Positions 1 through 64,000 of a DNA stretch of 64,000 bases are shown here, piece after piece. The notes under the pieces are model-generated. The model was not told the DNA's origin and did no database searches. It saw only the letters and a list, made by a program, of their open reading frames with translations. The first letter of the stretch is position 1. The number at the start of each line of letters is the position of its first letter. Source of the stretch: Spirochaetota bacterium (GTDB lineage: Bacteria > Spirochaetota > Spirochaetia > Treponematales > UBA12059). Made by a program: the position numbers and the translations under genes. The stretch lies in contig JAKLDN010000008.1 of assembly GCA_022703505.1 (NCBI GenBank), positions 158,422 to 222,421 on the forward strand, in the 5' to 3' direction.

Positions 1-7
1 GGGTTCC

Positions 8-373
8 GTGGGGGGCGTGGAACGGCCCTGGTACGTGCACCCCCACCAGGAGGACAACCTGATCGTCCTGCACGGCAAGCGGATCGTGGATATCTACAGC
101 CGGGCGGTCGGGCGGATGGAGACCTTCACCGTGGAGCCTCAGCGGATCCTGAAGGACGGGAAGGTTATCTTCGACGGACCGGCCATGCTGGTCTGGCCCG
201 TGAACGTCTATCACCGGATCGTCTCCGGACCCGACGGGTCCGCCTCCCTGAACTTCGCCGTGCGCTCCAAGGGTTTCGACGTCCGGACGAACTTCTCCAT
301 CTACGACCTGGACATCAAGACCGGGGAACACCGGGTGATCCGGGAGGGATACAAGGACCAGATGACGGGCTGA
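8..373 (+). CDS. Cupin-fold protein (possibly N-terminally clipped by window edge)
   Basis: 121-aa ORF starting 7 nt from the window edge. Beta-rich cupin-like sequence (WYVHPH..LIVLHG). No strong motif. Confidence 0.45.
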   Translation: MGGVERPWYVHPHQEDNLIVLHGKRIVDIYSRAVGRMETFTVEPQRILKDGKVIFDGPAMLVWPVNVYHRIVSGPDGSASLNFAVRSKGFDVRTNFSIYDLDIKTGEHRVIREGYKDQMTG

Positions 374-452
374 CGGAACCTTCCGAAAGGCTCGATCGGG
401 TTTCCGGGGCGGCCGGGGATGATGCCGCCCGCGCACGGTCCCAAGGATCAGA

Positions 453-755
453 TCAGCGCGCCGCGATGAGGACGGCGGCCAGGGCGGCCGCCAGCGCCAT
501 AAAGGCGGCGGCATAGATCCAGCCGGGCAGGGGCCCCGAGGCCGTCGGGCGCCCGGACTTCGGGGCGGCCGGGCTTCCGGAAGCCGCGGAATAACCGCAG
601 GTGGGACATCCGTTCCGGAACAGGAAGGGTTCCCCGGAAAATCCGCAACGGGGACATTTCACGGAGGAGAAGAACCTTCCGCATTTCGGGCAGACCGAGG
701 CGTCCCGGCCGACCTCCGCCCCGCAGTGCTCGCAGAAGTATCGGGGGCGTTTCAC
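453..755 (-). CDS. Zinc-ribbon protein with C-terminal hydrophobic anchor
   Basis: Four CxxC pairs (CEHCG, CPKCG, CPRCG, CPTCG). C-terminal hydrophobic stretch AAAFMALAAALAAVLIAA. Confidence 0.5.
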   Translation of the reverse strand: MKRPRYFCEHCGAEVGRDASVCPKCGRFFSSVKCPRCGFSGEPFLFRNGCPTCGYSAASGSPAAPKSGRPTASGPLPGWIYAAAFMALAAALAAVLIAAR

Positions 756-789
756 CCCCGTCCCTCCCGGCGGACGGCCGCGGACGGGC

Positions 790-1095
790 TCACGCGCTCT
801 CCTGCGCCTTGGCGGGGGCGGGGCTGTCCTTGGCGGCTCCCTCTTTCGCCGGGACGTCCTTCACGGCACCGTCCTTGGCCGCCGGGGCTCCGGCCTTCGG
901 GCTTCCGGAGGAGGACTTGCGGGAGTCGTTCACGTAGAACCCGGAGCCCTTGAAGATGACCCCGGTGCCCCCGAAGATCAGCCGCTTGACGGCCTTGCCG
1001 CACTCGGGGCAGGAGGAAAGGGGGGCGTCGGACATGCTCTGGAAGGCTTCGAAGGTGTGGCCGCAGGAGGAACACTCGTATTCGTAGGTGGGCAT
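790..1095 (-). CDS. FmdB-family putative regulatory zinc-ribbon protein
   Basis: MPTYEYECSSCGH..CPECG signature of the FmdB Zn-ribbon family. The internal Met start was chosen because the longer ORF overlaps the next gene. Lys/Ala-rich tail. Confidence 0.7.
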   Translation of the reverse strand: MPTYEYECSSCGHTFEAFQSMSDAPLSSCPECGKAVKRLIFGGTGVIFKGSGFYVNDSRKSSSGSPKAGAPAAKDGAVKDVPAKEGAAKDSPAPAKAQESA

Positions 1096-1217
1096 ATCAA
1101 ACCTCTTGCCGCCGGGCCGATCCCGAGCGCCCGGCGCTCCGGATCGGCTGAACCGGGCATGATTTTTCCGATCGAAATATACCCATAGGCCCCGGGCTCC
1201 GGCAAGTCCGGCGGGGC

Positions 1218-1874
1218 TCAGGCTTCGTCGGACTTGGCGAAGATGTCGTAGACCGCCTGGGGTTCCGTGGCCTTGAGCAGGGTTTCCCGCAGCTCCGCGT
1301 TCTTGAGCTTGGAGCTGAAGTAGGAAAGGGTCTGCAGGTAGTAGGCGTGCTGGTTGTACGCCGAGGCGATCATGAAGAGGATCCGGACCGGGGAGTCGTC
1401 GAAGGACGCGAAATCCACGATGTCGCACTTGCTGATCCCCACGGCCACCACGAGGTCCGTCACGGAGGACAGCCGGACATGGGGGATGGCGATTCCCCGG
1501 CCGATGGCCGTGCTCATGAGCTCCTCCCGGCGGAGGATCTCCGAGACCAGTTCCGGGCGGCTTTTTACCTGGGGCGCCGTGGCCAGGGTTTCCGCCAGGG
1601 CCACGAGGGCGTCCCGCTTGTGGGGGTGGTTCGGGAAGATGATCCGCTCGGGGGTGAGGACGTTCCGAATCAGGACGGGATTGGAGGCCGCGGAACTCCG
1701 GTTGGAGGAGAGGCGTTCGTTGACCCAGCGCTCGATCTCGCTCTTCTTGAAGCGCCAGACGGTCCCGATCTTGCCGGAGGGAATCTCCCCCTTCTGGGCC
1801 CAGTCGTAGACGGTCCGCTCGGATACCCGAAGGTAGCGTGCGACTTCTTCGATCGTCAGGATATCGTCATCCAT
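1218..1874 (-). CDS. HTH (MerR/excisionase-type) + PTS EIIA-2 (PtsN-like) fusion regulator
   Basis: N-terminal LTIEEVARYLRVSERTVYDWAQKGEIPSGKIG DNA-binding helix. C-terminal EIIA-2 fold with the GIAIPH phospho-His motif. Confidence 0.7.
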   Translation of the reverse strand: MDDDILTIEEVARYLRVSERTVYDWAQKGEIPSGKIGTVWRFKKSEIERWVNERLSSNRSSAASNPVLIRNVLTPERIIFPNHPHKRDALVALAETLATAPQVKSRPELVSEILRREELMSTAIGRGIAIPHVRLSSVTDLVVAVGISKCDIVDFASFDDSPVRILFMIASAYNQHAYYLQTLSYFSSKLKNAELRETLLKATEPQAVYDIFAKSDEA

Positions 1875-1947
1875 GCGGAAAGCTCCCAAGGTTGGCTTAA
1901 GTTTCTTCTATATTGAATCCAATGCGAAAGATTGTCAAGACGCGCAT

Positions 1948-2568
1948 TTAGTCCCCTTCCTTGCGTATCGCTTCCAGGGCACCTCGGATTTCCGAGGGTT
2001 TCCAACCCTCGGAGCGGAGCTTCCGTGCCGCGGCCTCCGGATCCTTCCGGCCGGACCGGAGCAGTCTGCGCGCCGCCCTCAGCAGGGCCTCTCCCCGGGC
2101 CTCCTCCGGGTATAGTTCAACGCAGACACGCCGGGCCAGGTCCTCGGAAACCCCTCGGGCGGCCAGGCCCGCCGCGATCCGGGCCGGCCCCTCCCCGCGG
2201 CGGCGGGCCCTCTCCTCGGCCCAGGCGCGGGCGAAGCGCTCGTCGGACAGGAGCCCCTGCCCCTCGAGCCGGTCCAGGGCCGGGGATATCGATCCGTCGC
2301 CCATCCCCCGCTTGCGGAGTTTCAGGGTCAGGAGGTACCGGGTCTGCTCGGCCCGGGCCAGGAGCTCCAGGGCCTTGGTTTCGGCCGCGTAGATCCCCGA
2401 GGCTTCCTTCGCGCCGGCCAGGAACGTGTCCCCGGCTTCCTGCCCGATCGAGGGAACGGGGCCCGCGGAAGGCGATAGTTGTTCCAGGCGGAACAAAAAA
2501 CAGGAGCCCCCGTCCGTGCGCAGTCGCACGATGCCGGAGGCTCCGATTTCCAGGGATTCGACGCGCAT
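1948..2568 (-). CDS. recX: RecX-family regulatory protein
   Basis: 206-aa protein. Repeated three-helix RecX pattern (YLL...L.KRG, ERFARAWAEERARRRG, LRSEGW). Confidence 0.7.
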   Translation of the reverse strand: MRVESLEIGASGIVRLRTDGGSCFLFRLEQLSPSAGPVPSIGQEAGDTFLAGAKEASGIYAAETKALELLARAEQTRYLLTLKLRKRGMGDGSISPALDRLEGQGLLSDERFARAWAEERARRRGEGPARIAAGLAARGVSEDLARRVCVELYPEEARGEALLRAARRLLRSGRKDPEAAARKLRSEGWKPSEIRGALEAIRKEGD

Positions 2569-2583
2569 CGCGTCGGTCCCGGA

Positions 2584-2976
2584 TCAGCGCTTGGAGAACT
2601 GGAACCGGCGGCGCGCTCCGCGCTGGCCGTACTTCTTCCGCTCCACCATTCGGGGATCCCGGGAGAGCATGCCGTTCGTGCGCAGGGCCGTGTGGTTCGC
2701 GGGGTCGAACTGGGCCAGGGCGCGGGCGAGGCCGTGCCGGCAGGCCCCGGCCTGGCCGTTCATGCCTCCGCCGACGACGTTGATGACGACGTCCAGCTTG
2801 TTCTCGTTGGCGGTGACAACCAGGGGACCGCGGACCTTGTTGAACAGTTCCTCGAAGCGGAAGTACTTGTCCGCCTCCAGGCCGTTCACGAGGATCTTCC
2901 CGGTGCCTTCCCGGAGATAGACGCGGGCGACGGAGGTCTTGCGGCGTCCGGTTCCGATACCCAGATTCCTGACCAT
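2584..2976 (-). CDS. rpsI: 30S ribosomal protein S9
   Basis: Canonical S9 sequence ending GQRGARRRFQFSKR. Confidence 0.95.
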   Translation of the reverse strand: MVRNLGIGTGRRKTSVARVYLREGTGKILVNGLEADKYFRFEELFNKVRGPLVVTANENKLDVVINVVGGGMNGQAGACRHGLARALAQFDPANHTALRTNGMLSRDPRMVERKKYGQRGARRRFQFSKR

Positions 2977-2988
2977 TATCCTATTCTC

Positions 2989-3417
2989 CTACAGTTCCAG
3001 GGCGATGGGCTGCTGCGCGGCGTGCGGGTGGCTGGAGCCGGCGTAGATCTTGACGTTCTTGTTGAGCTTCCGGCCCAAGGGTCCCTTGGGGAGCATCCCG
3101 CGGATGGCGATCTCCAGGGGCATGCCGGGGTGCCGGTCCGAGAGGGCCTGGTAGGTCTGGCCCTTGAGGCCGCCGGGGAACCCGGTGTGATGGTAGTACA
3201 TCTTGTTTTCGCGCTTGGCGCCGGTGACGGCCACCTTGTCGGCGTTGATGACCACGACGTAGTCGCCGATTTCCTGGTGGGGCGTGTAGAAGGGCTTGTT
3301 CTTCCCGCGGAGGATGTAGGCCACCTTGGCGGCCACGCGGCCCAGGGACTTGCCCTCGGCGTCGATGAGGTACCAGGAGCGGGGAGCCTCTTCGGGCTTC
3401 ACAAAGACGGTCTTCAT
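2989..3417 (-). CDS. rplM: 50S ribosomal protein L13
   Basis: [29 protein letters not shown]... canonical L13. Internal Met start, since the upstream ORF extension has no L13 homology. Adjacent to rpsI. Confidence 0.95.
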
Positions 3418-3511
3418 GTATCGATTCCTTCGTGTTCTTGGAATACAGCGGAAAATAGCGCGGGTGATACTCCCATATTCGGGGGATTGTGTCAAGTAAG
3501 GCGACGGAAGT

Positions 3512-3649
3512 CAGGTAACAGGACTCAGGTCACAGGACTCAGGACCCAGGGGTCCGTCGACCGCGCAGGTTTCGGCGGAACCGGCTTCTGCATCCGTCGG
3601 GTGGACTGTCATCGGGCGCCTGGCTCCTGGTTCCTGACTCCTGTGTCCT
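3512..3649. repeat. Paired inverted arrays of CAGGNNN heptamer repeats (array 3512-3550, inverted CCTG array 3618-3649) forming a long imperfect stem-loop
   Basis: The plus-strand array reads CAGGTAA CAGGACT CAGGTCA CAGGACT CAGGACC CAGG. The complementary array reads CCTGGTT CCTGACT CCTGTGT CCT and ends at the stop codon of the small membrane-protein gene. Confidence 0.6.
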
Positions 3650-3879
3650 TATTTCCCCGCGTTCTCCTTGGCTTCCTCTTCCTCCTCCTTCTTGGCCTCC
3701 ATCCGGTCCTTGATGTCGGCGATGCCGATGAAGACCGCGATCAGGCCGATGAGGACCGCGAGGACGGGGAGGGATCCCCGTAGGAATACGACGACGTCCT
3801 GCCACCAGGCAAGACCGAAGGGGACGCAGGCGACTACGGCCAGCAGGATCAGGACGATACCGACTATGAGAGCTACCAT
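3649..3879 (-). CDS. Small membrane protein with acidic C-terminal tail
   Basis: 76 aa with two predicted TM helices and an EEEEEAKENAGK tail. Flanked on both sides by the heptamer hairpins. Confidence 0.4.
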   Translation of the reverse strand: MVALIVGIVLILLAVVACVPFGLAWWQDVVVFLRGSLPVLAVLIGLIAVFIGIADIKDRMEAKKEEEEEAKENAGK

Positions 3880-3995
3880 GATCGAATGTTCCTCCTCATG
3901 TTCGTCCGGTCCGGCCGATGGGGCTGCGGCGGGGCCGGAAGGCGGTCCGCGCCGCCCACCTAAGCATACCCGAAAGAATCATTTCGTCAATACGG

Positions 3996-4135
3996 GAGTC
4001 AGGCGACAGGTAACAGGACCCAGGTGCCAGGAACCAGGCGACAGAGGGGCCTTCCGGCGGCTGATGACGGGAGGGAATCCGCAGTTGTCCGGTCGGCACC
4101 TGAGTCCCGTGTCCTGACTCCTGGCTCCCGAGTCC
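3996..4135. repeat. Second pair of inverted NNNCAGG heptamer arrays (3996-4046 and 4098-4135)
   Basis: The plus-strand array reads GTCAGG CGACAGG TAACAGG ACCCAGG TGCCAGG AACCAGG CGACAGA. The inverted array reads CCTGAGT CCCGTGT CCTGACT CCTGGCT CCCGAGT. Confidence 0.6.
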
Positions 4136-4193
4136 CCTTCCTTGCTATACTGCCCTCCCGTCTTCAGGCGGAATCTACCAGTCAGGCGGTTGT

Positions 4194-6005
4194 ATGATCC
4201 CCAACGGAGCCCTCGTATTCTACAAAGGAAAGCCCGCCCTGGCCCGGAATTCCGGGGACAAGCTGGAGCTCTCGATACCCGGCGCCCCGGAGGTGAAGGT
4301 CCGGCCCAAGGACGTGGAGCTCCTGCACCCGGGTCCCCTGTCCAGGGTCCCCGAGGCCCGCCCGGACGGGGACTTCGAGACGGCCTGGGAGATGAGCGCC
4401 GGGGAAACCCTGGGCCTGGAGGCACTCTGCGAGCTCGTCTTCGGGCGGGCGGGTCCCGAGGAGGCCCTGGCCTGCCGCCTGGAGGCCCTGGAGGGCCTCC
4501 GGTTCCGGACCGAGGAGGCCCACCCGGGATTCCGGGCGGTTTCCCGGGAGGAGCGGGAAAAGGAGGCCGCACGCAGGGCCCGGAAGGAAACCGAGGCCGC
4601 GGACCGGGAGGCCTTCCTGGCCCGCGCCCGGAAAGGCCTCTTCGAGCCCGGGGACGAGCGCTTCCTGGGGGAGGTCGAGGCCTTCGCCCTAGGTGCCACC
4701 CAGAAGGCCCGGATCCTGGGTGACCTGGGACTGGCGGACAAGCCCGAGGCCGTGCATGCCTGGCTGATCAAGACCGGCCGCTGGACCGACGCCGTCAACC
4801 CCTGGCCCGTCCGCTTCGGGACCGCGTCCAGGGCACCGGACCTCGAGCTCGGACCGGAGGACGACGACGGCCGGGTCGACCTGACGGGGCTTGAGGCTTG
4901 GGCCATCGACAACGCCTGGAGCCGGGATCCCGACGACGCGGTCTCCTTCGACGGCCGGGACGTTTGGGTGCACGTGGCGGACCCCGCCTCCGCGGTGCTC
5001 CCGGGGAGCCCCGCGGACCGGGAGGCCTCGGACCGGGCCGCCACCCTCTACCTTCCCGAGGGTTCCGTCCCCATGCTCCCGGACTCGGCCCTGGAGCGGT
5101 TCGGACTGGGATTGTCGGGCGTAAGCCGGGCCTTGTCCGTCCGGATCTCCCTGGAACCGGACGGCTCGGTCCGGGAGGCGGAGATCCTTCCCACCCTCGT
5201 GAAGGTCACCCGGCTTTCCTACGGCGGAGCCGACCCCCTCCTGGGGTCCGGCCCCCTGGCCGAGCTGGACCGGATCGCCTCGATCCGCTCCGAAGCCCGG
5301 ACCGCCGCGGGGGCCGTGGACATCTCCATCCCGGAGGTCCGGGTCTGGGTGGACTCCGGGGAACCGCGCATCGACGCGATCCCGGAGCACCGCTCCGGCG
5401 CCGTGGTCCGGGAGATGATGGTCCTGGCGGGAGAGGCCGCGGCCCGCTGGGCCTTCGACCGGTCCCTGCCCTTCCCCTACTACAGCCAGGAAGCCCCCCA
5501 GGACGCGGGCTCCCTGCCGGCGGGCTTGGCCGGGGAGTTCGCCAAGCGCAGGCTGATGAAGGCCGGAATGGCGGGCCCCCAGCCCCGGGCCCACCGCGGC
5601 CTGGGGGTGCCCTTCTACGCCCAGTTCACGAGCCCCCTGCGCCGGTACTCCGACCTCCTCGCCCACCACCAGGTCCGGGCCGTCCTGGCGGGGCGCAAGC
5701 CCCTGGGAGAGGACGAGATTTCCGCTCTCCTGGGCCGCGCCGCGGCGGCCGCTGCCCTGATCCGCCAGGCCGAACGGGCCAGCCAGCTCCACTGGACCCT
5801 GGCCTTCCTGGGAAGGCGCCCCGGCTGGACCGGGGAGGGCGTCGTCGTCGGAACCGGGAATCCCGCCTCGGTGTACATCCCCGGCTTGGGGATGGAAACC
5901 CGGGTCCGCCTGGGGGGGACGGAGCTCAACGCGACGGTTTCCCTGCGCCTGACCGGAACGGACCTGGCCCGCCAGGAGGCCCGGTTCGAGACCGCGGAGG
6001 CCTAG
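4194..6005 (+). CDS. RNB-domain 3'-5' exoribonuclease (RNase II/R family)
   Basis: 603 aa. RNB catalytic motif FTSPLRRYSDLLAHHQ. Aspartate-rich region DNAWSRDPDDAVSFD. Confidence 0.8.
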   Translation: MIPNGALVFYKGKPALARNSGDKLELSIPGAPEVKVRPKDVELLHPGPLSRVPEARPDGDFETAWEMSAGETLGLEALCELVFGRAGPEEALACRLEALEGLRFRTEEAHPGFRAVSREEREKEAARRARKETEAADREAFLARARKGLFEPGDERFLGEVEAFALGATQKARILGDLGLADKPEAVHAWLIKTGRWTDAVNPWPVRFGTASRAPDLELGPEDDDGRVDLTGLEAWAIDNAWSRDPDDAVSFDGRDVWVHVADPASAVLPGSPADREASDRAATLYLPEGSVPMLPDSALERFGLGLSGVSRALSVRISLEPDGSVREAEILPTLVKVTRLSYGGADPLLGSGPLAELDRIASIRSEARTAAGAVDISIPEVRVWVDSGEPRIDAIPEHRSGAVVREMMVLAGEAAARWAFDRSLPFPYYSQEAPQDAGSLPAGLAGEFAKRRLMKAGMAGPQPRAHRGLGVPFYAQFTSPLRRYSDLLAHHQVRAVLAGRKPLGEDEISALLGRAAAAAALIRQAERASQLHWTLAFLGRRPGWTGEGVVVGTGNPASVYIPGLGMETRVRLGGTELNATVSLRLTGTDLARQEARFETAEA

Positions 6006-6102
6006 GGAAGGAGCCGGTTTCGTCCGTCCGCCCCGTCTGCGGGGAACGGTGGAACCCCGCGTCCTTGACGGCCGCCGACCACGGGAGTATCCTCCCAAGT
6101 CA

Positions 6103-8565
6103 ATGGAGCAAAAAGACTACCGCCTGGCGGCGATCCTGTACACGGACATCGCGGGTTTCTCCCGGATGATGGAAAACGACGAGGCGGGAACCCTCCGGCT
6201 CCTCCACTTCCACAACGCCGTCATCACCGAGGCCGCCGAGCGGAGGCACGGCACGGTCATCAAGACCATCGGGGACGCCTTCCTGGTGGACTTCCGGAAC
6301 ACCGTGGAAGCCCTCCAGACCGCCCTGGAAATCCAGGACAAGTTCTACCAGTACAACCTTGAGCACAAGGAGCTGCCCCTCCTTGTCCGCGTCGGCATCC
6401 ATCTGGGGGACATCTATTTCTTCGAGAACGACGCCCTGGGGGAGGGCATCAACATAGCCGCCCGCCTCCAGTCCCTGGCCCACCCGGGGGCTATCTGCAT
6501 GTCCCAGGACGTGTACAACCAGGTCCTCAACAAGATCGACTTCCACGCCGTCAAGCTGGGCAAGGTCTCCCTCAAGAACATCACCAAGGAAATCCACGCC
6601 TACGAGATCTCCAGCGCCAACGTGGAATTCGACCCGAACCGGGACAAACCCCAGCCGGGCTTCCCGCCCGGGGCCTACGCCGGCCCGGAGCCCGCGGAAC
6701 TCGGGACCCTGGGGCCCACCCTGCCGGAAGCCCCGCCGAAGACGTCCCGGGAAGCCGGCACGGGCTCCCCGAAGCCCCGCGGCCCCGACCGGGACTACAG
6801 CCCCGAAGGCTCCGCGAACGTCCTTTCGGAGATCCGCAAGGCCATCCTGGACGACACCCGGACCGAGGGTCGGCGCCTCTCCGTGGACGAGGCCCTGAAG
6901 CGTTACGGGGACTACGGGGTGGAGGCCCACGAGGTCATCGCCCGCATGGCGGAACAGGGACTGCTCATCAAGCGGACCCCTTCCCGGACCGACGGGGCGG
7001 GGAAGTTCGACGGGGAATCCCTGGGCCGGGACATCGAGCGGGCGGTCCGGGGCATCGTGGCCCTGGTGGACGACAAGATCGGGGAGTACGAGGAGAGCCG
7101 TCGCCGGGATCGCGGCAGCGCCCGCGACGTCGGCCGCGACGGGAACCGCGAGGACGGCCGGGACCGGTTCGAACGCGGGATGGACCGCATGGAAGCCCGG
7201 CTGGAGCGCTTCGCCGAGCGCATGGAACGGGGCGCGGGACGCTGGAGCGAGAAGACGGCCATCAAGGCCGAGCTCCGGCGGCACGCGGAGACGACCGAGA
7301 CCGGGGAGTGGGACAAGGAGCTCAAGGACTCGGACTACTTCAAGCCCGGCCGGGAAGAGCTGGCGACCAGTTTCGAGGCCTACCGGGAGGGCCTGGCGGA
7401 AAAAGCCCGCAGGCTGAGGGGCGGATTCGCCGGAAACCTCATTTCCTTCCTGGGGGTGAACGCCCTCTTGTGGTTCATCAACCTGCAGGTCCAGGGAGAC
7501 TCGTCCTTCCTGTGGGCGGCCATCGTCACCGCGGGCTGGGGGACCGGGGTCGTCTCCAACCTGGCGGGCCTGGCCCGGACCAACGCCAAGCTCCGGGAGG
7601 CCGACCGGGTCCCGGACCTGGAGGGCGAGGCCCTGGCCACCTACAAGAAGCTGAACATAGTCCGGGACTCCATGGCCCGTCATACGGCCAGCGTCCTCAC
7701 CGTCCCGGCCCTGCTCTTCACCATCCACGCCGTGGCCACGCCCCTGGTCTTTCCCTGGTGGCTCATACCCTCGGGGATCATGGCGATCAGCTGGGTATCC
7801 CACGCCATCGCCTACGCCTCCGCCCGCCGACGCCTGGAGTCCAAGCTCTTCAAGGAGGCCGGGGTCGGAGGCTGGAGGGACCTCTTCCGAATAGGAAAGA
7901 CCCGCAAGGCCGCGGCCCGGGCCTCCGGCCCCTACGCCACCCTGTACGCCGAGGCGGAGACGGCCAAGGAAGCCATCGTCGCCCAGGTCAAGGCCGCGGG
8001 CAAGGACTCCCCCTTCGACAAGGAGCTCATCCCGTCCCTGGAGGAGTACGTGGGTCAGGTCCGCCTGCTCACCCAGACGGTCAACGAGATCGACTCCATC
8101 ATCGACGCCATCCCCATGAAGGACCTGGCCAAGGACAAGGCGGAGCTCAGGGGGAAGCTCGAGGGCAGCGTCAATTCCTCCTTGAAAAGCGAGTACGCCC
8201 GGTCCGTGGAGGAGATCGAGAGGCAGGAGAAGTCCTTCCAGGACCTCCAAGACCAGCGGGAGGTCCTCCACCTTCGCCTGAAATCCTCGGTCAATTCCCT
8301 CAAGCAGATGCAGCTGGACATGGCCCGGTACCGGGCCAACCCCGACCTGGCCCAGTCCGCGTCCCTGGACCAGGTACGCTCCCGCACCGGGGAGCTCTCC
8401 AAGTACCTGGAGGACCTCCGGAAGGGCTACGAGGAGGCCCGGGAGGCCGAAGATCCCTGGAAGGATCTGGAGCGCCAGGCGGCGGAACGGGAAGCCCGGG
8501 CCAAGGCCCTTCCGGAGTCGGAGGGCTCCGGGAACGAGGGCGGGGCGGATTCCCCGTCACGTTGA
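6103..8565 (+). CDS. Class III adenylate/guanylate cyclase (CHD domain) with long C-terminal TM + coiled-coil region
   Basis: N-terminal YTDIAGFS...IGDAF...GIHLGD..GEGINIAARL cyclase motifs. Central hydrophobic segments, then an ~250-aa coiled-coil tail. Start at MEQKDY, preceded by GGGAG. Confidence 0.8.
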   Translation: MEQKDYRLAAILYTDIAGFSRMMENDEAGTLRLLHFHNAVITEAAERRHGTVIKTIGDAFLVDFRNTVEALQTALEIQDKFYQYNLEHKELPLLVRVGIHLGDIYFFENDALGEGINIAARLQSLAHPGAICMSQDVYNQVLNKIDFHAVKLGKVSLKNITKEIHAYEISSANVEFDPNRDKPQPGFPPGAYAGPEPAELGTLGPTLPEAPPKTSREAGTGSPKPRGPDRDYSPEGSANVLSEIRKAILDDTRTEGRRLSVDEALKRYGDYGVEAHEVIARMAEQGLLIKRTPSRTDGAGKFDGESLGRDIERAVRGIVALVDDKIGEYEESRRRDRGSARDVGRDGNREDGRDRFERGMDRMEARLERFAERMERGAGRWSEKTAIKAELRRHAETTETGEWDKELKDSDYFKPGREELATSFEAYREGLAEKARRLRGGFAGNLISFLGVNALLWFINLQVQGDSSFLWAAIVTAGWGTGVVSNLAGLARTNAKLREADRVPDLEGEALATYKKLNIVRDSMARHTASVLTVPALLFTIHAVATPLVFPWWLIPSGIMAISWVSHAIAYASARRRLESKLFKEAGVGGWRDLFRIGKTRKAAARASGPYATLYAEAETAKEAIVAQVKAAGKDSPFDKELIPSLEEYVGQVRLLTQTVNEIDSIIDAIPMKDLAKDKAELRGKLEGSVNSSLKSEYARSVEEIERQEKSFQDLQDQREVLHLRLKSSVNSLKQMQLDMARYRANPDLAQSASLDQVRSRTGELSKYLEDLRKGYEEAREAEDPWKDLERQAAEREARAKALPESEGSGNEGGADSPSR

Positions 8566-8611
8566 CAAGCCCCGGGTTTTGCCCCTAGTATCGCACCTGT
8601 CCCCAAAGCTA

Positions 8612-8685
8612 GACCCGGTAGCTCAGTTGGATAGAGCGAGCGCCTCCTAAGCGCTAGGTCGTGGGTTCGATTCCCGTCCGGGTCA
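8612..8685 (+). tRNA. tRNA-Arg (anticodon CCT)
   Basis: The cloverleaf folds by hand. Acceptor GACCCGG/CCGGGTC. D-arm GCTCAGTTGGATAGAGC. Anticodon stem AGCGC/GCGCT with loop CTCCTAA. T-loop TTCGATT. Confidence 0.8.
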
Positions 8686-8690
8686 GGCAT

Positions 8691-8727
8691 GAACGGTCCG
8701 CAGGCACGACGCCCGCGGGCCGTTTCC
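8691..8727. terminator. Imperfect GC-rich hairpin between tRNA-Arg and the convergent gene
   Basis: GAACGGTCCGC...GCGGGCCGTTTCC followed by a short T-rich run. Could be a bidirectional terminator. Confidence 0.35.
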
Positions 8728-8740
8728 ATTTCCCGGGGAA

Positions 8741-9190
8741 TCAGCCCTTGAGGGGGAAGTAGATGTTCGTCTCCAGCTTTTCCACAGGGGTGTCCTCCGG
8801 GGAGTTCAGGTACTCCTCGTACATGAAGGACTCCGGGGTGACTCCCTTCTCGGCCACGAAGGCCATGAGGGTGTTGTAGGTCGTCTCGATCGTCGTGTAG
8901 GGACCCGTATGCTTGGCCGTCGCGGTCGGCCCGCCGGGCAGGCGGCCCGACTTGATCCTGCCTTCCCCGGGCTCGGCCTTCCCGACCGGGAAGCCGATCT
9001 CGACGTCCAGGTCCTCCATGTCCATGTTGTGGTACATCGCGAAGGGAGGCCCCGCGAAGGGGATCCCCTTCCGGGCCATGTAGGCCGCGATCTGGCCGAA
9101 GACCGGCCCCATCGTCTCGGGCAGCTTGGCCGCGGCGGTCCGGTACCGGATCGACAGGGCGGGCTGTTCCTTCTTCCGCAGAATTTCCAT
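8741..9190 (-). CDS. GyrI-like small-molecule-binding domain protein
   Basis: 149 aa with GyrI/AraC-effector-domain-like composition (GPY...ETNIYFP). Confidence 0.55.
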   Translation of the reverse strand: MEILRKKEQPALSIRYRTAAAKLPETMGPVFGQIAAYMARKGIPFAGPPFAMYHNMDMEDLDVEIGFPVGKAEPGEGRIKSGRLPGGPTATAKHTGPYTTIETTYNTLMAFVAEKGVTPESFMYEEYLNSPEDTPVEKLETNIYFPLKG

Positions 9191-9271
9191 GGCGCTCCTC
9201 CTCGACCTTGAAGATGAGGCTATCCTGCCGCAGCCTTCACGAGCCTGGAATGCGGAGCAGGCCTTCGATCT

Positions 9272-9700
9272 TCAGGCCGACTCCGCGTCCTTCCCTTCCG
9301 CGTCGGGCGCCTCGGCGGCCGCCCGGGCCGCGCCCTCCGGTGTCGGCAGCAGGGCCACCCAGAGACTCCCGCAGGCCGCCGCCGACACGACCAGGATCTT
9401 GACCCAAGCCGGGGGTATGGCCAGGGCGCCCAGGCTCGCGAAGGTCATCATCGCGGCGATGGAGATGATCTTGCCCCGGGCCCGGATCCTGCCCTCCTCC
9501 ACGAAGAGCTTGACCCCCGGACCGAAGCGCCTGTGGGAGACGATCTTCTCGTACATGCGCCGGTTGGTGCGCAGGAAGGCCAGGCCCGCAAGGATCCAGA
9601 AAATCGTGGTGGGGAGGCCGGGCAGGAAAATTCCAACCCAGCCCAGGCCGAAGGCCAGGAAGCCGGCGGCCATCAAGATCCGTCGCTTTCCTTCGTTCAT
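9272..9700 (-). CDS. YbaN/DUF454-family inner membrane protein
   Basis: ILMAAGFLAFGLGWVGIFLPGLPTT...LRTNRR signature. GGAGGGG RBS before the MNEGKRR start. Confidence 0.65.
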   Translation of the reverse strand: MNEGKRRILMAAGFLAFGLGWVGIFLPGLPTTIFWILAGLAFLRTNRRMYEKIVSHRRFGPGVKLFVEEGRIRARGKIISIAAMMTFASLGALAIPPAWVKILVVSAAACGSLWVALLPTPEGAARAAAEAPDAEGKDAESA

Positions 9701-9829
9701 CCGCCCCTCCCCGCTTCGGTACCACGCTACCACTCCGGCCGCCCCGGAGTCCAGGGCCGGTCTCCGGCGGGCCGCCCGGAAGGCCGTTCGGCCGATCCGG
9801 ACAGCCGCCGCGTAGGCGCGGCGCCCCCG

Positions 9830-14655
<4,826 letters not shown>

Positions 14656-14772
14656 GAATATCCCCTTCCGGGGACGCCGGCCCGGGGCGGACCGGATGAT
14701 CGACGCTCTGGAATCGGGCATTTGACAGTAACCCTGTTCAGGTTTATCCTGGAAATTCGAGAGGGGGGCGAT

Positions 14773-15219
14773 ATGGAAGGCAAGACCAGGATCGGTATCA
14801 TCATCTGCGACCGGTACCGCAGCTGCGCGGGGGGCAAGTGCTTTCGCTCCCTGAGGAACCGGGAGGGAGCCTTCTCCCGCTACAAGGACCGGGAGGCCGA
14901 ACTGGTCGGATACACGAGCTGCGGTGGCTGTCCCGGCGGCAACATCGAGTACGCCGGCGAGGAGATGGTCAAGAACGGGGCCACGGTCATCCACCTGGCC
15001 ACCGGCCTGGTCGTCGGCTATCCCCCCTGCCCGAACATCGATTATTTCGCCAAGTTCCTCCGGGAACGGTACAAGGTCGAGGTCGTCGTAGGCACCCACC
15101 CGATACCCACCAAGTACCTGGACATGCACACCAAGCTGGGCACCTGGAACGCCCCGGAATGGAAACCCCGGATCCAGCCCACCCTCTCGGACCTCGCGAC
15201 CCGGGACGCGTACAACTGA
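14773..15219 (+). CDS. CGGC-domain protein
   Basis: CDRYRSCAGGKC...CGGCPG cysteine signature. GAGAGGGGGG RBS. TTGACA-17-TATCCT promoter candidate upstream. Confidence 0.6.
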   Translation: MEGKTRIGIIICDRYRSCAGGKCFRSLRNREGAFSRYKDREAELVGYTSCGGCPGGNIEYAGEEMVKNGATVIHLATGLVVGYPPCPNIDYFAKFLRERYKVEVVVGTHPIPTKYLDMHTKLGTWNAPEWKPRIQPTLSDLATRDAYN

Positions 15220-15256
15220 GCATTCGGCGATCCGCGGTCTCCGTGCTCTGGTAGGC

Positions 15257-15286
15257 TTGACGTATTATAAGCATATGCCTATAATA
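15257..15286 (+). promoter_or_regulatory. Consensus sigma-70 promoter (TTGACG-17-TATAAT) with an embedded 24-bp near-palindrome operator
   Basis: TTGACG at 15257-15262, TATAAT at 15280-15285. The spacer and -10 form TATTATAAGCATATGCCTATAATA (one mismatched pair). 7-bp GC hairpin at 15320-15336 in the leader. Confidence 0.6.
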
Positions 15287-15364
15287 TCCCTAGAAAGATT
15301 TTGAGCTTTGCCTTTTTCTCCGCGCCGTAGGCGCGGATACTCCACCAATCACGAGGAGGCGGAT

Positions 15365-15721
15365 ATGCCTTGTATGGATGGAACGGGACCGGCCGGCACC
15401 GGTCCGGTGACGGGCAGGGGCCTCGGGGCCTGCGCGGGCGGCCGCGGAGCGGGATGGGGATACGGCCCGGGTTTGGGCAGAGGAATCTGCCGTGGATTCG
15501 AACCGGGCCGGGGTCCGGGTTTTGGATCGGGATTCGGCAGGGGGTCGGGTCGAAGGATGGGATGGTTCTCCGTAGGGTACGGACAGGCCGGCGGGGGGCC
15601 GGCGACTAACGTCAAGAGCGTGCTGGAAGAACGACGCGGCTTTCTCCGGGCGGAACTCGAGAGGACCGAAGACCTCCTGAAAAAGGCCCCGGCCGCTCCT
15701 GGGGAAGACAAGGATGCGTGA
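15365..15721 (+). CDS. Glycine-rich DUF5320-like protein with C-terminal coiled coil
   Basis: MPCMDGTGPAGTGPVTGRGLGACAGGRGAGWGYGPG.. then KSVLEERRGFLRAELERTEDLLKK. GAGGAGG RBS. Confidence 0.5.
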   Translation: MPCMDGTGPAGTGPVTGRGLGACAGGRGAGWGYGPGLGRGICRGFEPGRGPGFGSGFGRGSGRRMGWFSVGYGQAGGGPATNVKSVLEERRGFLRAELERTEDLLKKAPAAPGEDKDA

Positions 15722-15798
15722 TACTCCTTGCGGAACCGTCCAAAACATCGGACAATGGGCCCGGCGCGCGGGGCCGCGAGGCCGCGCCGGGAGGCATC

Positions 15799-16797
15799 AT
15801 GCTGGTTCCGAAGATCAAGAAACTCTACGACATCGATCCCCGGTCCTGGGAGCATCCCGCGGATAAGGCGGCCCTGGCGGCCCTGCGGTCCCTGAAGGGT
15901 CTGGACGAACTCGTCTCCACGATCCTGTCCGTCACGACGGAGAAATCCCTGCGCCTCATGCACCTGGCCTCCGCGATCAAGGTCACCGAGCGCCAGTACC
16001 CCCGGATCTTCCGCCTGACGGCCGAGGTGACGGACACCTTCGACTGGCCGTACACGCCGACCGTGTTCGTCAAGCAGAGCGTGGAGTACAACGCGGGAGT
16101 CCTGGGGGCCAAGGAACCCTTCGTCGTCCTGAACTCCTACCTCCTTCGAAACTTCGACGAGACCGAGGTCAAGGCCATCCTGGCCCACGAGCTGGGCCAC
16201 ATCATGAGCGGCCACGCCCCGTACAAGACCCTCATCTGGATGCTGGCCCGCATCTCCCCCTACCTGCTCGGCCTGCCCAAGATCGTGCTCATCCCGATCT
16301 TCGCGGCCCTGTACGAATGGGACCGCAAGAGCGAGCTGACCGCGGACCGGGCGGAGGTCCTGGCCCTCCAGGACGACGGCCCTTCCCTGAACGCCTTGAT
16401 GCGCATGGCGGGCGGGGAGGACCTGTCCGAGGTGGACATCAACGAGTTCTTCCTGCAGGCCCGGGAGTTCGACGAGCAGAAATCCCTCCTGGACTCGGTA
16501 CACAAGCTGCTGAACCAGCTCTGGCAATCCCACCCCTTCCCGGTGGAGCGGATCCAGGAGCTGCGCACCTGGTCCGCCTCCGGGGCCTTCAAGGCCATCC
16601 TGGACGGCAACTACCTGAAGCGGGGATTCTCCGCCGAGACCCCCGAGGAGGACATCAAGGCGGGGTTCGACTTCTACAAGCGGGACATGGAGGATTCCGA
16701 GGATCCCCTGACCCGCCTTGCCTCGAACCTGGGCAAGGGGATCGAGAAGGCCGCGGGCAACCTGGAGGACGCCTTCAAGGAGCTGTTCAAACCGTAG
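15799..16797 (+). CDS. M48-family zinc metallopeptidase (HtpX-like, soluble)
   Basis: HELGHIMSGH HExxH motif with downstream ELTADRA. GGGAGG RBS at the MLVPKIKK start. Confidence 0.8.
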   Translation: MLVPKIKKLYDIDPRSWEHPADKAALAALRSLKGLDELVSTILSVTTEKSLRLMHLASAIKVTERQYPRIFRLTAEVTDTFDWPYTPTVFVKQSVEYNAGVLGAKEPFVVLNSYLLRNFDETEVKAILAHELGHIMSGHAPYKTLIWMLARISPYLLGLPKIVLIPIFAALYEWDRKSELTADRAEVLALQDDGPSLNALMRMAGGEDLSEVDINEFFLQAREFDEQKSLLDSVHKLLNQLWQSHPFPVERIQELRTWSASGAFKAILDGNYLKRGFSAETPEEDIKAGFDFYKRDMEDSEDPLTRLASNLGKGIEKAAGNLEDAFKELFKP

Positions 16798-16865
16798 CCC
16801 GACTTCGGACGGCGTGGCCGCGGCGAGTCGGCGCCGGCCCGCTGCCCGCGCCGGAACCGGTCCGC

Positions 16866-18095
16866 CTAGTCCAAGTCCCCCGCGTCCAGGCGATCCGCCA
16901 GGCGGACGCCCACCGCCAGGGCCAACTCAACGGCGGCGGGTTCCACCGCGGACAGGTCGTCCTTGGGGGTGTGGTAGCCCCCGGAGCGCTCCTCGTTGGA
17001 CCACTTCATGGCGATCAGGGTGGTGGCCCGGGCCCCCGCCTTGGCGGTCTCCGCGGCGTCCGTCCCACCCGTCAGGAAGGCGATGGGCTCCACCGCGGCC
17101 GGCACCCCAGCCTCCCGGGCAGCGGCCGCGCAGGCTTCCGCCAGAGGAACCGATAGCTTCACGGAGCCGTTGATGTCGCTGGTCAGGAAGCGGGCGTCCG
17201 CGGCCTTGTAGACGCAGTCCATGTTGTAGTGCCAGGTCGGAAGCCCCGCGATCTCGGCGGCATGGGCTTTGGCCCAGGCCCGGGCCCCCCGGAGCCCCGC
17301 CTCCTCGGCGTCGAAGCTGACGAACAGAAGGCGGGTACCGACCAGGCCCCGGCCCGCGTCCCGGCGGGTCCGGAACTCCCGCAGGAGCTCCAGGGCGATC
17401 GCGGAGGCCGCCAGGTTGTCCCCCGCCCCGGGAGTGCCCTCGGAGCCCGCGAAGTTCCACAGGGGAGCCACCAGGAGGAAGTCGAGGCAGAAGGATATCG
17501 TCACCGCCGCCCTCACCCAGGGTCCCGGTGCCAGGACCGCGACGGCCAGGGAGACGATCCAGAGCACCGCGAAGGAGCCGATGCCGCCGTATACGCGCAG
17601 GGAGTACTTCTCGGGCTTGTCGATGTAAAAGTTGAAGACCCGGGCGGAGTCGTGGTGGCCGCTCACGATGAGCTGGCGCTTCGCGGGCCCGGCGGGCTCC
17701 AGCACCGCGGTCACGTTCCGCCCCGTGCGGCCCGGGAAGAAGGGGTCCAGCACTTCCCGGTACAGGAAGAACCCGAAGATCAGGATGCCGATGCCCGCTG
17801 TCATGAGGACCGCCGAGAGGGCGGGGGCGAAGAAGAGGGCCGGGGCGGAGACCAGGTACAGGACCACGAGCACCCGGATGAAGCCCAGGAAGGCCCCCGG
17901 GTGGACCCGGAAGTCCTCGGCCCAGGCCTTGTCGGCCGCGCCCCGCGCCTCCGCCAGGAGGGCGTCCGCACAGCCCAGGGACGCCTCGCTCCCGGCCAGC
18001 CGCGGCCCGAAGCGTTCGATGAGCTTTCCCGTCAGTTCCAGCGCGGCCTTCGCCCTCGTATTACGCATAGTCATCCTCCCCGCATCAGTATGCAC
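16866..18095 (-). CDS. M28-family peptidase with an internal multi-TM insertion
   Basis: M28 aminopeptidase-like blocks (SGHHDS, FVSFDAEEAGLRGA) interrupted by about 4 hydrophobic helices. Start ambiguous (alternative at 18074). Confidence 0.65.
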   Translation of the reverse strand: MHTDAGRMTMRNTRAKAALELTGKLIERFGPRLAGSEASLGCADALLAEARGAADKAWAEDFRVHPGAFLGFIRVLVVLYLVSAPALFFAPALSAVLMTAGIGILIFGFFLYREVLDPFFPGRTGRNVTAVLEPAGPAKRQLIVSGHHDSARVFNFYIDKPEKYSLRVYGGIGSFAVLWIVSLAVAVLAPGPWVRAAVTISFCLDFLLVAPLWNFAGSEGTPGAGDNLAASAIALELLREFRTRRDAGRGLVGTRLLFVSFDAEEAGLRGARAWAKAHAAEIAGLPTWHYNMDCVYKAADARFLTSDINGSVKLSVPLAEACAAAAREAGVPAAVEPIAFLTGGTDAAETAKAGARATTLIAMKWSNEERSGGYHTPKDDLSAVEPAAVELALAVGVRLADRLDAGDLD

Positions 18096-18178
18096 GGGAG
18101 GGAATCAAAACGGAAGACTGTTCGGGATCCGAACCTCGGGGAGGGGCGGCGCCCGCGCCCCTCCCCGGGGGGGTTCGA

Positions 18179-19561
18179 TCAGAAGCGGCTCTCCACTCCG
18201 TCGATGAAGGTGAACCCTGCAAGCAGGGCCGTCGGGTACGCGAAGAGGTGCACGTCCGCGAGATTCACCAAAGCCTCCGGCAGGGGCACGGGAGGCACGA
18301 AAATAGGCGGAAGCACGTTCGGCAGGAACTTGAAGGCCTCGTACGCCGCCAGGGTGTTCTCCACGGGCACGATGCCGTCCTCGGGGGAATGGATCATCTG
18401 CAGGATCATGCCGGGAATCCATCCCGTCCGGAACGCCGTGTTTTTAAGCAGCCGCCCGAATACGGTGCCGGTGCCGGCCGCGAGTTCAGCCGCCAGGGTG
18501 TCCGTGATGAGTTCCCGTAGCACTTTGGAGGGCATCGCCGCGGACACCTCCGCCCCGGAGTACGCGCCGCCGAACAGGGTGTCCAGGATTCCCGGGAGGG
18601 GCGGCTTCAATAGGGCGGCGTAATCCCAGGCTGCGGGCTCCACGTTCCGGTAGACCGAGGCGTAGCCGAAGACCGTATAGGGGATGTAGTAGGGAACCGG
18701 CGCCTCCTCCCCGGAGAGGACTTCCCGGACCATCGTACCCGAAAGGTCGTAGGAGCCCGCGCAGGGCACCGCGGCGGTCACGTGCATGCCCGTTTCCTGC
18801 ATGCGCTTGGCCGCGGCCATCGTGGCGAATCCGCCCTCGGAATAGCCGATGAGATACAACCGGTTGTTGGCGCGGGCCGCTCCCCAGAGGGTGGCGAGCA
18901 CCGTCCGGGCCCGGCCGACCAGGACGCGGACGGACTCGCCCAGGGAAAGGTGGACATAGGGGTGCGGAGCCCGGCTGTCGCCGAATCCCGGATAATCGGG
19001 CATCACCACGATGTACCCCGCCGAGGCCATCAGGGCGCCGGCCACGCACTCCACGTAGTTCTGGAAAGCCCCCGAGACGTCCCGACTCGAGAGGACGGAC
19101 AGGGGGTTCGAGTTGAACCGGGACGGGGCGTTCTCCCAGTACACCCGCGTCCCGTGCTGGTAGGCGATGATCGGGACCGAGAGGGTCCTGCCCAGGCTGA
19201 CGGGCACCCACATGAGCCCGCTCTGTCCCCCGGTTTTCAACTTGACGGGCATCACCAGGTACGGACTGTTCGAGGCGGCCGCGGCCGCACAGGAAGCCAG
19301 GGCGTCCTTGATGCCCGAGAGGTACCCCGACAACTCGTCGGCGGTGAAATACCCGCCCGTCGGTTTGGGTATGGACGAGGCGCCGAACAGCGCCTTGCTT
19401 TGTACGGCCCCCAGGGCGTCGAGATCGGCAAGGAGCTCGTCCACGGAAACCGCGGACTCCTCCGGGGACGCCTTGGGTTCCACGACCTGGGCGCATCCCA
19501 GGACCAGCAGGGACAGGAGGACAGCGCAGACTGCCCCCCAGCGGGGAAACGTTCCACTCAT
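18179..19561 (-). CDS. Secreted lipoprotein, alpha/beta-hydrolase (lipase/esterase-like)
   Basis: Signal peptide with lipobox LVLGC. GYSEGG (GxSxG) nucleophile elbow. GGGGAGGAA RBS. Confidence 0.75.
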   Translation of the reverse strand: MSGTFPRWGAVCAVLLSLLVLGCAQVVEPKASPEESAVSVDELLADLDALGAVQSKALFGASSIPKPTGGYFTADELSGYLSGIKDALASCAAAAASNSPYLVMPVKLKTGGQSGLMWVPVSLGRTLSVPIIAYQHGTRVYWENAPSRFNSNPLSVLSSRDVSGAFQNYVECVAGALMASAGYIVVMPDYPGFGDSRAPHPYVHLSLGESVRVLVGRARTVLATLWGAARANNRLYLIGYSEGGFATMAAAKRMQETGMHVTAAVPCAGSYDLSGTMVREVLSGEEAPVPYYIPYTVFGYASVYRNVEPAAWDYAALLKPPLPGILDTLFGGAYSGAEVSAAMPSKVLRELITDTLAAELAAGTGTVFGRLLKNTAFRTGWIPGMILQMIHSPEDGIVPVENTLAAYEAFKFLPNVLPPIFVPPVPLPEALVNLADVHLFAYPTALLAGFTFIDGVESRF

Positions 19562-19821
19562 GATTTCCTCCCCGGCGCGGCGCGTGCGGCCGCGCCGATA
19601 CAGCGAACCCGCCGCCGAAGCCGGGTAGCGGTTCGGCGGTCCATCGTCGCTAGGATGTCGTTTGGGTGGTACACTATCGGGCGGCGGCCGAGTCGATGCC
19701 GGGGAAGGTTCCGGACGCCGAACGGTTCGGGGGCACCGGCGATTCAAGCATAGTGCCGGCCCGCCGGATTCGCAAGCGCCGGGAACCCCGGAGGCCGACC
19801 AAGATCGCTTGGAGGGACGGC

Positions 19822-20511
19822 ATGAAGACCATCGGACTGATCGGAGGCATGAGCTGGGAATCCTCGGGGGTCTACTACACCCTGATCAACCGGGAGGTGC
19901 GGCGGCGGCTGGGAAAAAGCCATTCCGCGTCCTGCGTGATGTGGTCCTTCGACTTCCAGGAGATCGAGGAGCTCCAGTACGCCGGGGACTGGGAGGCCCT
20001 GCGCAAGCGCATGTTCCAGGCGGGCAGGGGCCTCGCGGCCGCTGGGGCGGACTTCGCGGTCCTGTGCACGAACACGATGCACAAGGTCATGGAGGGTTTC
20101 GAGGCCGCCGCGGGCATCCCCTACCTGCACATCGTGGACGCCGCAGGGGAGGCCCTGGCCGCGGACGGCCCGGGCACGGTCGGCCTCCTGGGCACGAAGT
20201 TCACCATGGAGGGAGGCTTCTACGCGGACCGGCTCCGGGACCGCTTCGGCCTTACGGTCCTGGTACCGGAGGCGGAGGACCGGGCAGCGGTGAACGACGT
20301 CATCTACGGGGAGCTCGTCCGGGGTGAGATCCGGGAGGAGTCCCGGACTCGCTACGCCGAGGTCATCGACCGCCTGGCCGACCGGGGGGCCCGGGGGATC
20401 GTGCTGGGCTGTACGGAGATCGGCCTCCTGATCCGGGAGCACCCCCGGGTGCCGCTCTACGACACCACGGTCCTCCACGCCCGGGCCGCGGTGGATCGGG
20501 CGCTGGGGTAG
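19822..20511 (+). CDS. Asp/Glu/hydantoin racemase-family protein (aspartate racemase-like)
   Basis: MKTIGLIGGMSWESS N-terminus and conserved LCTNTMH and LGCTE cysteine motifs. Confidence 0.8.
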   Translation: MKTIGLIGGMSWESSGVYYTLINREVRRRLGKSHSASCVMWSFDFQEIEELQYAGDWEALRKRMFQAGRGLAAAGADFAVLCTNTMHKVMEGFEAAAGIPYLHIVDAAGEALAADGPGTVGLLGTKFTMEGGFYADRLRDRFGLTVLVPEAEDRAAVNDVIYGELVRGEIREESRTRYAEVIDRLADRGARGIVLGCTEIGLLIREHPRVPLYDTTVLHARAAVDRALG

Positions 20512-20529
20512 GAGGATTCTCCGCCTACC

Positions 20530-20961
20530 CTACTTCCCCGCCAGATAATCCCGAAGGCTGATCCCCAGCACGGCTTCCCAGCCCGCACGGTAGTCGGCAA
20601 TCGTGTCCGGATCGATCCGGCCCAGGATGTCGTGGACCAGGCGGAGCCGGGTGCCGGTTCCGTCGGGATCCAGGGTGTACTCCATGGAGGCGGCGACCGC
20701 CCCGTCCATGCCCATGGGGCCGTCCAGGATCAGGGTCTCCGGCGGATCGAGGTGGCGGACCACGGCGTAGACGGCGCCCCCGCCGGACCAGGACTCCCCG
20801 AAGGCGCCGCCCGGGCGCGGATCCAGGCCGACTTTGGAGCCCTCCCGGAAGGCGTGGGACCACCAGGCGCCGATGCCCCGGGTGAGGGCCTCGAAGACCC
20901 GCTCCGGTGCGGCGTCGAACCGGAATTCAAGCTCGATCGTGTCGTGGACTAGGTCTTTCAT
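20530..20961 (-). CDS. SRPBCC/AHSA1-like domain protein
   Basis: 143 aa with typical START/Bet v1-like composition (APERVFEALT..WW). Confidence 0.6.
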   Translation of the reverse strand: MKDLVHDTIELEFRFDAAPERVFEALTRGIGAWWSHAFREGSKVGLDPRPGGAFGESWSGGGAVYAVVRHLDPPETLILDGPMGMDGAVAASMEYTLDPDGTGTRLRLVHDILGRIDPDTIADYRAGWEAVLGISLRDYLAGK

Positions 20962-20988
20962 GGAACCTCCGGCGCCTTCGCCCCGGGC

Positions 20989-21534
20989 CTAGTTCGACTC
21001 GTCCATCACCTTGTAGAGGGCGTCATACCGGGCCCGGACCAGCTTCAGCTCGGCCTCGTTCACTTTCGCCTCCTCAGGCAGGGCCAGGACGCTCTTCTTG
21101 GCTTCCTCGAGACCCTGGATCGCCTGGGCCTTGTCCGCGGGGGACAGGGACGGATTCGCCCGGATCTGGGCTATGGCCTCGTCGAACTGCTTGATCATAT
21201 CCGGATTCTGACGCTCGAAGGTGACGTAGGCGGCCAGCATGAAGGCCGTGCCCGCAACGTAGCTGAACCGCGCCAGGGTCCAGCCCTTGCCCTTCAGGAA
21301 GGCTTCCAGGTCCGCCCCCGCCATCATCGCGGCGAAGGCGCCGGGCCCCGCGGACTCGGCGGCGTCCAGCTGGCGGCCCTTGGCCTCCATCCACTGGACC
21401 ACCGAGGGCCAGTCGGCGATGAGCTTGGCCAGCTCCCGGTCCGTGAAGGGGGCGTCGGCGGACTGCGCCAGGACGGGGGCGCAGAGGGACAGGGCGAGGA
21501 GGAGGGCGGCGACAAGCCGGTTGATTGCTTTCAT
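20989..21534 (-). CDS. Secreted hypothetical protein (paralog 1)
   Basis: Signal peptide MKAINRLVAALLLALSLCAPVLA. Shares the DAPFTDxELAxxIxDWPxVxxW block with the next gene. Confidence 0.55.
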   Translation of the reverse strand: MKAINRLVAALLLALSLCAPVLAQSADAPFTDRELAKLIADWPSVVQWMEAKGRQLDAAESAGPGAFAAMMAGADLEAFLKGKGWTLARFSYVAGTAFMLAAYVTFERQNPDMIKQFDEAIAQIRANPSLSPADKAQAIQGLEEAKKSVLALPEEAKVNEAELKLVRARYDALYKVMDESN

Positions 21535-21613
21535 GGGAGAAAGTATAGCACGCTCCGTCAAGGACGGAAGGCAGGACGCGGACCGATGGCTCCGGCAGTC
21601 CACGGGAGTGTAT

Positions 21614-22021
21614 CTAATCCCCCGCCTTCCTGCGGGCTTCCGCGATCTCGCCCAGGCGCGTCTTCACGAGCTCGTACTCCTGTGGATCCCGGGCTCCTCC
21701 CGGATCGTCCGCTTCCACAAGGAGGCATAACCGGAAGACCGAACCCGCCATGTACCGGAACCGCTCCGAAGTCCAGTAGAATCGCCGCTTGAGTCGAGCC
21801 TCGAACTCGGATCCCTGGAACAATTCCGCAGCGGAGCGCTCCGGGTTCTCGTAATCGAACTTTCCTCCTCCAAGATGAATCCACTCCATTACGGGGTACC
21901 AGTCGTGGATAAATCGTGCGAGTTCCCAGTCGGTGAAGGGGGCGTCCTGGGTCTGGGATACGGCGGGAAAGGCGGACAGGGCTACGAGAACTATTAAAGG
22001 GAGTGTTTTTGAGCTTTTCAT
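21614..22021 (-). CDS. Secreted hypothetical protein (paralog 2)
   Basis: Signal peptide followed by QDAPFTDWELARFIHDWYPVMEW. Tandem paralog of 20989-21534. Confidence 0.55.
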   Translation of the reverse strand: MKSSKTLPLIVLVALSAFPAVSQTQDAPFTDWELARFIHDWYPVMEWIHLGGGKFDYENPERSAAELFQGSEFEARLKRRFYWTSERFRYMAGSVFRLCLLVEADDPGGARDPQEYELVKTRLGEIAEARRKAGD

Positions 22022-22198
22022 ACCAAGATTCTAGACCCGCTCGCCTCGCTTGTAAAACGACTTTTATGAAAATCTAGACCTTGGAACGCGCCCACTTCCA
22101 CAAGCCCCAGGCGGCCATGCCCAGGAGCACGACGTACTGGGCCGAGACGAAGCGGACGTCCACCGGATAACGCCGAAAGAGGGCTAGGCCCGGGGAGC

Positions 22199-22627
22199 TC
22201 AGTAAAGCAGTTCGACCCGGAGGCCCGGAAACCGTTGGAAATCCCGATCTCCCGTGACGATCACCGCGTCCTGTTCCAGACACAGGGCGGCCAGGTGGGC
22301 GTCCGTCGTGAGGTTGCCCCCCGTACCCGAGGCGAGCAGGAGGTGCCCCAGTATCCCGAGATGGGCCTTTCCGGGATCCAGGATACGGACCGACGGCCGG
22401 GCCGCCAGGTCCCGGATCCACTCCAGGGCCTGTTCAATGGATAAAGGCCGCGGGAAGACACGGCTCGAGGTCGTGAGCCGGAGGAACCCGAGGATCACGG
22501 CCCAGGGAAGTCCGATCTCCTCCGTTCCCCCGTTCACCTCCTCCTTCAGCCACGCCTCCGCCCGCTCGTGGCGGGCCGAGCCCGCGTCGACGGCGTACAG
22601 CAGGACGTTCAGGTCCGGGATGATCAC
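22199..22627 (-). CDS. vapC: PIN-domain toxin VapC
   Basis: MIIPDLNVLLYA...D..D acidic PIN residues. 4-nt overlap with the upstream antitoxin. Confidence 0.8.
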   Translation of the reverse strand: MIIPDLNVLLYAVDAGSARHERAEAWLKEEVNGGTEEIGLPWAVILGFLRLTTSSRVFPRPLSIEQALEWIRDLAARPSVRILDPGKAHLGILGHLLLASGTGGNLTTDAHLAALCLEQDAVIVTGDRDFQRFPGLRVELLY

Positions 22628-22881
22628 TTGCGCAGGTCCCGCTTGGCGATCGCGGCGTCGGCCTCCAGGCTATCCGCGACCTCCCAGGCCTTGTCGAGGT
22701 CCGCGGCGGGAGTCCCCATCCGGTAGGAAACGGGCTTCCACGGGGATCGGCCGACCGGGTCGCGCCCCAGGCCCTTTGCCAGGGTACGGTTCACCTCGTC
22801 CTTGAGGGTCGTCGAGTCCCGGGCCGCCCGGTCCTGTAGCTCGCGCATCAATATGTCCGAAATATCGATCGTAGTGCGCAT
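22624..22881 (-). CDS. vapB: VapB-type antitoxin
   Basis: 85-aa ORF overlapping the VapC start by ATGA. Typical type II TA layout. Confidence 0.6.
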   Translation of the reverse strand: MRTTIDISDILMRELQDRAARDSTTLKDEVNRTLAKGLGRDPVGRSPWKPVSYRMGTPAADLDKAWEVADSLEADAAIAKRDLRK

Positions 22882-22983
22882 ATGGACATCATACTGCTAT
22901 ATCCCGCCGGGGTCAATATTTCGGGTCCGAATCCGCCCACACGAGTCTTTAACCGGCCGCAAACGATTTTTCTGATTTTTCAT

Positions 22984-23017
22984 TGACGTCGCGTACATAG
23001 TGTAGTATATACACTAT
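22984..23017 (+). promoter_or_regulatory. Sigma-70-like promoter (TTGACG-16-TATATA) overlapping a 21-bp palindrome ATAGTGTA-GTATA-TACACTAT
   Basis: -35 at 22984-22989. Palindrome at 22997-23017 covers the -10. Lies 48 nt upstream of the sirtuin start. Confidence 0.55.
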
Positions 23018-23064
23018 TAGATGACCCGCGGCCGATCCTCGTGACCGGCTTCGAGGAGGAAACC

Positions 23065-23883
23065 ATGGCAAAACGGCATCGAATCGATCCTTCGGACTAC
23101 AGGTCCATCGTCTTCCTGACCGGGGCGGGGATATCCGTGGCCTCGGGGATCCGCCCCTATCGGGGACCCGGGGGCCTGTGGAACGACGAGACCCTGGTCA
23201 AGTTCTCGGACCTCGAGACTTTCCGGAAGGATCCCCTAGCGGTCTGGCGCTTCATGAGCGAGACCCGGAGGATCTCCGCCGCCGCCCGGCCCAACCCCGC
23301 CCACCTCGCCCTGGCGGAGCTGGAGGTACGGCTGGAGGCGGAGCAGTCCCTGACGGTCATCACCCAGAACATCGACGGCCTCCACCGCCGGGCCGGGAGC
23401 TCCCACGTGATCGAGTTCCACGGCTCCGTGACCCGGACCCGGTGCTCCAACCACCGCTGCGACTTTCCGGCCTTCGAGGATCCCCTCCTGCACGCGGATT
23501 CCGTGCCCCTCTGCTCGGTCTGCGGCGCCCCCCTCCGGCCGGACGTGGTCTTCTTCGGGGAGATCATCCCCTCCGTCCGGGGCGCCGCGGCCATGGAGGC
23601 CCTGGCGGACTGCGACCTCTTCGTAGCCGTCGGCACCTCGGCCTCGGTATACCCCGCGACCCGCTTCGTGGAATGGGCCTGGAAGCGGAACGCCCGGACG
23701 GTGTTCGTGAACGTGGAGTCCTTCCGGGATCGGGATCCCGTGGCCGCCACCTGGTTCCGGGAGGAGTACATCGGGCCCGCGGAACGGATCCTGCCCCGGC
23801 TCTTCGGGGAGGGCCTGGACGAGGAGGAGCTGGACGGGTACCGGCCCGAGGTACTGGAGGATCTCCCGGAAGCCCGGGAGTAG
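23065..23883 (+). CDS. NAD-dependent protein deacylase, Sir2 family (CobB-like sirtuin)
   Basis: GAGISVASGIRPYRG, TQNIDGLHRRAG, EFHGS catalytic His. Zn-ribbon CSNHRC...CSVCG. GAGGAGG RBS. Confidence 0.85.
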   Translation: MAKRHRIDPSDYRSIVFLTGAGISVASGIRPYRGPGGLWNDETLVKFSDLETFRKDPLAVWRFMSETRRISAAARPNPAHLALAELEVRLEAEQSLTVITQNIDGLHRRAGSSHVIEFHGSVTRTRCSNHRCDFPAFEDPLLHADSVPLCSVCGAPLRPDVVFFGEIIPSVRGAAAMEALADCDLFVAVGTSASVYPATRFVEWAWKRNARTVFVNVESFRDRDPVAATWFREEYIGPAERILPRLFGEGLDEEELDGYRPEVLEDLPEARE

Positions 23884-23917
23884 CGGGAATTCTGGCACGA
23901 ACGCGAGGAGAAGAATC

Positions 23918-25699
23918 ATGGAGAAAACGGACTTGAGTTTCATGTTCCTGAAAAAGGGCCTGGCCGCCGGCCGGGACCTGGATCTCGTGCTCCGGGTGGA
24001 GACCCCGGCCCGTACCTCCGAGGGCGCACGCAAGCCCGCGGACCTGGCCCTGGTCCTGGACCGCTCCGGATCCATGCAGGGCCGCAAGATCATCTACGCC
24101 CGGCAGGGGGCGGCCGCCGCCGTGGGCCTCCTGGGGCCGGAAGACCAGGCCAGCCTGGTGCAGTTCGACGACCGGGTGGACCTCCTCCAGCCCCTGACCC
24201 CGGCGGGCCGGGCCGGTGCCCTCCAGGCCGCCATCGCGGGCATCGAGCCCCGGGGCAACACCGATCTCCACGGGGGCTGGGCCGCGGGAGCGGACAGCCT
24301 GGGGGACGGAGAACCCGGACGCGGCGCCCGGCGGGTCGTCCTGTTGACCGACGGCCTGGCCAACCACGGGGTGACCGACCCCGGGACCATCGCCGCGAAG
24401 GTGGCCGAGGCGGCCCGCCGGGGCATCGCCACCAGCGCCCTGGGCATCGGGGAGGACTTCAACGAGGAACTCCTGGAGGCCGTGGCCCGGGCCGGGGACG
24501 GCTCCTACACCTTCGTGGAATCCCCGGACCAGCTGCCCGCCTTCTTCGAAGCCGAACTCGCGGGATTCGCGAACCTGGCGGGCCGGGAAGTCCGGCTCGG
24601 CCTGGCCCCGGGACCGGGGATCCAGATCGTCTCGGTCCTGAACGACCTTCCGTCCTCGAACACGGGTTCCCTGGTCCTGCCCAACCTGGTCGCAGGGGGC
24701 CGGCAGGAGATTGGGCTTACCGTGCGGGCCCTGCCGGGCCTGACCGCCCGGCCCGGGGAGGAGACGGAGCTCCTGGCGGTCCGGCTGGAATGGACCGATC
24801 CGGAGACCGGGGAGCGCCGGGAAATGCGGCAGGCCGCCCGCGTCCGGGCGGTCGAGGATCGGGATTTCGAGGCCCTGCCCGCGGATCCCGCCGCAGTGGA
24901 GACCCTGGCCCTGCTCCGGACGGCCCGGGCCAAGCGGGAGGCTCTGAACGCCGTGGACCGGGGGGACGAAGCGGGAATCGCCCTCGCGATGGACCATATC
25001 CGGGCCATCCTGGCGGGAACGCCTCCCACCGAACGGACGGAGCGGGAGAAGATCTCCCTGGCCTCCCTGGAGGAGGACTTCCGGCTCCGGAAAATGGGCA
25101 AGTTCCGCAAGAACGTGCACTACGAGTCCTACGCCCGGGGCCACGCCATGGACGAGGCCCGGCTCTTCGGACATTATTCCCGGAAGCTCCTGTTCCTGGT
25201 CCGGGACAGGCTGGACCTGCACATCGGCAGCCTGGCCGGCTTCCCCTGCGACGCGATCGTGAACTCCCGGTCCGACGAGCCCGCCTCGGGGCTGGACGAG
25301 GCTCTCCGGGCCGCGGGGGGCCCCGCCTTCCGGGCCGCCTGCGAGGCGATCGGCAGGCTGGGCGCAGGTGCCGCGGCCGTCACGGGCGGCGGAGACCTGC
25401 CCGTCAAGTCGGTCATCCACGTGCGGGTCCCGGACTGGCGGGGTGGGAATGCCTCCGAGTTCGGAGCTCTATCGGAGTGCTACGCGGCCTGCCTCCTCGT
25501 CGCGAAGGAGCGGGGCTTCGGCCACGTGGCCTTCCCGGTCCTGGGCGCGGGGGGCAGAGGATTCCCCGTAGATGCCGCAGTTTCCCTTGGGCTGAGTGCC
25601 GCGGCCCAGTTCCTGTTCTCGAACCCGGCGCCGCGGCGGGTGACCTTCGTCTGTCCGGACGGTCCGGCAGCCGAACTGATCTGGGGCCAGCTTCCCTGA
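23918..25699 (+). CDS. vWA (MIDAS) + Macro domain fusion protein
   Basis: N-terminal DLALVLDRSGSM MIDAS motif. C-terminal macro fold: DAIVNSRSD, GGP, VIHV, FPVLGAGGRGFPVD. Confidence 0.8.
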   Translation: MEKTDLSFMFLKKGLAAGRDLDLVLRVETPARTSEGARKPADLALVLDRSGSMQGRKIIYARQGAAAAVGLLGPEDQASLVQFDDRVDLLQPLTPAGRAGALQAAIAGIEPRGNTDLHGGWAAGADSLGDGEPGRGARRVVLLTDGLANHGVTDPGTIAAKVAEAARRGIATSALGIGEDFNEELLEAVARAGDGSYTFVESPDQLPAFFEAELAGFANLAGREVRLGLAPGPGIQIVSVLNDLPSSNTGSLVLPNLVAGGRQEIGLTVRALPGLTARPGEETELLAVRLEWTDPETGERREMRQAARVRAVEDRDFEALPADPAAVETLALLRTARAKREALNAVDRGDEAGIALAMDHIRAILAGTPPTERTEREKISLASLEEDFRLRKMGKFRKNVHYESYARGHAMDEARLFGHYSRKLLFLVRDRLDLHIGSLAGFPCDAIVNSRSDEPASGLDEALRAAGGPAFRAACEAIGRLGAGAAAVTGGGDLPVKSVIHVRVPDWRGGNASEFGALSECYAACLLVAKERGFGHVAFPVLGAGGRGFPVDAAVSLGLSAAAQFLFSNPAPRRVTFVCPDGPAAELIWGQLP

Positions 25700-25744
25700 A
25701 AGCCGGGCCCGCCTATTAACCCGTCGAAGGAGGATCCGAGACCT

Positions 25745-26431
25745 ATGTACACTTACCCGTACCCCCACCCCGCGGTCACCGTGGACTGCGTCGTCTTCGG
25801 CCTGGACGAGGGGGAACTCAAGGTCCTCCTTATCCAGCGGGACCTGGACCCCTTCGCCGGAAAATGGGCCTTGCCCGGGGGCTTCATCCGCATGGACGAG
25901 GACCTGGAGGCTGCCGCCCGGCGGGAACTGGAGGAGGAGACGGGGGTCAAGAAGCTGTACATCGAGCAGCTCGGGGCCTTCGGGACCCCCGGCCGGGATC
26001 CCCGGGAGCGGGTGGTCACCGTGGCCTGGTGGGCGGTGGTCAACCTCTACGAGCACGAGGTGAAGGCCTCCACGGACGCCCGGAACGCCGCCTGGTTCCC
26101 CGTGGAGGAGCTTCCCGCCCTGGCCTTCGACCATCCGGTCATCCTGGACGCGGCGCTGGCCCGCGTGCGGGAAACCCTGCGCCGGGAACCCCTGGCCTTC
26201 GAGTTCCTGCCCCGGAAGTTCACCCTGACCCAGCTCCAGCGCTTCTACGAGACCGTCCTGGGCCGGCCGTTGGACAAGCGCAACTTCCGAAAGAAGGTCC
26301 TTTCCTACGGCCTGCTTGAGGAGCTCGAGGAGTACGAGGTGGACGTGGCCCACCGGGCCGCACAGCTCTATACCTTCCGCCGGGACCGCTACGAAACGTT
26401 CCGGGAGGAAGGCAGCCGGTTCCTGGTATAA
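25745..26431 (+). CDS. NrtR-like Nudix hydrolase-domain transcriptional regulator (Nudix + C-terminal winged helix)
   Basis: Nudix box GKWALPGGFIRMDEDLEAAARRELEEETG. C-terminal 90 aa is helix-rich and basic (KRNFRKKVLSYGLLEE). GAAGGAGG RBS. Confidence 0.7.
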   Translation: MYTYPYPHPAVTVDCVVFGLDEGELKVLLIQRDLDPFAGKWALPGGFIRMDEDLEAAARRELEEETGVKKLYIEQLGAFGTPGRDPRERVVTVAWWAVVNLYEHEVKASTDARNAAWFPVEELPALAFDHPVILDAALARVRETLRREPLAFEFLPRKFTLTQLQRFYETVLGRPLDKRNFRKKVLSYGLLEELEEYEVDVAHRAAQLYTFRRDRYETFREEGSRFLV

Positions 26432-26440
26432 GGAGGCCTC

Positions 26441-28504
26441 ATGCTGGGCGCGATTTCAGGGGACGTCCTGGGCTCGTTGTACGAGGCCTGGTCGATCAAG
26501 GACAAGAACTTCCGGCTCTTCCACGAGCTGGACCGGCCCACCGACGACTCCGTCCTCTCCCTGGCGGTGGCCAAGGCGATCCTGGACGCCGACGCCGAGG
26601 GCCGGTTGCCGGAAGCCGGGGACTACGAGCGGGAACTCCGGGCCTTCGGCCGCCGCTACCCCGACGCGGGCTACGGGGGCTCCTTCCGGGCCTGGGTGAA
26701 CGATCCCGTAGGCAAGCCCTACGAAAGCTTCGGGAACGGCTCGGCCATGCGGGCCTCCGCCGTGGGCTGGGCCTTCGGGGACGCGGAAACCGTCCTGACC
26801 CAGGCGGAACTCTCGGCCGCCCCGACCCACGGCCACCCGGAGGGCATCAAAGGAGCCCAGGCCGTCGCCCTGGCGGTCCTCCGGGCCCGGACGGGATCCT
26901 CGAAGGAGGAAATCCGCTCGGAGCTCTCCCGCCGCTTCGGCTACGACCTGGGCCGGACCGTGGACTCGATCCGGCCGGGCTACCCCTTCGAGGTCAGCTG
27001 CCAGGCCTCGGTCCCGGAGGCGATCGTCGCCTTCCTGGATTCCCGGGATTGGGAGGACGCGGTGCGGAACGCCGTCTCCCTGGGGGGCGACGCGGACACC
27101 CAGGCCTGCATCGCCGGGGCGATCGCCGAGGCCTTCTACGGCGGGGTTCCGCCCCGGGTCCTGGCCTGGGTCCTGCCCCGGCTGGAGGCCGGCCTCCTTT
27201 CGACCCTCTCGGACTTCGCGCGCCGCTTCCTGCCCGCCGACCGGGCCGCGGCCGTGGCCGCCGAGACCGCGGCCCGCGGTCTGCCCCGGGGAGTACCGGG
27301 GGCGGGCGGGAACCGGAAGGCCGGCGGAGCCGGCCCCGCCCCGGGCGACCGGAAGCGCCGCGGAGCGGCGCATGCCGGAGACCCGGGCAGGGACCCCGAC
27401 ACCCGGCACCCCCTGGCCCCCGCCCCGGGCTACCGGGTGGTCCTGGCCGGCTCGACCCGGGCCCGGATCGCCGACTACGCACGGCGCCTTTCCGCGGACC
27501 CAGGTCTCGCGGGGGCGCGGCTCCAGGCGGCCCTGGCGGACCTGGCTGTCCCCAGGTTTGACGCGGCCTGGCTCCTCGTCTCCCTCCTGGCCACCAAGAA
27601 GCCCCGGATCTTCGCGGAGAGCGAGGTGGCCGGGGACGGCTCGGACTGGACCCGGGAGGAGCTCGGGCTTTTGGGGGACATCGGCTTCGCGGTGCCCGTC
27701 ACGGTCTTCGACGACGGCCGCCACTCCGCCCCCCGGGTACACTCGACGCCCTTCGGGGCCACCCTGCTCTTCGCCCCCGGGGCCCTGTTGGCAGGGAGGC
27801 GGGGATCCCCCGCGGACGGGCACGTAGCCCCCGGCGGCCACATCGACCCGGTCCGGTACGGGGCCCTCTACGAGGGGCGGCTCCTCCCCCTCCTCCAGTA
27901 CGCGAGCGCCGTCTCCTCGGCGGCGGGCCGGAAGGCCCTGGTCACCGTGCCGGGCCTGGGCTGCGGCCAGTTCGCCGGACCTTTCCGGGGCCGCCTGGGA
28001 CCGTACCTGAGGGACGCCCTGGCGGGGATCCTGAAACGGAACGCGAAGATCCTGCCGGGCATCCGGGCCGTCCGCCTCGATCCCTACGACGAATGCGGGA
28101 ACGAGGACCGGCGCATCGGACGGATCGCCTTCCGGGTCCGCCCCCTGGCGGTGAACGAACGGAAGGGCACGGGGCTCGGCCTGCCCCAGCTCCGCCCGCC
28201 CCGGGACTACCAGGAGCCCGGGGACGACTTCTCGGACTGCGACCTCTTCAGCGTCGTCGCCTGGGACCCCGTCTCCTGGCCCGGGAACGACTACTGGGCC
28301 GGGGCCCGGGCCACCGACGACGGGGTCAAGGCCGCGGCCACGGACGCGATGTTCGCCCTTTCGGGCTTCCGGGGCCGCTACGACCCGGAGACCTGCGGAT
28401 ATCTGCCGCCCCCGGGGGTCCGCGCCTGGGAGGACCTGGTCCTGGAGCAGCGCCTGGTCCTGCGGGCCGTGGACAACGTGACGGTCGTCGGATCTCCGGG
28501 ATGA
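26441..28504 (+). CDS. ADP-ribosylglycohydrolase (DraG/ARH family) fused to a 400-aa uncharacterized C-terminal domain
   Basis: N-terminal ARH motifs (DDSVLSLA, GNGSAMRASAVGW, GGDADTQACIAGAIAEAFYG). The C-terminal half has a TVPGLGCGQFAG glycine-rich loop and no family I can name. AAGGAGG RBS. Confidence 0.75.
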   Translation: MLGAISGDVLGSLYEAWSIKDKNFRLFHELDRPTDDSVLSLAVAKAILDADAEGRLPEAGDYERELRAFGRRYPDAGYGGSFRAWVNDPVGKPYESFGNGSAMRASAVGWAFGDAETVLTQAELSAAPTHGHPEGIKGAQAVALAVLRARTGSSKEEIRSELSRRFGYDLGRTVDSIRPGYPFEVSCQASVPEAIVAFLDSRDWEDAVRNAVSLGGDADTQACIAGAIAEAFYGGVPPRVLAWVLPRLEAGLLSTLSDFARRFLPADRAAAVAAETAARGLPRGVPGAGGNRKAGGAGPAPGDRKRRGAAHAGDPGRDPDTRHPLAPAPGYRVVLAGSTRARIADYARRLSADPGLAGARLQAALADLAVPRFDAAWLLVSLLATKKPRIFAESEVAGDGSDWTREELGLLGDIGFAVPVTVFDDGRHSAPRVHSTPFGATLLFAPGALLAGRRGSPADGHVAPGGHIDPVRYGALYEGRLLPLLQYASAVSSAAGRKALVTVPGLGCGQFAGPFRGRLGPYLRDALAGILKRNAKILPGIRAVRLDPYDECGNEDRRIGRIAFRVRPLAVNERKGTGLGLPQLRPPRDYQEPGDDFSDCDLFSVVAWDPVSWPGNDYWAGARATDDGVKAAATDAMFALSGFRGRYDPETCGYLPPPGVRAWEDLVLEQRLVLRAVDNVTVVGSPG

Positions 28505-28618
28505 GAAGGCTGAAGCGCCCGGACCTCCGGGAGCCCGAACTCCTGAAGGACCTTGGAAGCCGCGTGGCTCCGGAGGCGATCGTGACGTGACGAGAATCGG
28601 CGCCGAATCAAAAAAGAT

Positions 28619-28655
28619 GGAAAACGATGTAAACACCATTGAAAACCATGTAAAA
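28619..28655. promoter_or_regulatory. AT-rich 16-bp direct repeats spaced 21 bp apart upstream of the ZIP transporter gene
   Basis: GGAAAACGATGTAAAC and TGAAAACCATGTAAAA. Conspicuously AT-rich against 68% GC background. Confidence 0.45.
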
Positions 28656-28813
28656 AAGTTTGCGCGCGCGTCGGGAGGACGAAGCCGACCGCCTCATGCT
28701 TCGTGAGCCCGCACCCTCCCTCTGGCGCCCGGCCCGGCCATGCCCGATACTTGAACCGAGGCGGCCGCCGCCCGGACACTCGCTCCCTTCGGCGCGGCCG
28801 GACTGGAGGTTCC

Positions 28814-30112
28814 ATGGATCCCCTGGCGATATCCCAGGCCCTCTCGGCCCTGGTCTTCGGGGCCCTGTCCGCGGGGAGTCTCCTCCTGGGCGCCTGGACC
28901 GGAATATTCCTGAAGCCGCCGCCCCGGGTCTCCGCCGCGGTCATGGCCTTCGGCGCGGGGGCCCTCTTCGCGGCCCTGTCCCTGGAACTGATCGGCGAGG
29001 CGGTGGAGCGCCTCCACGGGAACTTCTGGCCCATCGGACTGGGCTGCGTGGCCGGGGGCCTGCTCTTCGTCACCCTGGACCACCTGGTGAACGGCGCGGG
29101 AGGCTTCCTCCGCAAGCGCTCCACCCTGTCCCGGCGCCTCCGAGCGGACCGGAGGAAGGACGTCCGGCTCCTCCTGGAGAGTCTGGCCAAGGTCCCCCTC
29201 TTCGCCAGCCTGCCCCCCGAGGAGGTCCGCAGCCTGGCGGACCAGGTGACCCGGGTGCGCTGCGACGCCGGCACCCCGGTCATCCGCACCGGGGAGCCCG
29301 GGGCCGAGCTCTACCTGGTCGAGTCCGGCCGCCTGGAGGTATCCCGGGGGGGCGCAAGCCTGGCGGTCCTCGGGCCCGGGGACATGGTCGGGGAGATGGC
29401 CCTGCTCACCGGGGAGACCCGCACCGCGGACGTGACGACCCTGGAAGCGGCGGTCCTGCTCACCCTGCGCAAGGAAGCCTTCGACCGACTCCTGGCCGCG
29501 AACCCCCGGCTCCGGGAGGCGGTGGAGAGACTGTCCGGCCAGCGGCGGGAGGCCCTGGAGAAGGCGGCCGCCACGGTGGACCCTGCGGCCTGGGCCCGGA
29601 AGGCCGGGACCGGGGACTGGAAGCCCAGCTCCCTGGAGCTGGACGAGGCCTTCGCCCAGGCTGGGGGAAAGAAGAAGGGCGGGGCCCCCATGGGTATCTG
29701 GCTGGGCATCCTCCTGGACGGCGTCCCCGAGTCCGCGGTCATCGGTGCCAGCATGATCGGGGCCGAGAAGGCCAGCCTGGCCCTGATCCTGGGACTCTTC
29801 ATCGCCAACTACCCCGAGGCCCTGTCCAGCGCCGTGGGGATGCGGAAGATGGGCATGTCGGTGTGGAAGATCACCGCCCTCTGGGGCTCCATCGTGGCCC
29901 TGACCGCGGTGGGCGCGGGGATCGGCAACCTGGCCTTCCGCTCGGCCCCCGGGGAGCTGGTGGCCCTCTTCGAGAGCCTGGCCGCGGGCTCCATGCTGGC
30001 CATGCTGGCGGAGACCATGATGCCCGAGGCCTACGAGCACGGCGGTTCCGTCACCGGTATGGCCACCATCCTGGGCTTCGTGTCCGCGGTCTTCCTGCGG
30101 GTGGCGGGGTGA
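28814..30112 (+). CDS. ZIP-family metal transporter with an inserted cyclic-nucleotide-binding (CAP_ED) domain
   Basis: TM helices and GIxLHxxxEG-like ZIP blocks at both ends. Central cNMP fold (FASLPPEEV...GEPGAELYLVESG...GEMALL..RTA). GGAGG RBS. Confidence 0.75.
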   Translation: MDPLAISQALSALVFGALSAGSLLLGAWTGIFLKPPPRVSAAVMAFGAGALFAALSLELIGEAVERLHGNFWPIGLGCVAGGLLFVTLDHLVNGAGGFLRKRSTLSRRLRADRRKDVRLLLESLAKVPLFASLPPEEVRSLADQVTRVRCDAGTPVIRTGEPGAELYLVESGRLEVSRGGASLAVLGPGDMVGEMALLTGETRTADVTTLEAAVLLTLRKEAFDRLLAANPRLREAVERLSGQRREALEKAAATVDPAAWARKAGTGDWKPSSLELDEAFAQAGGKKKGGAPMGIWLGILLDGVPESAVIGASMIGAEKASLALILGLFIANYPEALSSAVGMRKMGMSVWKITALWGSIVALTAVGAGIGNLAFRSAPGELVALFESLAAGSMLAMLAETMMPEAYEHGGSVTGMATILGFVSAVFLRVAG

Positions 30113-30205
30113 TTCGGAATTCCGAGCCCCCTCGATAATCAGGATGGATTCCCGGAACCGTGATAGACTGAAGGATAGAGAATCATTACAAAGGAGCGTC
30201 CCTTC

Positions 30206-31186
30206 ATGAAGATCCACGTCATCGGCTGCGGCAACGCCTTTTCCAGCGAGTCCTTCAACCAGTCCTTCGTGATCGAGGAAGCCGGGCGGCGCATGCTCAT
30301 CGACTGCGGCATGCAGACCCCCCAGGCCCTGGTCACGGCCCGGTACAAGCCCCAGGACATCCACGACATCTACGTGAGCCACCTCCACGCGGACCACGTC
30401 GGGGGCCTGGAGTACTTCGCTTTCGCCCGGTACGACTGGGCCAAGCATCCCCGGTCCTGGTCGGAGGGGACCTACGCCCCCCGGCTGATCGGCAACGTCC
30501 AGCTCCTCCGGGACCTCTGGGACAAGACCCTCCGGGGCGGCCTGGAATCCATGGAGGGTTTCGTCTCGAACCTGGAGACCTTCTTCGAGCCGGTCCCCGT
30601 CGAGCCGAACAAGCGCTTCGAGTGGCAGGGCTGGACCGTGGACCTGATCCAGCAGATCCACATCATGTCGGGCTCGGTGATCATGCCCTCCTTCGGCATC
30701 CTCTTCAGCAGGACGGGCCGCAAGTCCGTGTACTTCGTGACGGACAGCCAGCACTGCTCGCCCCGGCAGATCGAGGAGTACTACAAGCGCGCGGACCTGA
30801 TCTTCCAGGACTGCGAGTGCACGGGCATGGACCTTCGCTTCCCCGAGGGCGCCAAGACCTACGTCCAGGACGGGGTCCCGAAGGCCTGGCCCGAGGACGA
30901 GATGGAGGCCCTGGACCTCCTGGCCCGGGGGATCGAGCCCGTGAAATGGTCCCGGTACAAGTTCTCCTCGGGGGTCCACGCCAACTACGCCCAGCTGGCG
31001 GGCTACGAGAGCGCCAACTCCATCAAGCTGGATCCCCAGGTCAAGGCCAAGATGTGGCTCTCCCACTACCAGGACTACGTCCTCATCGGCAAGGACCACT
31101 TCGGCAACGAGGTCGACTGGGCCGCGGAGGCGAAGAGAGACGGGTTCGCGGGCTTCGTCAAGCTGGGCCAGCGATTCGAGGTCTGA
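30206..31186 (+). CDS. MBL-fold metallo-hydrolase
   Basis: HLHADHVGG (HxHxDH) motif. AAGGAG RBS. Confidence 0.75.
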   Translation: MKIHVIGCGNAFSSESFNQSFVIEEAGRRMLIDCGMQTPQALVTARYKPQDIHDIYVSHLHADHVGGLEYFAFARYDWAKHPRSWSEGTYAPRLIGNVQLLRDLWDKTLRGGLESMEGFVSNLETFFEPVPVEPNKRFEWQGWTVDLIQQIHIMSGSVIMPSFGILFSRTGRKSVYFVTDSQHCSPRQIEEYYKRADLIFQDCECTGMDLRFPEGAKTYVQDGVPKAWPEDEMEALDLLARGIEPVKWSRYKFSSGVHANYAQLAGYESANSIKLDPQVKAKMWLSHYQDYVLIGKDHFGNEVDWAAEAKRDGFAGFVKLGQRFEV

Positions 31187-31226
31187 GGTACGGAGGGTCC
31201 GGAATGGAACCGTCCGGGAGGTCCCC

Positions 31227-32774
31227 GTGAAGCGGCGTCCGCGGGACTCCGAGGAGCTCGAGGAACTCGAGGCTGTCGAGGAAGACGAGTCAGTCGAAGA
31301 GCTCGAGTCGGTCGAGGACGCGGAGCCGGTCCCCCAGGACTCGGAGGCGGTACCGCTGTACTCCGAACTTCCGGACTTCGCGTCCCCCGAGGCTTCCCTG
31401 GGCCCTCCGGGCGTGCCGGCCGACGAATCGATCCGGCGGGGATTCGAGGCGGAGATGCGGATCCTCCAGGCGGAACTGGAGAGGATCCGGCAGGCCAAGA
31501 GCGACGCGGCACGGCATGAAACACCGACCAGCGGCAGGAAGCACACAAAGGAGAAACCCATGGAAGAACTCAGGGACCCGGGCTCGAGCCCACAGACCTA
31601 CGGCACCAAAGAATACATCAAGCGGCGCCGCAAGCTTTCGGGCCTTTTCTTCGAGACCGCCCTGCCCAACGAGTACCTGGTGGAGGTGGGGCGCAAGGAC
31701 GTCCGACCCCGCCTGGGGGGCCGGCGATTCCGGCTCTTCCGTAAGTTCCTGCGCATCCCCGCCTCGGTCCAGACCCTGGTCTTCACCACGGACAACGCCA
31801 ACGTGGACTACCAGGGGATCGGTGTGGACGGCTACGCCTCCTGGCGGGTGGACCCGGAGCATCCCGAGGTCGCGGTCCGCACCCTGGACTTCTTCGACGA
31901 GGACGACCCCATGGCTCGCACCAACGCCGAGCTCCGGACGATCTGCGTGGAGGCGGTCCGCCACGTGATCTCCAACATGAGCATCGACGACGCCCTCAAG
32001 AAGAAGGACGAGATCGCGGAGAACCTCTCCCGCCAGCTCAAGGGGATCGAGCGGAAGTGGGGCATCCTCTTCGACCAGGTGGGGATCGAGAAGGTCCGCA
32101 TCATGTCGGACCGCCTGTTCGAGCAGCTCCAGGCCCAGTTCCGGGACGGGCTCCGGTTGGAGGTGGAGCGCAAGCGGATCGCCACGGACCGCCAGATCGC
32201 GGCGGAGCAGAACGCCATGCGGGAGGGCACGGGGCTGGAGACCATCCTGACCAACCAGAAACTCGAACTCTCCGAGGTGGAGCAGAAGGCCCGGGTCCAG
32301 GAGGCCCAGGCGGCGGAGGCCCACCGCCTGGCCCTCCAGAAGATCGAGATAGACCGCGCGACCTTCCGGGAAGAGCAGTCCTTCCGCACCGAGAAGGAGA
32401 AGGAGGGCCATGCCCTGGCACTCCTGGAACGGACACTGAAGACGGAACTGGCCGCCGCGGAACTCCGGCTCCTCAAGGAAGAGTCCTCGGTGGAGGACCT
32501 GCGGGCGAAGATCGGGGAGCGCCAGCTGGAGCTCCAGCGCCTCCAGCGGGAGGTTTCCCAGGTCTTCTCCGACCAGGCCCTGGCCAGCGAATTCATCCAG
32601 CGCCTGCCCTCCCTGTTCGCGGCCCTCCAGATCGACAACTACACCGTCCTGGATTCGGGCTCGGGCCAGGTCACGCCGGTCACCCGGGTGCTGACGGAGG
32701 TGGCCGCGGCCCTGAAGGGCCTGGACCTCAAGGGACTCCTGGGCGGGGGAAAGGACGCGGCCCCCGGGGCCTGA
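31227..32774 (+). CDS. SPFH/band-7 (flotillin-like) protein with acidic N-terminal repeats and long coiled coil
   Basis: GTG start after GGGAGG. EELEELEAVEEDESVEELESVED N-terminus. SPFH core. Extended EA-rich coiled coil. Confidence 0.65.
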   Translation: MKRRPRDSEELEELEAVEEDESVEELESVEDAEPVPQDSEAVPLYSELPDFASPEASLGPPGVPADESIRRGFEAEMRILQAELERIRQAKSDAARHETPTSGRKHTKEKPMEELRDPGSSPQTYGTKEYIKRRRKLSGLFFETALPNEYLVEVGRKDVRPRLGGRRFRLFRKFLRIPASVQTLVFTTDNANVDYQGIGVDGYASWRVDPEHPEVAVRTLDFFDEDDPMARTNAELRTICVEAVRHVISNMSIDDALKKKDEIAENLSRQLKGIERKWGILFDQVGIEKVRIMSDRLFEQLQAQFRDGLRLEVERKRIATDRQIAAEQNAMREGTGLETILTNQKLELSEVEQKARVQEAQAAEAHRLALQKIEIDRATFREEQSFRTEKEKEGHALALLERTLKTELAAAELRLLKEESSVEDLRAKIGERQLELQRLQREVSQVFSDQALASEFIQRLPSLFAALQIDNYTVLDSGSGQVTPVTRVLTEVAAALKGLDLKGLLGGGKDAAPGA

Positions 32775-32839
32775 CCGGGGAGGGAGCGGCGGGCCGGGTT
32801 CGGAAGGAACCGAGGGGCGGGGCCCGGGCGCCGGGCCCC

Positions 32840-33286
32840 TCAAAGGGCGAGTTCGAAGACCTCCTCCCCGTCGTCCAGGATACCCGTGTCCCGGAAGCCC
32901 GCCTTGAGGTAGACCTTGATGGCGTGGGCGTTCTCCGGGTGGGTGGACAGCCGCACGCGGGCGGCCGCGGGGTAGTCCCGGCGGATCTCCGCCACCAGGA
33001 GCCGGACCGCGGCGCTCCCGATCCCCCGGCCGTGCAGGTCCGGCAGGACGTACATCCGAACGATCCAGGGGATGCCCCGGTCCGCCGGATCGTCCGCGTC
33101 GTCGTCGACGCCGCTCATGCAGAATCCCGCGAGCTTGCCGTCCGCGTAGATCGCCCGGGGCCGAAGGGACGGGTAGAGCCAGGCCTGAGCCAAGCTCCGG
33201 ATATTCGCGGCCACGTGGTCCTGCTTGGGCATGGCCACGATCTCCTCGAAATTGTCCTTGTCCACGGGGCGCAGTTCCACGTTCAT
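32840..33286 (-). CDS. GNAT-family N-acetyltransferase
   Basis: LHGRGIGSA acetyl-CoA-binding motif. Last gene of the overlapping six-gene operon. Confidence 0.8.
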   Translation of the reverse strand: MNVELRPVDKDNFEEIVAMPKQDHVAANIRSLAQAWLYPSLRPRAIYADGKLAGFCMSGVDDDADDPADRGIPWIVRMYVLPDLHGRGIGSAAVRLLVAEIRRDYPAAARVRLSTHPENAHAIKVYLKAGFRDTGILDDGEEVFELAL

Positions 33287-34194
33287 GGTGCCTCCTTGTT
33301 CGATTCCGGCAACGGCTCCGCAGCCCGGGCCCAGGCCGCGGGCACGCCGCCGGGGGCCGAGAGGGCCACGATGCCCCCGACGATGGCGCAGGTGGTGTCC
33401 CGGTCGATGCCGCAGGCGGCGTCCCGGAGGGCCGCGGCGTAGTCGGAGGGCCGACGGGCGGCGACCCAGAGGCAGAAGGGGACGGTGTCGAAGGCCGCCA
33501 CGGCCATGCCGGAGCCGAGGCTCCAGGCGGCCCTCTCGGCCGGCACGTCCCCCAGGACCCGGGCCTTCCCGATCCCCTCCCGCACCCGGCCGGACCCGAG
33601 CACGTCGAGCACGGCGGTAAAGAATGCGTCCCGGTCGAAGGACCCCGTCCCCTCCCGGCCGGACGCGGCCGCTAAGGCGGCGGCCGCGGCTACGGCGGCC
33701 GCCCCGTCGATGCCTTCGGGATGGGCATGGGTAGGCTCCGCGCTTGTCGCGCCCTCCGAGGCGGCCCGGGCGGGGTCCCCCGCGTACCAGGCCCCGATCG
33801 GCGCGGCCCGCATGGCTCCCCCGTTGCCCCAGGAACCGGTTCCCCCGAAGGCCGCCCGGGAAACCGCGCGCCAGTCCTTTCCCCGGGCTATCTCGGACAG
33901 GATCGCGTGGGCCCCTCCCCAGTAGCCCCGGGCGGGGTCCTCGGCGTAGCGGAGGGCGAAACGCCGGGCCAGGTCGTCCGGGTCGATCCGTCCCCGGGCC
34001 TCCAGGGTCTCCACGACGGAGACCGCCATGGCCGTGTCGTCGGTCCAGCGCAGGGACCCCGGCGGAACCTGTCCGGCCTCGATCCGGGCCGCGACCTCCA
34101 CGGGGTCCCGGGAGAAACAGGCTTCCCCGTACGCATCCCCCGCGGAGAGCCCCAGCAGGGACAGGCGGGCGAGGATTCGGCGGCCGTCGTTCAC
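33283..34194 (-). CDS. ADP-ribosylglycohydrolase-family protein (second copy in window)
   Basis: DDTAMAVSV, GNGGAMRAAPIG, GIDRDTTCAIVGGIVA ARH-family blocks. Confidence 0.8.
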   Translation of the reverse strand: MNDGRRILARLSLLGLSAGDAYGEACFSRDPVEVAARIEAGQVPPGSLRWTDDTAMAVSVVETLEARGRIDPDDLARRFALRYAEDPARGYWGGAHAILSEIARGKDWRAVSRAAFGGTGSWGNGGAMRAAPIGAWYAGDPARAASEGATSAEPTHAHPEGIDGAAAVAAAAALAAASGREGTGSFDRDAFFTAVLDVLGSGRVREGIGKARVLGDVPAERAAWSLGSGMAVAAFDTVPFCLWVAARRPSDYAAALRDAACGIDRDTTCAIVGGIVALSAPGGVPAAWARAAEPLPESNKEAP

Positions 34195-34790
34195 GATTCC
34201 TCCTCCACGGGCTCCGCGTCCTGGACCACCGGCAGTTCCTCCATCAGGGACGCCAGCTCCCGGGCGAAGTCCGCGATCCTCGAGTCCTGCATCACTTTGG
34301 CCTCGGCCTCCAGGCGGGAGCCCAGGATCCGGTCGAAGCAGCGCACGAAGCGGAGGTTGGGCAGGGCCTGGGGCCGGACCTCCCGAAGCCTCCGGACCGC
34401 CTCGGCCTCGCTGCCGGTCTCCAGGTAGAGGAGCGCCAGGGCCGCCGCGGTGGACCGGGACACCCCCGCCCAGCAGTGCACCACGTAGCCGGACGCCTCC
34501 CGGCGGGTGCGGCGCCAGAAGGCCACGACCCTGCGGGCGTCCCGGACCTCGGGGATCCGGGCCAGGAAGGGATGCCGGAGATGGGACCGCTCGGTGGCGT
34601 CCTGGAAGGACAGGCGCAGGATGCTGCGGAAGCGCGGTCGGAACTCGGGGCGCACCCGGGTGCCCGGCTCCCGCTCCGCCCAGGGGACGCGGGGATTCCC
34701 GATGGACACCAGGTGGTCCGGCAGGGGGACGCCGACCCTCACCAGGTCCGCCAGCTCCTCCTCCCCGAAGACGAGAATCGGCAAGGTCAT
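34191..34790 (-). CDS. Dual-specificity (Cys-based) protein phosphatase
   Basis: VVHCWAGVSRST CX5R P-loop. Internal Met start with a 4-nt overlap to the upstream gene. The longer ORF prefix is Pro/Gly junk. Confidence 0.7.
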   Translation of the reverse strand: MTLPILVFGEEELADLVRVGVPLPDHLVSIGNPRVPWAEREPGTRVRPEFRPRFRSILRLSFQDATERSHLRHPFLARIPEVRDARRVVAFWRRTRREASGYVVHCWAGVSRSTAAALALLYLETGSEAEAVRRLREVRPQALPNLRFVRCFDRILGSRLEAEAKVMQDSRIADFARELASLMEELPVVQDAEPVEEES

Positions 34791-35556
34791 GCCCACCTCG
34801 GGTTCGGAACCGGGACGGCTGCGGGGATCCGCCGGACCTTTCGGGTTTCGACCTCGATGTCCCAGAAGACCCGGGCGTGGGGATACGCCCCGTTCACGAA
34901 GCGCCCCCGCCGGCCGGGCCGGTTGTGGATGTGGCCGAAGAGATGTAGCCGGGGCTCCCGGTCCCGGACCAGGTCCCGGAGGGCGGGGATGCCGTGGATC
35001 AGCTCCGCCCGGCCGTCCAGGATCCCCGCGGGCGGGGAATGGGTGACCAGGATCGATTTCCGGTCCACCCGGGGCGCCAGGGCCCGGACCTCCCGGTCCA
35101 GGTCCGCCTCGCTCCGGTGGTCGACGGTCCACCGGTACCCGACGAAGTTCCAGGTCCCGAACTCGATCCTCCGTCCGTGCAGGTTCACGATCCCTCCTCC
35201 ATCCGCCCAGGGGGTGTCGTCGTGGTTCCCGGGCACCAGGAAGACGGGCTTTCCGGCCCCGCCCAGGACCTCCCGGAACCGGCCTTCCAGGATGGACAGC
35301 CCCCTCAGGTTAATCTCGTTGAAGCGCCGGCCTACGGTTTGCCAGGGCGACGGGTCCTCGGGATCCGCCAGGTCCTCCAGAAGGTCGTCCGGGTCCGCCC
35401 CCAGTTCCCGGACCAGGAACTCGTCGGGCAGGCGGATGTCGTCCAGGAGGTCCCCCGCCAGGACCCCCGCGTCCCAGGGACCCTCCGCCAATGTCCGGGC
35501 GAAGAGACGGTACGCCGGCATGAGGGCGTGGAGATCCGAGGAGAAGAGGAGCCTCA
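34787..35556 (-). CDS. Calcineurin-like metallophosphoesterase
   Basis: SDLH, GDLLD, GNHD, HSPP, GHIH metallophosphoesterase motifs. GGAGGGGG RBS. Confidence 0.75.
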
Positions 35557-36723
35557 TTCCGCCCCCTCCAGTTCCTCGAGGCCCTCGTCCAGGACCGCGC
35601 GGAAATGGGCGGCCAGGGCGGCCTTCCGGCGCTCCAGGAGTTCCTCGTCCGAGGCCGAGGGGAGGAAGGGCGCGGGCGCCCCGGACCGGGGCGGGGCGAG
35701 CATGAGGTCCTCGACCAGCCGGGAGAGGTCCGCGGGGTCGAACCGGGCCTCCAGGTACCGGTGGTTTCCGGAGGGATCCGCCGTCCAGCGCCCGGAGCCT
35801 TCCCTGTCCACCTCGAGCCGGCCCGGCGCGGAGAGCCGGAAATACCGGGTCCCCGTCACGGCGGCCAGGACAGCGGCCTGGTCGTAGCAGGCCCAGTCCA
35901 GGCCCACCGTGTGGAGGCGGTAGGCGGTGCGCACGGGGTTCCCCCGGGGCGCCTCGCGGCAGAACCGGGCGCCCGCCTGGAGGGAGCCCCCGAGTTCGCC
36001 GTCGCAGATCACGACGGGGGTCGGCCATCCGGCTAGGACGCGCCGGGCGGCCCCGGGATCCTGCCGGAGATTGTACTCGATCCCCTCGGGGATCCGGCCG
36101 CACATGAGGACGAGCTTCCGCACCGAACGGCGGACCAGGTCCGGCCCGGACAGGGGGCTGGTTCCGTCGGGGCCCGAGTCGAGGAGGGCCGCCAGGTTGA
36201 GCATCGGGCCGATGCCCACGAGTACCGCGTCCGCCCGATCGCGGCCCGCCAGGAGCCGCCGGATAAGGCCGACCGCCTCCGGGTCCGCTTCGTGCGCTGT
36301 TCCGGCCTGCGCGGGCGCGGCGGCCGCCTCAGGATTGTTACCGGGCACGGCTTCAGCCTGCGCGGACACGGCGGCCGGTTCCGGACCGCCCGGGGCCGCG
36401 ACGCCCTCCCCGGGTCCGTAGGCCTCCGCCAGGAAGCGGATGTACGAGAGGTCCGCGTGCTCGTCCAGGAAGCCCGGCCGGCCGAAGGCGCCGACGGGTA
36501 TGTCCGGTCGGCCGTACCAGCGGTTGACCGCCCGGATTGCGGGGACGCCCCAGCGTGCGGAGGTGCAGTAGGTCATCCCAAGGATCTCCGCCAGGCCTCG
36601 ATCCGCAAGGGCGTGGAGCACCGCCAGGGCCCCCGCGTCGTCCACGTCCTCGTTCAAGTCCGTGTCCAGGATCAGGGGTAGCGGCCGTCGCCGTCTTCGC
36701 GGGAGGGGAGGAAGCTCAGCCAA
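35554..36723 (-). CDS. Inosine-uridine-preferring nucleoside hydrolase-family protein
   Basis: LILDTDLNEDVDDAGAL (DxDxxxDD) N-terminal motif. Confidence 0.8.
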   Translation of the reverse strand: MAELPPLPRRRRRPLPLILDTDLNEDVDDAGALAVLHALADRGLAEILGMTYCTSARWGVPAIRAVNRWYGRPDIPVGAFGRPGFLDEHADLSYIRFLAEAYGPGEGVAAPGGPEPAAVSAQAEAVPGNNPEAAAAPAQAGTAHEADPEAVGLIRRLLAGRDRADAVLVGIGPMLNLAALLDSGPDGTSPLSGPDLVRRSVRKLVLMCGRIPEGIEYNLRQDPGAARRVLAGWPTPVVICDGELGGSLQAGARFCREAPRGNPVRTAYRLHTVGLDWACYDQAAVLAAVTGTRYFRLSAPGRLEVDREGSGRWTADPSGNHRYLEARFDPADLSRLVEDLMLAPPRSGAPAPFLPSASDEELLERRKAALAAHFRAVLDEGLEELEGAE

Positions 36724-37735
36724 GGAACACCTCCCCTTCGTCGGTCACCTTCAGGAGCGTCTTGCAGGACTTGCAGCGCCCCCGCATGGGCCGGGCCGAC
36801 CGGGTTCGGGCCCCGCAGATGGGGCACTTGAAGATCTTCGGGAACTCAGGCTCCTCCAGTCCGTCCGAACTCCTTTTCAGGAGCGCCATGGCTTCCGCCT
36901 CGGTATCGACGATCTCGAAGTACTGGTGGAATAATCCCAGAAGCAGAAATACTTCATCGATCTTCGGGGGGATTCCGAAGAGGACCAGGCGGCCGTCCCG
37001 GAGCTTGACCGTCTTCAGGATACCGGTCAGGTGCCCGATTCCCGACCCTGGCCATTGAAGCCCGGAGAAGTCCAGGGCCAGACGGATGAACTCGGCCTCC
37101 ACGCGCCGCAGGACCAGGCCGTAAAACCAAGTCCCGGCCTGCCGGTCCAGGTAGCCCGAGTACCGAATGACCAGGCCGCCGGGGAGGTCGGACAGAGGTT
37201 CGAAGACGGCCTTGTTACCGTTGCCGTCCTCCTCTTCCCGGGGAAGGTCCGGCGCCGGAGCGCCGGGCGAGCGGTCCGCGGCCGCGGCCGCTAGGATCGC
37301 GGCGGCTTCCGTAGGATCCCGGGCTGGAGGGAAAAGCGTCTCGAGCCTGGAAATCCGGAGGCTTTCCCGGATGCAGGGCGAAGGCAGGACGACCACAGTT
37401 CCGCCCCGGGGATGGACCGCCTTCAGAGCAGCCGTAAACAGATGGATCGCGTGATCGCCGCAGGACTCGACCCTCCAGGTATCGAACACGACACCGTGCG
37501 TGTCCAGATCCTTCATATACCGCAGAAGCAGGTCAACGGCCCAACCATCATTCCCTCGATCAAACTTGCCGTCGACCTCCACGAGCAGGGTGCCCTCCGG
37601 CGTACCGGGCACTCGGTCCTTCAAGGGTTGGGCTGTCAGGCCGAGCTTGCCGGTTGGGTCCGTCCGTCGTTCCGGGGATGGAGTCATGAAGGGGCTCCAG
37701 GATTTTCCATCGTTTTCCTTGGGTTCCATATTCAC
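36716..37735 (-). CDS. STAS-domain (anti-sigma-antagonist-like) protein with C-terminal zinc ribbon
   Basis: Two STAS-like segments, then CPICG...CKSC. Start could be 37735 or the later Met at 37687. Confidence 0.55.
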   Translation of the reverse strand: MNMEPKENDGKSWSPFMTPSPERRTDPTGKLGLTAQPLKDRVPGTPEGTLLVEVDGKFDRGNDGWAVDLLLRYMKDLDTHGVVFDTWRVESCGDHAIHLFTAALKAVHPRGGTVVVLPSPCIRESLRISRLETLFPPARDPTEAAAILAAAAADRSPGAPAPDLPREEEDGNGNKAVFEPLSDLPGGLVIRYSGYLDRQAGTWFYGLVLRRVEAEFIRLALDFSGLQWPGSGIGHLTGILKTVKLRDGRLVLFGIPPKIDEVFLLLGLFHQYFEIVDTEAEAMALLKRSSDGLEEPEFPKIFKCPICGARTRSARPMRGRCKSCKTLLKVTDEGEVFLG

Positions 37736-37785
37736 AGGGTGCTGACAAAGGCGATGGCGCCTTTGTCAGCACCCTGCCAGGAAGA

Positions 37786-37827
37786 GTATAGCACGGGGCG
37801 GAGGCGTTCCCGGATCCCCGCTTCGGC
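37786..37827. repeat. Perfect 19-bp stem / 4-nt loop hairpin (CAGGGTGCTGACAAAGGCG-ATGG-CGCCTTTGTCAGCACCCTG)
   Basis: Directly visible inverted repeat in the divergent intergenic region. Immediately 5' of the STAS-gene ATG on the minus strand. Confidence 0.7.
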
Positions 37828-37958
37828 CTACCCCGCCCTCGGAAGCTCGATGGTCGCCGTGGTCCCCTCGCCAGCTGGCAGGACGCCGGTTCATTAAAGG
37901 TTTTTGGGTTTTTCATTTTGGTAGTTGTCATATTGGACAATTACGCTATTATGGATGC

Positions 37959-38996
37959 ATGCCGATCACACCGGAATCCGCCCAGATTCCCGCCGTGGAA
38001 GTCCGTTTCTCCTACACCGCCGAACTCGTCCTGGCGTCCATGCTCGTAACGGGACGCCCCGCCTCAATCACAGGCTTCGACGAGGCCTGGCAGAAAGCCC
38101 AGACGGCCGCCCTTCCGCCGGCCGCCCTCCGGTTCCTGGAGAAAACCCGGGGCTTCTCCTGCCCCACCCTCTCGTTCATCGACTTCGTGGCCCGGACCCG
38201 GGAGTTCGACGATCCCGAGCGGCTCTTCGCCGAGGTTCGCAGACTCCCCGTCCGGCGCTTCCTGTCGATCCTCCTGAACGAGGATCTTTCGGACCCGGAC
38301 CTGGACGAGTGCCTGGCGGAGCCCCGAAAGGCAGCCTACCATGTATCCAAGCTCTCCTTCTTCTCCCGGATGCCGGAAAGCGACCTCGTGTCCATCTTCA
38401 CGGATCCCCAGGCCTTCCGGGAGGACCTGATCGGCTTCGTGGCGGCCAACCGCACCGAGGGCTTCGAGGCGCGCATCCGGGACCTGGCGCCGGTCTACGC
38501 GGGTCGCATCGCGGCCATGCAGACGCGCCTGGCCGCGGAATCCCCGCTCCAGGTGATCCAGGACATCAAGAAACACCCCCCCTACCGCAGCGAATCCCTC
38601 CGGTACGTGTTCCTCCCCTCCCATTTCGAGGGATACATGAACATCTCCTGCCACGACGAGGAACAGTACATGCTCCTCTTCACCATAGTCCCCCCGCCCC
38701 CCGGCGACGCCGCCGGAATCCGGATAGCGGAAAAGCTCCGCGCCCTCTCGGACAGAAGCCGGATGGAAGTGCTTCGCCTCCTGTCCACGGCGCCCAGCTA
38801 CGGCAAGGAGATCTCCTCCCGGCTCGGACTGACCACCGCCACGGTATCCCGGCACCTGGACCAGCTCAAGAAGGCGGGGCTCGTGATCGAGGAGCCCGCG
38901 GACGCCCAGAACGTCAAGATTGTCCGGCTGGACCGCGCCGGGGTCGAGCAGCTCCTGGACGAGACCCGCCGCTTCCTCTTCGGCGAATCCTCCTGA
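37959..38996 (+). CDS. ArsR/SmtB-family wHTH regulator with large uncharacterized N-terminal domain
   Basis: C-terminal RMEVLRLLSTAPSYGKEISSRLGLTTATVSRHLDQLKKAGLV. TTGTCATATTGGACAA palindrome upstream. Confidence 0.65.
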   Translation: MPITPESAQIPAVEVRFSYTAELVLASMLVTGRPASITGFDEAWQKAQTAALPPAALRFLEKTRGFSCPTLSFIDFVARTREFDDPERLFAEVRRLPVRRFLSILLNEDLSDPDLDECLAEPRKAAYHVSKLSFFSRMPESDLVSIFTDPQAFREDLIGFVAANRTEGFEARIRDLAPVYAGRIAAMQTRLAAESPLQVIQDIKKHPPYRSESLRYVFLPSHFEGYMNISCHDEEQYMLLFTIVPPPPGDAAGIRIAEKLRALSDRSRMEVLRLLSTAPSYGKEISSRLGLTTATVSRHLDQLKKAGLVIEEPADAQNVKIVRLDRAGVEQLLDETRRFLFGESS

Positions 38997-39058
38997 CCCG
39001 ACCCTCCCAGCCCGCGCACGAAATCCCGCGGATCTGAACGAATTTTCGATTTCCCCCC

Positions 39059-39087
39059 TTGACAACGTGTTTCTGTTTTTGTATTGT
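39059..39087 (+). promoter_or_regulatory. Sigma-70-like promoter (TTGACA-17-TATTGT) in an AT-rich patch
   Basis: TTGACA at 39059-39064. The spacer ends in a TG dinucleotide before the TATTGT -10 (extended -10-like). GTAATTACGTAAT palindromic element follows. Confidence 0.45.
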
Positions 39088-39127
39088 AATTACGTAATCA
39101 GGTAACTACACACTTTAGGAGGTATGT

Positions 39128-39325
39128 ATGGACCTTTTGAACACGATGGATTCGGCCGCGTTCCGGAACCACCTTGCAGCACCCGTCCCTGCCCTCTACC
39201 GGGACATGGACGACACCGCCCGGGCTTCGAGCCTGAACGTCACCCGCAAGGAGGCGAACGAGCGGGTTTCCCTGGGCTTCCCCCGGGAAACGTGGGTGCA
39301 GTCCTGGGCCGTGGCGCCGTTCTGA
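39128..39325 (+). CDS. Small 65-aa ORF with near-ideal SD (TAGGAGGT)
   Basis: Strong RBS 5 nt before the ATG. No recognisable homology. Followed by a 330-nt structured non-coding leader before the SBP gene. Confidence 0.4.
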   Translation: MDLLNTMDSAAFRNHLAAPVPALYRDMDDTARASSLNVTRKEANERVSLGFPRETWVQSWAVAPF

Positions 39326-39654
39326 GCGGGACCTGAATCGTGAGCCCTCACTCAAACGGAGCATTCCTCGCGGAAACGGCGGTCGCCGGAAGGGGCCGCC
39401 GTTTCGCCTTGCTCGAGTCCTGACCCCCCCTCCACCGAATCCCCCACGCCCCCCTGCCATCTCGAACCTTGACAGCTCCTTCCCCGTGCCTTACTTTCAG
39501 GATGAAAGTAATCTTCGCGTTCCGCCGTTGTTCTCTTGAATGTACGAGAGGCCGGAACCCGAGAGGATTTCCACCGGGCCCCGAAGAACCTTGAAAGGAC
39601 CCGAGACGACGACGCCGGGCACGCCGGAAGCGGCGCGGCCCGCAGGAGGAAGGC

Positions 39655-40911
39655 ATGATTTCCAGAAAGTCTTTCCGTGTCACAGCCCTTGCGCTCATGA
39701 TCCTTATGGTCCTTCCCCTGGCGGTTTCCGCCCAGGGCAAGGAGATCGTCCTCAAATGGCCTTCCATTTGGGTGGGCAAGGATTCCAAGGCCCCCGCGAT
39801 CGCCCAGATCGTGGAGAGCTTCAACAAGGCCAACGCGGGCAAGATCCGGGTGGAGGTCGAGCCCCAGCCGGACTACAACGCCTACGAGCAGAAGGTCCGG
39901 ACCTCCCTGGCGGCCAAGCAGGTGCCGGGTGACATCTTCACCTTCAACCTGAACGCCACGACCCGGGAGTTCTACGACTCCCCCCTGCTCATGGACTTCT
40001 CCAAGCACCTGACCGGGGAATGGAAGGCCTCCTTCGACGCGGGCGCCGTGGCCCAGTCCACGGTGAACAAGAAGCTCAAGTCCCTGCCCTACGAGACCGC
40101 CATCCTGCCCATCTGGTACAACACGGACCTCCTCAAGAAGGCCGGCGTCACCAGCATCCCCGGAACCCTTCCCGAGTTCTGGGCCGCCATGGACAAGCTC
40201 AAAGCCTCCGGGGTCACCCCCATGAGCCAGATGAGCGGCGACATCAACGCCTGGACCTCCATGCTCTGGTTCTCCCACCTGGTCGTGTCCCAGGGGGGTC
40301 CCAACGTCTGGGACAAGCCCTTCACGGACAAGGTCTTCGTGGAGTCCGCCAAGATCCTCAAGCGGATGTTCGTCGAGTACTCGACCCCGGACGCCGTGGG
40401 CGCCGGCGCGGGCGTCTCGGGCGGCCATTTCCTGGCCGGCCGCACCGCGGTCTTCTCCAACGGACCCTGGTACGCGGGCCGGGCGGACCTACGGGCCACC
40501 CCCTTCTTCAACAGCATCGTCGTGGCTCCCGCCCCCGTGATCGGACCCAACCGCAACATGATGATCAGCATCCTCCAGTCCAACATCGCCGCCGGGGAGA
40601 CCAAGGACGCCGCCCGCCGGGAGGCCATCCTCGCCTTCCTCAAGCACCTGACCAGCCGGGAGAGCATCGCCCTCCTGCAGTCCACCTCCGGGGCCATGTT
40701 CGCCATCGACTCGGGCTTCATCCCCCTGGATCCCTTCCAGAAGCAGTTCTACGACCTGGCCGCCAAGTCGAAGATCACGTCCCACCACCTCCAGGCCGCC
40801 TACGGCGCCGAGGCCACCCTCGAGTTCGCCCAGCAGCTGGGGGCCCTGGTCCTGGACAAGATCACCCCCGAGCAGTTCTGCGCCCTGGTGGAGAAGAAGA
40901 TCGACCGCTGA
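39655..40911 (+). CDS. ABC transporter substrate-binding protein (family 1, sugar-type)
   Basis: Signal peptide MISRKSFRVTALALMILMVLPLAVSA. Family 1 SBP composition. Confidence 0.85.
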   Translation: MISRKSFRVTALALMILMVLPLAVSAQGKEIVLKWPSIWVGKDSKAPAIAQIVESFNKANAGKIRVEVEPQPDYNAYEQKVRTSLAAKQVPGDIFTFNLNATTREFYDSPLLMDFSKHLTGEWKASFDAGAVAQSTVNKKLKSLPYETAILPIWYNTDLLKKAGVTSIPGTLPEFWAAMDKLKASGVTPMSQMSGDINAWTSMLWFSHLVVSQGGPNVWDKPFTDKVFVESAKILKRMFVEYSTPDAVGAGAGVSGGHFLAGRTAVFSNGPWYAGRADLRATPFFNSIVVAPAPVIGPNRNMMISILQSNIAAGETKDAARREAILAFLKHLTSRESIALLQSTSGAMFAIDSGFIPLDPFQKQFYDLAAKSKITSHHLQAAYGAEATLEFAQQLGALVLDKITPEQFCALVEKKIDR

Positions 40912-41031
40912 TCCCGGAATCCCGACCCGCGGCTCCGGCCGCGGTCTCGGGAACATCGATTCATCCGCATTGAACCCCGAGCGCCCCGGCCGGAACGGAG
41001 GGGCGCTCGGAGTCTTCCGAGGCCAAGCTCC

Positions 41032-42252
41032 ATGACCAGGACCACGATCGTCAACGCCCGAATCCTCGAAGGAAACGACCCCGGCGGGCCGGCCGGCGAA
41101 TCCGGCCGAGGCGGAGCGCCCGGGGCCGCGGACGGTCCCGAGGGCCTCCGGGATCTCCTTCTGGGAGAGGGCCGGATCCTCCGCATCTCCCCGGCGGGCC
41201 GGACGCCACCGGAGGGTGTAGTCATCGACGCGGAAGGCGCCCGGGCGGCCTCGGGCTACGTGGACATCCACACCCACGGCGGGGCCGGGGCGGACGTCAT
41301 GGACGCGGACTCCGAGGGCCTCGGGCGCATCGCCCGCTTCCACCTCTCCAACGGCACCACGACCTTCCTGGCCACGACCCTCACGGCACCCCTGGACCGG
41401 ATCCGGGCGGCCCTGGACACGGTCCGCGCCTACCGGGGCGGAGGAGCCCGGATCGCGGGGGTCCACCTGGAAGGTCCCTTCCTCTCCCCGGCCAACGCGG
41501 GGGCCCAGGAAAAACGGTTCCTCCGGGCGCCGGACACCGAAGCCCTGCGTTTCGTTGCGGACAACGCGGACATCCTCCGACGCGTCACGCTCGCCCCGGA
41601 GCTTCCGGGCGCACTCGACTTGATCGCGGAATGCGCCGCCCGGGGCATCGGCGTGTCCGCGGGGCACGACGCGTCCGTGGACGACGAAATCGAGGCGGCG
41701 ATCGAGACGGGCCTTTCCTGCGTGACCCACATCTACTGCTGTTCCTCCACCATCTCCCGGAGGACGGGCCCCCGGAAGCACCTGGGGCTCACGGAGCTCG
41801 GCATGGCGGATCCCCGCCTGGCCGTGGAGGTCATAGCGGACGGCCGCCACGTCCCGGACGCCCTCTTCCGCCTGATCCTGCGCGCCAAGGGCCGGGACTC
41901 GATCTGCCTGGTATCCGACAGCATCCGGGTCGCGGGGATGCCCGACGGAGAGTACCGCCTGGGGGACCCGGGCACGGAGGTCCGGGTCCGCAAGGAGGGG
42001 GACGAAGCCTCCGTGCCGGACCTGGGGGTCTACGCGGGCAGCGTGATGCCCCTGGGCGCCATGGTACGCAGGCTCGTCGCGGGGGGCGCCGCCTCCCTGG
42101 AGGACGCCGTCCACATGGCGTCCGCGGTTCCGGCCCGGTTGGCCGGCCTTTCCGACCGGGGCCGCATCGCCGAAGGCCTGCTGGCGGACATCAACCTGCT
42201 CGCGGAGGACGGGTCCGTGCTCCGGACCTTCCTGGGAGGACAAGCGACATGA
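41032..42252 (+). CDS. nagA: N-acetylglucosamine-6-phosphate deacetylase
   Basis: DIHTHGG metal-binding motif and amidohydrolase fold blocks. Confidence 0.85.
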   Translation: MTRTTIVNARILEGNDPGGPAGESGRGGAPGAADGPEGLRDLLLGEGRILRISPAGRTPPEGVVIDAEGARAASGYVDIHTHGGAGADVMDADSEGLGRIARFHLSNGTTTFLATTLTAPLDRIRAALDTVRAYRGGGARIAGVHLEGPFLSPANAGAQEKRFLRAPDTEALRFVADNADILRRVTLAPELPGALDLIAECAARGIGVSAGHDASVDDEIEAAIETGLSCVTHIYCCSSTISRRTGPRKHLGLTELGMADPRLAVEVIADGRHVPDALFRLILRAKGRDSICLVSDSIRVAGMPDGEYRLGDPGTEVRVRKEGDEASVPDLGVYAGSVMPLGAMVRRLVAGGAASLEDAVHMASAVPARLAGLSDRGRIAEGLLADINLLAEDGSVLRTFLGGQAT

Positions 42253-43085
42253 ACTGGATGGAAATCTCCCCGGAGCGCCTGGGAGAAGGTAGCCCGATCC
42301 GGGTGGAGATCGTGGAGAACGAGTTCGACCTCTACTGGGAGATCGCCTTCGACATGGCCGAGCGGATACGGGCCGCGGCCCGGGAGGACCGGCCCTGCCT
42401 GTTCATCGTGCCCGTGGGGCCCGTGGGGCAGTACCGCCGCCTGGCCTCCCTGTGCAACCGGGAGCGCATGGACCTGCGGCACGTCCACCTCCTCAACATG
42501 GACGAGTACCTGGACGACCGGGACCGCTTCATCGGGCTGGACGACCCCCTCTCGTTCCGGGGCTTCATGGACCGGGAGTTCTACGGCCTATTGGACCCGG
42601 CCCTCGCCCCGCCGCCGGAGAACCGGGTCTTCCCGGAGCCCGGCCGGGAGGGCGAGGTCGCGCGACTCGTCGAGCGCCTGGGCGGGGTGGACACCTCCTA
42701 CGGGGGCGTGGGGATCAACGGCCACATCGCCTTCAACGAGCCCCCCGAGCCCGGCGAGGATCCCACGGTCGAGGAGTTCGCCGCCCTTCCCACGCGGTGT
42801 CTCTCCCTTACCCGGGAGTCCCGGACCATCAACTCCGTCACCGCCGCGGGAGGCTGCATCGACCGCATCCCCCGGCGCTGCGTCACCGTGGGCATGAAGG
42901 AGATCCTGGGGGCCCGCCGCCTCCGGTTCTACATGAATCGGGAGTGGCAGAAGGGCATCGTCCGGAAGCTCCTCCACGGGGGGATCACGCCCCGGGTCCC
43001 CGCCTCCCTCCTGGCCCTGCACCCGGACGCGAAGCTGACCATCACCCGGACCGTCGCCGAGCCCCCCCTGGGCCGGTTGCGCTAG
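42249..43085 (+). CDS. nagB: Glucosamine-6-phosphate deaminase/isomerase-family protein (NagB-like)
   Basis: ATGA overlap with nagA. GINGHIAFNEP motif. Confidence 0.75.
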   Translation: MNWMEISPERLGEGSPIRVEIVENEFDLYWEIAFDMAERIRAAAREDRPCLFIVPVGPVGQYRRLASLCNRERMDLRHVHLLNMDEYLDDRDRFIGLDDPLSFRGFMDREFYGLLDPALAPPPENRVFPEPGREGEVARLVERLGGVDTSYGGVGINGHIAFNEPPEPGEDPTVEEFAALPTRCLSLTRESRTINSVTAAGGCIDRIPRRCVTVGMKEILGARRLRFYMNREWQKGIVRKLLHGGITPRVPASLLALHPDAKLTITRTVAEPPLGRLR

Positions 43086-43094
43086 GAACCGGCC

Positions 43095-44168
43095 GTGGAA
43101 CCCATCCGCGTCGGGATCATCGGCTTCGGGATGATGGGCCGCATGCAGGCCCTCGGCTGCTTCGGCGCCCTGGCCGACGATTTCCGCCTGGCCGCGGTCT
43201 GCGACGACCACACTCCCCACCTGGCCGCCGCCCGGGAGCTCTTCGGTCCGGACGTCCGGTACTTCCCGGATTACCGGCGCATGCTGGACGAGTGCGACTT
43301 CGACCTGGCCGCGGTGGTCACCCCGGACTTCCTGCACGAGGAGATGGCGACGGCCTGCCTGCGGGCGGGGAGACACCTGCGCCTGGAGAAGCCCATGGCC
43401 CTGGACCCCGGAGGCTGTGCCCGGGTGATCGAGGCGGCCGAAAAGGCGGGAACCGTCGTCCAGATAGGCCTCGAGCTCCGCTACGCGGAGCTGGTGGGCC
43501 GGATGCGGGAGCGGCGGGAGGTCCTGGGGCGGCTCAAAATGCTCTGGTGCCACGAGTTCCGCCACCCCTTCCTGGCCAAGCCCGGGAGCGTGCCCGACTG
43601 GATCGTCCGCCGGGAGTACTCCGGCGGAACCCTCATAGAGAAGTGCTGCCACCACTTCGACCTCTTCAACGACTTCGCCGGGGCCCGCCCGGCTTCCGTG
43701 TACGCCGTCGGGGACCACGAGGTCCAGTACGCCCACACGGACGTCCTGGACAACGCCTTCGCGACCGTGGAGTACGAGAACGGGACGCGGGCGAACCTGT
43801 CCCTGTGCATGTTCGCCCCCCCCGCGGAGGGACGGCCGGGCCTGTCCACCCTGGACTTCGGCCTCCTGGGCGACTCGGGGCGGATGGAGCTGAGGGGCGA
43901 CGAACTGTCCGTCTGGGACCGGGGGCGCCCCGGTGTGGAGTCGTACCGGCACGAGCGGGTCGACCTCGTGGGCCACGACGACGAGATCGTCCCCTCCCTG
44001 CGGGACTTGGTCCGGTGCATTCGAACGTGCGGAACCCCGGACGCGGACCTCCGTGCGGGCCTTTCCAGCGTGATGACCGCCTGGGCCGCGGAAGAGTCCG
44101 TCCGCCTGGGCCGCCCCGTGGAGATGCGGGAGGTGGAGGAGCGCTTCGAGGTGGACTACCCGGCGTAG
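43095..44168 (+). CDS. Gfo/Idh/MocA-family oxidoreductase
   Basis: GTG start. IRVGIIGFGMMG Rossmann motif and EKP block. Confidence 0.8.
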   Translation: MEPIRVGIIGFGMMGRMQALGCFGALADDFRLAAVCDDHTPHLAAARELFGPDVRYFPDYRRMLDECDFDLAAVVTPDFLHEEMATACLRAGRHLRLEKPMALDPGGCARVIEAAEKAGTVVQIGLELRYAELVGRMRERREVLGRLKMLWCHEFRHPFLAKPGSVPDWIVRREYSGGTLIEKCCHHFDLFNDFAGARPASVYAVGDHEVQYAHTDVLDNAFATVEYENGTRANLSLCMFAPPAEGRPGLSTLDFGLLGDSGRMELRGDELSVWDRGRPGVESYRHERVDLVGHDDEIVPSLRDLVRCIRTCGTPDADLRAGLSSVMTAWAAEESVRLGRPVEMREVEERFEVDYPA

Positions 44169-44179
44169 GAGGGAGCCCC

Positions 44180-44989
44180 CTACAGGACGGCGCCCCGGGA
44201 GACCATCAGGGCCAGGACGGCCAGGGGCGCGTCCAGCAGGGCGTGGGCTCCCATCAGGTACGGGAGGACCGTGGGCCGCCGGTCGATCACCCAGCCCGTC
44301 CAGAGGGCGAAGGGCAGGAATCGGAAGGCGAGCCATAAGGCGTACAGCGGGTCGGGACGGAAGGACAGGAAGAGGTGCTGGAGGGAGAGGACGGCCCCCA
44401 CGGCCAGGATCGTCCTCCATCGGCCCCATCCGGAGGCCCGCAGCCGGGGCGCCGCGTACCCCCAGTACAGAGGGAGCTCCGCGAGGCCCTGGCCCGCGGG
44501 CACGAGCAGGAACAGGGGATAGACCGCGGCTTCCGGAAGGGGACCGAAGAGCAGGTTGTTCGGGATCGAGGAGCCGCCCCAGAACGCCTCGGCGAGCAGG
44601 AAGCCCGGAACCATCGAGAGCACCCCGGAGACCACCATGAAACCGGCCAGCCAGGCCAAGTCGCCCTTCCAGGTCGATCCCCGGGCGCAATACAGATCCC
44701 GCATCCGGAGGCCCTCCCGACGGGCCGCGGCGGCCAGGAATCCGAGGGAGGCCGCGTTGGCCGCGCTCAGGTACCAGAGCCACCCGGCCGACGCCCGTCC
44801 GAAGGGATCGACGACGCCCCGGGCCGCGAGCATCCCGGCGGCAGCCAGGAGAAGGGCGAAGGGCACGAAGCAACGCAGGCCCATGGCAAGCCAGGCCCGG
44901 CGGAACAAGGACTCCCCCGAGACGCGGACGGCGATCGATGCCCGGGAATCGGGAAGATCCCTCGCCGCCTCTCCGCCGGTATCCCGCAT
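44180..44989 (-). CDS. CPBP/Abi-family intramembrane metalloprotease
   Basis: Polytopic membrane protein with LAEAFW and HLFLSF-type conserved Glu/His patches. Confidence 0.55.
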   Translation of the reverse strand: MRDTGGEAARDLPDSRASIAVRVSGESLFRRAWLAMGLRCFVPFALLLAAAGMLAARGVVDPFGRASAGWLWYLSAANAASLGFLAAAARREGLRMRDLYCARGSTWKGDLAWLAGFMVVSGVLSMVPGFLLAEAFWGGSSIPNNLLFGPLPEAAVYPLFLLVPAGQGLAELPLYWGYAAPRLRASGWGRWRTILAVGAVLSLQHLFLSFRPDPLYALWLAFRFLPFALWTGWVIDRRPTVLPYLMGAHALLDAPLAVLALMVSRGAVL

Positions 44990-45043
44990 GTCGCCTCCTT
45001 CCCGGGTTCGGCCCGGCCGTTCGCTGTCCAGTGCATCCTGAGG

Positions 45044-45250
45044 GTCGACGAAGCACGCGGCGCCTCGTTACCTTACAAACTACTGGAAATCGCCGAAGGG
45101 CGATGCCCTTCGGCGTCGAGCATATCCGGCGGATCGACGAAGCGCGAAGCGCTTCGTTGCCTTCAAACTACTGGAAATCGCCGAAGGGCGATGCCCTTCG
45201 GCGCCAAGCATATCCGGCGGATCGACGAAGCGCGAAGCGCTTCGTTGCCT
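45044..45250. repeat. About 2.4 tandem copies of an 88-bp unit, each with two hairpins
   Basis: Units start near 45044, 45132 and 45220. Each contains CGACGAAGCGC-gaa-GCGCTTCGTTG and CGCCGAAGGGC-gat-GCCCTTCGGCG stem-loops. Copy 1 is diverged. Confidence 0.7.
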
Positions 45251-45292
45251 TGAAAAAACGACGGCGTACCCTACGGTACGCCGTCGTTTTTT
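45251..45292. terminator. Bidirectional rho-independent terminator
   Basis: AAAAAACGACGGCGTACC-cta-CGGTACGCCGTCGTTTTTT. Perfect 13-bp stem flanked by an A6 and a T6 run. Confidence 0.85.
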
Positions 45293-45295
45293 CAA

Positions 45296-45340
45296 GCTCC
45301 CCCGCGGTGACTCGAACACCGGACCCAGTGGTTAACAGGC
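45296..45340 (-). other. tRNA 3'-end-like fragment (T-arm + acceptor 3' strand); candidate att site at the island boundary
   Basis: Minus strand reads GGGTC-CGGTG-TTCGAGT-CACCG-CGGGGGA-G. The upstream 50 nt are AT-rich with no D-arm, anticodon arm or matching 5' acceptor. The terminator lies directly 3' of it. Confidence 0.5.
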
Positions 45341-45566
45341 GAACTTTCTATTACTTTGGATTATCACCGCCTGTCACTATTTATAATTATAGCAAGTATT
45401 TGCTTAGTTTTCAATAGTATGCGTTAGCAAGCGTTTTTATGGTTTTTTTAGATTTTTGCGCCCAATTTGCGCCCAGTTATTTATTGCTAACTATGCAATA
45501 GAAGAGGAAGCTCACCAAGCATTTTTATAGCCTTCGTCCTCAGTATGTACATGCTTCACCTCCTTA

Positions 45567-46823
45567 TCAAGCTCTTTTAAAAGCTCCCTGCATCCGCTCA
45601 ATTTCAGGCCTACGGATGCCCAGAGCCTTCGCCCGCACCTGCCACCTCGAGACCACCCCGCGTATCGCCTCCATGATCGAGAGTGCCTCGGGCTTTGAGA
45701 GCCTGAAGTACTGCGCGACCGATAGGGCCAAGTCGAAATCCAACGAATTGTCATGCTCGTCGATGGCGAGGGAGAGGCCCGCCGAATCAGGCGAGGGATT
45801 GATGTCGTAGGCGGGAGAAAGCCACCAGCCCTTCGCATCGAGGAGGAAGCCATGATTCCGAAGATGGTCGTCGGTGTTGGAAACGGCGATGGAAAACACG
45901 ATGCGTTTCCAGAGCTCCCGCAGATCGGCGTCGGGCCGGGATCCGGAGCGCATGATGAACTCCGCGAGCTCGAGGTAGCTTGCGCCGGCCTCGGCGTCAT
46001 CGCCGTCCTTGCGGCCGAGCAAGGTCATGGCGGAGGCGAAATGGATACGTCCCTCTCCTTGGCGATCGAAGCGCTTCGTCATGAAGGTGGAGCCTCGCTT
46101 CGAGAAGGAGTCTAGCCTGCATTCGCTCATCTCGATGCCAGCTGCGCAGGCGAGGTCGGCGACGAGCATCTCCCAAGCGCCTGAGTCGCGTTCATCATCC
46201 TTGCCCGGGAACTTGGCTATCCAGAGTTCGCCCTTCTCGTCCACTACGCTAGCCTTGGGCCTAGCGCCTCCGAGCGAGGAGCCGGGCGCAATCAACATGG
46301 CGAGCCAGGGGTCGAGCTTGTCGTCATCCTCTTCATGTTCCGCGAGGAAACTCGCATACTCGAGATCGCGTAGCGTTGACCACGGCGGGGCTGCCATAGC
46401 CGTATCCAAGCTCTGATAGGCTTCGTTGCCTGGTATCTTAAACCGCAAGGCGCCCAAACGATTCTTATCATGAACGCCGAGGAGGTACTCCGCTTCTCCG
46501 AGCCTTCGCGGCGTCCGCCCTTCCTTCCTTGCCAAGATGGCCTCGCGCCGCCTCATGAGGACGCGGCCCCAACGATCGGGAGAGGAATCCAGGAACAGGC
46601 CGAAATTTGGCTTACCCACCCCGGCATACTGGGGTCCCTTATAGAATCGCAGATCAGGGTCGAGCGTTCGGTTGTCGTCGCGGCGAAGCCATGCCGCGTC
46701 GTACTCGAAGGAGAAGACTTCCTTGCCGCGCGGCGCTTGGACGGACAACGTGCCGAGATGGGCAACGGATCCAAGGCCGAGCCAATCGGCATACACTTCG
46801 ATAGTGCGCCCGGCGTCGCTCAT
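45567..46823 (-). CDS. hipA: HipA-family Ser/Thr kinase toxin
   Basis: 418 aa. SNTDDHLRNHGF catalytic loop. Confidence 0.85.
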   Translation of the reverse strand: MSDAGRTIEVYADWLGLGSVAHLGTLSVQAPRGKEVFSFEYDAAWLRRDDNRTLDPDLRFYKGPQYAGVGKPNFGLFLDSSPDRWGRVLMRRREAILARKEGRTPRRLGEAEYLLGVHDKNRLGALRFKIPGNEAYQSLDTAMAAPPWSTLRDLEYASFLAEHEEDDDKLDPWLAMLIAPGSSLGGARPKASVVDEKGELWIAKFPGKDDERDSGAWEMLVADLACAAGIEMSECRLDSFSKRGSTFMTKRFDRQGEGRIHFASAMTLLGRKDGDDAEAGASYLELAEFIMRSGSRPDADLRELWKRIVFSIAVSNTDDHLRNHGFLLDAKGWWLSPAYDINPSPDSAGLSLAIDEHDNSLDFDLALSVAQYFRLSKPEALSIMEAIRGVVSRWQVRAKALGIRRPEIERMQGAFKRA

Positions 46824-47149
46824 GATTCATCCTTCTTCGGCGACTTTCGGGCACGCCGTCGGCTAGGAAGCTTGGCGTCCTGGAGAGCGCGTCCGAGCTC
46901 GTCATCGAGCGCGACAGCCTCGAGGTCCTTCTCGAGTCCCAGCACGAACAAGACCTGTATCCAAGTAGCCATCGATACCGAGCCGGAGCCATTCTCGAGG
47001 GCGCTCAGGGTCTGTCGGCTGATGCCCGCCCGTTCGGCAACCATCTCGGCGCTGAGATCGCGTCGGAGCCGCGCCAGTCGGATATTCTCGCCGAGCGTTT
47101 CGAGGCTACGTTGGACACTGGGCAATAGGACCGGGAGTTTCTTAGGCAT
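46820..47149 (-). CDS. hipB: HipB-like XRE-family HTH antitoxin
   Basis: LSAEMVAERAGISRQTLSALENG HTH. 4-nt overlap with hipA. Confidence 0.75.
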   Translation of the reverse strand: MPKKLPVLLPSVQRSLETLGENIRLARLRRDLSAEMVAERAGISRQTLSALENGSGSVSMATWIQVLFVLGLEKDLEAVALDDELGRALQDAKLPSRRRARKSPKKDES

Positions 47150-47353
47150 AACGTATAATATAATAGGCATAAAAGGTATATCTGTCAAATTATTACGACG
47201 TAAAACTGAATAACACAACTCACATGCAAAGGTGGTTCTTACAAAATGTCGAGAATCGGACTACTTTGATGTTCCTGACACGGCCACTTCATTGACCATA
47301 CCCTAGAAGGTATCTCCATGGTTTATACCTTGATGGGTAAATGGTAAGAAAGG

Positions 47354-47779
47354 CTATTGAACGATAGGCGTCTTCCCGTCCTTAACCTTGCTAGTCGTCT
47401 TAGCTGCAATCCGCGAGGCGGAGCCCCGGGACTTAGAAACTCCACGAGCACTGGAGGGTTGAGTAGCATAGGTCATAATCCGTTCACGCTGAATGAAGCC
47501 ATGGTCCTTCCGGAGGACTTCCAGAAAACGGCAAGCAGCGCCATTCGGGACGTTCCGACCAGCTTCCCAGGCCTCAACGGTCTTCTTAGCGACTCCAAGA
47601 ACTTGGGCGAAAACAGTCTGGGAAAGCCCAAGAGCGAGCCGGAGTGCCTTAACCGCATGGGCATCATAGGTGGGAAGCGGTGCTATCTTGATCGCTGTAG
47701 TCTTGAGCTTAAGCTTGCCCTCTTGATGAGCCTTGACCTCAGAGAGGCCACGCATGATGCTCTCGAACGCTTCGCCCAT
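47354..47779 (-). CDS. HigA-like HTH antitoxin
   Basis: LRLALGLSQTVFAQVLGVAKKTVEAWEAG HTH. Sits immediately downstream of the toxin. Confidence 0.7.
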   Translation of the reverse strand: MGEAFESIMRGLSEVKAHQEGKLKLKTTAIKIAPLPTYDAHAVKALRLALGLSQTVFAQVLGVAKKTVEAWEAGRNVPNGAACRFLEVLRKDHGFIQRERIMTYATQPSSARGVSKSRGSASRIAAKTTSKVKDGKTPIVQ

Positions 47780-47780
47780 A

Positions 47781-48109
47781 TCAGTCTCCTAACAGTCCCT
47801 TTACGTACGTCTTGATCGCCTGCTTCTCTTCGGAGCTCAGGTTGTCCTTCTCATCCTTACCGAAAACAGTGATGAGATAGATCAGGCCGGACGCCCGCAT
47901 ATCGAGATAGATCGTCCGCAGGCTCCCGGATTCCCCCTACCTTCGCGCGCCCAGCGCAGCTTACGCACACCACCTGTTCCCTGGATGACCGGAGCGATCT
48001 CCGGATGCTCGAGGAGGTAGTTCTGGAGCTCGCGGAGGTCATCCTCCGTCATCCCGAGGGCCTTCCATCGGGATTGGAACTCCTTGGTCTCTACAAAGGT
48101 TCTCGTCAT
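47781..48109 (-). pseudogene. RelE/HigB-family toxin disrupted by a -1 frameshift in a G5 homopolymer
   Basis: N-terminal MTRTFVETKEFQSRWKAL...GVRKLRWAREGRG in one frame. C-terminal ESGSLRTIYLDMRASGLIYLITVFGKDEKDNLS in another. Adding one G at about 47935 restores a 108-aa toxin. Confidence 0.7.
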
Positions 48110-48302
48110 CCAGTATACCAGACCACCCTATCTAATAGGGTACTTAGAATGAATATAGCTCTGTGAGAGACTCTCGTCTAGAAGAGGGAAGGATATGAAA
48201 GAGGAAACTCGATAAAGCGGTTTGACGCGCTCGAGCGAGTACTAGCAGGTACAGAATGTCTCTCCCCCATATCGCGTTGCCCTGAAACAGCCTGTGGGTT
48301 AA

Positions 48303-48338
48303 GACTAAAAAGCCCGCCCCATAAGGGAGCGGGCCAAG
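48303..48338 (-). terminator. Intrinsic terminator after the 327-aa gene
   Basis: Minus strand GGCCCGCTCCC-ttat-GGGGCGGGC followed by TTTTTAG. Confidence 0.55.
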
Positions 48339-48340
48339 GG

Positions 48341-49324
48341 TCATTCCAGGAAGCTATAACGGGACTTCATGTAGCGCGCCCAGGGTTCCAGCTCCGGGTG
48401 CCGGTCAGTCGGGACATACCGGAAGAGCTGTTCAGTCGGGATGTACCTGAACTCGTCGGGCATGAGGAGCAGTGTCGGCCACAGCTCGTAGAGGTCGCGG
48501 AAGAACTTACGGTAATGCGGCGAAGTGATGGACCGAAGTTCACGATTAGCTCCGACGGCAATGTGGACCACGATGACGTTATCGACCTCGGGGATGCCGA
48601 CCTCCAGGATGCGGGATGCCAGGAGTTGATGCCGGGCAAGCTGATACATCGGCTCATAGAGCAGGTATTCGATTCGCGGTACAACCTCCAGATTGAACGG
48701 TGTAAAGGGACCATAGAAGATCTCGCGGTAGGTATCCACGCGATCCGAGCCATCGGTCCTAAACCTCTTGTACTGGGACGAATAACTCTCGGTAAACTTA
48801 ACCTCGCACAGCATGAAGACCTTGCGATCATCCATGGTCTCAAAGCACATCGCAGCGTCGATGGAGGTTGAGCCAGCACCGCGAATCCGGTCGGTACCGA
48901 CATGAGATTCCTCCCCTAGGTAGTTGATGTCGCCCTGCCACTCGAAGGCGATGAACGCATCCTCCTCCACAGGGAGCATTCGTTTGATCTCGGGGAATTG
49001 CGGACGAAGGAAGTCAGCCAGAGCATCCGGGCGATTGCGGAACGGGAAGAGCGTGTTGACGCAGAATATCTGGCTGGAACAGGTATGGTTGGTTGGCAAG
49101 CCAGGAAGCGCGGCTCCATGCCAGACGATGCCAAGGCGCTCGAAGGTAGCCAGGGCATCGTCCCGGATCTCATGGAACAAGTTGTAGGCGGCGAGCTCAA
49201 GCGGGAAGCAGAATGGGTACATACGGCTCCGGTATAAGCCCGGAGCCCTGGCCTCGCGCGGGAGAGCCTTGCTGGTCAGCTTCCACTCCAACTGCATCTT
49301 CTTGGCGACGGAGAGGTAATTCAC
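48341..49324 (-). CDS. Hypothetical protein, possible PD-(D/E)xK-type nuclease
   Basis: 327 aa. DDRKVFMLCEVKF resembles a D...E-x-K patch. Sits downstream of the RecT-like gene. Confidence 0.35.
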   Translation of the reverse strand: MNYLSVAKKMQLEWKLTSKALPREARAPGLYRSRMYPFCFPLELAAYNLFHEIRDDALATFERLGIVWHGAALPGLPTNHTCSSQIFCVNTLFPFRNRPDALADFLRPQFPEIKRMLPVEEDAFIAFEWQGDINYLGEESHVGTDRIRGAGSTSIDAAMCFETMDDRKVFMLCEVKFTESYSSQYKRFRTDGSDRVDTYREIFYGPFTPFNLEVVPRIEYLLYEPMYQLARHQLLASRILEVGIPEVDNVIVVHIAVGANRELRSITSPHYRKFFRDLYELWPTLLLMPDEFRYIPTEQLFRYVPTDRHPELEPWARYMKSRYSFLE

Positions 49325-49338
49325 GATAAAGTCCTCCC

Positions 49339-50253
49339 CTACGCCGTAGCGGTCATGCTGGCAACGTTCTTGAGCACCTTCCGCGCGTAGGCGACCATGC
49401 GTTCCACGCCATCGGCGCTGTTCGACTGACGGGCCTTGGCCAGAATCCAGTCCTGATGCTTAGGCGTGAAGGCATCCTCGTTGTCCTCGAGGATCGAACG
49501 GAGTTCGCCCTGGAGACGATTCATCTTGGTGATCTCGTCTTCGGGTTCTGGCTCGGGCTCTACCTCGGGTAGAGGCTTGGTCGCTGGCATGAAGGGCTTT
49601 GGGTGGTCCTCAACAGTGGTAGTATTCATCGCAGGCCGTTCCGACATGGTCGGAAGAGGTACAGGAGTGACCGGCTTATCCTGGATACCAACGCTTTCTG
49701 CATCGGGGAGTTCGGCCGGATCGTAGGGCATGCCGCCGAGCTCCGAGGGAAAAGCCAGGCGGAAGCCTTGGGAAATCGCGACCTTCTTTAACTGAAACTT
49801 GGGCATCTTGGTCCAGAAAGACGTGGGTTGGCCATCGCGCTTCCGCTGGACTGCTTCCTTCCAGTAGACCTCATGTACGAAGGGTGAGTGCCAGTCCTTG
49901 CGGTGGATCTCGACAAGAGCCTTCATATCCTCGCCCTGGCCTTCGACCCAGGCTCGCCAGCCGTCGAGCTGGCTGGTGCGCTCGGCGCGGTCAAGGTAAG
50001 TCTGGTAGCCTACAACGATTGACATGCGCCGGTACTCGCCTTCGCCGTAGACCGCCACGTGGATCTCTCTTTTAAACGGGTTGAGGTGGAAGGCCTGAGC
50101 GACCTCGATGAATTGGAGCTTCTCCTCCTGGGTGAGCTGGGTCGCGAGGCCGAAGGCGGTGAGGTAGTCGAGCAGGGTCTGCTTCTGGACCTCGTTGGTA
50201 GGAAGGGGCGGCCCCTCGCGAGGCTGGGTGGGGAACGGTGATACTGTGGACAT
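49339..50253 (-). CDS. RecT/Bet-family single-strand annealing protein
   Basis: VVGYQTYLDRAERT and WTKMPKFQLKKVAI blocks parallel E. coli RecT (IIGYRGMIDLARRSG, W..MAKKTAIRR). TAGGAGGT RBS. Confidence 0.65.
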   Translation of the reverse strand: MSTVSPFPTQPREGPPLPTNEVQKQTLLDYLTAFGLATQLTQEEKLQFIEVAQAFHLNPFKREIHVAVYGEGEYRRMSIVVGYQTYLDRAERTSQLDGWRAWVEGQGEDMKALVEIHRKDWHSPFVHEVYWKEAVQRKRDGQPTSFWTKMPKFQLKKVAISQGFRLAFPSELGGMPYDPAELPDAESVGIQDKPVTPVPLPTMSERPAMNTTTVEDHPKPFMPATKPLPEVEPEPEPEDEITKMNRLQGELRSILEDNEDAFTPKHQDWILAKARQSNSADGVERMVAYARKVLKNVASMTATA

Positions 50254-50410
50254 GGGAGACCTCCTAGGGGATGGATCTCCAATATCAGTAGTATCGCCAT
50301 ATACGACCAGGAAGTAGAAATGTCCCAACCGAAGCCCAAGCTGGATGTTCATTGACAGCACAATTGGCGCGGTGTACTGTCCATAAGATACTTAACTGGA
50401 GGTAAAAACG

Positions 50411-50611
50411 ATGGCAGATGTATCTACGTCAGGATTCAATGGAACGACAGACATCCCAACGCAAGTCTTCGAAAGCTTCCTTTCGGAGCTGAAGAGCACC
50501 GGAGCATCGAGCGAGATGATCGAAAGACTTCGCAAGACGTTGCTCGAGGATCACATCTTCACAGAAGGCGCTCTAAAGACCGCCGTTCTAGGTGAGGAGA
50601 CGTCGCTATGA
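50411..50611 (+). CDS. Small 66-aa protein translationally coupled to the ATPase
   Basis: GGAGGT RBS. Stop overlaps the ATPase start (ATGA). Confidence 0.5.
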   Translation: MADVSTSGFNGTTDIPTQVFESFLSELKSTGASSEMIERLRKTLLEDHIFTEGALKTAVLGEETSL

Positions 50612-53061
50612 TCCGCGTAGACTCCATTACGATCAAAGAGTTCCGCGGAATACGTGATCTGACGCTCAATCTAAAAGGCAAGAACTATGCGGTCTGCGGT
50701 CCTAATGGGACTGGAAAAAGTGGCGTAGTGGATGCCTTGGAGTTCGCGCTGACTGGTAACGTCTCCCGCCTCTCTGGCAGAGGGAAAGGTGAAGTATCCC
50801 TCAAAGCCCATGGTCCCCATGTTGATCAAAGAAATGCCCCTGACAAGGCTCGAGTAACCGTGATACTAACTATCCCTAGCTTGAATAAGTCAGTCACAAT
50901 CGAACGAAGTGTAAAGGCACCTGCATCTCCTGTAATAACTCCCAATGAGCCAGACGTGCTCGCAGTTCTTCAACACGTCACGAGTCACCCCGAAATCGTA
51001 CTCTCTCGTCGAGAGCTGATTAACTACGTGTTAGCAACTCCTGGTGATCGCGCGCAGGAAGTACAAGCATTGCTCCATTTGGATCGAGTTGAGGAGGTTC
51101 GTGGCACGCTTCTCAAGATCGCTAATGCCTGTGATAAGCAGGTAGCTCCGCAGGCAAGCGCCGCTATATACGCCCGCGATAACCTAATGCGAGCGCTGGA
51201 AGTAACAGAGCTTACGAGTGCAACCATTCTCGAGGCAGCAAACAAACGGCGAGTTATGCTTGGGTTGATAGCACTCACCGAGCTAACTGAATCCGCTTCA
51301 TTAAAAGATGGGATGTCACAGTCCGAAGCAGCTCAATCTTCTGGTGTTCCTAAGGCGCAAACTCTGGCGGACATCCAAGTAACCCGCGAATCATTGGTAG
51401 AGCTTGGAAACGACTCGACTAAAGCACTAATAAGTGGTGTTGTAGCGGACCTCGGCGCCTTGACTGGTGACTCGGCTTTAGAAGCAAGTGTGAAGCTAGA
51501 ATCATTCTACGCAATGGGAATGGGCTTCATCGACAGGGGTTCATGCCCATTCTGTGATGATGAGTGGGATTTGGACGAACTGAGGCTTCATGTCCAGGGG
51601 AAGCTTGATCACCTCAAGCAAGTAGCACTTAGGCGCAGAGTCATTGAGGATAAGCTTATCCCCTTGATCTCGCTTCTTAGGAAACTAGCTAGCAACCTGG
51701 ACTCATTGATTAGTCAAGCGCAGCTTGTGAAGGCACCGGATGTGATGGCAAGCGTAAGCGGCTACAGCGTATATTGCAGAGAAGCATCGAGCAAATTGAC
51801 TACGATACTACCTCTCGCGGATACCATCAAGCAACTCATGGATTTGTCCGCTGTCCCCGATGGTACGATTAATGCGATCACATCGCTTGAAACACTAGTC
51901 TCAGGTCTTCCTGAGCCCACTAAACAGGAAGGGGCCCGAGAATGGCTCACCATTGCACAAGAGCGTCTTCAGGTATGGAGGGAATCGGTTCGACTGCATG
52001 AACTCCTGAAGGAACGAGCCAAGAGCGCTCGAAGGGTATATGACACGTATGTATCGGCGAGTGACAAGAAACTTGTTGGACTGTATGCGGCTGTTGAAAG
52101 GGACTTCTCGAGTCTGTACCGCTTCGCCAATCGAGACGATGAGGACAAGTTCAATGCGAAGATGGTGCCTTCCATGGGGAAGCTTGGATTCGATGTAGAC
52201 TTCTATGGGCGTGGGTTCTTCCCGCCCGGCGCTTATCATAGTGAGGGCCATCAGGACAGCATGGGACTTTGCCTGTACCTAGCACTAATGCGACACATCC
52301 AGGGAGTAGGATTTACATTCGCGGTGCTTGACGACGTGCTCATGTCGGTTGACGCTGGTCATCGCCGGGAAGTGTGCACGCTTCTAAAGACAGAATTTCC
52401 TGACACTCAGTTCGTCCTGACAACGCACGATCCAATCTGGCTTCGACATATGAAGACTGAGGGACTTCTTGCAAGCCGCTCATCAGTGCTATTCAGAAAC
52501 TGGTGCGTAGACGCGGGGCCCTCTCAATGGGAGGAGGAGGATGTCTGGAGTGAGATCGATGGACACCTCGAATTAAATGACATCCGAGCGGCTGCTGCCC
52601 TACTAAGGCATTACCTCGAGTATGTGTCGGCCGAACTGTGCCAACGACTTCGGGCATCAGTAGAGTATCGAGGCGATGCTCAATATCAGCTAGGGGAACT
52701 ACTCCCACCTGCAATTACTCAAATGAGAACGCTTATCAAGCGCGCTAAAGAAGCTGCAAGTTCATGGGATCAAAGAGAGGCTCTTGGGGCATTGTCAGCG
52801 CGCGAAGTAAGGTTCGCGGATTTGGTGAAGGCCACTAATTCCGATGCATGGCAAGTGAATACAGCAGTACACTATAATTCTTGGGATAGCCTTGGCAAGA
52901 ATGATTTCGCTCCGGTCGCTAATGCATACCGAGAATTGCTAGGTGGCTTTACCTGCTCGGGATGTGGAGAGTACCTTCGGGTATCGCCAGACAGAGAGAC
53001 GGCTGAATCGCTTCGCTGTGATTGTGGTGAAACAAATATTAACCTAAAGAAGAAGTCCTGA
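50608..53061 (+). CDS. SMC/Rad50-like ABC ATPase with zinc hook (RloC-like) and C-terminal Zn-ribbon domain
   Basis: Walker A GPNGTGKS. Coiled-coil insert carrying CPFC. Walker B/D-loop VLDDVLMSVD. H-loop TTHD. C-terminal CSGCG...CDCG. Confidence 0.7.
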   Translation: MIRVDSITIKEFRGIRDLTLNLKGKNYAVCGPNGTGKSGVVDALEFALTGNVSRLSGRGKGEVSLKAHGPHVDQRNAPDKARVTVILTIPSLNKSVTIERSVKAPASPVITPNEPDVLAVLQHVTSHPEIVLSRRELINYVLATPGDRAQEVQALLHLDRVEEVRGTLLKIANACDKQVAPQASAAIYARDNLMRALEVTELTSATILEAANKRRVMLGLIALTELTESASLKDGMSQSEAAQSSGVPKAQTLADIQVTRESLVELGNDSTKALISGVVADLGALTGDSALEASVKLESFYAMGMGFIDRGSCPFCDDEWDLDELRLHVQGKLDHLKQVALRRRVIEDKLIPLISLLRKLASNLDSLISQAQLVKAPDVMASVSGYSVYCREASSKLTTILPLADTIKQLMDLSAVPDGTINAITSLETLVSGLPEPTKQEGAREWLTIAQERLQVWRESVRLHELLKERAKSARRVYDTYVSASDKKLVGLYAAVERDFSSLYRFANRDDEDKFNAKMVPSMGKLGFDVDFYGRGFFPPGAYHSEGHQDSMGLCLYLALMRHIQGVGFTFAVLDDVLMSVDAGHRREVCTLLKTEFPDTQFVLTTHDPIWLRHMKTEGLLASRSSVLFRNWCVDAGPSQWEEEDVWSEIDGHLELNDIRAAAALLRHYLEYVSAELCQRLRASVEYRGDAQYQLGELLPPAITQMRTLIKRAKEAASSWDQREALGALSAREVRFADLVKATNSDAWQVNTAVHYNSWDSLGKNDFAPVANAYRELLGGFTCSGCGEYLRVSPDRETAESLRCDCGETNINLKKKS

Positions 53062-53240
53062 TGTCGCTTCTAGCTTTCGAAAGATAGAAGGCACTTTCTC
53101 CTCCTCGGGCTAGGTTTGTTAATGCCATCCTTAGACATGATAGCATTATACTATTGGACGGGATCTCCTACAGTATAGAGAGGGATTTATCAGCGCAGGG
53201 AATATGGCGGAAAACCAAAACCTACAATCAAGCATCATGT

Positions 53241-54146
53241 CTAAGGCACAATGCTGAACAGGAAGTCAGCCATCTGCTCAAGAACGGCTATGCTCTTCAC
53301 CACCTCATCCTTCGTGATCATGATAGATCGACCGAGATCGCCGCCCTTCCCCCCGGTCTTCCTGATATAATCCTCGTCTATCACTCCCATCGTGTGAGCT
53401 AACAGGTGGCGGTTCTGAAACTGCACCTGGATAAAGCTCCACTCGCCTTGGCCGATGCACGAAGGGAAGCCCCTACCGAAAAGTCTGGATATTCGATCGT
53501 TAGCGCCTGAGAGATTCTGGAAAGATATCTTAGGATCGTGCTTGCGACAGAGCTCTCTACCAAAGCCATCGAATGAGGCTACCGCATCCTCTAGAGCATT
53601 CTCGGTAAGCTTCTTTGCGATGTCGCTGCTTGAAGTATCTGCCAAGGTAAGCATCGTGGTAACAATCCTGAAGTTATCGCGAAGTATCTGGAGAGAGTTA
53701 TGAGTCCCACAATCAGGGCAATAGCCGAATGCTCCATAGATCGCATACTCGAGGGTGCATGCAGAACAGGTCGCTCTATGTTCCAGGGTCTCCTCTGAGT
53801 AGTACGCAATTGGTGTAGGACTCCCCTTCACCGTAATCCCAATGGATAACATGGCATGAGGGTCGGGCTTCCTCTCCATCCTCTTGAGTTGTGAGAGTAA
53901 TTGGCTTGACAACTCATGCAACGCGATAGACTGAGCATACTTGATTTGTTGCTTCGTCCAGAATTCAGATTGAGGACCGGTATAGTTGCAGTATGGGCAA
54001 TGACAGGGCACTTCTCCCGGAAGACCGGTCCCGAATTTGATCTTGAAGTACTTCTCGCATTGAGGGCACTCTCGACCGATGTATCCCTCTCCATCTGGCG
54101 ATATCTTTATTGCATACTCCATCTCGACCTTCCAGGTTCCCCTCAA
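53241..54146 (-). CDS. Multi-zinc-ribbon hypothetical protein
   Basis: CPQCEKYF, CHCPYCNY, CSAC, CPDCG cysteine pairs. 301 aa. Confidence 0.5.
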   Translation of the reverse strand: MRGTWKVEMEYAIKISPDGEGYIGRECPQCEKYFKIKFGTGLPGEVPCHCPYCNYTGPQSEFWTKQQIKYAQSIALHELSSQLLSQLKRMERKPDPHAMLSIGITVKGSPTPIAYYSEETLEHRATCSACTLEYAIYGAFGYCPDCGTHNSLQILRDNFRIVTTMLTLADTSSSDIAKKLTENALEDAVASFDGFGRELCRKHDPKISFQNLSGANDRISRLFGRGFPSCIGQGEWSFIQVQFQNRHLLAHTMGVIDEDYIRKTGGKGGDLGRSIMITKDEVVKSIAVLEQMADFLFSIVP

Positions 54147-54158
54147 TATCTTAAGCGC

Positions 54159-54494
54159 TTAGAACACAATGTCTCCAGGATTCTCCTTCGAACTCGACAT
54201 CAGAGCCGTCGTAGCTAGCCTTTGAAGCTGGAGAACACCCTTCGAACCCACAGTTAAGCGCTCAATCTCAGCCAAATCCTTATTCTTGGTCGCGAGTCTC
54301 AGTTCCCTGGTATGTTCCCGTATGTGGCCGAGAAGCAGCTTCACGGTGAACTGGTTGACTTGCCAGACAAGATCGCTAGATATCACGTCCGCCCGTACCG
54401 TAGCCATCCCTGACTCATCCAAGCTTCTTCGAGCAGAATCAAGAGATGAGGCAAGCCTCTTCGCAAGCTGCATCCTTGCAGACATAGCCATCAT
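54159..54494 (-). CDS. Hypothetical 111-aa protein
   Basis: Co-directional and tightly spaced with the flanking genes. No recognisable motif. Confidence 0.4.
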   Translation of the reverse strand: MMAMSARMQLAKRLASSLDSARRSLDESGMATVRADVISSDLVWQVNQFTVKLLLGHIREHTRELRLATKNKDLAEIERLTVGSKGVLQLQRLATTALMSSSKENPGDIVF

Positions 54495-54669
54495 TCACCT
54501 CACATTGTCATGAAAATCGCCCAAAGCTGTTCCCGTACATCCCAACCCGCCGCATCCCACTTCATCGCCCAGACGAAGTGCCCTTTGACCTTCGACGCGC
54601 AGGCCCGTGATCTACCCTTCTCTCGCAGGATTCGGTTAGTGTGGAACTCTAGGCAGTTCAGCACTGCTA

Positions 54670-55086
54670 CTATTTCCTCCTGAATTGGTGCCAGACAGTG
54701 ATGATGCTCTTAATAAGCCTTCTAGCCATCGTAGTCTTAGGGGCAAACAGCTTCTCGGCTACATCATTCTGGAGTCTTCGTATGCGTTCTATCTGCTTTC
54801 GAGTCATCTTGCTAGACCAAATGACATGCCCTTGGCGGATCCAGTAATGTGACTCGCAGGCAAGTTCCCAGTTTCCGACTGAAGGGAAAAGTGTTGGGAC
54901 ATCATCTTTAATCACTAAACGCCATTCTCCAGGACCTAATGGCGTCACAACTTCATTACCGCAACCACAAGGACACAAATGTATTGCTGTTGAAAATCTG
55001 TCTGACACGTAAAGTACACCTGGTTCAAGAGTGTCTGGGATAATATCTACTCGTTCGATGCGTAGGGAGACGGTTCTCTCGCTCAT
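54670..55086 (-). CDS. Cys-rich small protein (DUF6527-like) downstream of the E1-like gene
   Basis: 138 aa with HLCPCGCG. Start overlaps the E1-like stop by ATGA. Confidence 0.55.
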   Translation of the reverse strand: MSERTVSLRIERVDIIPDTLEPGVLYVSDRFSTAIHLCPCGCGNEVVTPLGPGEWRLVIKDDVPTLFPSVGNWELACESHYWIRQGHVIWSSKMTRKQIERIRRLQNDVAEKLFAPKTTMARRLIKSIITVWHQFRRK

Positions 55087-56336
55087 GAAGACTTCTTTGC
55101 GATATCATTCCACTCAAGAGTGTAGGCACTAAGGCATTCATGAGTAGCATCTTGATAATACCCAATATGTTTCTTCCACCTAATGACAGCTAAGGCCGCA
55201 TTGAGCGCATTAAGGTCCGCGACTTGGATGTTGGATCTGTATAGCTCATCTCCATCTTCGCCAAATGGAGCGGTCATGTTGAAGAAACTTTCTGCTTCCT
55301 TGGTCCCGGTTGACACTCTGCAAATACCAGAAATAGTTCTACTCTTCCCACCATCATTGTCGACTGCCTCAAGGCCCATTCCAACATCAATGAAGGGGAG
55401 CTCAAGACTGAAGAGCAGACTGGAAATCTCATTGCGGACAGACCCGGCATCGACAGCAACGAAAACAAACGCTAGGCTAGAAAGAAGATCACGGTGCGAA
55501 CCATCGACCTTGAGCTCATGAGCCTTGATTCCACGATGTATCCGACTATATGTAGCAGAAAGGTATTGTGCCTTCGTAGTAAGGCTTCCCTTAAAAGTTT
55601 CGAGGGATGCAGCGCCAGGCGTTCGGAAGGCGTTATGTTGGTGGAAGTGGTCATAGTCAAATAGGTGTATCTCTTCAACCGGAGTCTTCGCTACAAGGTC
55701 GAGGATATAAGAACCGGTTCCACCGAGGCCGATGATCCCGACTCGCATCCCTTTGAAAAGATGAGACAGATCCGAAAGTCCAGCCCTTGCAGTCGCGGTG
55801 TCCTCATAGACAAATGGTGTAGGTTCACGAACAGTACGTTCCGCCTTAAATGTTCGAGGCGTCATCGTATCATCGACACGCTTCGCTGGATAAGCTATAA
55901 GCTCCTCATAACGGTGAACTTTGTCCAGAAGAGTTGCGTAGACTCCTTCGGGTGGTTTCGACGATAGATGAAAACCAGCGACACCGCATGTCGGGATTGC
56001 AAAACCGGCGTTCTCGTTGGCGAGTATATTGATGGGGATGTCCGCAGAACTATGGGGCTTCTCACCCATGAAATAGAACGTATGGTCTTCCGCAGTAAGC
56101 TTGCCATCCCGGGTGACAACCTTGCAGGCGAGAACACTTAGACCGATGCTCCCATCAGCTTTGAGGTATGGGAAGTCTCGAAGAATCAGAAGAGAATCTA
56201 GTATCTCGGCATTATAGCCTTCGCTGAGTAGCTCAAGGAGCTCAGCATCAGGACTTGTCGGTTCGTTTGACATTAAAGGACATCCCCTTGTGAACCGCTG
56301 TCGACTCTCCCGGAACCAGGATACCGGTCTTTCCAT
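55083..56336 (-). CDS. E2-like/E1-like (ThiF/MoeB superfamily) fusion protein
   Basis: C-terminal half has GIIGLGGTGSYILDL nucleotide loop and DYDHFHQHNAFR. N-terminal 150 aa has an HPN-like EKPHSS...IPTCG His/Cys patch. True start probably the Met at 56273. Confidence 0.7.
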   Translation of the reverse strand: MERPVSWFRESRQRFTRGCPLMSNEPTSPDAELLELLSEGYNAEILDSLLILRDFPYLKADGSIGLSVLACKVVTRDGKLTAEDHTFYFMGEKPHSSADIPINILANENAGFAIPTCGVAGFHLSSKPPEGVYATLLDKVHRYEELIAYPAKRVDDTMTPRTFKAERTVREPTPFVYEDTATARAGLSDLSHLFKGMRVGIIGLGGTGSYILDLVAKTPVEEIHLFDYDHFHQHNAFRTPGAASLETFKGSLTTKAQYLSATYSRIHRGIKAHELKVDGSHRDLLSSLAFVFVAVDAGSVRNEISSLLFSLELPFIDVGMGLEAVDNDGGKSRTISGICRVSTGTKEAESFFNMTAPFGEDGDELYRSNIQVADLNALNAALAVIRWKKHIGYYQDATHECLSAYTLEWNDIAKKSS

Positions 56337-56502
56337 TCTCCGGAATGAGGAAAGTTATTGTAATGTTGGCGGTTGGAGGTAATGTCTCCCCTGGAAAAGC
56401 AAGCTTAAGAAGATCCTCATAGCTAATCCGTCCGTGCGGAACTTCCTTCGGCCTTGAGTTTACATAGACTTCTACCAAGTTGGCTCTTTCAGCGTCGGGC
56501 AT
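56248..56502 (-). CDS. Ubiquitin-like (beta-grasp) small protein
   Basis: 84 aa immediately upstream of, and overlapping, the E1-like gene. No C-terminal GG (ends KRTDKS). Confidence 0.5.
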   Translation of the reverse strand: MPDAERANLVEVYVNSRPKEVPHGRISYEDLLKLAFPGETLPPTANITITFLIPENGKTGILVPGESTAVHKGMSFNVKRTDKS

Positions 56503-56635
56503 ACTATACCTCCCATTGAGTGAATGATGTTGTATCGATCCTAAGCGATACTTAAAATATCTAATAGCCCCAGCGAGGGCAAGATCATACCGAGCATGAG
56601 TTACATGTTGACCTCTTCGACCGGATAACGCCTTT

Positions 56636-59326
56636 CTAATAAATACTCAGAGCTACCTTAAGCTGCCCCCTCAAATCCCTACCCGCCTCATCCCTCTTCA
56701 TCGCCCAGACGAAGAGTGCTTTGCCTTTCGACGCGCGGGCCCAGAGCTCGCCTACTCGGCGCTTCTCGCGTTCTGAGGGATCGGCTGCGATGTGGGCACC
56801 CTTGTACTCGACGACGAGGACGCGGCCATCCTTGAGCCTGGCAATGAAGTCTGGATAGAAGTCGTCTCTCGAGGTAGGAAGGCGGAAGCACCACTGATGT
56901 CGGGGTGGGACGTTGCGTACCCAAGTCTCGACTTCGTCGAGAGCGTCGATCTCCTTGGCGCAGGCGTATTCCTCGCCGTCGCGCTTCAGGTTGTCGACGA
57001 CGGAGAAGAAGTGTTTGGAGAATCCATAGGAGGAAGCAGGCTCTGCCCGTGGGTAGGGACAGCGGTCTTTCGAGAAGGAGAAGTCGCCTTCCCAGACGAG
57101 GCTGCCATCGAGCTCGGGAAGGTCAAGAAGCGACTCAAGTCCTAAGGACGCGGCGCTGAGGCGGTACGAGTCGAGCTTCGCCCTGATCTTATCCTCGAGA
57201 AGGTACTTTTGGAGGATGAGGTCCCCAAGGCGGAGCTTTCGCTCGTCGATGAGCTGGTGTATGAGGCGGGACAAGAAGTCCTGGAGGACCAGCTGGGACA
57301 CGTCGCTCCGCGCGAGGCGGCGATCGAGCCAGAACACGAGGCCGTTTAGGTAGTACTCGCCTGCGACCTCGGCGGTGAAGAGCTCTCGGTCGTAGCGGGT
57401 GTTCCGGGTGATGACTTTCTCGGCAACGACATCAAGCTCCGTGACCTTCCGCTCGGCAGGTACGGAGAACTCCTCCAGTGTGAGGCGAGCGGGGAAGCGC
57501 GACGCATCCGAAAGGTCGAGACGTCCACGGTTGGCAAACCAGCCCTCGTCAATGGGAATGAGCTCGCCTGAGACCTCATCGCGGGAGAAGAGAGAGCCCA
57601 CCGTGAAGACATCGGGGCCAGCAGGAAGGACGCGATGCCGGGAGGCTTGAAGAAGGCGATAGTTGCCAAGGTTGCGCGCGATATCGCGCGTGCGCTCGCC
57701 ACCGGCATCCGCCCCGAGGGTCTCCGCGAGCTTGGCGATCGTAGCCTCGGTGATCGAGCCAGAAACCCTGACGAGAGGGACACCGTCTGAACGAGTACCC
57801 GCAGTCTCGACAACAAGGCCAGACTCGGCGGCGAAGAGGCCAAAATCGAGAGCAGCATACGCGGGTATTGCAATGGACCGACCATCAGGCGCGAGACCGA
57901 CTATGGTGCCAGAGCCTTCACCTGGAAAGAAATCCGCCACCTCGGTCCATGCGTCCGCTTCTATGCGCTCGAAGCCCATCTTGTCGACGAGGCAATCCTT
58001 GAGCGCGGAAGCCGTCTCGGCGAAGTCGCGTGAGGAAACATGGGCATAGGCCTTGTTCAGCAATGCCGAGGGACGCTCCTCCGCGTAGGGCATCCGCAAG
58101 ACACGGCCGAGAAGTTGCTCTACAGCACGCGCGGATTTCAGTTCCTGGATAGAGCAGAAGACATAGGCGAAGGAGCAATCCCAGCCTTCCTTGAGGGCTT
58201 GCACGGTGATGATGTGCCGGATGGAACAATCCGGCGCGAAGAGGTTGACGCCTTCGATGCCGCGCTCGTCTCCGGTCGCCACGGCGATATGGGCGGGATC
58301 GATGCCCTCATTCTGGATGAGGTGTTCGCGAAGCCTGTCGGCGGTGATGACCGTCGGATCATCTTTGTCCTTGGCTTGAGCCTGGTAGAGGGTGATGGGC
58401 CGCACTGAATCCCCGGAGGCCTTGGCGGCTTCTTCTAGGGAGTTTCGGGTGCTGATGGCCGCGGCGACGGTCGTGGCCCAGCTGGCGTGCTCGGCAAGGA
58501 CTATCGGCAGCTTGATCATCTTTTCGGCCTTGAGCTCGGTGGCCGTGGCCTCGTGGAGGACATTTGAGCCGCTGGCACTGCTCGTGTCGGGTGTGGCGGT
58601 AAACTCGATGATACCGAGGGGAGAAAGGCGGGCGAGCGTATCGAAGGAGAGCTTCGACCGGGCGTTGTGCGCTTCGTCGATGATGATGAGCGGCTTAAAG
58701 ACATGGCAGAGGTTGACGAAGGAATGGACGGGCTTTCCCCGGTTGGCTCCTTCCTTACCGAGCTCGAGCCCCGCTATGCCATTGAGGGCCGCGAAGTGAC
58801 GCTCCCATCGTTCGGAATGAGCATAGATGGTTCGGGTTTTCGTGTCTTCCGCTTTGAAGCCCTGGATAGTCGAAACCACGACGACAAGTCGTGTAGAAAA
58901 GTCCTGGGGACTTACCGCTTCGAGTCCATCTCTCGTGACCACAAGAGGACGGCCCCAGGCCTCGACGAGCTCCTCCCGATATGGATGCCCGGCAGTTGAA
59001 AGAGCTGTGAGTGTCTGTTCGAGAATAGCCTGCGATGGGACGAGCCACAGCACATGAAGTGATTGACTGTAGGTATAGCTGTCGCGCACGATGCGCAGGG
59101 AACGCGCAGCGAGCCAGGTCTTGCCGCCTCCGGTCGGGATGCGAATACAGACATAGGGTATATCGCCCACACCCGGAGCCTGGTGCCAGCGAGTAACCGA
59201 GGGACGGCCACGCACGCTCCAGGATTCAATGAAGGCAGCCTTGGGATCGCCAAGGCGCTTGGCTCGCTCGAGGTAGTCCTTCAGGGATTCGAGGGCCTTT
59301 GCCTGGTAGATCTTGGGCTCAAACAT
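56636..59326 (-). CDS. res: Type III restriction enzyme Res subunit (SF2 helicase-nuclease)
   Basis: IIDEAH DEAH box, TATP motif, helicase C blocks. Start overlaps the mod stop by 8 nt. Confidence 0.85.
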   Translation of the reverse strand: MFEPKIYQAKALESLKDYLERAKRLGDPKAAFIESWSVRGRPSVTRWHQAPGVGDIPYVCIRIPTGGGKTWLAARSLRIVRDSYTYSQSLHVLWLVPSQAILEQTLTALSTAGHPYREELVEAWGRPLVVTRDGLEAVSPQDFSTRLVVVVSTIQGFKAEDTKTRTIYAHSERWERHFAALNGIAGLELGKEGANRGKPVHSFVNLCHVFKPLIIIDEAHNARSKLSFDTLARLSPLGIIEFTATPDTSSASGSNVLHEATATELKAEKMIKLPIVLAEHASWATTVAAAISTRNSLEEAAKASGDSVRPITLYQAQAKDKDDPTVITADRLREHLIQNEGIDPAHIAVATGDERGIEGVNLFAPDCSIRHIITVQALKEGWDCSFAYVFCSIQELKSARAVEQLLGRVLRMPYAEERPSALLNKAYAHVSSRDFAETASALKDCLVDKMGFERIEADAWTEVADFFPGEGSGTIVGLAPDGRSIAIPAYAALDFGLFAAESGLVVETAGTRSDGVPLVRVSGSITEATIAKLAETLGADAGGERTRDIARNLGNYRLLQASRHRVLPAGPDVFTVGSLFSRDEVSGELIPIDEGWFANRGRLDLSDASRFPARLTLEEFSVPAERKVTELDVVAEKVITRNTRYDRELFTAEVAGEYYLNGLVFWLDRRLARSDVSQLVLQDFLSRLIHQLIDERKLRLGDLILQKYLLEDKIRAKLDSYRLSAASLGLESLLDLPELDGSLVWEGDFSFSKDRCPYPRAEPASSYGFSKHFFSVVDNLKRDGEEYACAKEIDALDEVETWVRNVPPRHQWCFRLPTSRDDFYPDFIARLKDGRVLVVEYKGAHIAADPSEREKRRVGELWARASKGKALFVWAMKRDEAGRDLRGQLKVALSIY

Positions 59327-60977
59327 GATCGCCCTCCTCTCCAGCGCTAGCGGCGCGTGTAGCGAGGGTTTGAGGAGCTTCGGGCATGAGCCCTGCCGCG
59401 TATTCGAGCGCGCCTTCCGCGAGGAGCGGCATGGACCCGAGGTCATATGGTATCTGCTTGAAGGAGATATTGATGCGAGCGAGTGATGAGGGCGAATAGG
59501 TCGTCGCCTCGGCGTAAACAATGCGAGGACCATCATGCTTGGGGAGCGAGGCCAGAACGGCTGGCGTGAGGACATTGCCGCCCTTGGGGCGCTTGTCCCC
59601 GAGTATCCCGTTGTACAGGAGATAGAGGCCTCGTCCCTCGTGAATGCCGAGGAATGGCGATGCCGGCTTGATCGAGCCGCCTATGGCTGGTGCCTTGGTC
59701 TCGCGCCACCAGACGAAGGCAGCGAGGTCGATAAACTTGACCTTGGGGTTGAGGCGACCGAAGGCATCAAAGAGAGTCTCGCCGAGCTTGACGAAGCGGA
59801 AGCCGCCACCACCCTTCCAGCTAACAACTTCAGAGATGCCACCCTGCTCTCCGTCAATGACCTTCTGAAGACGGGGTAGGCAGTGCGTTACCGCATGGTC
59901 GCCCATCTCAACTCCGATCCAGCGACGGCCCATCTTGTGGGCGACGGCTGCGGTTGTGCCGGAGCCAAGGAAGGAGTCGAGGACAATATCACCAGGGTTA
60001 GTGGCGATGTGGATAATTCGGTGAAGTAGCCTTTCAGGCTTGGGTGTAGAAAACGGAATCAAGTCAGGAAAAAGCTTCGTAATCTCAAGCTTGGCCTGTC
60101 CATTGGATCCGACTTCTTGGTATAGCCAAAGCGTTGATGGCACAAGTCCAGCTTGCACCTCCGAAAGAAACTTCTTGACCCGAGGTGCATTGCCTCCATC
60201 TTGGCCAAACCAAATGCGTCCATCAACCCGCATCTCTTCAAAGCGAGGTTGAGTATAGAGCCAACACCGCCCAGGCGGGGGATCAATGGTTCGCCCGCTC
60301 GGAGTAGTGATAGTATAGAACTGCTCCTTGCGCCGCCCCTTCTCTGCTTTTGCATGTGCAGGTAGCGAAGCCCAAACACCTCTTGGATCGTTGTCTGGAT
60401 TGGTGAAGCGTTCGAGCTGGCTCTCCGAAGCAGGGAGCATGTGTCGAACTTGCTTCCACTGCTCGCGGTCCTTTGCGTAAAGGAGTACATGATCGTGGAC
60501 GGAAGAGAAATCCGTCCGGTTCTCTCTCGTCGGGTTCTTCTGCCAGAATATGTCAGCGATAAAATTACCGCGGCCAAGAAGCTCATCGAGGATAACCTTC
60601 AGGTACTGGCATTCTTGGTCATCAATGTTGACCCAAAGACTTGCATCGTCAGTCATAAATTCTCTCAACAACTCCAGCCTCGGGTACATCATCGAAAGCC
60701 ACGTTGAGTGCTCAAGGTTGTCGTCGTAGTGCTCGAAGGCAGACCCGGTGTTGTAGGGCGGGTCGATGTAGATGCACTTCACGCGCCCAGCGTAGTAGGG
60801 AAGCAAGGCTTTGAGAGCCTCGAGGTTGTCGCCCTGGATGAGGAGGTTGTCCTGCGCGGCCTTCGGGTCGCCGACAATGCCGCCTTTGGCTGCGGTGTGA
60901 GGCTCGAGGAGGCGGAAGGGAACAAGGGATGCGGCGCGGAGGGCGTCTTCTTTACCTGTCCAAGTTAGCGTAGGCAT
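59319..60977 (-). CDS. mod: Type III R-M DNA methyltransferase Mod (beta-class, N6A/N4C)
   Basis: DPPYN motif IV precedes FLGSGTT motif I (permuted order). Confidence 0.85.
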   Translation of the reverse strand: MPTLTWTGKEDALRAASLVPFRLLEPHTAAKGGIVGDPKAAQDNLLIQGDNLEALKALLPYYAGRVKCIYIDPPYNTGSAFEHYDDNLEHSTWLSMMYPRLELLREFMTDDASLWVNIDDQECQYLKVILDELLGRGNFIADIFWQKNPTRENRTDFSSVHDHVLLYAKDREQWKQVRHMLPASESQLERFTNPDNDPRGVWASLPAHAKAEKGRRKEQFYTITTPSGRTIDPPPGRCWLYTQPRFEEMRVDGRIWFGQDGGNAPRVKKFLSEVQAGLVPSTLWLYQEVGSNGQAKLEITKLFPDLIPFSTPKPERLLHRIIHIATNPGDIVLDSFLGSGTTAAVAHKMGRRWIGVEMGDHAVTHCLPRLQKVIDGEQGGISEVVSWKGGGGFRFVKLGETLFDAFGRLNPKVKFIDLAAFVWWRETKAPAIGGSIKPASPFLGIHEGRGLYLLYNGILGDKRPKGGNVLTPAVLASLPKHDGPRIVYAEATTYSPSSLARINISFKQIPYDLGSMPLLAEGALEYAAGLMPEAPQTLATRAASAGEEGDHV

Positions 60978-61014
60978 AGGCTGTCCTTGTCAAAGAGCTC
61001 GCGAGCTGGTTTCA

Positions 61015-61455
61015 TTATAGAATCCAAGGGAGCGGTAGAGCGGTGATTCCGAGGCGGCTCATGCCGTCGTGCACGTGCTGACGGAGAAAAGGCCACATGG
61101 TCTTCTGGATCTGGTTCTCATGGAAGACCTTGCGCACTTCTTCATCCTTCCAGAGTTCCTCGAAGGTGGGAACATCCGTGAGATGAAAGACGATGAAGAA
61201 CACGGAGACCTGACGGAAGATAGGGGCTCCCTGGAAGCTCACGGTGATCTCGTATCGCGGGCGGAAAATACGGGTTTCGCCGTTGACCAGGACAGGATCG
61301 CCATCAGCGAAAACCTGGTTCCATCCGAGGTTGATCTCGCTATTAGGCGCAGGCATCTCCCCGAGCAGATCGGAGTGAAAAGACATCGGCTTGATGTCTT
61401 GCAGGCTCATCGACTTGAGGAGCCGCGTGAGCCGCTCGTTGATCGTTTCGCTCAT
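61015..61455 (-). CDS. Hypothetical 146-aa protein coupled to the MqsA-like gene
   Basis: 4-nt overlap with the upstream antitoxin gene. No recognisable motif. Confidence 0.4.
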   Translation of the reverse strand: MSETINERLTRLLKSMSLQDIKPMSFHSDLLGEMPAPNSEINLGWNQVFADGDPVLVNGETRIFRPRYEITVSFQGAPIFRQVSVFFIVFHLTDVPTFEELWKDEEVRKVFHENQIQKTMWPFLRQHVHDGMSRLGITALPLPWIL

Positions 61456-62159
61456 GAGGCTACCGAGAGAGGCGCCGGAGCCTCAGACTTCATATCAATG
61501 ACCTGGGCAACGCCGGTAGACCAGCTGATGCCTTCCATGAGGCGGGAGTAATCCCTGAATGAGGAGTCACCGACATAGCGGGCGACTTGTTCGGGGACAG
61601 TGCGACCAGCGCGCGTGGCGCACTCCTCCACCTTGACCCGTTGAAGCTCGGTGAGTTCACGGCTCAAGGCTTCGAGTCCTTCCCAGGAAGAAGCAGCCTT
61701 GTATCCAGGGGACTCCTCGATCCTGCGACGTTGCGTCATCCCGATCTTCCCCGAGTTGATGTCGTACATCGCCTTGAAGGTGCAGGGATCGGCGGCGAGT
61801 TTGAGGAGGAGACGATTGGTCGAGTCGGGCGTACCCCCGCTCTCATAACCGTTCATGGTGAGCTCGCCGAAACCGAGGATCGCGCCAAAGGCCTTCTGGC
61901 TGGCATTGTAGCAAGCGCGCAGGGAAACGAGGGCTTCGGGCGACGGTGCCTCATAGAGACGGGCATACGCCTCACGCGCGGCGTCTAGATTGGTGTCGAG
62001 TTGGCCTGGGGCCTCGAACTCGTCTCCGCAGGTGAGGCAGCGCGAGTAGTGGGCTTTATAGGAGACCTCCCTGCCCTTGATTGTCACCTGTTCAACCCGC
62101 TCGATGATCTCGATATCTCGGGTTACCCCGCAGCGGGAGCACGGCAGTCTATTGCTCAT
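61452..62159 (-). CDS. MqsA-like antitoxin (N-terminal Zn-ribbon + XRE HTH) with C-terminal extension
   Basis: CSRCG...CLTCG zinc ribbon. LRACYNASQKAFGAILG HTH. Confidence 0.65.
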   Translation of the reverse strand: MSNRLPCSRCGVTRDIEIIERVEQVTIKGREVSYKAHYSRCLTCGDEFEAPGQLDTNLDAAREAYARLYEAPSPEALVSLRACYNASQKAFGAILGFGELTMNGYESGGTPDSTNRLLLKLAADPCTFKAMYDINSGKIGMTQRRRIEESPGYKAASSWEGLEALSRELTELQRVKVEECATRAGRTVPEQVARYVGDSSFRDYSRLMEGISWSTGVAQVIDMKSEAPAPLSVAS

Positions 62160-62415
62160 AATTGCCCTCATCATGAAAAGACATCACGATACCGGCATCC
62201 CCATTGGTGTCGGTCCAGATCTTCAGCTTGATGTACAACAGAATCATGTCTCCAGCCGGGGCCTGGCGCGTGTAGGGTTGATGAAACACCATGACGTCTC
62301 CAGGCGACCCATCATCATCGGGCTCAGGCCCCTTGGCATAGTGTTCAGGCCTCAGGTCGGCGATGATCTCGTACGCGTCCTCTTCGCTGAGTCCTTCATC
62401 CAGCATGAATTCCAT
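62149..62415 (-). CDS. MqsR-like toxin
   Basis: ILLYIKLKIWTDTNGDAGIVMSFHDE matches the MqsR core (YLKITVI...VSFKE). Internal Met start. Confidence 0.6.
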   Translation of the reverse strand: MEFMLDEGLSEEDAYEIIADLRPEHYAKGPEPDDDGSPGDVMVFHQPYTRQAPAGDMILLYIKLKIWTDTNGDAGIVMSFHDEGNYEQ

Positions 62416-62972
62416 GGTCTTACGCCTATTGCGAGGCTTCCAAGCAAGCTTTCTAGCCGCGAGGAGTGGCCTGAGGCGGATGAGGAACAGCTGAGCCGCG
62501 AATGAACCTCCCATTCAATATACTTTCATTATCGGTATTGTGCAATACCGATAGTAAGCTCTTGAATTGAGAGTGTCCCGGCTCGAGAGCCTTGGTTGTG
62601 ATGAAGCGGGTAGCAGGAAGACGTTATTGACATAATTATCCTCGGCTCTCGATAACACATGGAAAACGATGGAACCATGATAGCAGAGCTGGGAGAAATG
62701 TAAAGTCAGACACGACTACTCGGTGTGGACAACACACTCAGATAGGGGCTACCACGTAATATTCCTGAAGGAGTCCGCAGCGGAAAAGGGTGGGCTTAGG
62801 GGCAGATTGTGTGTTGAACATATCCTTGGTGACTATTCTGACAATAGCAACTATTTCTATACCTGATAATTAATTATAAGTACATGCAAGCGCTATATAG
62901 TGATTTCTATACTGTTGGGAGGGGCTTCTCACTAGTATCATACAGGTATATTACTGCGAAGGAGTCTTACCG

Positions 62973-63401
62973 ATGCTTCACTACGCTTCTGACCTGATCA
63001 AGTGGCTCGTCTTTACCGACAAGGAGAGGACCGTTCTACTCGATGCCCTGAACGCCTTCTTCTCGGCATCCGAAACCGTCCAAGAGCCGGTTCATGCGGA
63101 CGAAGATGAGCCTTATTCCGCAAGGCTGGCCCTCCATACCGATACGAAGAAGCTGGACAGCCTCATGTCAGTTCGCGGCCTCTTGGTCTCGAGCCTTCGC
63201 GAAGGATCAAGTGCCGTTATTGGCCTAACAACCAACGACCGCGAGGCTCTGAGTGCTCTGTTGATGCTCGATATCGCTGGCTTCTACGACTACCTAATCA
63301 GCCTTGAAGATAAGATGGCCGCCATGGGGGTCGAGTTCAGACCGATCGATGATGATCGCCAGAAGGCAAGGTTCCGCATCATGAGCAAGCTCAATGCCTG
63401 A
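62973..63401 (+). CDS. Hypothetical protein
   Basis: AAGGAG RBS after a 450-bp AT-rich non-coding stretch. No motif. Confidence 0.45.
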   Translation: MLHYASDLIKWLVFTDKERTVLLDALNAFFSASETVQEPVHADEDEPYSARLALHTDTKKLDSLMSVRGLLVSSLREGSSAVIGLTTNDREALSALLMLDIAGFYDYLISLEDKMAAMGVEFRPIDDDRQKARFRIMSKLNA

Positions 63402-63495
63402 CTCTACTAGGCGGATACAACGAAAAGTGGCCGCCCTCGAAGGCGGCCTTAAACGACGCTAACGGTGAATATATGGAGGCAGCTCTAAGCGCGCG

Positions 63496-64000
63496 CTACC
63501 TCAGCGCTCCCTGTAGAATTCGAATAGCGGAACGGATCGCCTTCCTTCTCGCACTGGAGGGATCACGCTGGACGAGCTCATGGAGGAGCTCGACGATTCG
63601 GAGCCCGTCGGCGACCGCAACGTCGTTGATGTGCTGCGCTTCAGGGCTTTGACTGCGCCTCTTGGCAGGAGCTTGCGGGACGACACGCTTGGCCTTGGCT
63701 GCCTCCGCTGCCTGGTGGATGGTCTTCTCGCCGCGACGGACTGAGGCGGCTTCCTCGGGGTCGGAAAGCACTGCCCGTGCGCGCTCCACTTTGGCCCGAG
63801 AAGTCCCGATGGTGTCGGCAGTAACTTCGGCTGTCTTGCGCGGCTTGCTGTCGGTAGCCTCGATTGAGGCTACCCGGGTATTGAAGCCAGTCTGAGGCCG
63901 GTCAACAAGCTCGATGAGCCGGAGAAGTTCAGCATCCGAGAGGTTACGGCGGTCCTTCTGGGTATGGATGGCGTAGGCCAGGGCCTCGGCTTCGGAGGCG
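63496..64000 (-). CDS. ParB-like protein (C-terminal part; N-terminus beyond window)
   Basis: The minus-strand frame stays open to the window edge. ALAYAIHTQKDRRNLSDAELLRLI resembles the ParB/Spo0J HTH region. Confidence 0.5.
   Translation of the reverse strand, partial: ASEAEALAYAIHTQKDRRNLSDAELLRLIELVDRPQTGFNTRVASIEATDSKPRKTAEVTADTIGTSRAKVERARAVLSDPEEAASVRRGEKTIHQAAEAAKAKRVVPQAPAKRRSQSPEAQHINDVAVADGLRIVELLHELVQRDPSSARRKAIRSAIRILQGALR

Follow-up and report, generated by a model that had tools for sequence, protein, structure and literature searches.

The six minus-strand genes at positions 32840 to 37687 of the window, the whole stretch of 64,000 nucleotides that was analysed, were found to form a real and tightly packed operon of an uncultured Spirochaetota bacterium. 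The conserved core of this operon encodes a nucleoside-hydrolase-fold enzyme (IUNH-like), a metallophosphoesterase (MPE) and a Cys phosphatase of the DSP fold (DSP-like). The core may dismantle ADP-ribose-type nucleotides with a STAS protein as regulator, a reading that was given a probability of roughly 0.45. Direct observations cover how the operon is built, which domains its genes encode, the intact state of their catalytic motifs and the gene linkages that are conserved. Comparative genomics had already predicted such gene clusters, and the operon is one lineage-specific variant of them, not a new kind of system.

Organization of the operon

The six genes run in the same direction, from 36716-37687 down to 32840-33286. 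Gene 1 (36716..37687, 323 aa) encodes a protein with tandem STAS-like and STAS domains and a C-terminal Zn-ribbon, followed by gene 2 for an IUNH-like N-ribohydrolase (35554..36723, 389 aa, TTG start), gene 3 for a calcineurin-like MPE (34787..35557, 256 aa), gene 4 for a DSP-fold Cys phosphatase with the P-loop HCWAGVSRS (34191..34790, 199 aa), gene 5 for an ARH3-like ADP-ribosylglycohydrolase (ARH; 33283..34194, 303 aa) and gene 6 for a small GNAT acetyltransferase (32840..33286, 148 aa). This order and these domain identities, proposed in the initial annotation, were upheld by the Pfam search for all six genes. The range of 4 to 8 nt given there for the overlaps was also correct, but the junctions number five and not six, with overlaps of 8, 4, 4, 4 and 4 nt.

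Gene 2 overlaps the STAS stop codon by 8 nt; the shared sequence is ATGA at the MPE, DSP-like and GNAT starts and GTGA at the ARH start. A purine-rich motif of the GGAG/GAGG type was found to precede four of the five downstream starts (IUNH, MPE, ARH and GNAT), and the DSP start has only a GAGG about 10 nt upstream. The coupling shows an operon, yet it is not unusual in itself, since high-GC operons often have overlaps of 4 nt.

Conservation among relatives

The complete six-gene operon was confined to a single narrow clade of uncultured Spirochaetota. The STAS-IUNH-MPE-DSP order recurred in L005, L094, L095 and L098, where the enzymes were 64-97% identical, and L180 was found to contain IUNH-MPE-DSP at 54, 55 and 53% identity without STAS or ARH. 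In L103, MPE and DSP were coupled by 4 nt and shared an NrtR-divergent operon with genes for a deacetylase and ARH-MavL. The close relatives are all metagenome-assembled Spirochaetota, and the shared gene order may partly reflect shared ancestry. The conserved core is IUNH-MPE-DSP and the STAS gene is a clade-specific addition. The initial annotation had set co-localization elsewhere as its check beforehand, and linked orthologues were found in L005, L094, L095, L098, L180, L103 and L090.

Gene content was found to differ between close relatives, with toxin-antitoxin (TA) modules inserted. A PIN gene takes the place of ARH in L005, and the other ARH type replaces it, on the opposite strand, in L095. 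The GNAT gene is absent from L094, and in L098 inserted genes lie between it and the operon. ARH and GNAT are variable members, the GNAT being facultative and the ARH dispensable within the clade. The core is part of a larger gene set for protein modification that consumes NAD; this set has been reshuffled repeatedly and comprises NrtR, two kinds of ARH, CobB-like SIR2, Zn-deacetylase, Macro and GNAT.

Catalytic enzymes

The IUNH-like enzyme was found to match Pfam IU_nuc_hydro at 47.4 bits (cut-off 34.2), and the TTG at 36723 is the sole start upstream of its catalytic DTD motif. The Asp cluster DTDxxxDVDD and the E-Y-N motif were invariant or nearly so in 38 homologues, and align with DCDPGHDD and EFN of RihA/YbeK. 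The family profile matched RihA/YbeK at 3e-10, against only 0.0095 for XopQ. In L090, an orthologue (50%) abuts a SIR2 gene 61% identical to the SIR2 of the window, the stop and start sharing one base. Homologues at about 40% identity had no NAD context and were often GH43 fusions.

The MPE was found to match Pfam Metallophos at 43.4 bits, with D8, H10, D36, N111, H173 and H211 invariant and H209 nearly so among 41 homologues. The nearest structures to its AF2 model (pLDDT 94.8) were the uncharacterised aq_1956 and TT1561, followed by Mre11. By sequence, the profile found a sole PDB relative, MPPED2 (1.5e-9), which we take to be an enzyme of the class-III cyclic-nucleotide-phosphodiesterase type. 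The ADPRibase-Mn identity hinted at earlier was not borne out, as the sequence, profile and structure comparisons detected no relationship between the MPE and ADPRibase-Mn.

The DSP-like phosphatase scored 27.7 bits (2.7e-6) against Pfam DSPc, which is below the gathering score of 33.5, with HCWAGVSRS intact. H105, C106, G109, R112, S113 and D64 were invariant in 19 homologues, and the fold was confirmed by the AF2 model (pLDDT 92), whose top Foldseek matches were MKP5/DUSP10, DUSP12 and Tk-PTP. The gene was found near NrtR-ARH-SIR2-deacetylase genes in L089, L009, L085 and L105. A distant branch has the usual order HD(YfbR-like)-DSP-NrtR_WHD regulator, with the HD gene at 95 of 146 loci and the regulator at 75 of 146. 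Several DSP-like genes have purely signalling contexts, with a sensor kinase-DUF1707/LiaF-DSP order in L102, L179 and the P0019 contig.

Gene 5 matched Pfam ADP_ribosyl_GH at 156.7 bits (1.3e-45), and its best PDB relatives were ARH3 (about 4e-23). The active site is intact, with TDDTAMA and D-x-D-T aligning with the metal-site motifs of ARH3. Gene 6 matched Acetyltransf_1 at 54.3 bits (2e-14).

The STAS protein and the Cys phosphatase

The ATG start of gene 1 (37687) agrees with public gene calls; the longest reading frame, from the GTG at 37735, has 339 aa. In this longer form Pfam STAS was found at residues 186-282 (43.4 bits, 3.2e-11) and STAS_2 at residues 79-131. The Ser58 column of SpoIIAA is kept in the C-terminal STAS domain of every family member. 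The N-terminal STAS-like domain has two forms among the relatives and is degenerate here, with Asp at the Ser58 column. The C-terminal CPxC...CxxC Zn-ribbon is conserved.

In the favoured reading this protein is a clade-specific regulatory add-on that keeps a phosphorylatable Ser, and it probably pairs with the Cys phosphatase. The link is drawn from the conserved phospho-Ser, from a natural STAS-DSP fusion (P0014) and from L008, where a kinase-like HATPase_c protein is followed by three STAS genes and a DSP-like phosphatase, with a cyclase-like gene in the same arrangement. These same observations favour the partner-switch pair of the initial annotation, but no Ser kinase or anti-sigma factor was found in the window, and the DSP-like family occurs more often without STAS than with it.

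Neighbouring genes

A second ARH cluster within 10 kb, as first described, is real and lies on the plus strand (23041..28504), 4-10 kb from the operon. It was found to contain a CobB-like SIR2 (23041-23883), a vWA+Macro protein (23918-25699), NrtR with an intact Nudix box (25745-26431) and a DraG-like ARH fused to a MavL domain (26441-28504). The Macro domain resembles an O-acetyl-ADP-ribose (OAADPr) deacetylase (3e-24). Orthologues of this cluster adjoin DSP-like, MPE or IUNH orthologues in L005, L008, L009, L089, L090, L095, L103 and L105. A single NrtR-like palindrome was found, at 22997-23017, with no copy upstream of the six-gene operon. Also on the plus strand, genes for a cNMP-binding/ZIP membrane protein, an Apyc1-like MBL hydrolase and a Band_7/SPFH protein (28703..32774) converge on the operon.

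Comparison with known systems

Comparative genomics has predicted ARG-centric NrtR/WYL-regulated systems that contain ARG, NrtR/WYL and a Cys (rhodanese-phosphatase) phosphatase, with or without a calcineurin-like phosphatase, vWA and Macro (Iyer, Burroughs, Anantharaman & Aravind 2022, Viruses 14:1977, section 3.8; PMC9503650). Relatives of the operon genes lie repeatedly beside NrtR, ARH, SIR2, deacetylase and Macro genes, as the operon itself does in the window, and this agrees with the predicted systems. Shared features are the coupling of ARG/ARH to a metal-independent Cys phosphatase (the Cys phosphatases being likened by description) and a calcineurin-like phosphatase, the nearby NrtR-type Nudix regulator, vWA protein and Macro domain, and accessory genes that vary between close relatives. 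The published description differs in having no STAS protein or nucleoside-hydrolase-fold enzyme, in requiring that no sirtuin be linked, whereas the present case has linked genes for a CobB-like SIR2, GNAT and deacetylases, and in the lineages listed, which do not include Spirochaetota; the fixed core here is IUNH-MPE-DSP and not ARG.

Partner switching of the RsbV/SpoIIAA type (STAS antagonist, HATPase_c Ser kinase/anti-sigma factor, PP2C phosphatase) shares the phosphorylatable STAS Ser, the phosphatase gene in the operon and the kinase-like protein before STAS and phosphatase genes in L008. It differs in that the phosphatase here has the Cys-based DSP fold and not PP2C, the window has no Ser kinase or anti-sigma factor, the upstream kinases of L008 and L102 show HisKA_2-type features, and the STAS protein has an additional STAS-like domain as well as a Zn-ribbon.

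XopQ/HopQ1 effectors of the nucleoside-hydrolase fold cleave 2'cADPR to ADPR (bioRxiv 10.64898/2026.06.15.732069), and the enzyme of the operon is likewise proposed to act on an ADP-ribose-derived molecule and not on a simple nucleoside. The profile relationship is marginal (E 0.0095 versus 3e-10 for RihA/YbeK), and there are no TIR or Thoeris genes near the operon.

Sirtuin-linked turnover of OAADPr and ADP-ribose (ADPr) combines CobB with OAADPr deacetylases of the Macro/YmdB or ARH3 type and with Nudix or ADPRibase-Mn ADPr pyrophosphatases. CobB-like SIR2, Macro, ARH3-like hydrolase and ADPr-sensing NrtR were likewise found within 15 kb here, but the candidate pyrophosphatase is an MPE for which the comparisons above detected no relationship to ADPRibase-Mn, and the extra phosphatase and ribosidase would extend breakdown past AMP and ribose-5-phosphate. 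To our knowledge such a pathway has not been described.

Proposed function and alternative readings

For the breakdown of ADP-ribose-type nucleotides, the substrates, the sequence of steps and the tie between STAS and the phosphatase are all inferred. The sirtuin would be the source of O-acetyl-ADP-ribose, and the ARH3-like enzyme with the neighbouring Macro and ARH-MavL proteins would free ADP-ribose from it or from ADP-ribosylated proteins. The MPE would next cut the pyrophosphate or phosphodiester, the Cys phosphatase would then take off the exposed terminal phosphate, and the nucleoside-hydrolase-fold enzyme would finally cleave the remaining ribosidic bond. Counted against this are the missing ADPRibase-Mn kinship of the MPE, the DSP model being closest to protein phosphatases, the dispensable ARH, the single palindrome with no copy at the operon, the IUNH homologues at about 40% outside an NAD context and the DSP-like genes in signalling contexts. 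The initial annotation, whose reading was supported in part, had proposed removal of ADP-ribosyl marks from proteins and degradation of the released ADP-ribose; its idea of ARH followed by phosphoesterase matches the independent prediction (PMC9503650), but ARH is not a fixed member, being deleted in L005, absent from L180 and replaced in L095.

It is rather doubtful that the operon and its neighbour serve in counter-defence of the kind put forward by Iyer et al. 2022. In that role they would strip off the ADP-ribose that phage ADP-ribosyltransferases put on host proteins; the phosphatases would act on the ADPr set free, and NrtR would sense it. The parts match (ARG, NrtR, Cys phosphatase, calcineurin-like phosphatase, vWA and Macro), gene content varies among close relatives with TA modules inserted, and divergence is much faster in the STAS protein (60-65%) than in the other proteins of the operon (84-97%). 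A partial match of the MPE to the PADLOC candidate PDC-S10 (6.5e-16) points the same way, but apart from it none of the six genes matched a PADLOC defence model, and the operon has no nuclease or other effector. The published systems are moreover defined by the absence of a linked sirtuin/ART, whereas the linked CobB-like SIR2 and GNAT/deacetylase genes point to endogenous acylation/ADPr turnover.

A signalling module, with a partner-switch-like STAS and Cys phosphatase and the MPE as a cyclic-nucleotide phosphodiesterase acting in cNMP signalling with the adjacent cNMP-binding, Apyc1-like and Band_7 genes, was considered unlikely. The STAS-DSP fusion, the L008 arrangement and the MPPED2 match favour it. 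So do L087, where a class III cyclase and Band_7-MBL come after the DSP gene, L006, where a STAS gene and a PAS-GAF-SpoIIE-HATPase_c_2 protein are found near DSP, and the cNMP-binding/MBL/Band_7 trio, which adjoins the operon at least in part in L005, L094 and L098. Against it, IUNH-MPE-DSP in L180 and MPE-DSP in L103 occur without STAS or cNMP genes, no cyclase or Ser kinase lies inside or adjoining the operon, and it is not obvious what part the nucleoside-hydrolase-fold enzyme and ARH would play in cNMP turnover.

It is improbable that the six genes are co-transcribed yet functionally unrelated, being housekeeping hydrolases and a regulator that came together in this lineage. The full order is limited to one clade and ARH, GNAT and STAS are each dispensable somewhere, but the trio and the pairs survive rearrangements and persist down to 37-55% identity, with flanks that differ yet again hold NAD/ADPr genes. 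Stepwise removal of protein-linked ADP-ribose, in which the MPE would leave a phosphoribosyl-protein, the DSP-like enzyme would remove the phosphate, the nucleoside-hydrolase-fold enzyme would cleave the residual N-linked ribose and the ARH3-like enzyme would handle O-linked marks, would explain a protein-phosphatase-type fold and an N-ribohydrolase locked to a phosphodiesterase and ARH, and the action of XopQ on 2'cADPR shows that this fold can act on ADPr-derived glycosidic bonds, but it is very improbable, being purely conjectural, with an IUNH profile far closer to ordinary RihA-type hydrolases than to XopQ and no enzyme of such kind known to us.

Leader hairpin

A hairpin in the 5' leader of the operon was not found in the leaders of relatives and matched no Rfam family. 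It is present in one copy in the window (37735..37776, minus strand), with a TATACT hexamer just upstream of it and the ATG 48 nt downstream, and was found to contain a perfect 19-bp stem and a 4-nt loop, with an RNA fold z-score of -5.9.

Operon layout and gene model

The operon was found to contain six overlapping minus-strand genes. The STAS-STAS-Zn-ribbon gene (37687..36716) was followed by the genes of a nucleoside-hydrolase-type enzyme (IUNH-like; 36723..35554, TTG start), a calcineurin-like metallophosphoesterase (MPE; 35557..34787), a Cys phosphatase of the dual-specificity type (DSP-like; 34790..34191), an ADP-ribosylglycohydrolase (ARH; 34194..33283) and a GNAT protein (33286..32840). 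Successive genes overlapped by 8, 4, 4, 4 and 4 nt, which agrees with the tight packing described in the initial annotation, except that the junctions number five and not six. Every domain name proposed there was confirmed with Pfam. The IUNH-like gene must begin at its TTG, since use of the following start codon would truncate the catalytic Asp cluster. The gene model matched the public gene calls for the same contig in NCBI MAG GCA_035912075.1 and in an ENA assembly (labelled Spirochaetia/Spirochaetales).

Gene overlaps of 4 nt are ordinary in high-GC operons; here they establish co-transcription and nothing more unusual, and they indicate that the genes are probably translationally coupled. 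Scanning the operon for promoters and terminators yielded nothing informative. The 5′ leader contained a 19-bp inverted repeat free of mismatches around a 4-nt loop (37735-37776; RNA fold z-score -5.9), present as a single copy in the window and missing upstream of STAS in four relatives. It was rejected as a known RNA element on account of the lack of an Rfam match and of conservation among relatives; operator, attenuator and RNA stabiliser are its candidate roles.

The four enzymes and the GNAT protein

The ARH protein scored 156.7 bits against the ADP-ribosylglycohydrolase family (PF03747, cut-off 26.2). ARH3 chains in the PDB were matched at about 4e-23 and DraG merely at 1e-5 to 4e-7, and the metal-site motifs LRWTDDTAMA and GIDRDTT were paired in the alignment with LYYTDDTAMA of ARH3 and with GGDTDTI, respectively. 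Judged by its sequence, the operon ARH belongs to the ARH3-like branch. The ARH-MavL protein of the neighbouring cluster was found to be of another, DraG-like type.

The IUNH-like enzyme scored 47.4 bits (PF01156, cut-off 34.2). Its Asp cluster, DTDLNEDVDD, contained a 2-residue insertion relative to DCDPGHDD, and an EYN was aligned with the EFN of the ribose-binding motif E-[FWY]-N. Most residues of the Asp cluster and of E-x-N were invariant among 38 homologues, the rest being conserved at >=90%. No PDB match was found for the single sequence at E<=0.1, and the score against NCBIfam RihC was 21 bits (cut-off 382). The family profile matched RihA/YbeK at no better than 3e-10 and XopQ at 0.0095; membership of the XopQ family was rejected on the latter value, and XopQ was retained as a precedent only. 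The predicted enzyme lies outside all the characterised specificity classes compared (RihA/B/C, IU-NH, IAG-NH and XopQ). The wider family was found in Armatimonadota, Planctomycetota and Verrucomicrobiota, with frequent GH43 fusions.

The MPE scored 43.4 bits (PF00149, cut-off 21.5) and contained invariant D8, H10, G35, D36, G110, N111, D113, H173 and H211 residues together with a nearly invariant H209. The full set of metal ligands was present and the structure model was confident. The nearest structures were the uncharacterised aq_1956 and TT1561, followed by Mre11, and the sole sequence-level PDB relative was MPPED2, an enzyme of the cyclic-nucleotide phosphodiesterase type. No NCBIfam match was found. 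An identity as ADPRibase-Mn was rejected, as no chain of that enzyme appeared in the single-sequence or profile PDB searches or among the top 50 Foldseek matches.

The P-loop HCWAGVSRS of the DSP-like phosphatase was invariant, and so was Asp64, located 42 residues ahead of the Cys, which is a candidate general acid by sequence position only. The AF2 model (pLDDT 92) was nearest to MAP-kinase phosphatases and an archaeal PTP, the best folds being MKP5, DUSP12 and Tk-PTP (probability 1.00, TM 0.48-0.64). The Pfam DSPc score of 27.7 bits was under the gathering cut-off of 33.5. The GNAT protein scored 54.3 bits against Acetyltransf_1 (cut-off 20.7) and reached no specific NCBIfam equivalog at cut-off.

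The STAS protein and its proposed link to the phosphatase

The STAS protein was found to contain a STAS-like and a STAS domain in tandem (STAS 43.4 bits), followed by a Zn-ribbon with conserved CPxC...CxxC. A Ser in the STAS domain of SpoIIAA and RsbV is the phosphorylation site. The Ser at the SpoIIAA Ser58 position was kept in the C-terminal STAS domain of all relatives, in an alignment that included SpoIIAA and RsbV as references. The N-terminal STAS-like domain of the window protein was degenerate, with Asp at the phospho-site; this domain occurred in two distinct forms among the relatives (proteins P0176-P0182), one with Ser-Ser at the phospho-site and the other, that of the window, with Asp. 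The identity of the STAS protein among close relatives was 60-65%, against 84-97% for the co-operonic enzymes, the divergence being concentrated in the N-terminal domain.

The initial annotation had described the STAS protein and the phosphatase as a partner-switch pair. The conserved Ser speaks for this, as do a natural fusion of a STAS domain with a DSP-like domain (P0014) and two gene contexts in distant loci: L008, where a kinase-like HATPase_c protein and three tandem STAS-Zn-ribbon genes were followed by a DSP-like gene, and L006, where a DSP-like gene was near a STAS gene and a gene for a PAS-GAF-SpoIIE-HATPase_c_2 protein. Another DSP-like subgroup was located downstream of a sensor histidine kinase and a DUF1707/LiaF-like protein. 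Against the pair, the scanned window genes included neither a Ser kinase/anti-sigma factor (HATPase_c) nor a PP2C, kinase genes being nearby only in L006 and L008, and the phosphatase occurred without STAS oftener than with it. Lacking both a kinase and a PP2C, the operon is not a canonical partner-switching module. The fusion and the gene contexts nevertheless give real support to a regulatory relationship, in which the two proteins would act as partners. We know of no prior example of a STAS switch with a non-PP2C phosphatase, and the literature search likewise returned none; the recurrent link of STAS to a Cys phosphatase, including the natural fusion, would be a first hint of such switches.

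Conservation of the gene neighbourhood

The metagenome scan was seeded with the DSP-like alignment. The complete six-gene order was not found in any other distinct locus recovered. The closest relatives formed one narrow clade in which STAS-IUNH-MPE-DSP was constant and ARH or GNAT was lost or displaced: most of ARH was replaced by a PIN gene with the gene order kept (L005), GNAT was displaced by inserted genes (L098), GNAT was missing and an additional exonuclease-like gene was present (L094), or the ARH3-like gene was missing and the operon directly adjoined NrtR-ARH (L095). A step beyond this clade, L180 contained IUNH-MPE-DSP at 54, 55 and 53% identity, without STAS or ARH. The IUNH-MPE-DSP trio is thus the fixed unit.

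At a greater distance, NrtR was divergent from GDSL-like-MPE-DSP-deacetylase-ARH-MavL in L103, with a 4-nt overlap of MPE and DSP, and in L090 an IUNH orthologue (50%) abutted a SIR2 gene 61% identical to that of the window. DSP-like genes adjoined NrtR-ARH-SIR2-deacetylase (L089, L009), deacetylase (L085) or SIR2 (L105). The recurrent company of the trio is thus an NAD-consuming, ADP-ribose-sensing gene set, and the co-localization of orthologues elsewhere (the narrow clade, L180, L103, L090), proposed at the outset as the test of the operon, was found. A distant DSP-like branch, mainly of Alphaproteobacteria, contained the usual order HD(YfbR-like)-DSP-regulator, the regulator having an NrtR winged-helix domain; among its 146 loci (L034 and 145 others, L011-L084 and L107-L178) the HD gene was present in 95, the regulator in 75 and ARH in none. 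The genes of this HD-DSP-regulator operon overlapped by 4 nt in L034 (9333-11544).

PIN or PIN/PSK toxin-antitoxin genes were inserted at the operon 3′ end in L005 (10597-11537, a PIN gene having left nothing of ARH but its two ends), L094 (15138-15775) and L098 (5770-6413). An exonuclease of about 200 aa, DEDDh/Rv2179c-like and absent from the window, recurred in the gene set. In L094 (13500-14126) it separated DSP from ARH; in L090 (6597-7175) it came before SIR2-IUNH, and there this 192-aa gene was rejected as DSP-like; in L008 (10179-10763) it adjoined a second DSP-like gene.

Neighbouring clusters

A second ARH cluster within 10 kb, as noted in the initial annotation, was present 4-10 kb away on the opposite strand. 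It was headed by a CobB-like SIR2 gene (23041-23883), followed by vWA-Macro (23918-25699), NrtR (25745-26431) and ARH-MavL. NrtR and vWA-Macro were located outside the operon, in a converging cluster at a distance of 6-9 kb. NrtR contained a complete Nudix box (G-x5-E-x7-REUxEExGU) and therefore may hydrolyse ADP-ribose besides sensing it. A 21-bp palindrome, ATAGTGTAGTATATACACTAT (22997-23017), overlapped a TTGACG-17-TATATA promoter-like site right before the SIR2 gene and is a candidate NrtR operator. It occurred once in the window and was absent ahead of the six-gene operon, and a shared NrtR operator was rejected, the only strong palindrome being single-copy. In the NrtR-proximal regions of L103, L089, L009 and L090, and upstream of STAS, the search for a common inverted repeat was negative.

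Three further genes (28703-32774) converged on the operon. Their products were a membrane protein of cNMP-binding/ZIP-like type, a Band_7 protein and an Apyc1-like MBL hydrolase, which belongs to the Pfam Anti-Pycsar family and is encoded here by a host genome. In relatives, at least some of the three genes adjoined the operon. In L087, Band_7-MBL flanked a DSP-cyclase pair; the Metallophos gene of that locus proved not to be orthologous to the operon MPE.

Proposed function and comparison with known systems

The favoured reading, to which we give a probability of roughly 0.45, is that the operon dismantles ADP-ribose-type nucleotides. The ARH3-like, Macro and ARH-MavL proteins would free ADP-ribose from sirtuin-made O-acetyl-ADP-ribose or from modified proteins. 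The pyrophosphate would then be cut by the MPE, the terminal phosphate removed by the Cys phosphatase and the ribosidic bond cleaved by the nucleoside-hydrolase-fold (NH-fold) enzyme, with the STAS-Zn-ribbon protein as a putative regulatory partner of the phosphatase. The pathway first suggested, in which protein ADP-ribosyl marks are removed and the released ADP-ribose is degraded, is partly supported: the genes co-localize elsewhere, but the MPE is not ADPRibase-Mn and the search of the window for a Ser kinase was negative. The NH-fold effector XopQ cleaves 2'cADPR (bioRxiv 10.64898/2026.06.15.732069) and NH folds are therefore able to act on ADP-ribose derivatives, although the relationship of the window enzyme to XopQ is marginal.

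The closest description of the locus is that given by Iyer et al. 2022 for 'ARG-centric' systems, in which the ADP-ribosylglycohydrolase (ARG) is accompanied by an NrtR or WYL regulator and a Cys phosphatase of the rhodanese-phosphatase superfamily, sometimes with calcineurin-like, HD or HAD phosphatases and with vWA and Macro; coupled sirtuins or ADP-ribosyltransferases are excluded by definition (PMC9503650 section 3.8). The window locus is alike in having the DSP-like and MPE genes directly upstream of ARH in one operon, as also coupled in L103, and NrtR, vWA and Macro in its neighbourhood. It differs in the linked CobB-like SIR2, SIR2 being coupled to IUNH (L090) and DSP (L105) as well, in the added STAS and NH-fold proteins, and in its constant core, which is the phosphoesterase trio and not the ARG. 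As far as sequences tell, the locus is a variant of computationally predicted systems, confined to uncultured Spirochaetota.

In a rival reading, which follows the published model for such systems (PMC9503650), the same chemistry would counter ADP-ribosylation by phages. The PADLOC scan of the six operon proteins and four neighbours returned only a partial match of the MPE to the candidate system PDC-S10 and generic cNMP-domain matches, and the region was rejected as a known anti-phage system. A STAS/cNMP signalling module would account for the relationship of the MPE to MPPED2, of the cyclic-nucleotide phosphodiesterase type, and for the convergence of the cNMP-binding/Apyc1-like/Band_7 trio on the operon. 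A further alternative is the stepwise erasure of protein-linked ADP-ribose through phosphoribosyl and ribosyl intermediates. In the boldest reading, the STAS-Zn-ribbon antagonist would have as its cognate phosphatase a Cys-based DSP-fold enzyme in place of a PP2C, and this switch would gate an undescribed stepwise erasure of ADP-ribose marks or ADP-ribose-derived signals, in which a phosphodiesterase is followed by a phosphatase that attacks the remaining phosphoribosyl group and by an NH-fold ribosidase; this we consider improbable. Accretion of functionally unrelated genes is another improbable alternative, given the constancy of the trio.

Sirtuins and the turnover of ADP-ribosylation give rise to ADP-ribose as a reactive by-product. 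If the dismantling of ADP-ribose-type nucleotides is true, the IUNH-MPE-DSP trio would be the route by which some bacteria carry ADP-ribose breakdown past AMP and ribose-5-phosphate, and the predicted ARG-NrtR-phosphatase systems would gain a concrete set of enzymes open to testing. Practical impact is at present limited, the organisms being uncultured and the function predicted.

Other features of the window

The SIR2 cluster was immediately preceded by a PIN-domain gene and an overlapping 85-aa upstream gene (22199-22881), a probable toxin-antitoxin pair. The sole cyclase of the window was an 838-aa protein (6049-8565) containing an N-terminal class III adenylate/guanylate cyclase and a 2TM domain. 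The GC content fell from 0.65-0.73 to 0.49-0.60 in the region 46000-64000, which was found to contain HipA, REase-ARP, RecT, ResIII helicase and N6/N4 DNA methylase genes and has the appearance of a mobile or defence island gained by horizontal transfer.

Follow-up and report, generated by a model that had tools for sequence, protein, structure and literature searches.

What does a perfect hairpin mean when it stands between the promoter and the first gene of a bacterial operon: is it a regulator that belongs to the operon, or a piece of repeat DNA that has landed there? The question is raised by a flawless 19-bp stem with a 4-nt loop, CAGGGTGCTGACAAAGGCG-ATGG-CGCCTTTGTCAGCACCCTG, at positions 37735-37776 of the 64-kb stretch of spirochaete DNA that was analysed, called the window throughout. 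The stem was found just as the original prediction had described it, but the coordinates given for it then (37786-37827) were wrong: the palindrome sits 51 nt leftward, and 37786-37827 in fact holds a -10-like box and the spacer upstream of the box. The left arm, CAGGGTGCTGACAAAGGCG, occupies 37735-37753, the loop ATGG 37754-37757 (plus strand) and the right arm, CGCCTTTGTCAGCACCCTG, 37758-37776. The earlier statement that such a stem is very unlikely to arise by chance is borne out, since a search for perfect stems with loops of 3-12 nt in 100 dinucleotide-preserving shuffles of the window gave longest stems of 8-15 bp as opposed to 19 bp. Each arm is present only once in the 64 kb, even when 3 mismatches are tolerated. 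The hairpin dominates the predicted RNA fold of its region (-49.7 kcal/mol, z = -5.9), in which the Shine-Dalgarno region is unpaired.

The setting of the hairpin is a divergent intergenic region (37730-37958), as had been stated, bordered by a minus-strand STAS-domain gene and a plus-strand ArsR-type HTH gene. The six-gene minus-strand operon proposed earlier is real; its stops and starts overlap, and its products are a STAS-STAS-zinc-ribbon protein, an IU-nucleoside hydrolase, a metallophosphoesterase, a DSP-type phosphatase, an ADP-ribosylglycohydrolase and a GNAT acetyltransferase. The first gene, in its 323-aa form (36716-37687, minus strand), codes for two STAS domains and a C-terminal CxxC...CxxC. 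The plus-strand gene starts at 37959, and its 345-aa product has the ArsR-type HTH at the C-terminus. On the 3' side of this gene come a gene for a sugar-binding protein, a nagA-like gene and others. A sigma-70-like promoter of this gene, TTGTCA-16-TATTAT (37925-37952, plus strand), lies outside the repeat element described below and ends 7 nt ahead of the ATG at 37959, and the mRNA may be leaderless. The 3'-end remnant of a HATPase_c (RsbW-like) kinase gene, i.e. its last 12 codons and stop (...GTTATIELPRAG*), is found at 37828-37867 on the minus strand. In three related genomes (loci L010, L012 and L014) the whole kinase gene is preserved directly upstream of the STAS gene. The window has neither the kinase nor the PAS histidine-kinase block of L010 between its ArsR-type gene and its STAS operon. 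As only the 3' remnant is left, the STAS protein of the window has lost the adjacent partner-switching kinase. The neighbourhood on the operon side (27900-37700) is unusual in its many genes of nucleotide and ADP-ribose signalling: ADP-ribosylglycohydrolase plus MavL, a cNMP-binding membrane protein, an Apyc1-like metallo-beta-lactamase and a Band_7 protein are followed by the STAS operon, the core of which is kept in every relative fetched.

Relatives of the STAS protein form a small set (42-82 % identity), and their contigs were fetched for comparison. Six of them supplied orthologous leaders (L010, L012, L013, L014, L016 and L019; 59-82 % protein identity), and two blocks are invariant across the window and all six. 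One is GTGCTATACTCTTCC (37780-37794, minus strand) with an extended -10-like TGcTATACT at 37793-37785, the other is the RBS region GGAACCCAAGGAAAAC (37712-37727, minus strand), in which a Shine-Dalgarno-like AAGGA stands 5-6 nt ahead of an ATG and which is predicted to stay unpaired when the hairpin forms. In the six relatives the two blocks are 5-7 nt apart (CATAC, CTATATC or CCATATC), whereas in the window the spacer reads, on the minus strand, TGG, the 42-nt palindrome and TGA. Aligned with the empty sites of the relatives, the inserted block measures 48 nt (37732-37779, minus strand) and replaces about 1 nt, a net gain of about 47 nt, and the hairpin is absent from all six orthologous leaders. 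The site is therefore polymorphic for presence and absence, filled in the window and empty in the six orthologues. Because the same invariant blocks are split by a 48-nt block in the window only, the alignment identifies the hairpin as a lineage-specific insertion, found in this species only among those compared. The insertion point is the sole variable stretch between the invariant -10 box and the invariant RBS block. The gene upstream differs among the relatives, being a same-strand RsbW-like kinase (L010, L012, L014), a divergent ArsR-type gene (L016, in which the promoter region of the ArsR-type gene is also conserved) or a divergent peptidase gene (L019); that GTGCTATACTCTTCC is invariant all the same argues that this block is the operon's own, presumed promoter. 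Within the species itself the insertion looks uniform. The identical ArsR-type protein is encoded on nine contigs from independent metagenomes, and in all eight of those that include the intergenic region a 274-nt segment with the hairpin is without differences. The uncultured organism of the window has been recovered repeatedly from metagenomes, also as MAG GCA_035912075.1.

These comparisons bear directly on what the hairpin was first thought to be. A locus-specific leader regulator would be expected to be conserved at the orthologous position, and here no such conservation was seen (none of six leaders) while the flanking blocks are invariant. Searches of Rfam with the intergenic region and with the full-length repeat element gave sub-threshold matches only, to generic hairpin models and mostly to microRNA precursors. 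Three of the origins offered originally, namely a riboregulator, a processing site and an operator, thus lose their ground, as the hairpin is absent from the six orthologous leaders (L016 included) and has no Rfam match.

The start codons tell a similar story. The hairpin had been placed 3 nt upstream of the first in-frame ATG; an ATG is indeed in frame at 37729, but the distance is 5 nt. To say that the hairpin abuts the start codon is misleading, since this adjacent ATG was made by the insertion junction (...CCCTGTGAATATGG in the window vs ...CATACGG in the relatives) and is absent in all relatives. The conserved start codons are those at 37710 and 37687, the latter being the start of the 323-aa STAS form, 48 nt beyond the hairpin. 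Gene callers are split between a 337-aa and a 323-aa STAS form, and most chose the latter; judged by the junction, the 337-aa product from ATG 37729 is an artefact of the insertion. The conserved ATG at 37710, next to the Shine-Dalgarno-like sequence, opens an 8-codon uORF that can be read from the sequence (MENPGAPS*, 37684-37710, minus strand) in the window, in L012 and in L013; in L010, L014, L016 and L019 a 1-nt difference leaves the same ATG in frame with the STAS gene, giving proteins of 329-331 aa. The TGA of the uORF overlaps the STAS ATG at 37687 (ATGA), and this overlap of stop and start suggests translational coupling of the uORF and the STAS gene.

The pattern CAGGGNNNTGACAAN{4,30}TTGTCANNNCCCTG was scanned in one genome per species (185,579 genomes) and gave 25 loci, 19 of which are in five spirochaete MAGs and share the termini CAGGGTGCTGACAA...TTGTCAGCACCCTG. 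The original prediction had named many genome-wide copies as the mark of a generic REP element, and the copy search, run on related genomes, found 7 in Spirochaetales bacterium CTOTU29483, 6 in Treponema sp. AS27yjCOA_177, 4 in uncultured Treponema SRP241326_co1_322 and 1 each in two others; the 64-kb window has 1 copy, by arm search and by profile search. In the multi-copy MAGs the copies are spread over different contigs, a count made under the strict exact pattern. The REP-like element, the last of the options first considered, was thus essentially right in as much as the palindrome belongs to a dispersed repeat family with several copies per genome in related spirochaete MAGs. Judged by sequence, these MAGs are related organisms of species other than that of the window; the GC content of their loci, about 65 %, is similar to that of the window, and homologous coding stretches are at about 70 % nucleotide identity. 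Several spirochaete copies are at contig ends, as is expected of repeats, which break assemblies. The family is previously unannotated and comes from uncultured GC-rich Treponema-like spirochaetes of anaerobic digesters.

The remaining hits of the scans are of a different kind. The other 6 of the 25 loci are single hits in six unrelated taxa, none of them with the internal sequence of the family, and 4 (L052, L055, L069 and L071) are followed by a T-rich run and look terminator-like. A scan of metagenome contigs with the 19-mer arm, in a collection that does not hold the source contigs, gave 32 hits, of which only L024 is a family member; the other 31 were rejected as unrelated single-arm chance matches. 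L024 has the same 14-bp stem as a hairpin directly after a stop codon, and a second hairpin sharing CAGGGnnnTGACAA follows 60 nt on. Two 32-nt palindromes from a scan of viral contigs were of the terminator or chance kind and were likewise rejected as members, and full-length elements had no blastn match among annotated plasmids and phages.

The alignment of ten full-length copies (about 131 nt, 90 % mean column identity) defines an element with three hairpins, which is non-coding and too short for a transposase gene. Its layout is YTAR, then HP1 (CAGGgTGcTGACAAAGGCG-loop-CGCCTTTGTCAgCAG), a spacer hairpin, HP2 (CAGGGTGCTGACAA-9 nt-TTGTCAGCACCCTG) and again YTAR. The HP1 loop is ATGG, AAAG or AGGG in the full-length copies, and the spacer reads GCAATTGC...GAAAAGC-GNRA-GCTTTTC...GCAATTGC, with a GNRA-looped central hairpin. 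The terminal inverted repeats are identical over 14 nt, CAGGGTGCTGACAA and TTGTCAGCACCCTG, in full-length copies and in the short solo copies alike, the window copy included. RNAalifold predicts the three hairpins with 49 pairs; 96.7 % of the cells are paired, as opposed to 36-45 % when the partners are slid, and nine pairs are changed on both sides as opposed to 0-1 when slid, values that were reached in none of 500 shuffles.

The solo copies (37-42 nt) are of two types, and the window copy can be placed among them. Five consist of HP2 only (37 nt; L054, L060, L070, L074 and L075), and two, the window copy and L057, are of HP1 type (42 nt). Searched with a profile HMM built from the full-length copies, the window hairpin is hit at the HP1 module (E = 2.9e-9). 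All 19 nt of its left arm agree with the HP1 left arm of the full-length copies L024 and L063, the outer 14 nt being the terminal inverted repeat of the family, and its loop ATGG is the HP1 loop of L053, L059 and L076, which are also full-length. This loop also sets the orientation of the element, with its left end at 37735 on the plus strand. The right arm runs into an HP2-type terminus, CCCTG, and would be a fusion of the HP1 right arm with a right end of HP2 type (...TTGTCAGCACCCTG). Deletion from one TTTGTCAGCA repeat to the other, in the right arms of HP1 and HP2, would be expected to leave just such an HP1 arm joined to an HP2-type end. L057 is an independent HP1-type solo. Its MAG also has the full-length L068, whose HP1 loop, read as reverse complement, is the TCAATT loop of L057; such collapses therefore appear to recur. 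The same solo is remarkable for its position (1000-1110 of L057, MAG SRP241326_co1_322), as the loop in which it stands belongs to a larger hairpin, CTGCAGGTGAGCC...GGCTCACCTGCAG, that is followed by T7, an apparent insertion into an intrinsic terminator.

Evidence on how the element moves was sought in the 4-mers bordering CAGGG...CCCTG in 18 copies. Identical 4-bp direct repeats flank 10 of them (permutation P = 4e-4), and of the flanks that are not palindromic, 6 repeat directly and 1 in inverted form. The duplications are copy-specific within single genomes (CTAG/CTAG, TTAG/TTAG, CTAA/CTAA), with the consensus YTAR. Matching 4-mers that are direct rather than inverted point to a 4-bp target-site duplication at YTAR. 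A duplication of TA only (IS630/Tc1-like) with an extra inverted-repeat base was tried and rejected, since it fits 2 of the discriminating copies as compared with 6 for the 4-bp model. YTAR is the conserved duplication motif of IS5 (PMC10359306) and appears also in an ISXo1 report. It is a rare motif, seen once every 1.2 kb where the window is GC-rich, and its rarity in such DNA would explain why copies often sit exactly on stop codons: in at least five copies the duplicated TAG or TAA serves as stop codon to a Pfam-verified gene, the domain of which extends to the C-terminus, a count restricted to these five cases after L063 and L074 had been checked. At these two loci the window had been considered as an independent empty site, and was discarded as such since the shared gene is homologous but synteny ends before the insertion point; a 300-codon "ORF" to the left of L063 proved to be an antisense artefact. 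The full-length element of L063 (2581-2711) lies between two successive genes of one strand, apparently inside an operon. The first is a histidine-kinase gene, and its stop codon is part of the duplication; the position suggests that the family tolerates intercistronic sites.

There are points on which the window copy itself does not conform. It has no intact target duplication (the flanks are CTGG and TGAA on the minus strand), and no YTAR is present at the empty sites of the six relatives. The solos L054 and L057 share the CTGG flank and are likewise without duplication. The missing duplication of the window copy could be due to decay of a CTAG or to a different insertion route. Nor did a parent IS come to light: no spaced pairs of the terminal repeat were seen at any fetched locus, E. 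coli InsH had no tblastn match in any of the fetched DNA, and neither this DNA nor the plasmid and phage records yielded a transposase with matching ends.

It is useful to compare the family with short repeats of other bacteria. Its likeness to the MITEs of the IS5 group is the closest: the elements are short and non-coding with identical terminal inverted repeats and, in the related MAGs, several dispersed copies per genome, and the 4-bp duplication with the consensus YTAR is as for IS5. The ends of E. coli IS5 (GGAAGGTGCGAAyAAG) and of the element (CAGGGTGCTGACAAAG) have the core GGTGC.GA.CAA in common, and only this core, so that the resemblance is a lead and not a test. The differences are that each terminus forms a hairpin together with an inverted copy of itself further inside and the stems are kept by compensatory changes, that no parent IS was found, and that the window copy lacks the duplication. 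Spirochaetes including Treponema were unusually MITE-rich in a large survey, in which the present family is not described (PMC11602168). The identical 14-nt terminal inverted repeats and the 4-bp duplication make it most likely that the elements were mobilised in trans by a DDE transposase of IS5 type, and the family is probably new as a family and ordinary in kind.

Correia elements of Neisseria (CREE/NEMIS) are similar in their context: a small inverted-repeat element stands between a promoter and genes and is transcribed as a long hairpin, which may serve as an RNase III substrate or modify expression, and short and long size variants exist in both. Sequence and host are unrelated, however; CREE has the Neisseria-type 26-bp inverted repeat and duplicates TA rather than 4 bp, and its IHF sites and promoter-generating ends were not seen in the present family. 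The 5' stem-loop stabilisers of ompA and papA also resemble the window hairpin, predicted to lie at most 1-3 nt from the 5' end with the RBS free, but those leaders are conserved and locus-specific and their effects were measured, while the STAS hairpin is a recent repeat insertion.

In our view the palindrome is a collapsed copy of a MITE-like repeat which landed between the promoter and the RBS of the STAS operon, and was not originally a regulator of this operon, a reading to which we assign a probability of roughly 0.8. A family member moved in trans by an IS5-type DDE transposase would have inserted, in the lineage of the window, at the transcription start of the STAS operon or no more than about 3 nt away from it. 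Before or after the insertion, a deletion between the TTTGTCAGCA repeats would have joined the left end, the loop and the right end into a perfect 19-bp palindrome. The -10-like hexamer ends at 37785, and a start 6-9 nt downstream would fall at about 37779-37776; as the stem begins at 37776, we infer that transcription starts where the hairpin has its base. An operon mRNA starting there would have 1-3 unpaired nt ahead of a stem-loop of the -40 kcal/mol class (19 bp, extendable by one G-U pair), beside which the Shine-Dalgarno block and both conserved ATGs are predicted to stay unpaired, which may be why the insertion was tolerated.

One property of the family counts against this account and keeps another one alive at low probability: all three hairpins are upheld by compensatory changes, which is more than a plain DDE-type MITE needs. 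The elements are also extragenic palindromes, frequent at the 3' ends of genes, whose full-length form carries two terminal hairpins in the manner of a REP doublet. One could suppose, with REP, BIME and REPIN sequences in mind, that the hairpins are recognised as single-stranded DNA by a Y1 transposase (HUH, RAYT/IS200-like), and the failure to find a DDE transposase in the fetched DNA would agree with it. Y1 transposases (IS200/IS605, RAYT) insert beside a fixed tetranucleotide and make no duplication. The present family, by contrast, has no conserved GTAG-type tetranucleotide; its 4-mers vary between copies and match within a copy, as direct duplications within single genomes, and both ends are true inverted repeats. 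No RAYT gene was noticed in an unsystematic look at the fetched loci. We regard a REP-type origin as improbable. We give no more weight to the broader proposal that the family is not a plain cut-and-paste MITE because its three stems function as folded single-stranded DNA or RNA, be it through a hairpin-recognising transposition that leaves YTAR duplications or as an RNA module selected at gene ends, with the STAS solo co-opted as a 5'-terminal stability or RNase III control of an operon deprived of its partner-switching kinase.

A separate matter is whether the hairpin, whatever its origin, has since acquired a function. It may alter the half-life of the mRNA, by protection of the 5' end or through RNase III cleavage, and could by now be an exapted stabiliser or processing site that sets the expression of the STAS operon. 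The sequence is identical in eight same-species contigs from independent samples, the predicted start puts the stem 1-3 nt from the 5' end, and a perfect 19-bp stem with one G-U pair is close to the size of an RNase III substrate. Precedents exist as well: a Correia element between the promoter and mtrCDE is cut by RNase III (PMC2649163, PMC10969869), and a 5'-terminal stem-loop can shield mRNA from 5'-end-dependent decay, as shown by Emory et al. (1992) and related work cited in PMC3997798. Still, the samples may be near-clonal, so that fixation says little, the sole variable spacer is just where a neutral insertion would survive, and no structure evolved there in any of the six relatives. 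On balance an exapted regulator seems rather unlikely. The leader is invariant apart from one variable spacer, which is where the insertion lies, and the hairpin is most simply read as a passenger that is tolerated there and that may affect the stability of the transcript. Far less can be said for an operator at which the divergent ArsR-type regulator, or another dimeric DNA-binding protein, would control the STAS operon. The perfect palindrome does overlap the predicted +1, and the gene of a winged-helix regulator is 183 nt away, but typical ArsR/SmtB operators are much shorter than 19-4-19, and the same sequence is found at unrelated loci in other genomes. L016 has the same divergent ArsR/STAS pair and no palindrome, which speaks against a conserved operator of this regulator, and we hold the idea to be very improbable. 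Finally, the pattern hits outside the spirochaetes, single hairpins in their genomes and several of them followed by a T-rich run, might suggest an intrinsic terminator or a chance palindrome. A GC-rich stem with a T-run downstream of a gene is what marks such a terminator; the window hairpin has no T-run after the stem, lies between divergent genes and was not flagged by the terminator scan, and chance is excluded by the shuffle test, so that the probability left for either is negligible.

For annotators, the collapsed-repeat reading means that the perfect hairpin of the STAS leader, conspicuous as it is, would be repeat DNA and not a conserved riboregulator. Elements of such kind break assemblies, mark differences between strains and can rewire expression after landing in leaders. 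The STAS leader offers a clean natural example, with an insertion at the presumed transcription start that left promoter and RBS intact.

Two further features of the window deserve mention. Its sole longer perfect hairpin (45249-45296, 22 bp with a 4-nt loop and A6/T6 flanks, CTTGAAAAAACGACGGCGTACC...GGTACGCCGTCGTTTTTTCAAG) stands downstream of a hipA-like gene, at the border between DNA of 63-72 % GC and DNA of 49-60 % GC, and looks like a bidirectional intrinsic terminator. The low-GC part (45500-64000; 49-60 %) is an island in which no transposase or integrase was present among the ORFs tested, and Pfam gave defence genes. Its defence or mobile-type genes code for a HipA-like toxin with HTH partners, a REase-ARP/PDDEXK nuclease, RecT, an SMC/AAA_23 ATPase, a ThiF + DUF6791 protein, a type III restriction helicase and an N6/N4 DNA methylase.

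Follow-up and report, generated by a model that had tools for sequence, protein, structure and literature searches.

REP and BIME elements usually occur in more than 100 copies dispersed across intergenic regions. BIME-2 and REP clusters of enterobacteria and pseudomonads are intergenic tandem arrays of two alternating GC-rich palindromes with linkers, lie next to a terminator, and form stable hairpins as RNA or ssDNA. Foldable, locally duplicated intergenic tandem units of 40–100 bp are also found among the MIRU VNTRs of mycobacteria and in boxB of the pneumococcal BOX element, at many loci per genome and with copy numbers that vary between strains. Tandem or back-up terminators, such as rrnB T1-T2, set a further GC-rich stem with a U-run behind a primary terminator downstream of strongly expressed RNA genes. 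In sopC of the F plasmid, 43-bp units that each contain an inverted repeat stand in tandem. In REPs one end of the stem carries an unpaired tag, GTAG or CGTC; stems have 6–9 bp and loops 4–5 nt, and the elements form head-head or tail-tail dimers, the head-to-tail arrangement being rare or negligible (PMC3733652).

Here we describe a tandem array whose units each contain two hairpins (A and B) separated by two linkers (L1 and L2), found in the window, that is, the whole 64-kb stretch of DNA that was analysed. The host is an uncultured member of Spirochaetia; MAGs assigned to Spirochaetia and to Spirochaetales are the source of identical proteins on deposit. Among known systems, BIME-2 clusters and tandem terminators resemble the array most in shape. 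It shares with the former the intergenic position next to a terminator, the two alternating palindromes with their linkers, and the stability of the hairpins, but it stands at one locus in 64 kb and at none of the related loci, lacks the tag, is built head-to-tail with 3-nt loops, has no RAYT in the ORFs scanned, and occupies one orthologous spacer in three lineages. As in tandem terminators, it stands right behind the main terminator of a tRNA gene and points the same way, hairpin A combines a GC-rich stem with a short run of U, and in one relative (L061) the terminator itself is duplicated here; unlike them, hairpin A falls just under the terminator discriminant and B far under it, and A is conserved in sequence, not in structure alone. 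MIRU and BOX units are multi-locus and strain-variable, whereas this array is known from one locus, with the same copy number in five assemblies. Palindrome-bearing direct repeats 43–44 bp apart also recall sopC, from which the array differs in being chromosomal, in having no partition genes nearby, in alternating two palindromes, and in having relatives with only one or two of them.

The locus

On the minus strand the order is a low-GC island, a 43-nt 3′ fragment of tRNA-Asn, the terminator, the array, a ribosome-binding site and a gene for a 269-aa membrane protein (Table 1). The array is non-coding and takes up the entire spacer from the intrinsic terminator of tRNA-Asn to the start of the next gene. 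We found 189 homologues of the 269-aa protein; PF02517 is touched by one of 26 homologues (E = 0.0015), and the protein may at most be a remote Rce1/CPBP-like relative.

GC content on the host side is mostly 0.63–0.74 and drops from about 0.71 to about 0.55 at 45300. Beyond this point lie the tRNA-Asn fragment, which is identical to the 3′ part of an intact tRNA-Asn in the relative L008, and island genes for HipA, a HipB-like protein, REase-ARP (a PD-(D/E)XK nuclease), RecT and a ResIII helicase, all in agreement with the position at an island junction given in the initial annotation. ARAGORN found no intact tRNA at the junction; the intact tRNA-Asn must lie past the window end. The end of the island carries a strong, near-consensus outward promoter that points at the array spacer.

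Table 1. Features of the array and its surroundings (positions counted from the first nucleotide of the window)
Feature	Position	Strand	Remarks
Gfo/Idh/MocA oxidoreductase gene	43095–44168	plus	codon-position GC
Conserved polytopic membrane protein gene, 269 aa	44180–44989	minus	codon-position GC 0.71/0.55/0.89; the array is its upstream spacer
Ribosome-binding site of the membrane-protein gene	44994–44999		AGGAGG
Degenerate gene-proximal partial unit	45016–45044	minus	remnant of linker L2 and 5′ arm of hairpin A; 19/29 identical
Unit 1, 89 nt, drifted	45045–45133	minus	hairpin B 45048–45068; hairpin A 45091–45115
Promoter-like site in L2 and hairpin B, unit 1/2	45119–45148	minus	TTCGCG (45148 to 45143), 18 nt, TATGCT (45124 to 45119)
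Unit 2, 88 nt	45134–45221	minus	hairpin B 45137–45157; hairpin A 45179–45203
Promoter-like site, second copy	45207–45236	minus	TTCGCG (45236 to 45231), 18 nt, TATGCT (45212 to 45207)
Unit 3, partial	45222–45255	minus	hairpin B 45225–45245; meets terminator at microhomology TTT(C/G)AAGGCAACGAAG
Bidirectional intrinsic terminator of the former tRNA-Asn gene	45249–45296		22-bp stem; A6/T6 flanks
tRNA-Asn(GUU) 3′ fragment, 43 nt	45296–45338	minus	anticodon loop to 3′ end; att core at island junction
Integrated lower-GC island	45339–64000		runs on past the window; GC 0.48–0.61 versus 0.61–0.77 on the host side

The tandem array

Tandem Repeats Finder reports 45045–45255 with period 88, 2.4 copies, 92% matches and a score of 357, by far the strongest tandem array in the window; the original count of about 2.4 copies of an 88-bp unit thus stands. 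The units are 88 or 89 bp long, with copy identities of 91% and 97%: unit 1 differs from unit 2 by seven mismatches and one 1-nt indel, and the partial unit 3 matches unit 2 at 33 of 34 positions. Beyond unit 1 the degenerate partial unit continues in register (it was matched against 45105–45133) and extends the array to some 2.7 units. The distal copies hardly differ from each other and the one nearest the gene has drifted, as the recent duplication originally proposed would have it. At its other end the array does adjoin the terminator directly, as had been claimed, the latter being a perfect inverted repeat with 22-nt arms, flanked by an A-run and, at its opposite end, by a T-run.

In the 5′ to 3′ direction of the minus strand, the unit consists of hairpin A followed by AUUU, linker L1 of 21 nt, hairpin B, and linker L2 of 19–21 nt; L1 and L2 are unrelated to each other in sequence. 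The array contains five hairpins in all, spaced 44–45 bp apart.

Hairpins and strand

Both GC-rich stem-loops that the initial annotation had assigned to each unit were folded and located. Hairpin A (CGCCGAAGGGC/GCCCTTCGGCG) has 11-nt arms that are 100% complementary and a 3-nt loop, and folds at −22.8 kcal/mol (z about −5 versus shuffles). Hairpin B (ACGAAGCGC-GAA-GCGCTTCGT) has a stem of 9 bp, or of 11 bp if one plus-strand G.U is counted, and folds at −14 to −18 kcal/mol, well under shuffles. The two are related palindromes. Their common core CGAAGNGCNNNGCNCTTCG occurs five times in 64 kb with up to two mismatches, each time in the array (45049, 45094, 45138, 45182 and 45226), versus a chance expectation of 0.66, and none of 100 shuffles reached five.

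One stem position varies among the copies, being G-C in A, C-G in B, U-A in hairpin B of L061 and U.G in hairpin B of L008; a second is C-G in A and A-U in B. The drifted hairpin B of unit 1 keeps its minus-strand pairing through G.U wobbles, with a fold of −15.5 kcal/mol on the minus strand versus −10.4 on the plus strand. In the drifted copies taken together, five events leave a minus-strand G.U that would read A.C on the plus strand; the opposite case is a single event, a minus-strand A.C in all B copies that the plus strand would pair as G.U. This pattern (5 versus 1, p about 0.1) weakly favours the minus strand. The covariation set comprised five sequences and 20 pairs, with 96% paired cells and one compensatory pair; 190 of 500 shuffles did as well, and helix A is invariant in the set.

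Termination and promoter-like sites

Terminators were scored with a hairpin/U-tail discriminant computed with modern energy parameters, which makes the values approximate. For the main terminator of the window the values are +43 (minus strand) and +40 (plus strand), and the sense-strand terminators of L008 and L061 score +23 and +10. Hairpin A is borderline on the minus strand of the window (−5.5) and reaches −9.1 in the sense direction of L008; on the plus strand of the window it scores −33, and hairpin B scores −52 (minus) and −41.5 (plus). Between the window and L008 the primary terminator is partly conserved, with compensatory substitutions and paired insertions. A covariance model of the element (R1) aligns the terminator and the B hairpin of unit 3 in the window as 'hairpin-linker-B', at 46 bits, and matches L061 at 33 bits; because the model puts the true terminator in the A slot in both, hairpin A occupies a terminator-equivalent position.

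The promoter-like sites in L2 are weak, scoring 7/12 in a relaxed sigma-70 scan, and their two TATGCT hexamers are the only −10-like hexamers (A2, T6) from the terminator to the ATG. They are predicted to act as promoters. The organism uses sigma-70-type promoters, as at its tRNA-Arg (TTGACA-18-TAGTAT). Between the element and the gene the relatives have −10 sequences of their own, TATACT in L008 and TATAAT in L061. On the plus strand, no promoter-like site passes a consensus promoter scan.

Relatives and conservation

Metagenome loci were gathered through homologues of the 269-aa protein. The 2.4-copy array and the island junction are 100% identical in five assemblies of one species (the window, L002, L003, L065 and L066); L005 and L006, which represent one strain, have a hybrid proximal unit. 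Short-read contigs from other samples (L001 and L004–L007) end within the array.

Two more distant loci carry parts of the element. L008, whose protein is 61% identical to that of the window, has an intact tRNA-Asn without island, then a terminator, a single A-L1-B, the −10 sequence and the homologous gene, in the same position and orientation. The L061 contig (protein 58% identical to the window, 82% to L008) begins at the terminator, which is followed by hairpin B alone, a second copy of the terminator, the −10 sequence and the gene. Hairpin B is degenerate in L008, while L061 is without A-L1 and has a C-G to U-A compensatory pair in its B. No module is common to all three lineages, which argues against an indispensable function. 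Neither the element nor an upstream tRNA-Asn was present in 35 metagenome loci and seven further contigs that encode homologues; a leader tied to the protein family was rejected on this ground. The element thus belongs to the tRNA-Asn spacer of one small clade, not to the protein family or the island.

The array is host DNA. With the module in the tRNA-Asn spacer of the relatives and L008 free of the island, the array is ancestral and older than the island. One proposal of the initial annotation, a remnant of recombination at the attachment site, fails on this point and on sequence: local alignments of the unit with tRNA-Asn score 11 and 13 in the two orientations, versus shuffle means of 13.7 and 13.4, and derivation from tRNA-Asn or the att core was ruled out by such alignments.

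The conservation of the array modules is unexpectedly strong. At third codon positions of the flanking gene, identity amounts to 47% for the window and L008, 45% for the window and L061, and 71% for L008 and L061; at 45–47% neutral sites are saturated. By alignment count, the window and L008 agree at about 83% of positions over A-L1 and the 5′ arm of B, where 22 of 22 stem bases of A are unchanged, and hairpin B is identical at 29 of 31 positions between the window and L061. Since this exceeds the identity of saturated sites, the tRNA-adjacent block is either constrained or, perhaps by recombination close to a hot spot of integration, younger than the neighbouring gene.

Searches for further copies and known families

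There is no other copy of the unit in the sequence examined. Pattern search, nhmmer --max and the covariance model yielded none in the 64-kb window, of which about 45 kb is host DNA of the source organism, and none was found in more than 40 loci of the flanking gene family. A hairpin-plus-linker pattern that fits both the window and L008 had no hits in one genome each from 185,579 species. The bare A hairpin had 13 scattered hits in these genomes, about one per genome and in unrelated phyla, a number close to the chance yield of a GC-rich palindrome; most are unrelated hairpins. One of the 13, at an unrelated locus of a Spirochaetaceae MAG (L048), is an A-type hairpin with the same GGC...GAT flanks, and in a Clostridia MAG (L056) the identical 11-bp stem lies within the 54-bp terminal inverted repeats of a MITE-like element of about 330 bp. 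Viral contigs gave no pattern hits for the element besides one AT-rich chance hit, the plasmid and phage collections gave no BLAST match to it, and covariance model R1 found nothing beyond the known copies and the hairpin-pattern loci.

Among known RNA families, Rfam contains no match for the array, and only tRNA-Arg passes the threshold in the window. With E up to 10 over 44850–45450 the hits are driven by the terminator and lie far under threshold, so the Rfam/Infernal scan suggested with the initial annotation does not place the array in any family. Its other suggestion, a REP/BIME-like element, holds for the shape and not for the rest. GTAG is 11 nt from the B stem, inside L1, and CGTC overlaps the 3′ arm of B, so that neither is a tag at the stem; stems of 9–11 bp are combined with loops of 3 nt; the units are direct head-to-tail repeats, not alternating ones, by Tandem Repeats Finder and a repeat search, and form no inverted dimers; no dispersal was seen in the sequence examined; and no Y1/RAYT transposase was found by Pfam and NCBIfam among the 50 ORFs of the window that were scanned.

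Several other candidates were considered and, apart from a HipB operator, rejected. A CRISPR array has identical 24–48-bp direct repeats with unique spacers of similar length between them; its spacers would not themselves be repeated as L1 and L2 are, and here two palindromes alternate. The plus-strand linkers have GGA motifs as in a CsrA sponge, and the GGA of the first linker is not conserved in L008. Against tandem hairpins of guanidine-II (mini-ykkC) type ahead of a membrane-protein gene, the loops here are not ACGR and Rfam gives no hit. The second linker resembles the HipB operator TATCC...GGATA, with a spacing of 3 versus 8 nt, and is host DNA that exists without the island. Small ORFs are rejected in that the 88-nt unit is no multiple of three and the ORFs crossing it have non-coding codon-position GC.

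Alternative explanations

The array may be a functionless, slippage-prone palindrome cluster of VNTR-like kind, its 88-bp duplication neutral and recent. Hairpins near the terminator would duplicate, decay and vanish through replication slippage and template switching, and perfect palindromes would be kept by intrastrand template-switch 'correction', not by selection. We consider this rather improbable. L008 and L061 differ in hairpin sets and terminators at 71% third-codon identity, the terminator has been duplicated at the same place in L061, the gene-proximal copy of the window is decaying, covariation is not above shuffles, and homologues of the gene occur in more than 40 other contexts without the element, all of which such a cluster would explain; it would not explain why A-L1 (83%) and B (29/31) lie far above the saturated sites (45–47%) or why L1 is conserved, a single-stranded segment that template switching cannot protect, and the array is identical in five assemblies and so not hypervariable. 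Selection at the sequence level is the essence of another reading, in which A-L1-B would be a clade-specific small RNA gene or structured RNA element at the tRNA-Asn locus, under purifying selection and with its dosage doubled by the duplication. In the uncultured Spirochaetia it might act as a small RNA or be processed as a trailer or leader. On the minus strand it would prolong the tRNA-Asn transcript or form a leader, and on the plus strand it would end at the bidirectional terminator; conserved unpaired bases of the linkers would offer a surface for interactions. The island, which now aims a strong promoter at the spacer, might have prompted the duplication. This reading would agree with the conservation that A, L1 and B retain at saturated divergence, with the stable hairpins, and with one compensatory pair plus one G.U intermediate at the same stem position, and a plus-strand RNA would have the classic layout of hairpins and then a terminator. 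We nevertheless judge a functional RNA, offered by the initial annotation as a small structured RNA family, unlikely, given that there is no Rfam family at E up to 10, that the plus strand has no promoter-like site by the consensus scan and is disfavoured by the G.U pattern, that on the minus strand the sites are weak and the element starts right after a very strong terminator, and that no single module is present in all of the three lineages that carry the element, with covariation matched by 190 of 500 shuffles.

Selfish repeats typically pair a patchy presence with high conservation, and the array could be a low-copy palindromic repeat of this sort (REP/BIME-like or MITE-derived) that is clustered here and has its other copies elsewhere in the genome. 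Its two alternating palindromes and two linker types resemble a BIME-2 layout, similar or identical hairpins stand at the unrelated L048 locus and in the MITE-like element of L056, and the host DNA examined is about 45 kb. The absence of a second copy in the 64-kb window, the zero hits of the linker pattern and 13 scattered hits of the bare hairpin in 185,579 species genomes, the missing GTAG/CGTC tag, the 3-nt loops, 9–11-bp stems and head-to-tail units, the lack of Y1/RAYT among 50 scanned ORFs, and plasmid and phage collections without a match make us think it quite unlikely. A DNA-level role, in which the five palindromes CGAAG-N9-CTTCG would be operators for a dimeric regulator of the downstream gene or a sopC-like centromere, would agree with the regular 44–45-bp spacing and with the sequence conservation of the A stem. 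It is very unlikely all the same: the variation of one stem position as G-C, C-G, U-A and U.G is what a folded hairpin, not a protein contact, predicts, no ParA/ParB or dedicated regulator gene is adjacent, and the relatives have one or two palindromes. Least credible, to the point that we give it almost no weight, is the proposal of decayed att copies or island arm sites left by site-specific recombination at tRNA-Asn; the array is within 50 bp of the att core but on its host side, the module follows an intact, island-free tRNA-Asn in L008 and in part occurs in L061, and its similarity to tRNA-Asn is no greater than that of shuffles.

Proposed role

We tentatively favour a reading of the array as locus-bound cis 'punctuation', which we hold to be a serious possibility though somewhat short of an even one. 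Termination or pausing, promoter activity and a leader role are here predicted from sequence features. Hairpin A would be a near-threshold secondary terminator or pause site behind the strong terminator, which would now face the former tRNA-Asn site and the strong outward promoter of the island. The membrane-protein gene would be transcribed from a weak promoter in L2; with a start some 7 nt past TATGCT, the 5′ end of the RNA would fall at the base of hairpin A, and A-L1-B would form a structured 5′ leader that opens with a hairpin. The duplication would double all these functions. In the lineage of the window an 88-bp segment was duplicated in place, probably by replication slippage or unequal crossing-over at TTT(G/C)AAGGCAACGAAG or between the related palindromes.

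Some observations tell against cis punctuation. Hairpin A is just under the terminator threshold and B far under it, and the promoter-like sites of L2 are weak. A leader role cannot be ancestral, since in L008 the likely promoter is found downstream of A-L1-B. The stem of A is conserved in sequence beyond the need of a mere terminator, whereas the primary terminator has changed by compensation. The patchy module content fits a dispensable or selfish element at least equally well.

Significance

The stakes of this finding are modest. The array is a locus-specific example of a general kind, tandemly duplicated intergenic stem-loop modules, and gives no sign of a new mechanism. For annotation it is a caution that a palindromic tandem repeat is not automatically a REP element or an att scar. 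We know of no regulatory RNAs in the uncultured anaerobic spirochaetes of this group; if the array were a functional RNA, it would be a lineage-specific small RNA or leader in these organisms. If instead the preferred cis-punctuation reading is true, the locus would be a clean natural case in which reusable hairpin modules make up the 'punctuation' that separates a tRNA gene from the next gene and in which local duplication has reshaped it, and would show that a repeat beside an island junction need have no relation to the island.

Island in tRNA-Asn and predicted RNA at its end

The island integrated in tRNA-Asn is of lower GC, and carries genes for HipA, a HipB-like protein, RecT, a nuclease and a helicase (table). 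Its portion within the window contains neither an integrase nor an intact tRNA-Asn, and the island therefore extends beyond position 64000. The extreme end of the island is the site of a predicted sigma-70-like promoter, which faces outward, through the tRNA-Asn 3′ fragment and into the 22-bp terminator. Transcription from it would yield a chimeric RNA of ~130 nt, which has no match in Rfam and whose predicted fold is strong (-63 kcal/mol, z -6.1).

Window positions of the island and other features
Feature	Position	Details
Island	45339-64000	
HipA	45567-46823	island gene
HipB-like HTH protein	46820-47218	island gene
REase-ARP/PD-(D/E)XK nuclease	48341-49324	island gene
RecT	49339-50361	island gene
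ResIII helicase	56636-59575	island gene
Near-consensus sigma-70 promoter, predicted	45386-45414, minus strand	TTGAAA-17-TGnTATAAT, 11/12
Chimeric RNA, predicted	45246-45380, minus strand	
tRNA-Arg(CCU)	8562-8740	clear promoter TTGACA-18-TAGTAT, single ordinary terminator
NAD/ADP-ribose cluster	23000-37800	

The window also holds a dense cluster of genes related to NAD/ADP-ribose, encoding SIR2, a VWA+Macro protein, an NrtR-type Nudix regulator, an ADP-ribosylglycohydrolase fused to a MavL macrodomain, a cNMP-binding membrane protein, an Apyc1-like metallo-beta-lactamase, Band7, GNAT, a second ADP-ribosylglycohydrolase, a DSPc phosphatase, a nucleoside hydrolase, a STAS protein and a Metallophos protein, the last identified by gene calling at the identical loci L002/L003. 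In L008, the relative lacking the island, synteny is retained for part of this cluster.

The array, its hairpins and other loci

No hairpin array is found at tRNA-Arg(CCU); the array is therefore not general to tRNA trailers of the source genome. The relative L061 (Logan SRR21896034 contig, positions 1-110) carries the 3′ half of the tRNA-side terminator (GCGTCGGAAGACGCGCTTTTCTTTTA) twice, the duplicate lying 73 bp downstream and hairpin B between the two copies. Local duplication has in this way occurred a second time, independently, within the same spacer as the array.

Short-read contigs from five other samples (L001, L004-L007) end at or inside the array, that of L001 stopping before it, 23 nt upstream of the ATG of the membrane-protein gene; the array locus will often be lost in automated MAG assemblies.

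An 11-bp stem identical to that of hairpin A, with loop ATT, occurs in an uncultured Clostridia MAG (L056, CAKUFI010000010.1, 6103-6435). There it lies inside 54-nt terminal inverted repeats (91% complementary) with 225 bp between them, and the whole is therefore a MITE-like element of ~330 bp. This element is probably unrelated to the array; as an example, it illustrates that the hairpin A stem can form part of a mobile-looking element.

Follow-up and report, generated by a model that had tools for sequence, protein, structure and literature searches.

The 64,000-nt stretch analysed here (the window) belongs to an uncultured Spirochaetota bacterium, and its sequence is that of contig Ga0116241_10000121 (230,451 bp) of JGI metagenome 3300010429, with window position x equal to Ga0116241_10000121 position x + 156,258; contigs L001 and L033 were 100% identical. 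On its minus strand, positions 45297-45338 carry a 42-nt piece that matched the 3' part of intact tRNA-Asn(GTT) genes, and beside it, at 45250-45295, lies a perfect hairpin. The base composition changes at this point. GC content was 68.3% over 1-45296 and 54.7% over 45339-64000, with 1-kb windows on the latter, island side ranging from 0.48 to 0.61 and a minimum of 34% in the 100 bases after 45400, and the tetranucleotide profile changed in the same 4-kb bin as the fragment. An earlier reading of the DNA (the sequence-only reading) had seen a GC drop from about 68% to about 50% and had proposed profiling GC and tetranucleotides. Both profiles did switch at the fragment, and the drop and its upper level agreed with our values, but the lower level is about 55%. 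GC was lowest (0.48-0.50) at 52-56 kb, where the tetranucleotide correlation with the host was only 0.02.

Read along the minus strand from 45338 to 45297, the 42-nt piece is CTGTTAA-CCACT-GGGTC-CGGTG-TTCGAGT-CACCG-CGGGGGA-G. After the anticodon loop (GTT = Asn) come the 3' half of the anticodon stem, a variable loop of 5 nt, the whole T-arm, the 3' acceptor strand and the discriminator G; CCA is not encoded. The T-arm (CGGTG-TTCGAGT-CACCG) and acceptor 3' strand recognised in the sequence-only reading are therefore present, and its remark that no D or anticodon arm precedes them is half right, because the fragment does hold the anticodon loop and the 3' anticodon-stem strand. All 42 nucleotides were identical to the 3' ends of the intact tRNA-Asn genes in four contigs. 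L010, L011 and L012 were reached by an exact 42-nt search, which returned three loci in genome contigs and one in metagenome contigs, and L013 was reached by a ParC look-up. The tRNA homology ended exactly 5' of the anticodon loop (alignments A1 and A2). In A1, the window tracked the intact genes base for base from the terminator to the anticodon loop and then diverged wholly, with GAAAGTTCGC in the island versus GCAAGTGG in the tRNA. Sub-strings of 23 and 19 nt from the fragment occurred once each in the window, where the chance expectation was 0.

ARAGORN called no tRNA at 45297-45338, and a Rfam search with the fragment gave sub-threshold hits only, the one tRNA-like match being a weak mascRNA (16.7 bits, E = 2.2). 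Because the fragment is half a gene, the silence of both programs was not counted as contrary evidence; the absent call reflects a real half gene and not an annotation error. As sources of the U1-A72/G73 acceptor, tmRNA, tRNA-Gln and tRNA-Sec were considered and dropped on the reading of the GTT loop and the 42/42 match to tRNA-Asn. The sole intact tRNA that ARAGORN found in the window was a tRNA-Arg(CCT) on the plus strand (8612-8685), around which the composition was unchanged.

One base separates the 3' end of the fragment from the hairpin at 45250-45295, which has a 21-bp perfect stem, a 4-nt loop, A6 on its 5' side and T6 on its 3' side, and a fold of -38 kcal/mol (z = -10 versus shuffles). 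With its A6/T6 flanks it is predicted to be terminator-like on both strands, and the perfect bidirectional terminator described earlier was thereby recovered. A simple terminator scan returned 0 sites at the hairpin because the A and T runs pair into the stem, and folding settled the point. The hairpin directly follows the intact tRNA-Asn gene in L010, L012 and L013 and also stands at the corresponding junction of L009 (A1), and the sequence changes among L009, L010, L012 and L013 preserve its pairing. By its fold and its position in these relatives, it is the native tRNA-Asn terminator (T_asn), displaced together with the fragment.

Two further features were seen on the native side. An 88-bp unit is repeated in tandem at 45045-45255 (2.4 copies, 92% matches, two GC-rich hairpins per unit), between a 269-aa ORF and the terminator and nowhere else in the window. 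About 1 kb (44173-45195), holding the 269-aa membrane-protein ORF (44180-44989, minus strand, no Pfam match) and most of the tandem repeat, was missing from the otherwise syntenic L009, L010, L012 and L013, and looks like a species-specific insertion beside the tRNA terminator.

In three related Spirochaetota genomes (L010, L012 and L013), an intact tRNA-Asn gene and its hairpin stand between Gfo/Idh/MocA and ParC genes with no island. These loci were syntenic with the left flank of the window (SBP-NagA-NagB-like-Gfo/Idh/MocA) at 86-94% DNA identity, and on the far side of tRNA-Asn they carried ParC and ParE, with an M20 peptidase before ParC in L010 and L013. GC was 0.64-0.72 on both sides of the tRNA gene in the two profiled sites (L010 and L012), and none of the sequence of window positions 45339-64000 was present in L010, L012 or L013. 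The island-free relatives to which the sequence-only reading had pointed as a comparison do exist, and they join the left flank to ParC at native GC. The count of empty sites from the same species was 0; all six contigs with an identical Gfo protein carry the island or break there. L009, a contig from another species with about 90% identity in the native flank, shares this junction and island end with the window.

Within the window, the island extends from 45339 to 64000 (18.7 kb of about 42 kb). It opens with an AT-rich non-coding end on the minus strand (45339-45566, 34-45% GC), which was 97% identical to L009, compared with about 94% for the rest of that island and about 90% for the native flank. 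The first island genes are hipA (45567-46823, minus strand; HipA_C, E = 2e-50) and a hipB-like HTH gene (46820-47218 as the longest ORF, minus strand; family match to HTH_3/HipB-type). They are accompanied in the window by a second HTH gene, a REase-ARP nuclease with RecT, an 817-aa SMC-like ATPase, a PDC-M14A-like protein, a DUF6527 protein with DUF6791/ThiF E1 and Multi_ubiq proteins, Type III Mod and Res, an MqsA-like protein and the start of a ParB-like gene that is cut by the window end. Beyond the window, the island genes include ParA, a two-component system, ArsR, a P-type ATPase, a transglutaminase, WYL, DUF6573, Gam and RadC. The switch in gene content noted in the sequence-only reading was borne out by HipBA, the Type III restriction-modification (R-M) genes, RecT and the ParB-like gene.

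Several of these genes resemble defence systems. At 48341-54146, a REase-ARP/PD-(D/E)XK nuclease adjoins RecT (minus strand) and is followed by the 817-aa SMC/AAA_23 ATPase, whose N-terminal part matched the PtuA, LmuB, GajA and mad3 models; the next gene matched the PADLOC candidate PDC-M14A, and PADLOC gave no match on the REase-ARP and RecT proteins. The minus strand of 54159-56502 carries a 111-aa ORF, DUF6527 (54670-55086), a DUF6791 + ThiF E1-like gene (55083-56336) with weak PADLOC E1-E2 matches, and an 84-aa ORF annotated as Multi_ubiq in the L002 copy. This ubiquitin-like conjugation module is probably a defence or conflict system. A complete Type III R-M pair lies at 56636-60977 (Res, PDLC03650, E = 7e-152; Mod, PDLC03644, E = 2e-181). 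Mod is shorter in L002 and broken in L003, indicating that the R-M module varies between island copies.

The contigs L002 (565 kb) and L003 (181 kb), which come from other samples, were compared over L002 1-1214 and L003 1-3690 with window positions 52973-56655. In the right part of the island they match the window at 87-97% identity; they depart from it left of 54.1 and 56.6 kb, respectively, and carry other genes to the left (a TatD DNase and a 1354-aa protein). These different left-hand genes indicate that the island family is mosaic. In a similar manner, two otherwise 99.6%-identical copies (L021 and L023) diverge abruptly at L021 position 3144 and L023 position 9363, between the transglutaminase gene and a 140-aa gene.

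Ga0116241_10000121 continues for only about 10.2 kb beyond the window, and its GC is still low where it stops. The contig thus ends inside the island, and the far end does not lie on it. We reached the far end by synteny, taking ParC of the empty site through a homology search to contigs. The ParC homologue P0003 identified two contigs of sample 3300010429 (L015 and L017, which are Ga0116241_10000101 and Ga0116241_10000019 of the same metagenome as the window) and three others (L016, L018 and L019). The gene order there was ParE-ParC-tRNA-Asn-int(425 aa)-331 aa-HTH_17, followed by several unassigned proteins, RadC and Mu Gam, and GC fell from 0.67 to 0.54 directly after the tRNA. L015 and L017 were 99.92% identical, and the presence of two such near-identical contigs indicates that the sample contains strain mixtures. 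The tetranucleotide correlation was 0.984 between the native parts of L015 and the window and 0.905 between their island parts.

When L015 is brought into the orientation of the window, which was fixed through L012 and L021, the intact tRNA-Asn at this end (L015 12469-12542, called by ARAGORN) is on the minus strand. The displaced fragment and the intact copy are therefore in direct orientation, which is one of the criteria of the Islander database. Three parts can be told apart in the far-end gene. Its 5' half and the following 19 nt (CTGTTAACCACTGGGTCCG) were identical to the native gene; its T-arm was CGTGG-TTCAAAT-CCGCG versus CGGTG-TTCGAGT-CACCG in the native gene; and its final CGGGGGAGC was again common to the native gene. 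The native T-arm was found only in unoccupied tRNA-Asn genes and in the window fragment (A2). The far-end tRNA is thus a hybrid of host and island, and the host 3' half sits in the window, the arrangement that defines tRNA-gene integration (PMC4383910). ARAGORN called the hybrid as tRNA-Asn(gtt), and in unconstrained folding its acceptor stem was paired and its T-stem mostly paired. The exact 42-nt scan had missed this end because the attL T-arm differs.

The sequence common to both ends is the 19-bp core CTGTTAACCACTGGGTCCG, which extends from the anticodon loop as far as the beginning of the T-stem and is identical at 45320-45338 (minus strand) of the window and in L015. To judge from this identity, strand exchange must have taken place within it. 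The sequence-only reading had suggested searching for a direct repeat of 45296-45340; the core is repeated exactly, but the stretch as a whole is not, the T-arm being divergent. The same reading had placed the intact tRNA and the integrase beyond position 64,000. Both do exist, but on other contigs, about 23 kb past the window end. Its central proposal, that integration into a tRNA gene had left a duplicated attachment core, agrees with the empty sites, the hybrid tRNA and the integrase at the far end.

The integrase gene starts 200 bp from the tRNA and encodes a protein of 425 aa (PF00589, E = 2e-18) that also matched phrog_1 'integrase' in PHROGs. Its scores against the XerC, XerD and integron models were far below their cut-offs (72 versus 335 bits, and similar), so that the island carries a non-Xer, non-integron tyrosine integrase adjoining the intact tDNA, as the Islander criteria describe. 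Residues R243, H353-x-x-R356, W379 and Y394 were invariant in nine homologues. A region of about 220 aa precedes the catalytic domain, and among solved recombinases only the catalytic domains of XerD, XerC and XerA were matched (E = 1e-5 at best). The HTH_17 protein near int scored above the TIGR01764 'excisionase' cut-off. Between the regenerated tRNA and int (L015 12551-12599) lie two island hairpins with a poor U-tract, and no sigma-70-like promoter was found in this interval.

The integrase was consistently associated with tRNA-Asn. Integrases with 67-82% identity (P0135 and P0124) lay beside tRNA-Asn at four further loci in three contexts (L027-L030), three of them beside ParC (or ParE where ParC was uncalled) and one in a different neighbourhood. 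The latter, L030 (5728-7278), combines an 82%-identical integrase with an island-type tRNA-Asn on a rubrerythrin/aminotransferase side instead of ParC, indicating that the integrase family follows the tRNA and not the locus. The island-type T-arm was present in the tRNA-Asn of all four loci, and the native T-arm in all four unoccupied genes.

A tandem motif, ACTGGGCGCAAA(C/T)TGGGCGCA, stands 70-140 bp from the core on both island arms, oriented alike with respect to the tRNA. On the window side, tandem ACTGGGCGCAAATTGGGCGCA with an 11-bp period occupies 45457-45477 (minus strand); copies of the TGGGCGCA motif on the other arm lie at L015 12615, 12626 and 12645, and the motif also occurs in L009 and L030. 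Elsewhere the 8-mer is rare, TGGGCRCA having only four matches in the 64-kb window and three in the 22-kb L015. We read these TGGGCGCA repeats as candidate arm-type integrase sites. The integrase resembles the heterobivalent (lambda-type) enzymes in its R...HxxR...Y set and long N-terminal region (~220 aa), and the locus resembles such systems in its tandem repeats on both arms, as candidate sites, and in an HTH_17/TIGR01764 excisionase-type gene near int. In contrast to those systems, binding of Int to the TGGGCGCA repeats is a prediction here, and the similarity to recombinases is limited to the catalytic domain.

The attL and attR ends lie on separate contigs of one metagenome and are bridged only by a related copy, L021 (MTLC01001447.1), which we reached via a transglutaminase cluster representative with 98% identity. 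L021 was 98.7% identical to the last 2.2 kb of L001 and 84% identical to the Gam-540 aa-RadC end of L015, the latter in reverse orientation as expected. The attL contigs reach about 12.4 kb into the island before they stop. When L001, L021 and L015 were set on one scale, arithmetic gave an island size of about 42.1 kb, in which L021 stands for the copy of a relative. On that scale, the two sample contigs stop about 0.65 kb apart, near the point where L021 and L023 diverge. Empty-site synteny, a common sample, composition and the bridging relative, whose identity on one side is only 84%, lead us to infer that the two contig ends belong to one element of about 42 kb.

These data support the view that 45297-45338 is the tail of the host tRNA-Asn gene at one end of a ~42-kb mobile island. 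We hold with high confidence the joint reading that the fragment is attR, the right-hand scar left when a tyrosine integrase inserted the island, and that the insertion locus is a single-copy ParC - tRNA-Asn(GTT) - Gfo/Idh/MocA locus of an uncultured Spirochaetota bacterium. On this reading, a circular island would have brought an attP resembling the 3' half of tRNA-Asn, and the integrase would have exchanged strands inside CTGTTAACCACTGGGTCCG, as in the anticodon-centred class of tDNA sites. The 5' half of the host gene would then have been joined to the 3' half from the island, with its different and still pairable T-arm, to give the regenerated tRNA-Asn beside int (attL), and the original 3' half of the host gene, together with its strong terminator, would have been moved about 42 kb away, to the position seen in the window. 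The expected attB would consist of the native 5' half, GGTGTTCGAGTCACCG and T_asn, and the expected attP would read ...AGTAATAGAAAGTTCGC, then CTGTTAACCACTGGGTCCG, then TGGTTCAAATCCGCGCGGGGGAGCAAGTTAAG. The proposed equipment of the island would comprise int, an excisionase-type HTH protein, ParA/ParB, phage-type recombination genes (RecT, Gam and RadC) and a cargo of defence and metal-resistance genes. The island may still be able to excise, but a scan of IMG/VR for the attP junction gave no match.

The two ends could instead come from different elements or genomes, as in a tandem array or a larger composite. The separate contigs, the presence of at least two strains in the sample (L015 versus L017) and the mosaic family, whose members part at 54.1/56.6 kb (L002/L003) and at L021:3144 (L021/L023), are all compatible with such an origin. 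Against an array, however, a search of the window, L001, L021 and the part of L015 that belongs to the island yielded no additional copy of the 19-bp core. Moreover, both arms carry the same arm-type motif, and L021 connects the halves with correct order and orientation, the contig ends being projected close together on its scaffold. We therefore regard this origin as unlikely. A decayed tRNA pseudogene, formed by local duplication or deletion next to low-GC DNA that is native and strain-specific, would need no site-specific integration at all, and tRNA gene fragments unrelated to islands are described in prokaryotic genomes (PMC9897764). Yet the break falls exactly at the anticodon loop, and the fragment is conserved at 100%. 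On the syntenic far side, an integrase has beside it a hybrid tRNA whose T-arm is foreign, and three related genomes have clean empty sites; this explanation is scarcely credible.

Integration of a temperate prophage would account for the same scar as a prophage attR. In its favour, the integrase matched a phage family (phrog_1), and RecT, the PD-(D/E)XK nuclease, Mu Gam, RadC and the excisionase-type HTH protein are phage-like functions. Against it, no terminase, portal, capsid, tail or lysis family was detected among those genes of the ~42 kb that were annotated or scanned with Pfam, or by PHROGs on 10 proteins; much of the length is taken up by defence, partition, two-component and metal-efflux cargo; and the attP junction pattern had no match in IMG/VR. 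A prophage is accordingly very improbable. No virion structural or packaging gene was found across the window, L001, L021 and L015 (Pfam annotations, and PHROGs on 10 proteins), and no relaxase, coupling protein or type IV secretion gene was found among the annotated or scanned genes of the ~42 kb (Pfam, PHROG and NCBIfam). Because neither structural nor conjugation genes were detected, we classed the element as a non-viral, non-conjugative genomic island. It is possibly mobilisable or plasmid-like, with five proteins (331, 531, 184, 313 and 544 aa) that had no match in PHROGs, Pfam or NCBIfam (PHROGs and Pfam only for the 184-aa protein) and among which a novel relaxase or a replication protein may be hidden.

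The arrangement of this island is the textbook one, and its mechanism is standard for tDNA islands. A displaced 3' fragment is recorded for 3760 of the 3919 islands in the Islander database (Hudson, Lau & Williams 2015, PMC4383910), and 2083 of the 3919 belong to the 'A' class, in which the identity block starts from the anticodon loop (PMC4383910; classes from Williams 2002, cited there). The Spirochaetota island shares with them the displaced 3' fragment, the 'A' class block and a non-Xer tyrosine integrase adjoining the intact tDNA, and shows the hybrid tDNA, the absence from the same site of relatives and the distinct composition that Islander takes as criteria. It differs from the Islander entries in its host, an uncultured Spirochaetota MAG from a metagenome, and its endpoints on two contigs make an Islander-style same-replicon call impossible on the present assembly.

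In the HPI and ICEKp1, the direct repeat at the 3' end of tRNA-asn is short, about 17 bp. The shared block of the present island, unlike that of ICEKp1, begins in the anticodon loop. ICEKp1 of Klebsiella pneumoniae, which is related to the Yersinia HPI family, integrates in tRNA-Asn genes (Liu et al. 2026, PMC13023037), and its integration was placed at the 3' end of tRNA-asn (PMC13023037). Experiments on ICEKp1 showed that T_asn is displaced, that transcription from the tRNA promoter extends through attenuating stem-loops into int, and that in the excised circle int is driven by a promoter at the 3' end (PMC13023037). The present island has the same target tRNA species, an int gene codirectional with the tRNA and about 160-200 bp downstream of it, and a tRNA-asn terminator moved to the opposite end of the element, this displaced T_asn being the window's perfect terminator. 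The island's own stem-loops between the tRNA and int, and a predicted promoter at the opposite end that faces outward, add to the likeness. With no conjugation genes detected, the element is not an ICE on present evidence.

The outward-facing promoter is a sigma-70-like sequence on the minus strand (45414->45386; TTGAAA-17-TATAAT with an extended-10 TG; consensus matched at 11 of 12 positions). Its direction is outward from the island, over the tRNA fragment toward the displaced terminator, and it is conserved in L009; its activity and use are predicted from its sequence. Once the island is excised, attP and int would lie in front of it, the situation described for ICEKp1. It is conceivable, though we consider it rather doubtful, that this island end acts as a state-dependent transcription switch like that of ICEKp1, in a non-conjugative Spirochaetota element. 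In that case, the promoter would drive int across attP only in the excised circle, and in the integrated state it would transcribe the displaced 3' half of tRNA-Asn up to the strong terminator. This would then yield a discrete RNA of about 130 nt that includes a tRNA half and might have a function of its own.

One boundary of a mobile island is hereby fixed to the base, and the genes from 45339 on are to be read as horizontally acquired cargo, not as core spirochaete genes. What is new here is confined to an element family of uncultured Spirochaetota. Such elements occurred in at least 24 index blocks (JGI, ENA, NCBI and Logan sources), and these tRNA-Asn-specific elements, with int, xis, ParAB, RecT/Gam and a defence and metal cargo, may form an undescribed plasmid-like integrative family of uncultured spirochaetes. 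The integrase, the excisionase candidate, the 19-bp core and the candidate arm sites together make a candidate recombination module targeting tRNA-Asn, which could serve in a phylum for which genetic tools are few.

Numerous independent assemblies break at the att core or within a few tens of bases of it, for example at the end of L008 (window position 45414), at the end of L018 (65 bp past the regenerated tRNA) and at the ends of L034-L036. Such breaks are expected where a repeat or population heterogeneity splits the assembly graph. The short contigs L034-L036, which end at the junction, were considered as carriers of an attP-type T-arm and set aside, as their sequence is of the attR type or stops inside the core. 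L034, which carries an identical HipA, ends at 3275-3304 in ...CTGTTAACCACTGGGTCCGGTGTTCGAACC, with a T-loop unlike the TTCGAGT of the window; this is either a third tRNA-Asn allele, from the island in another host, or a contig-end error.
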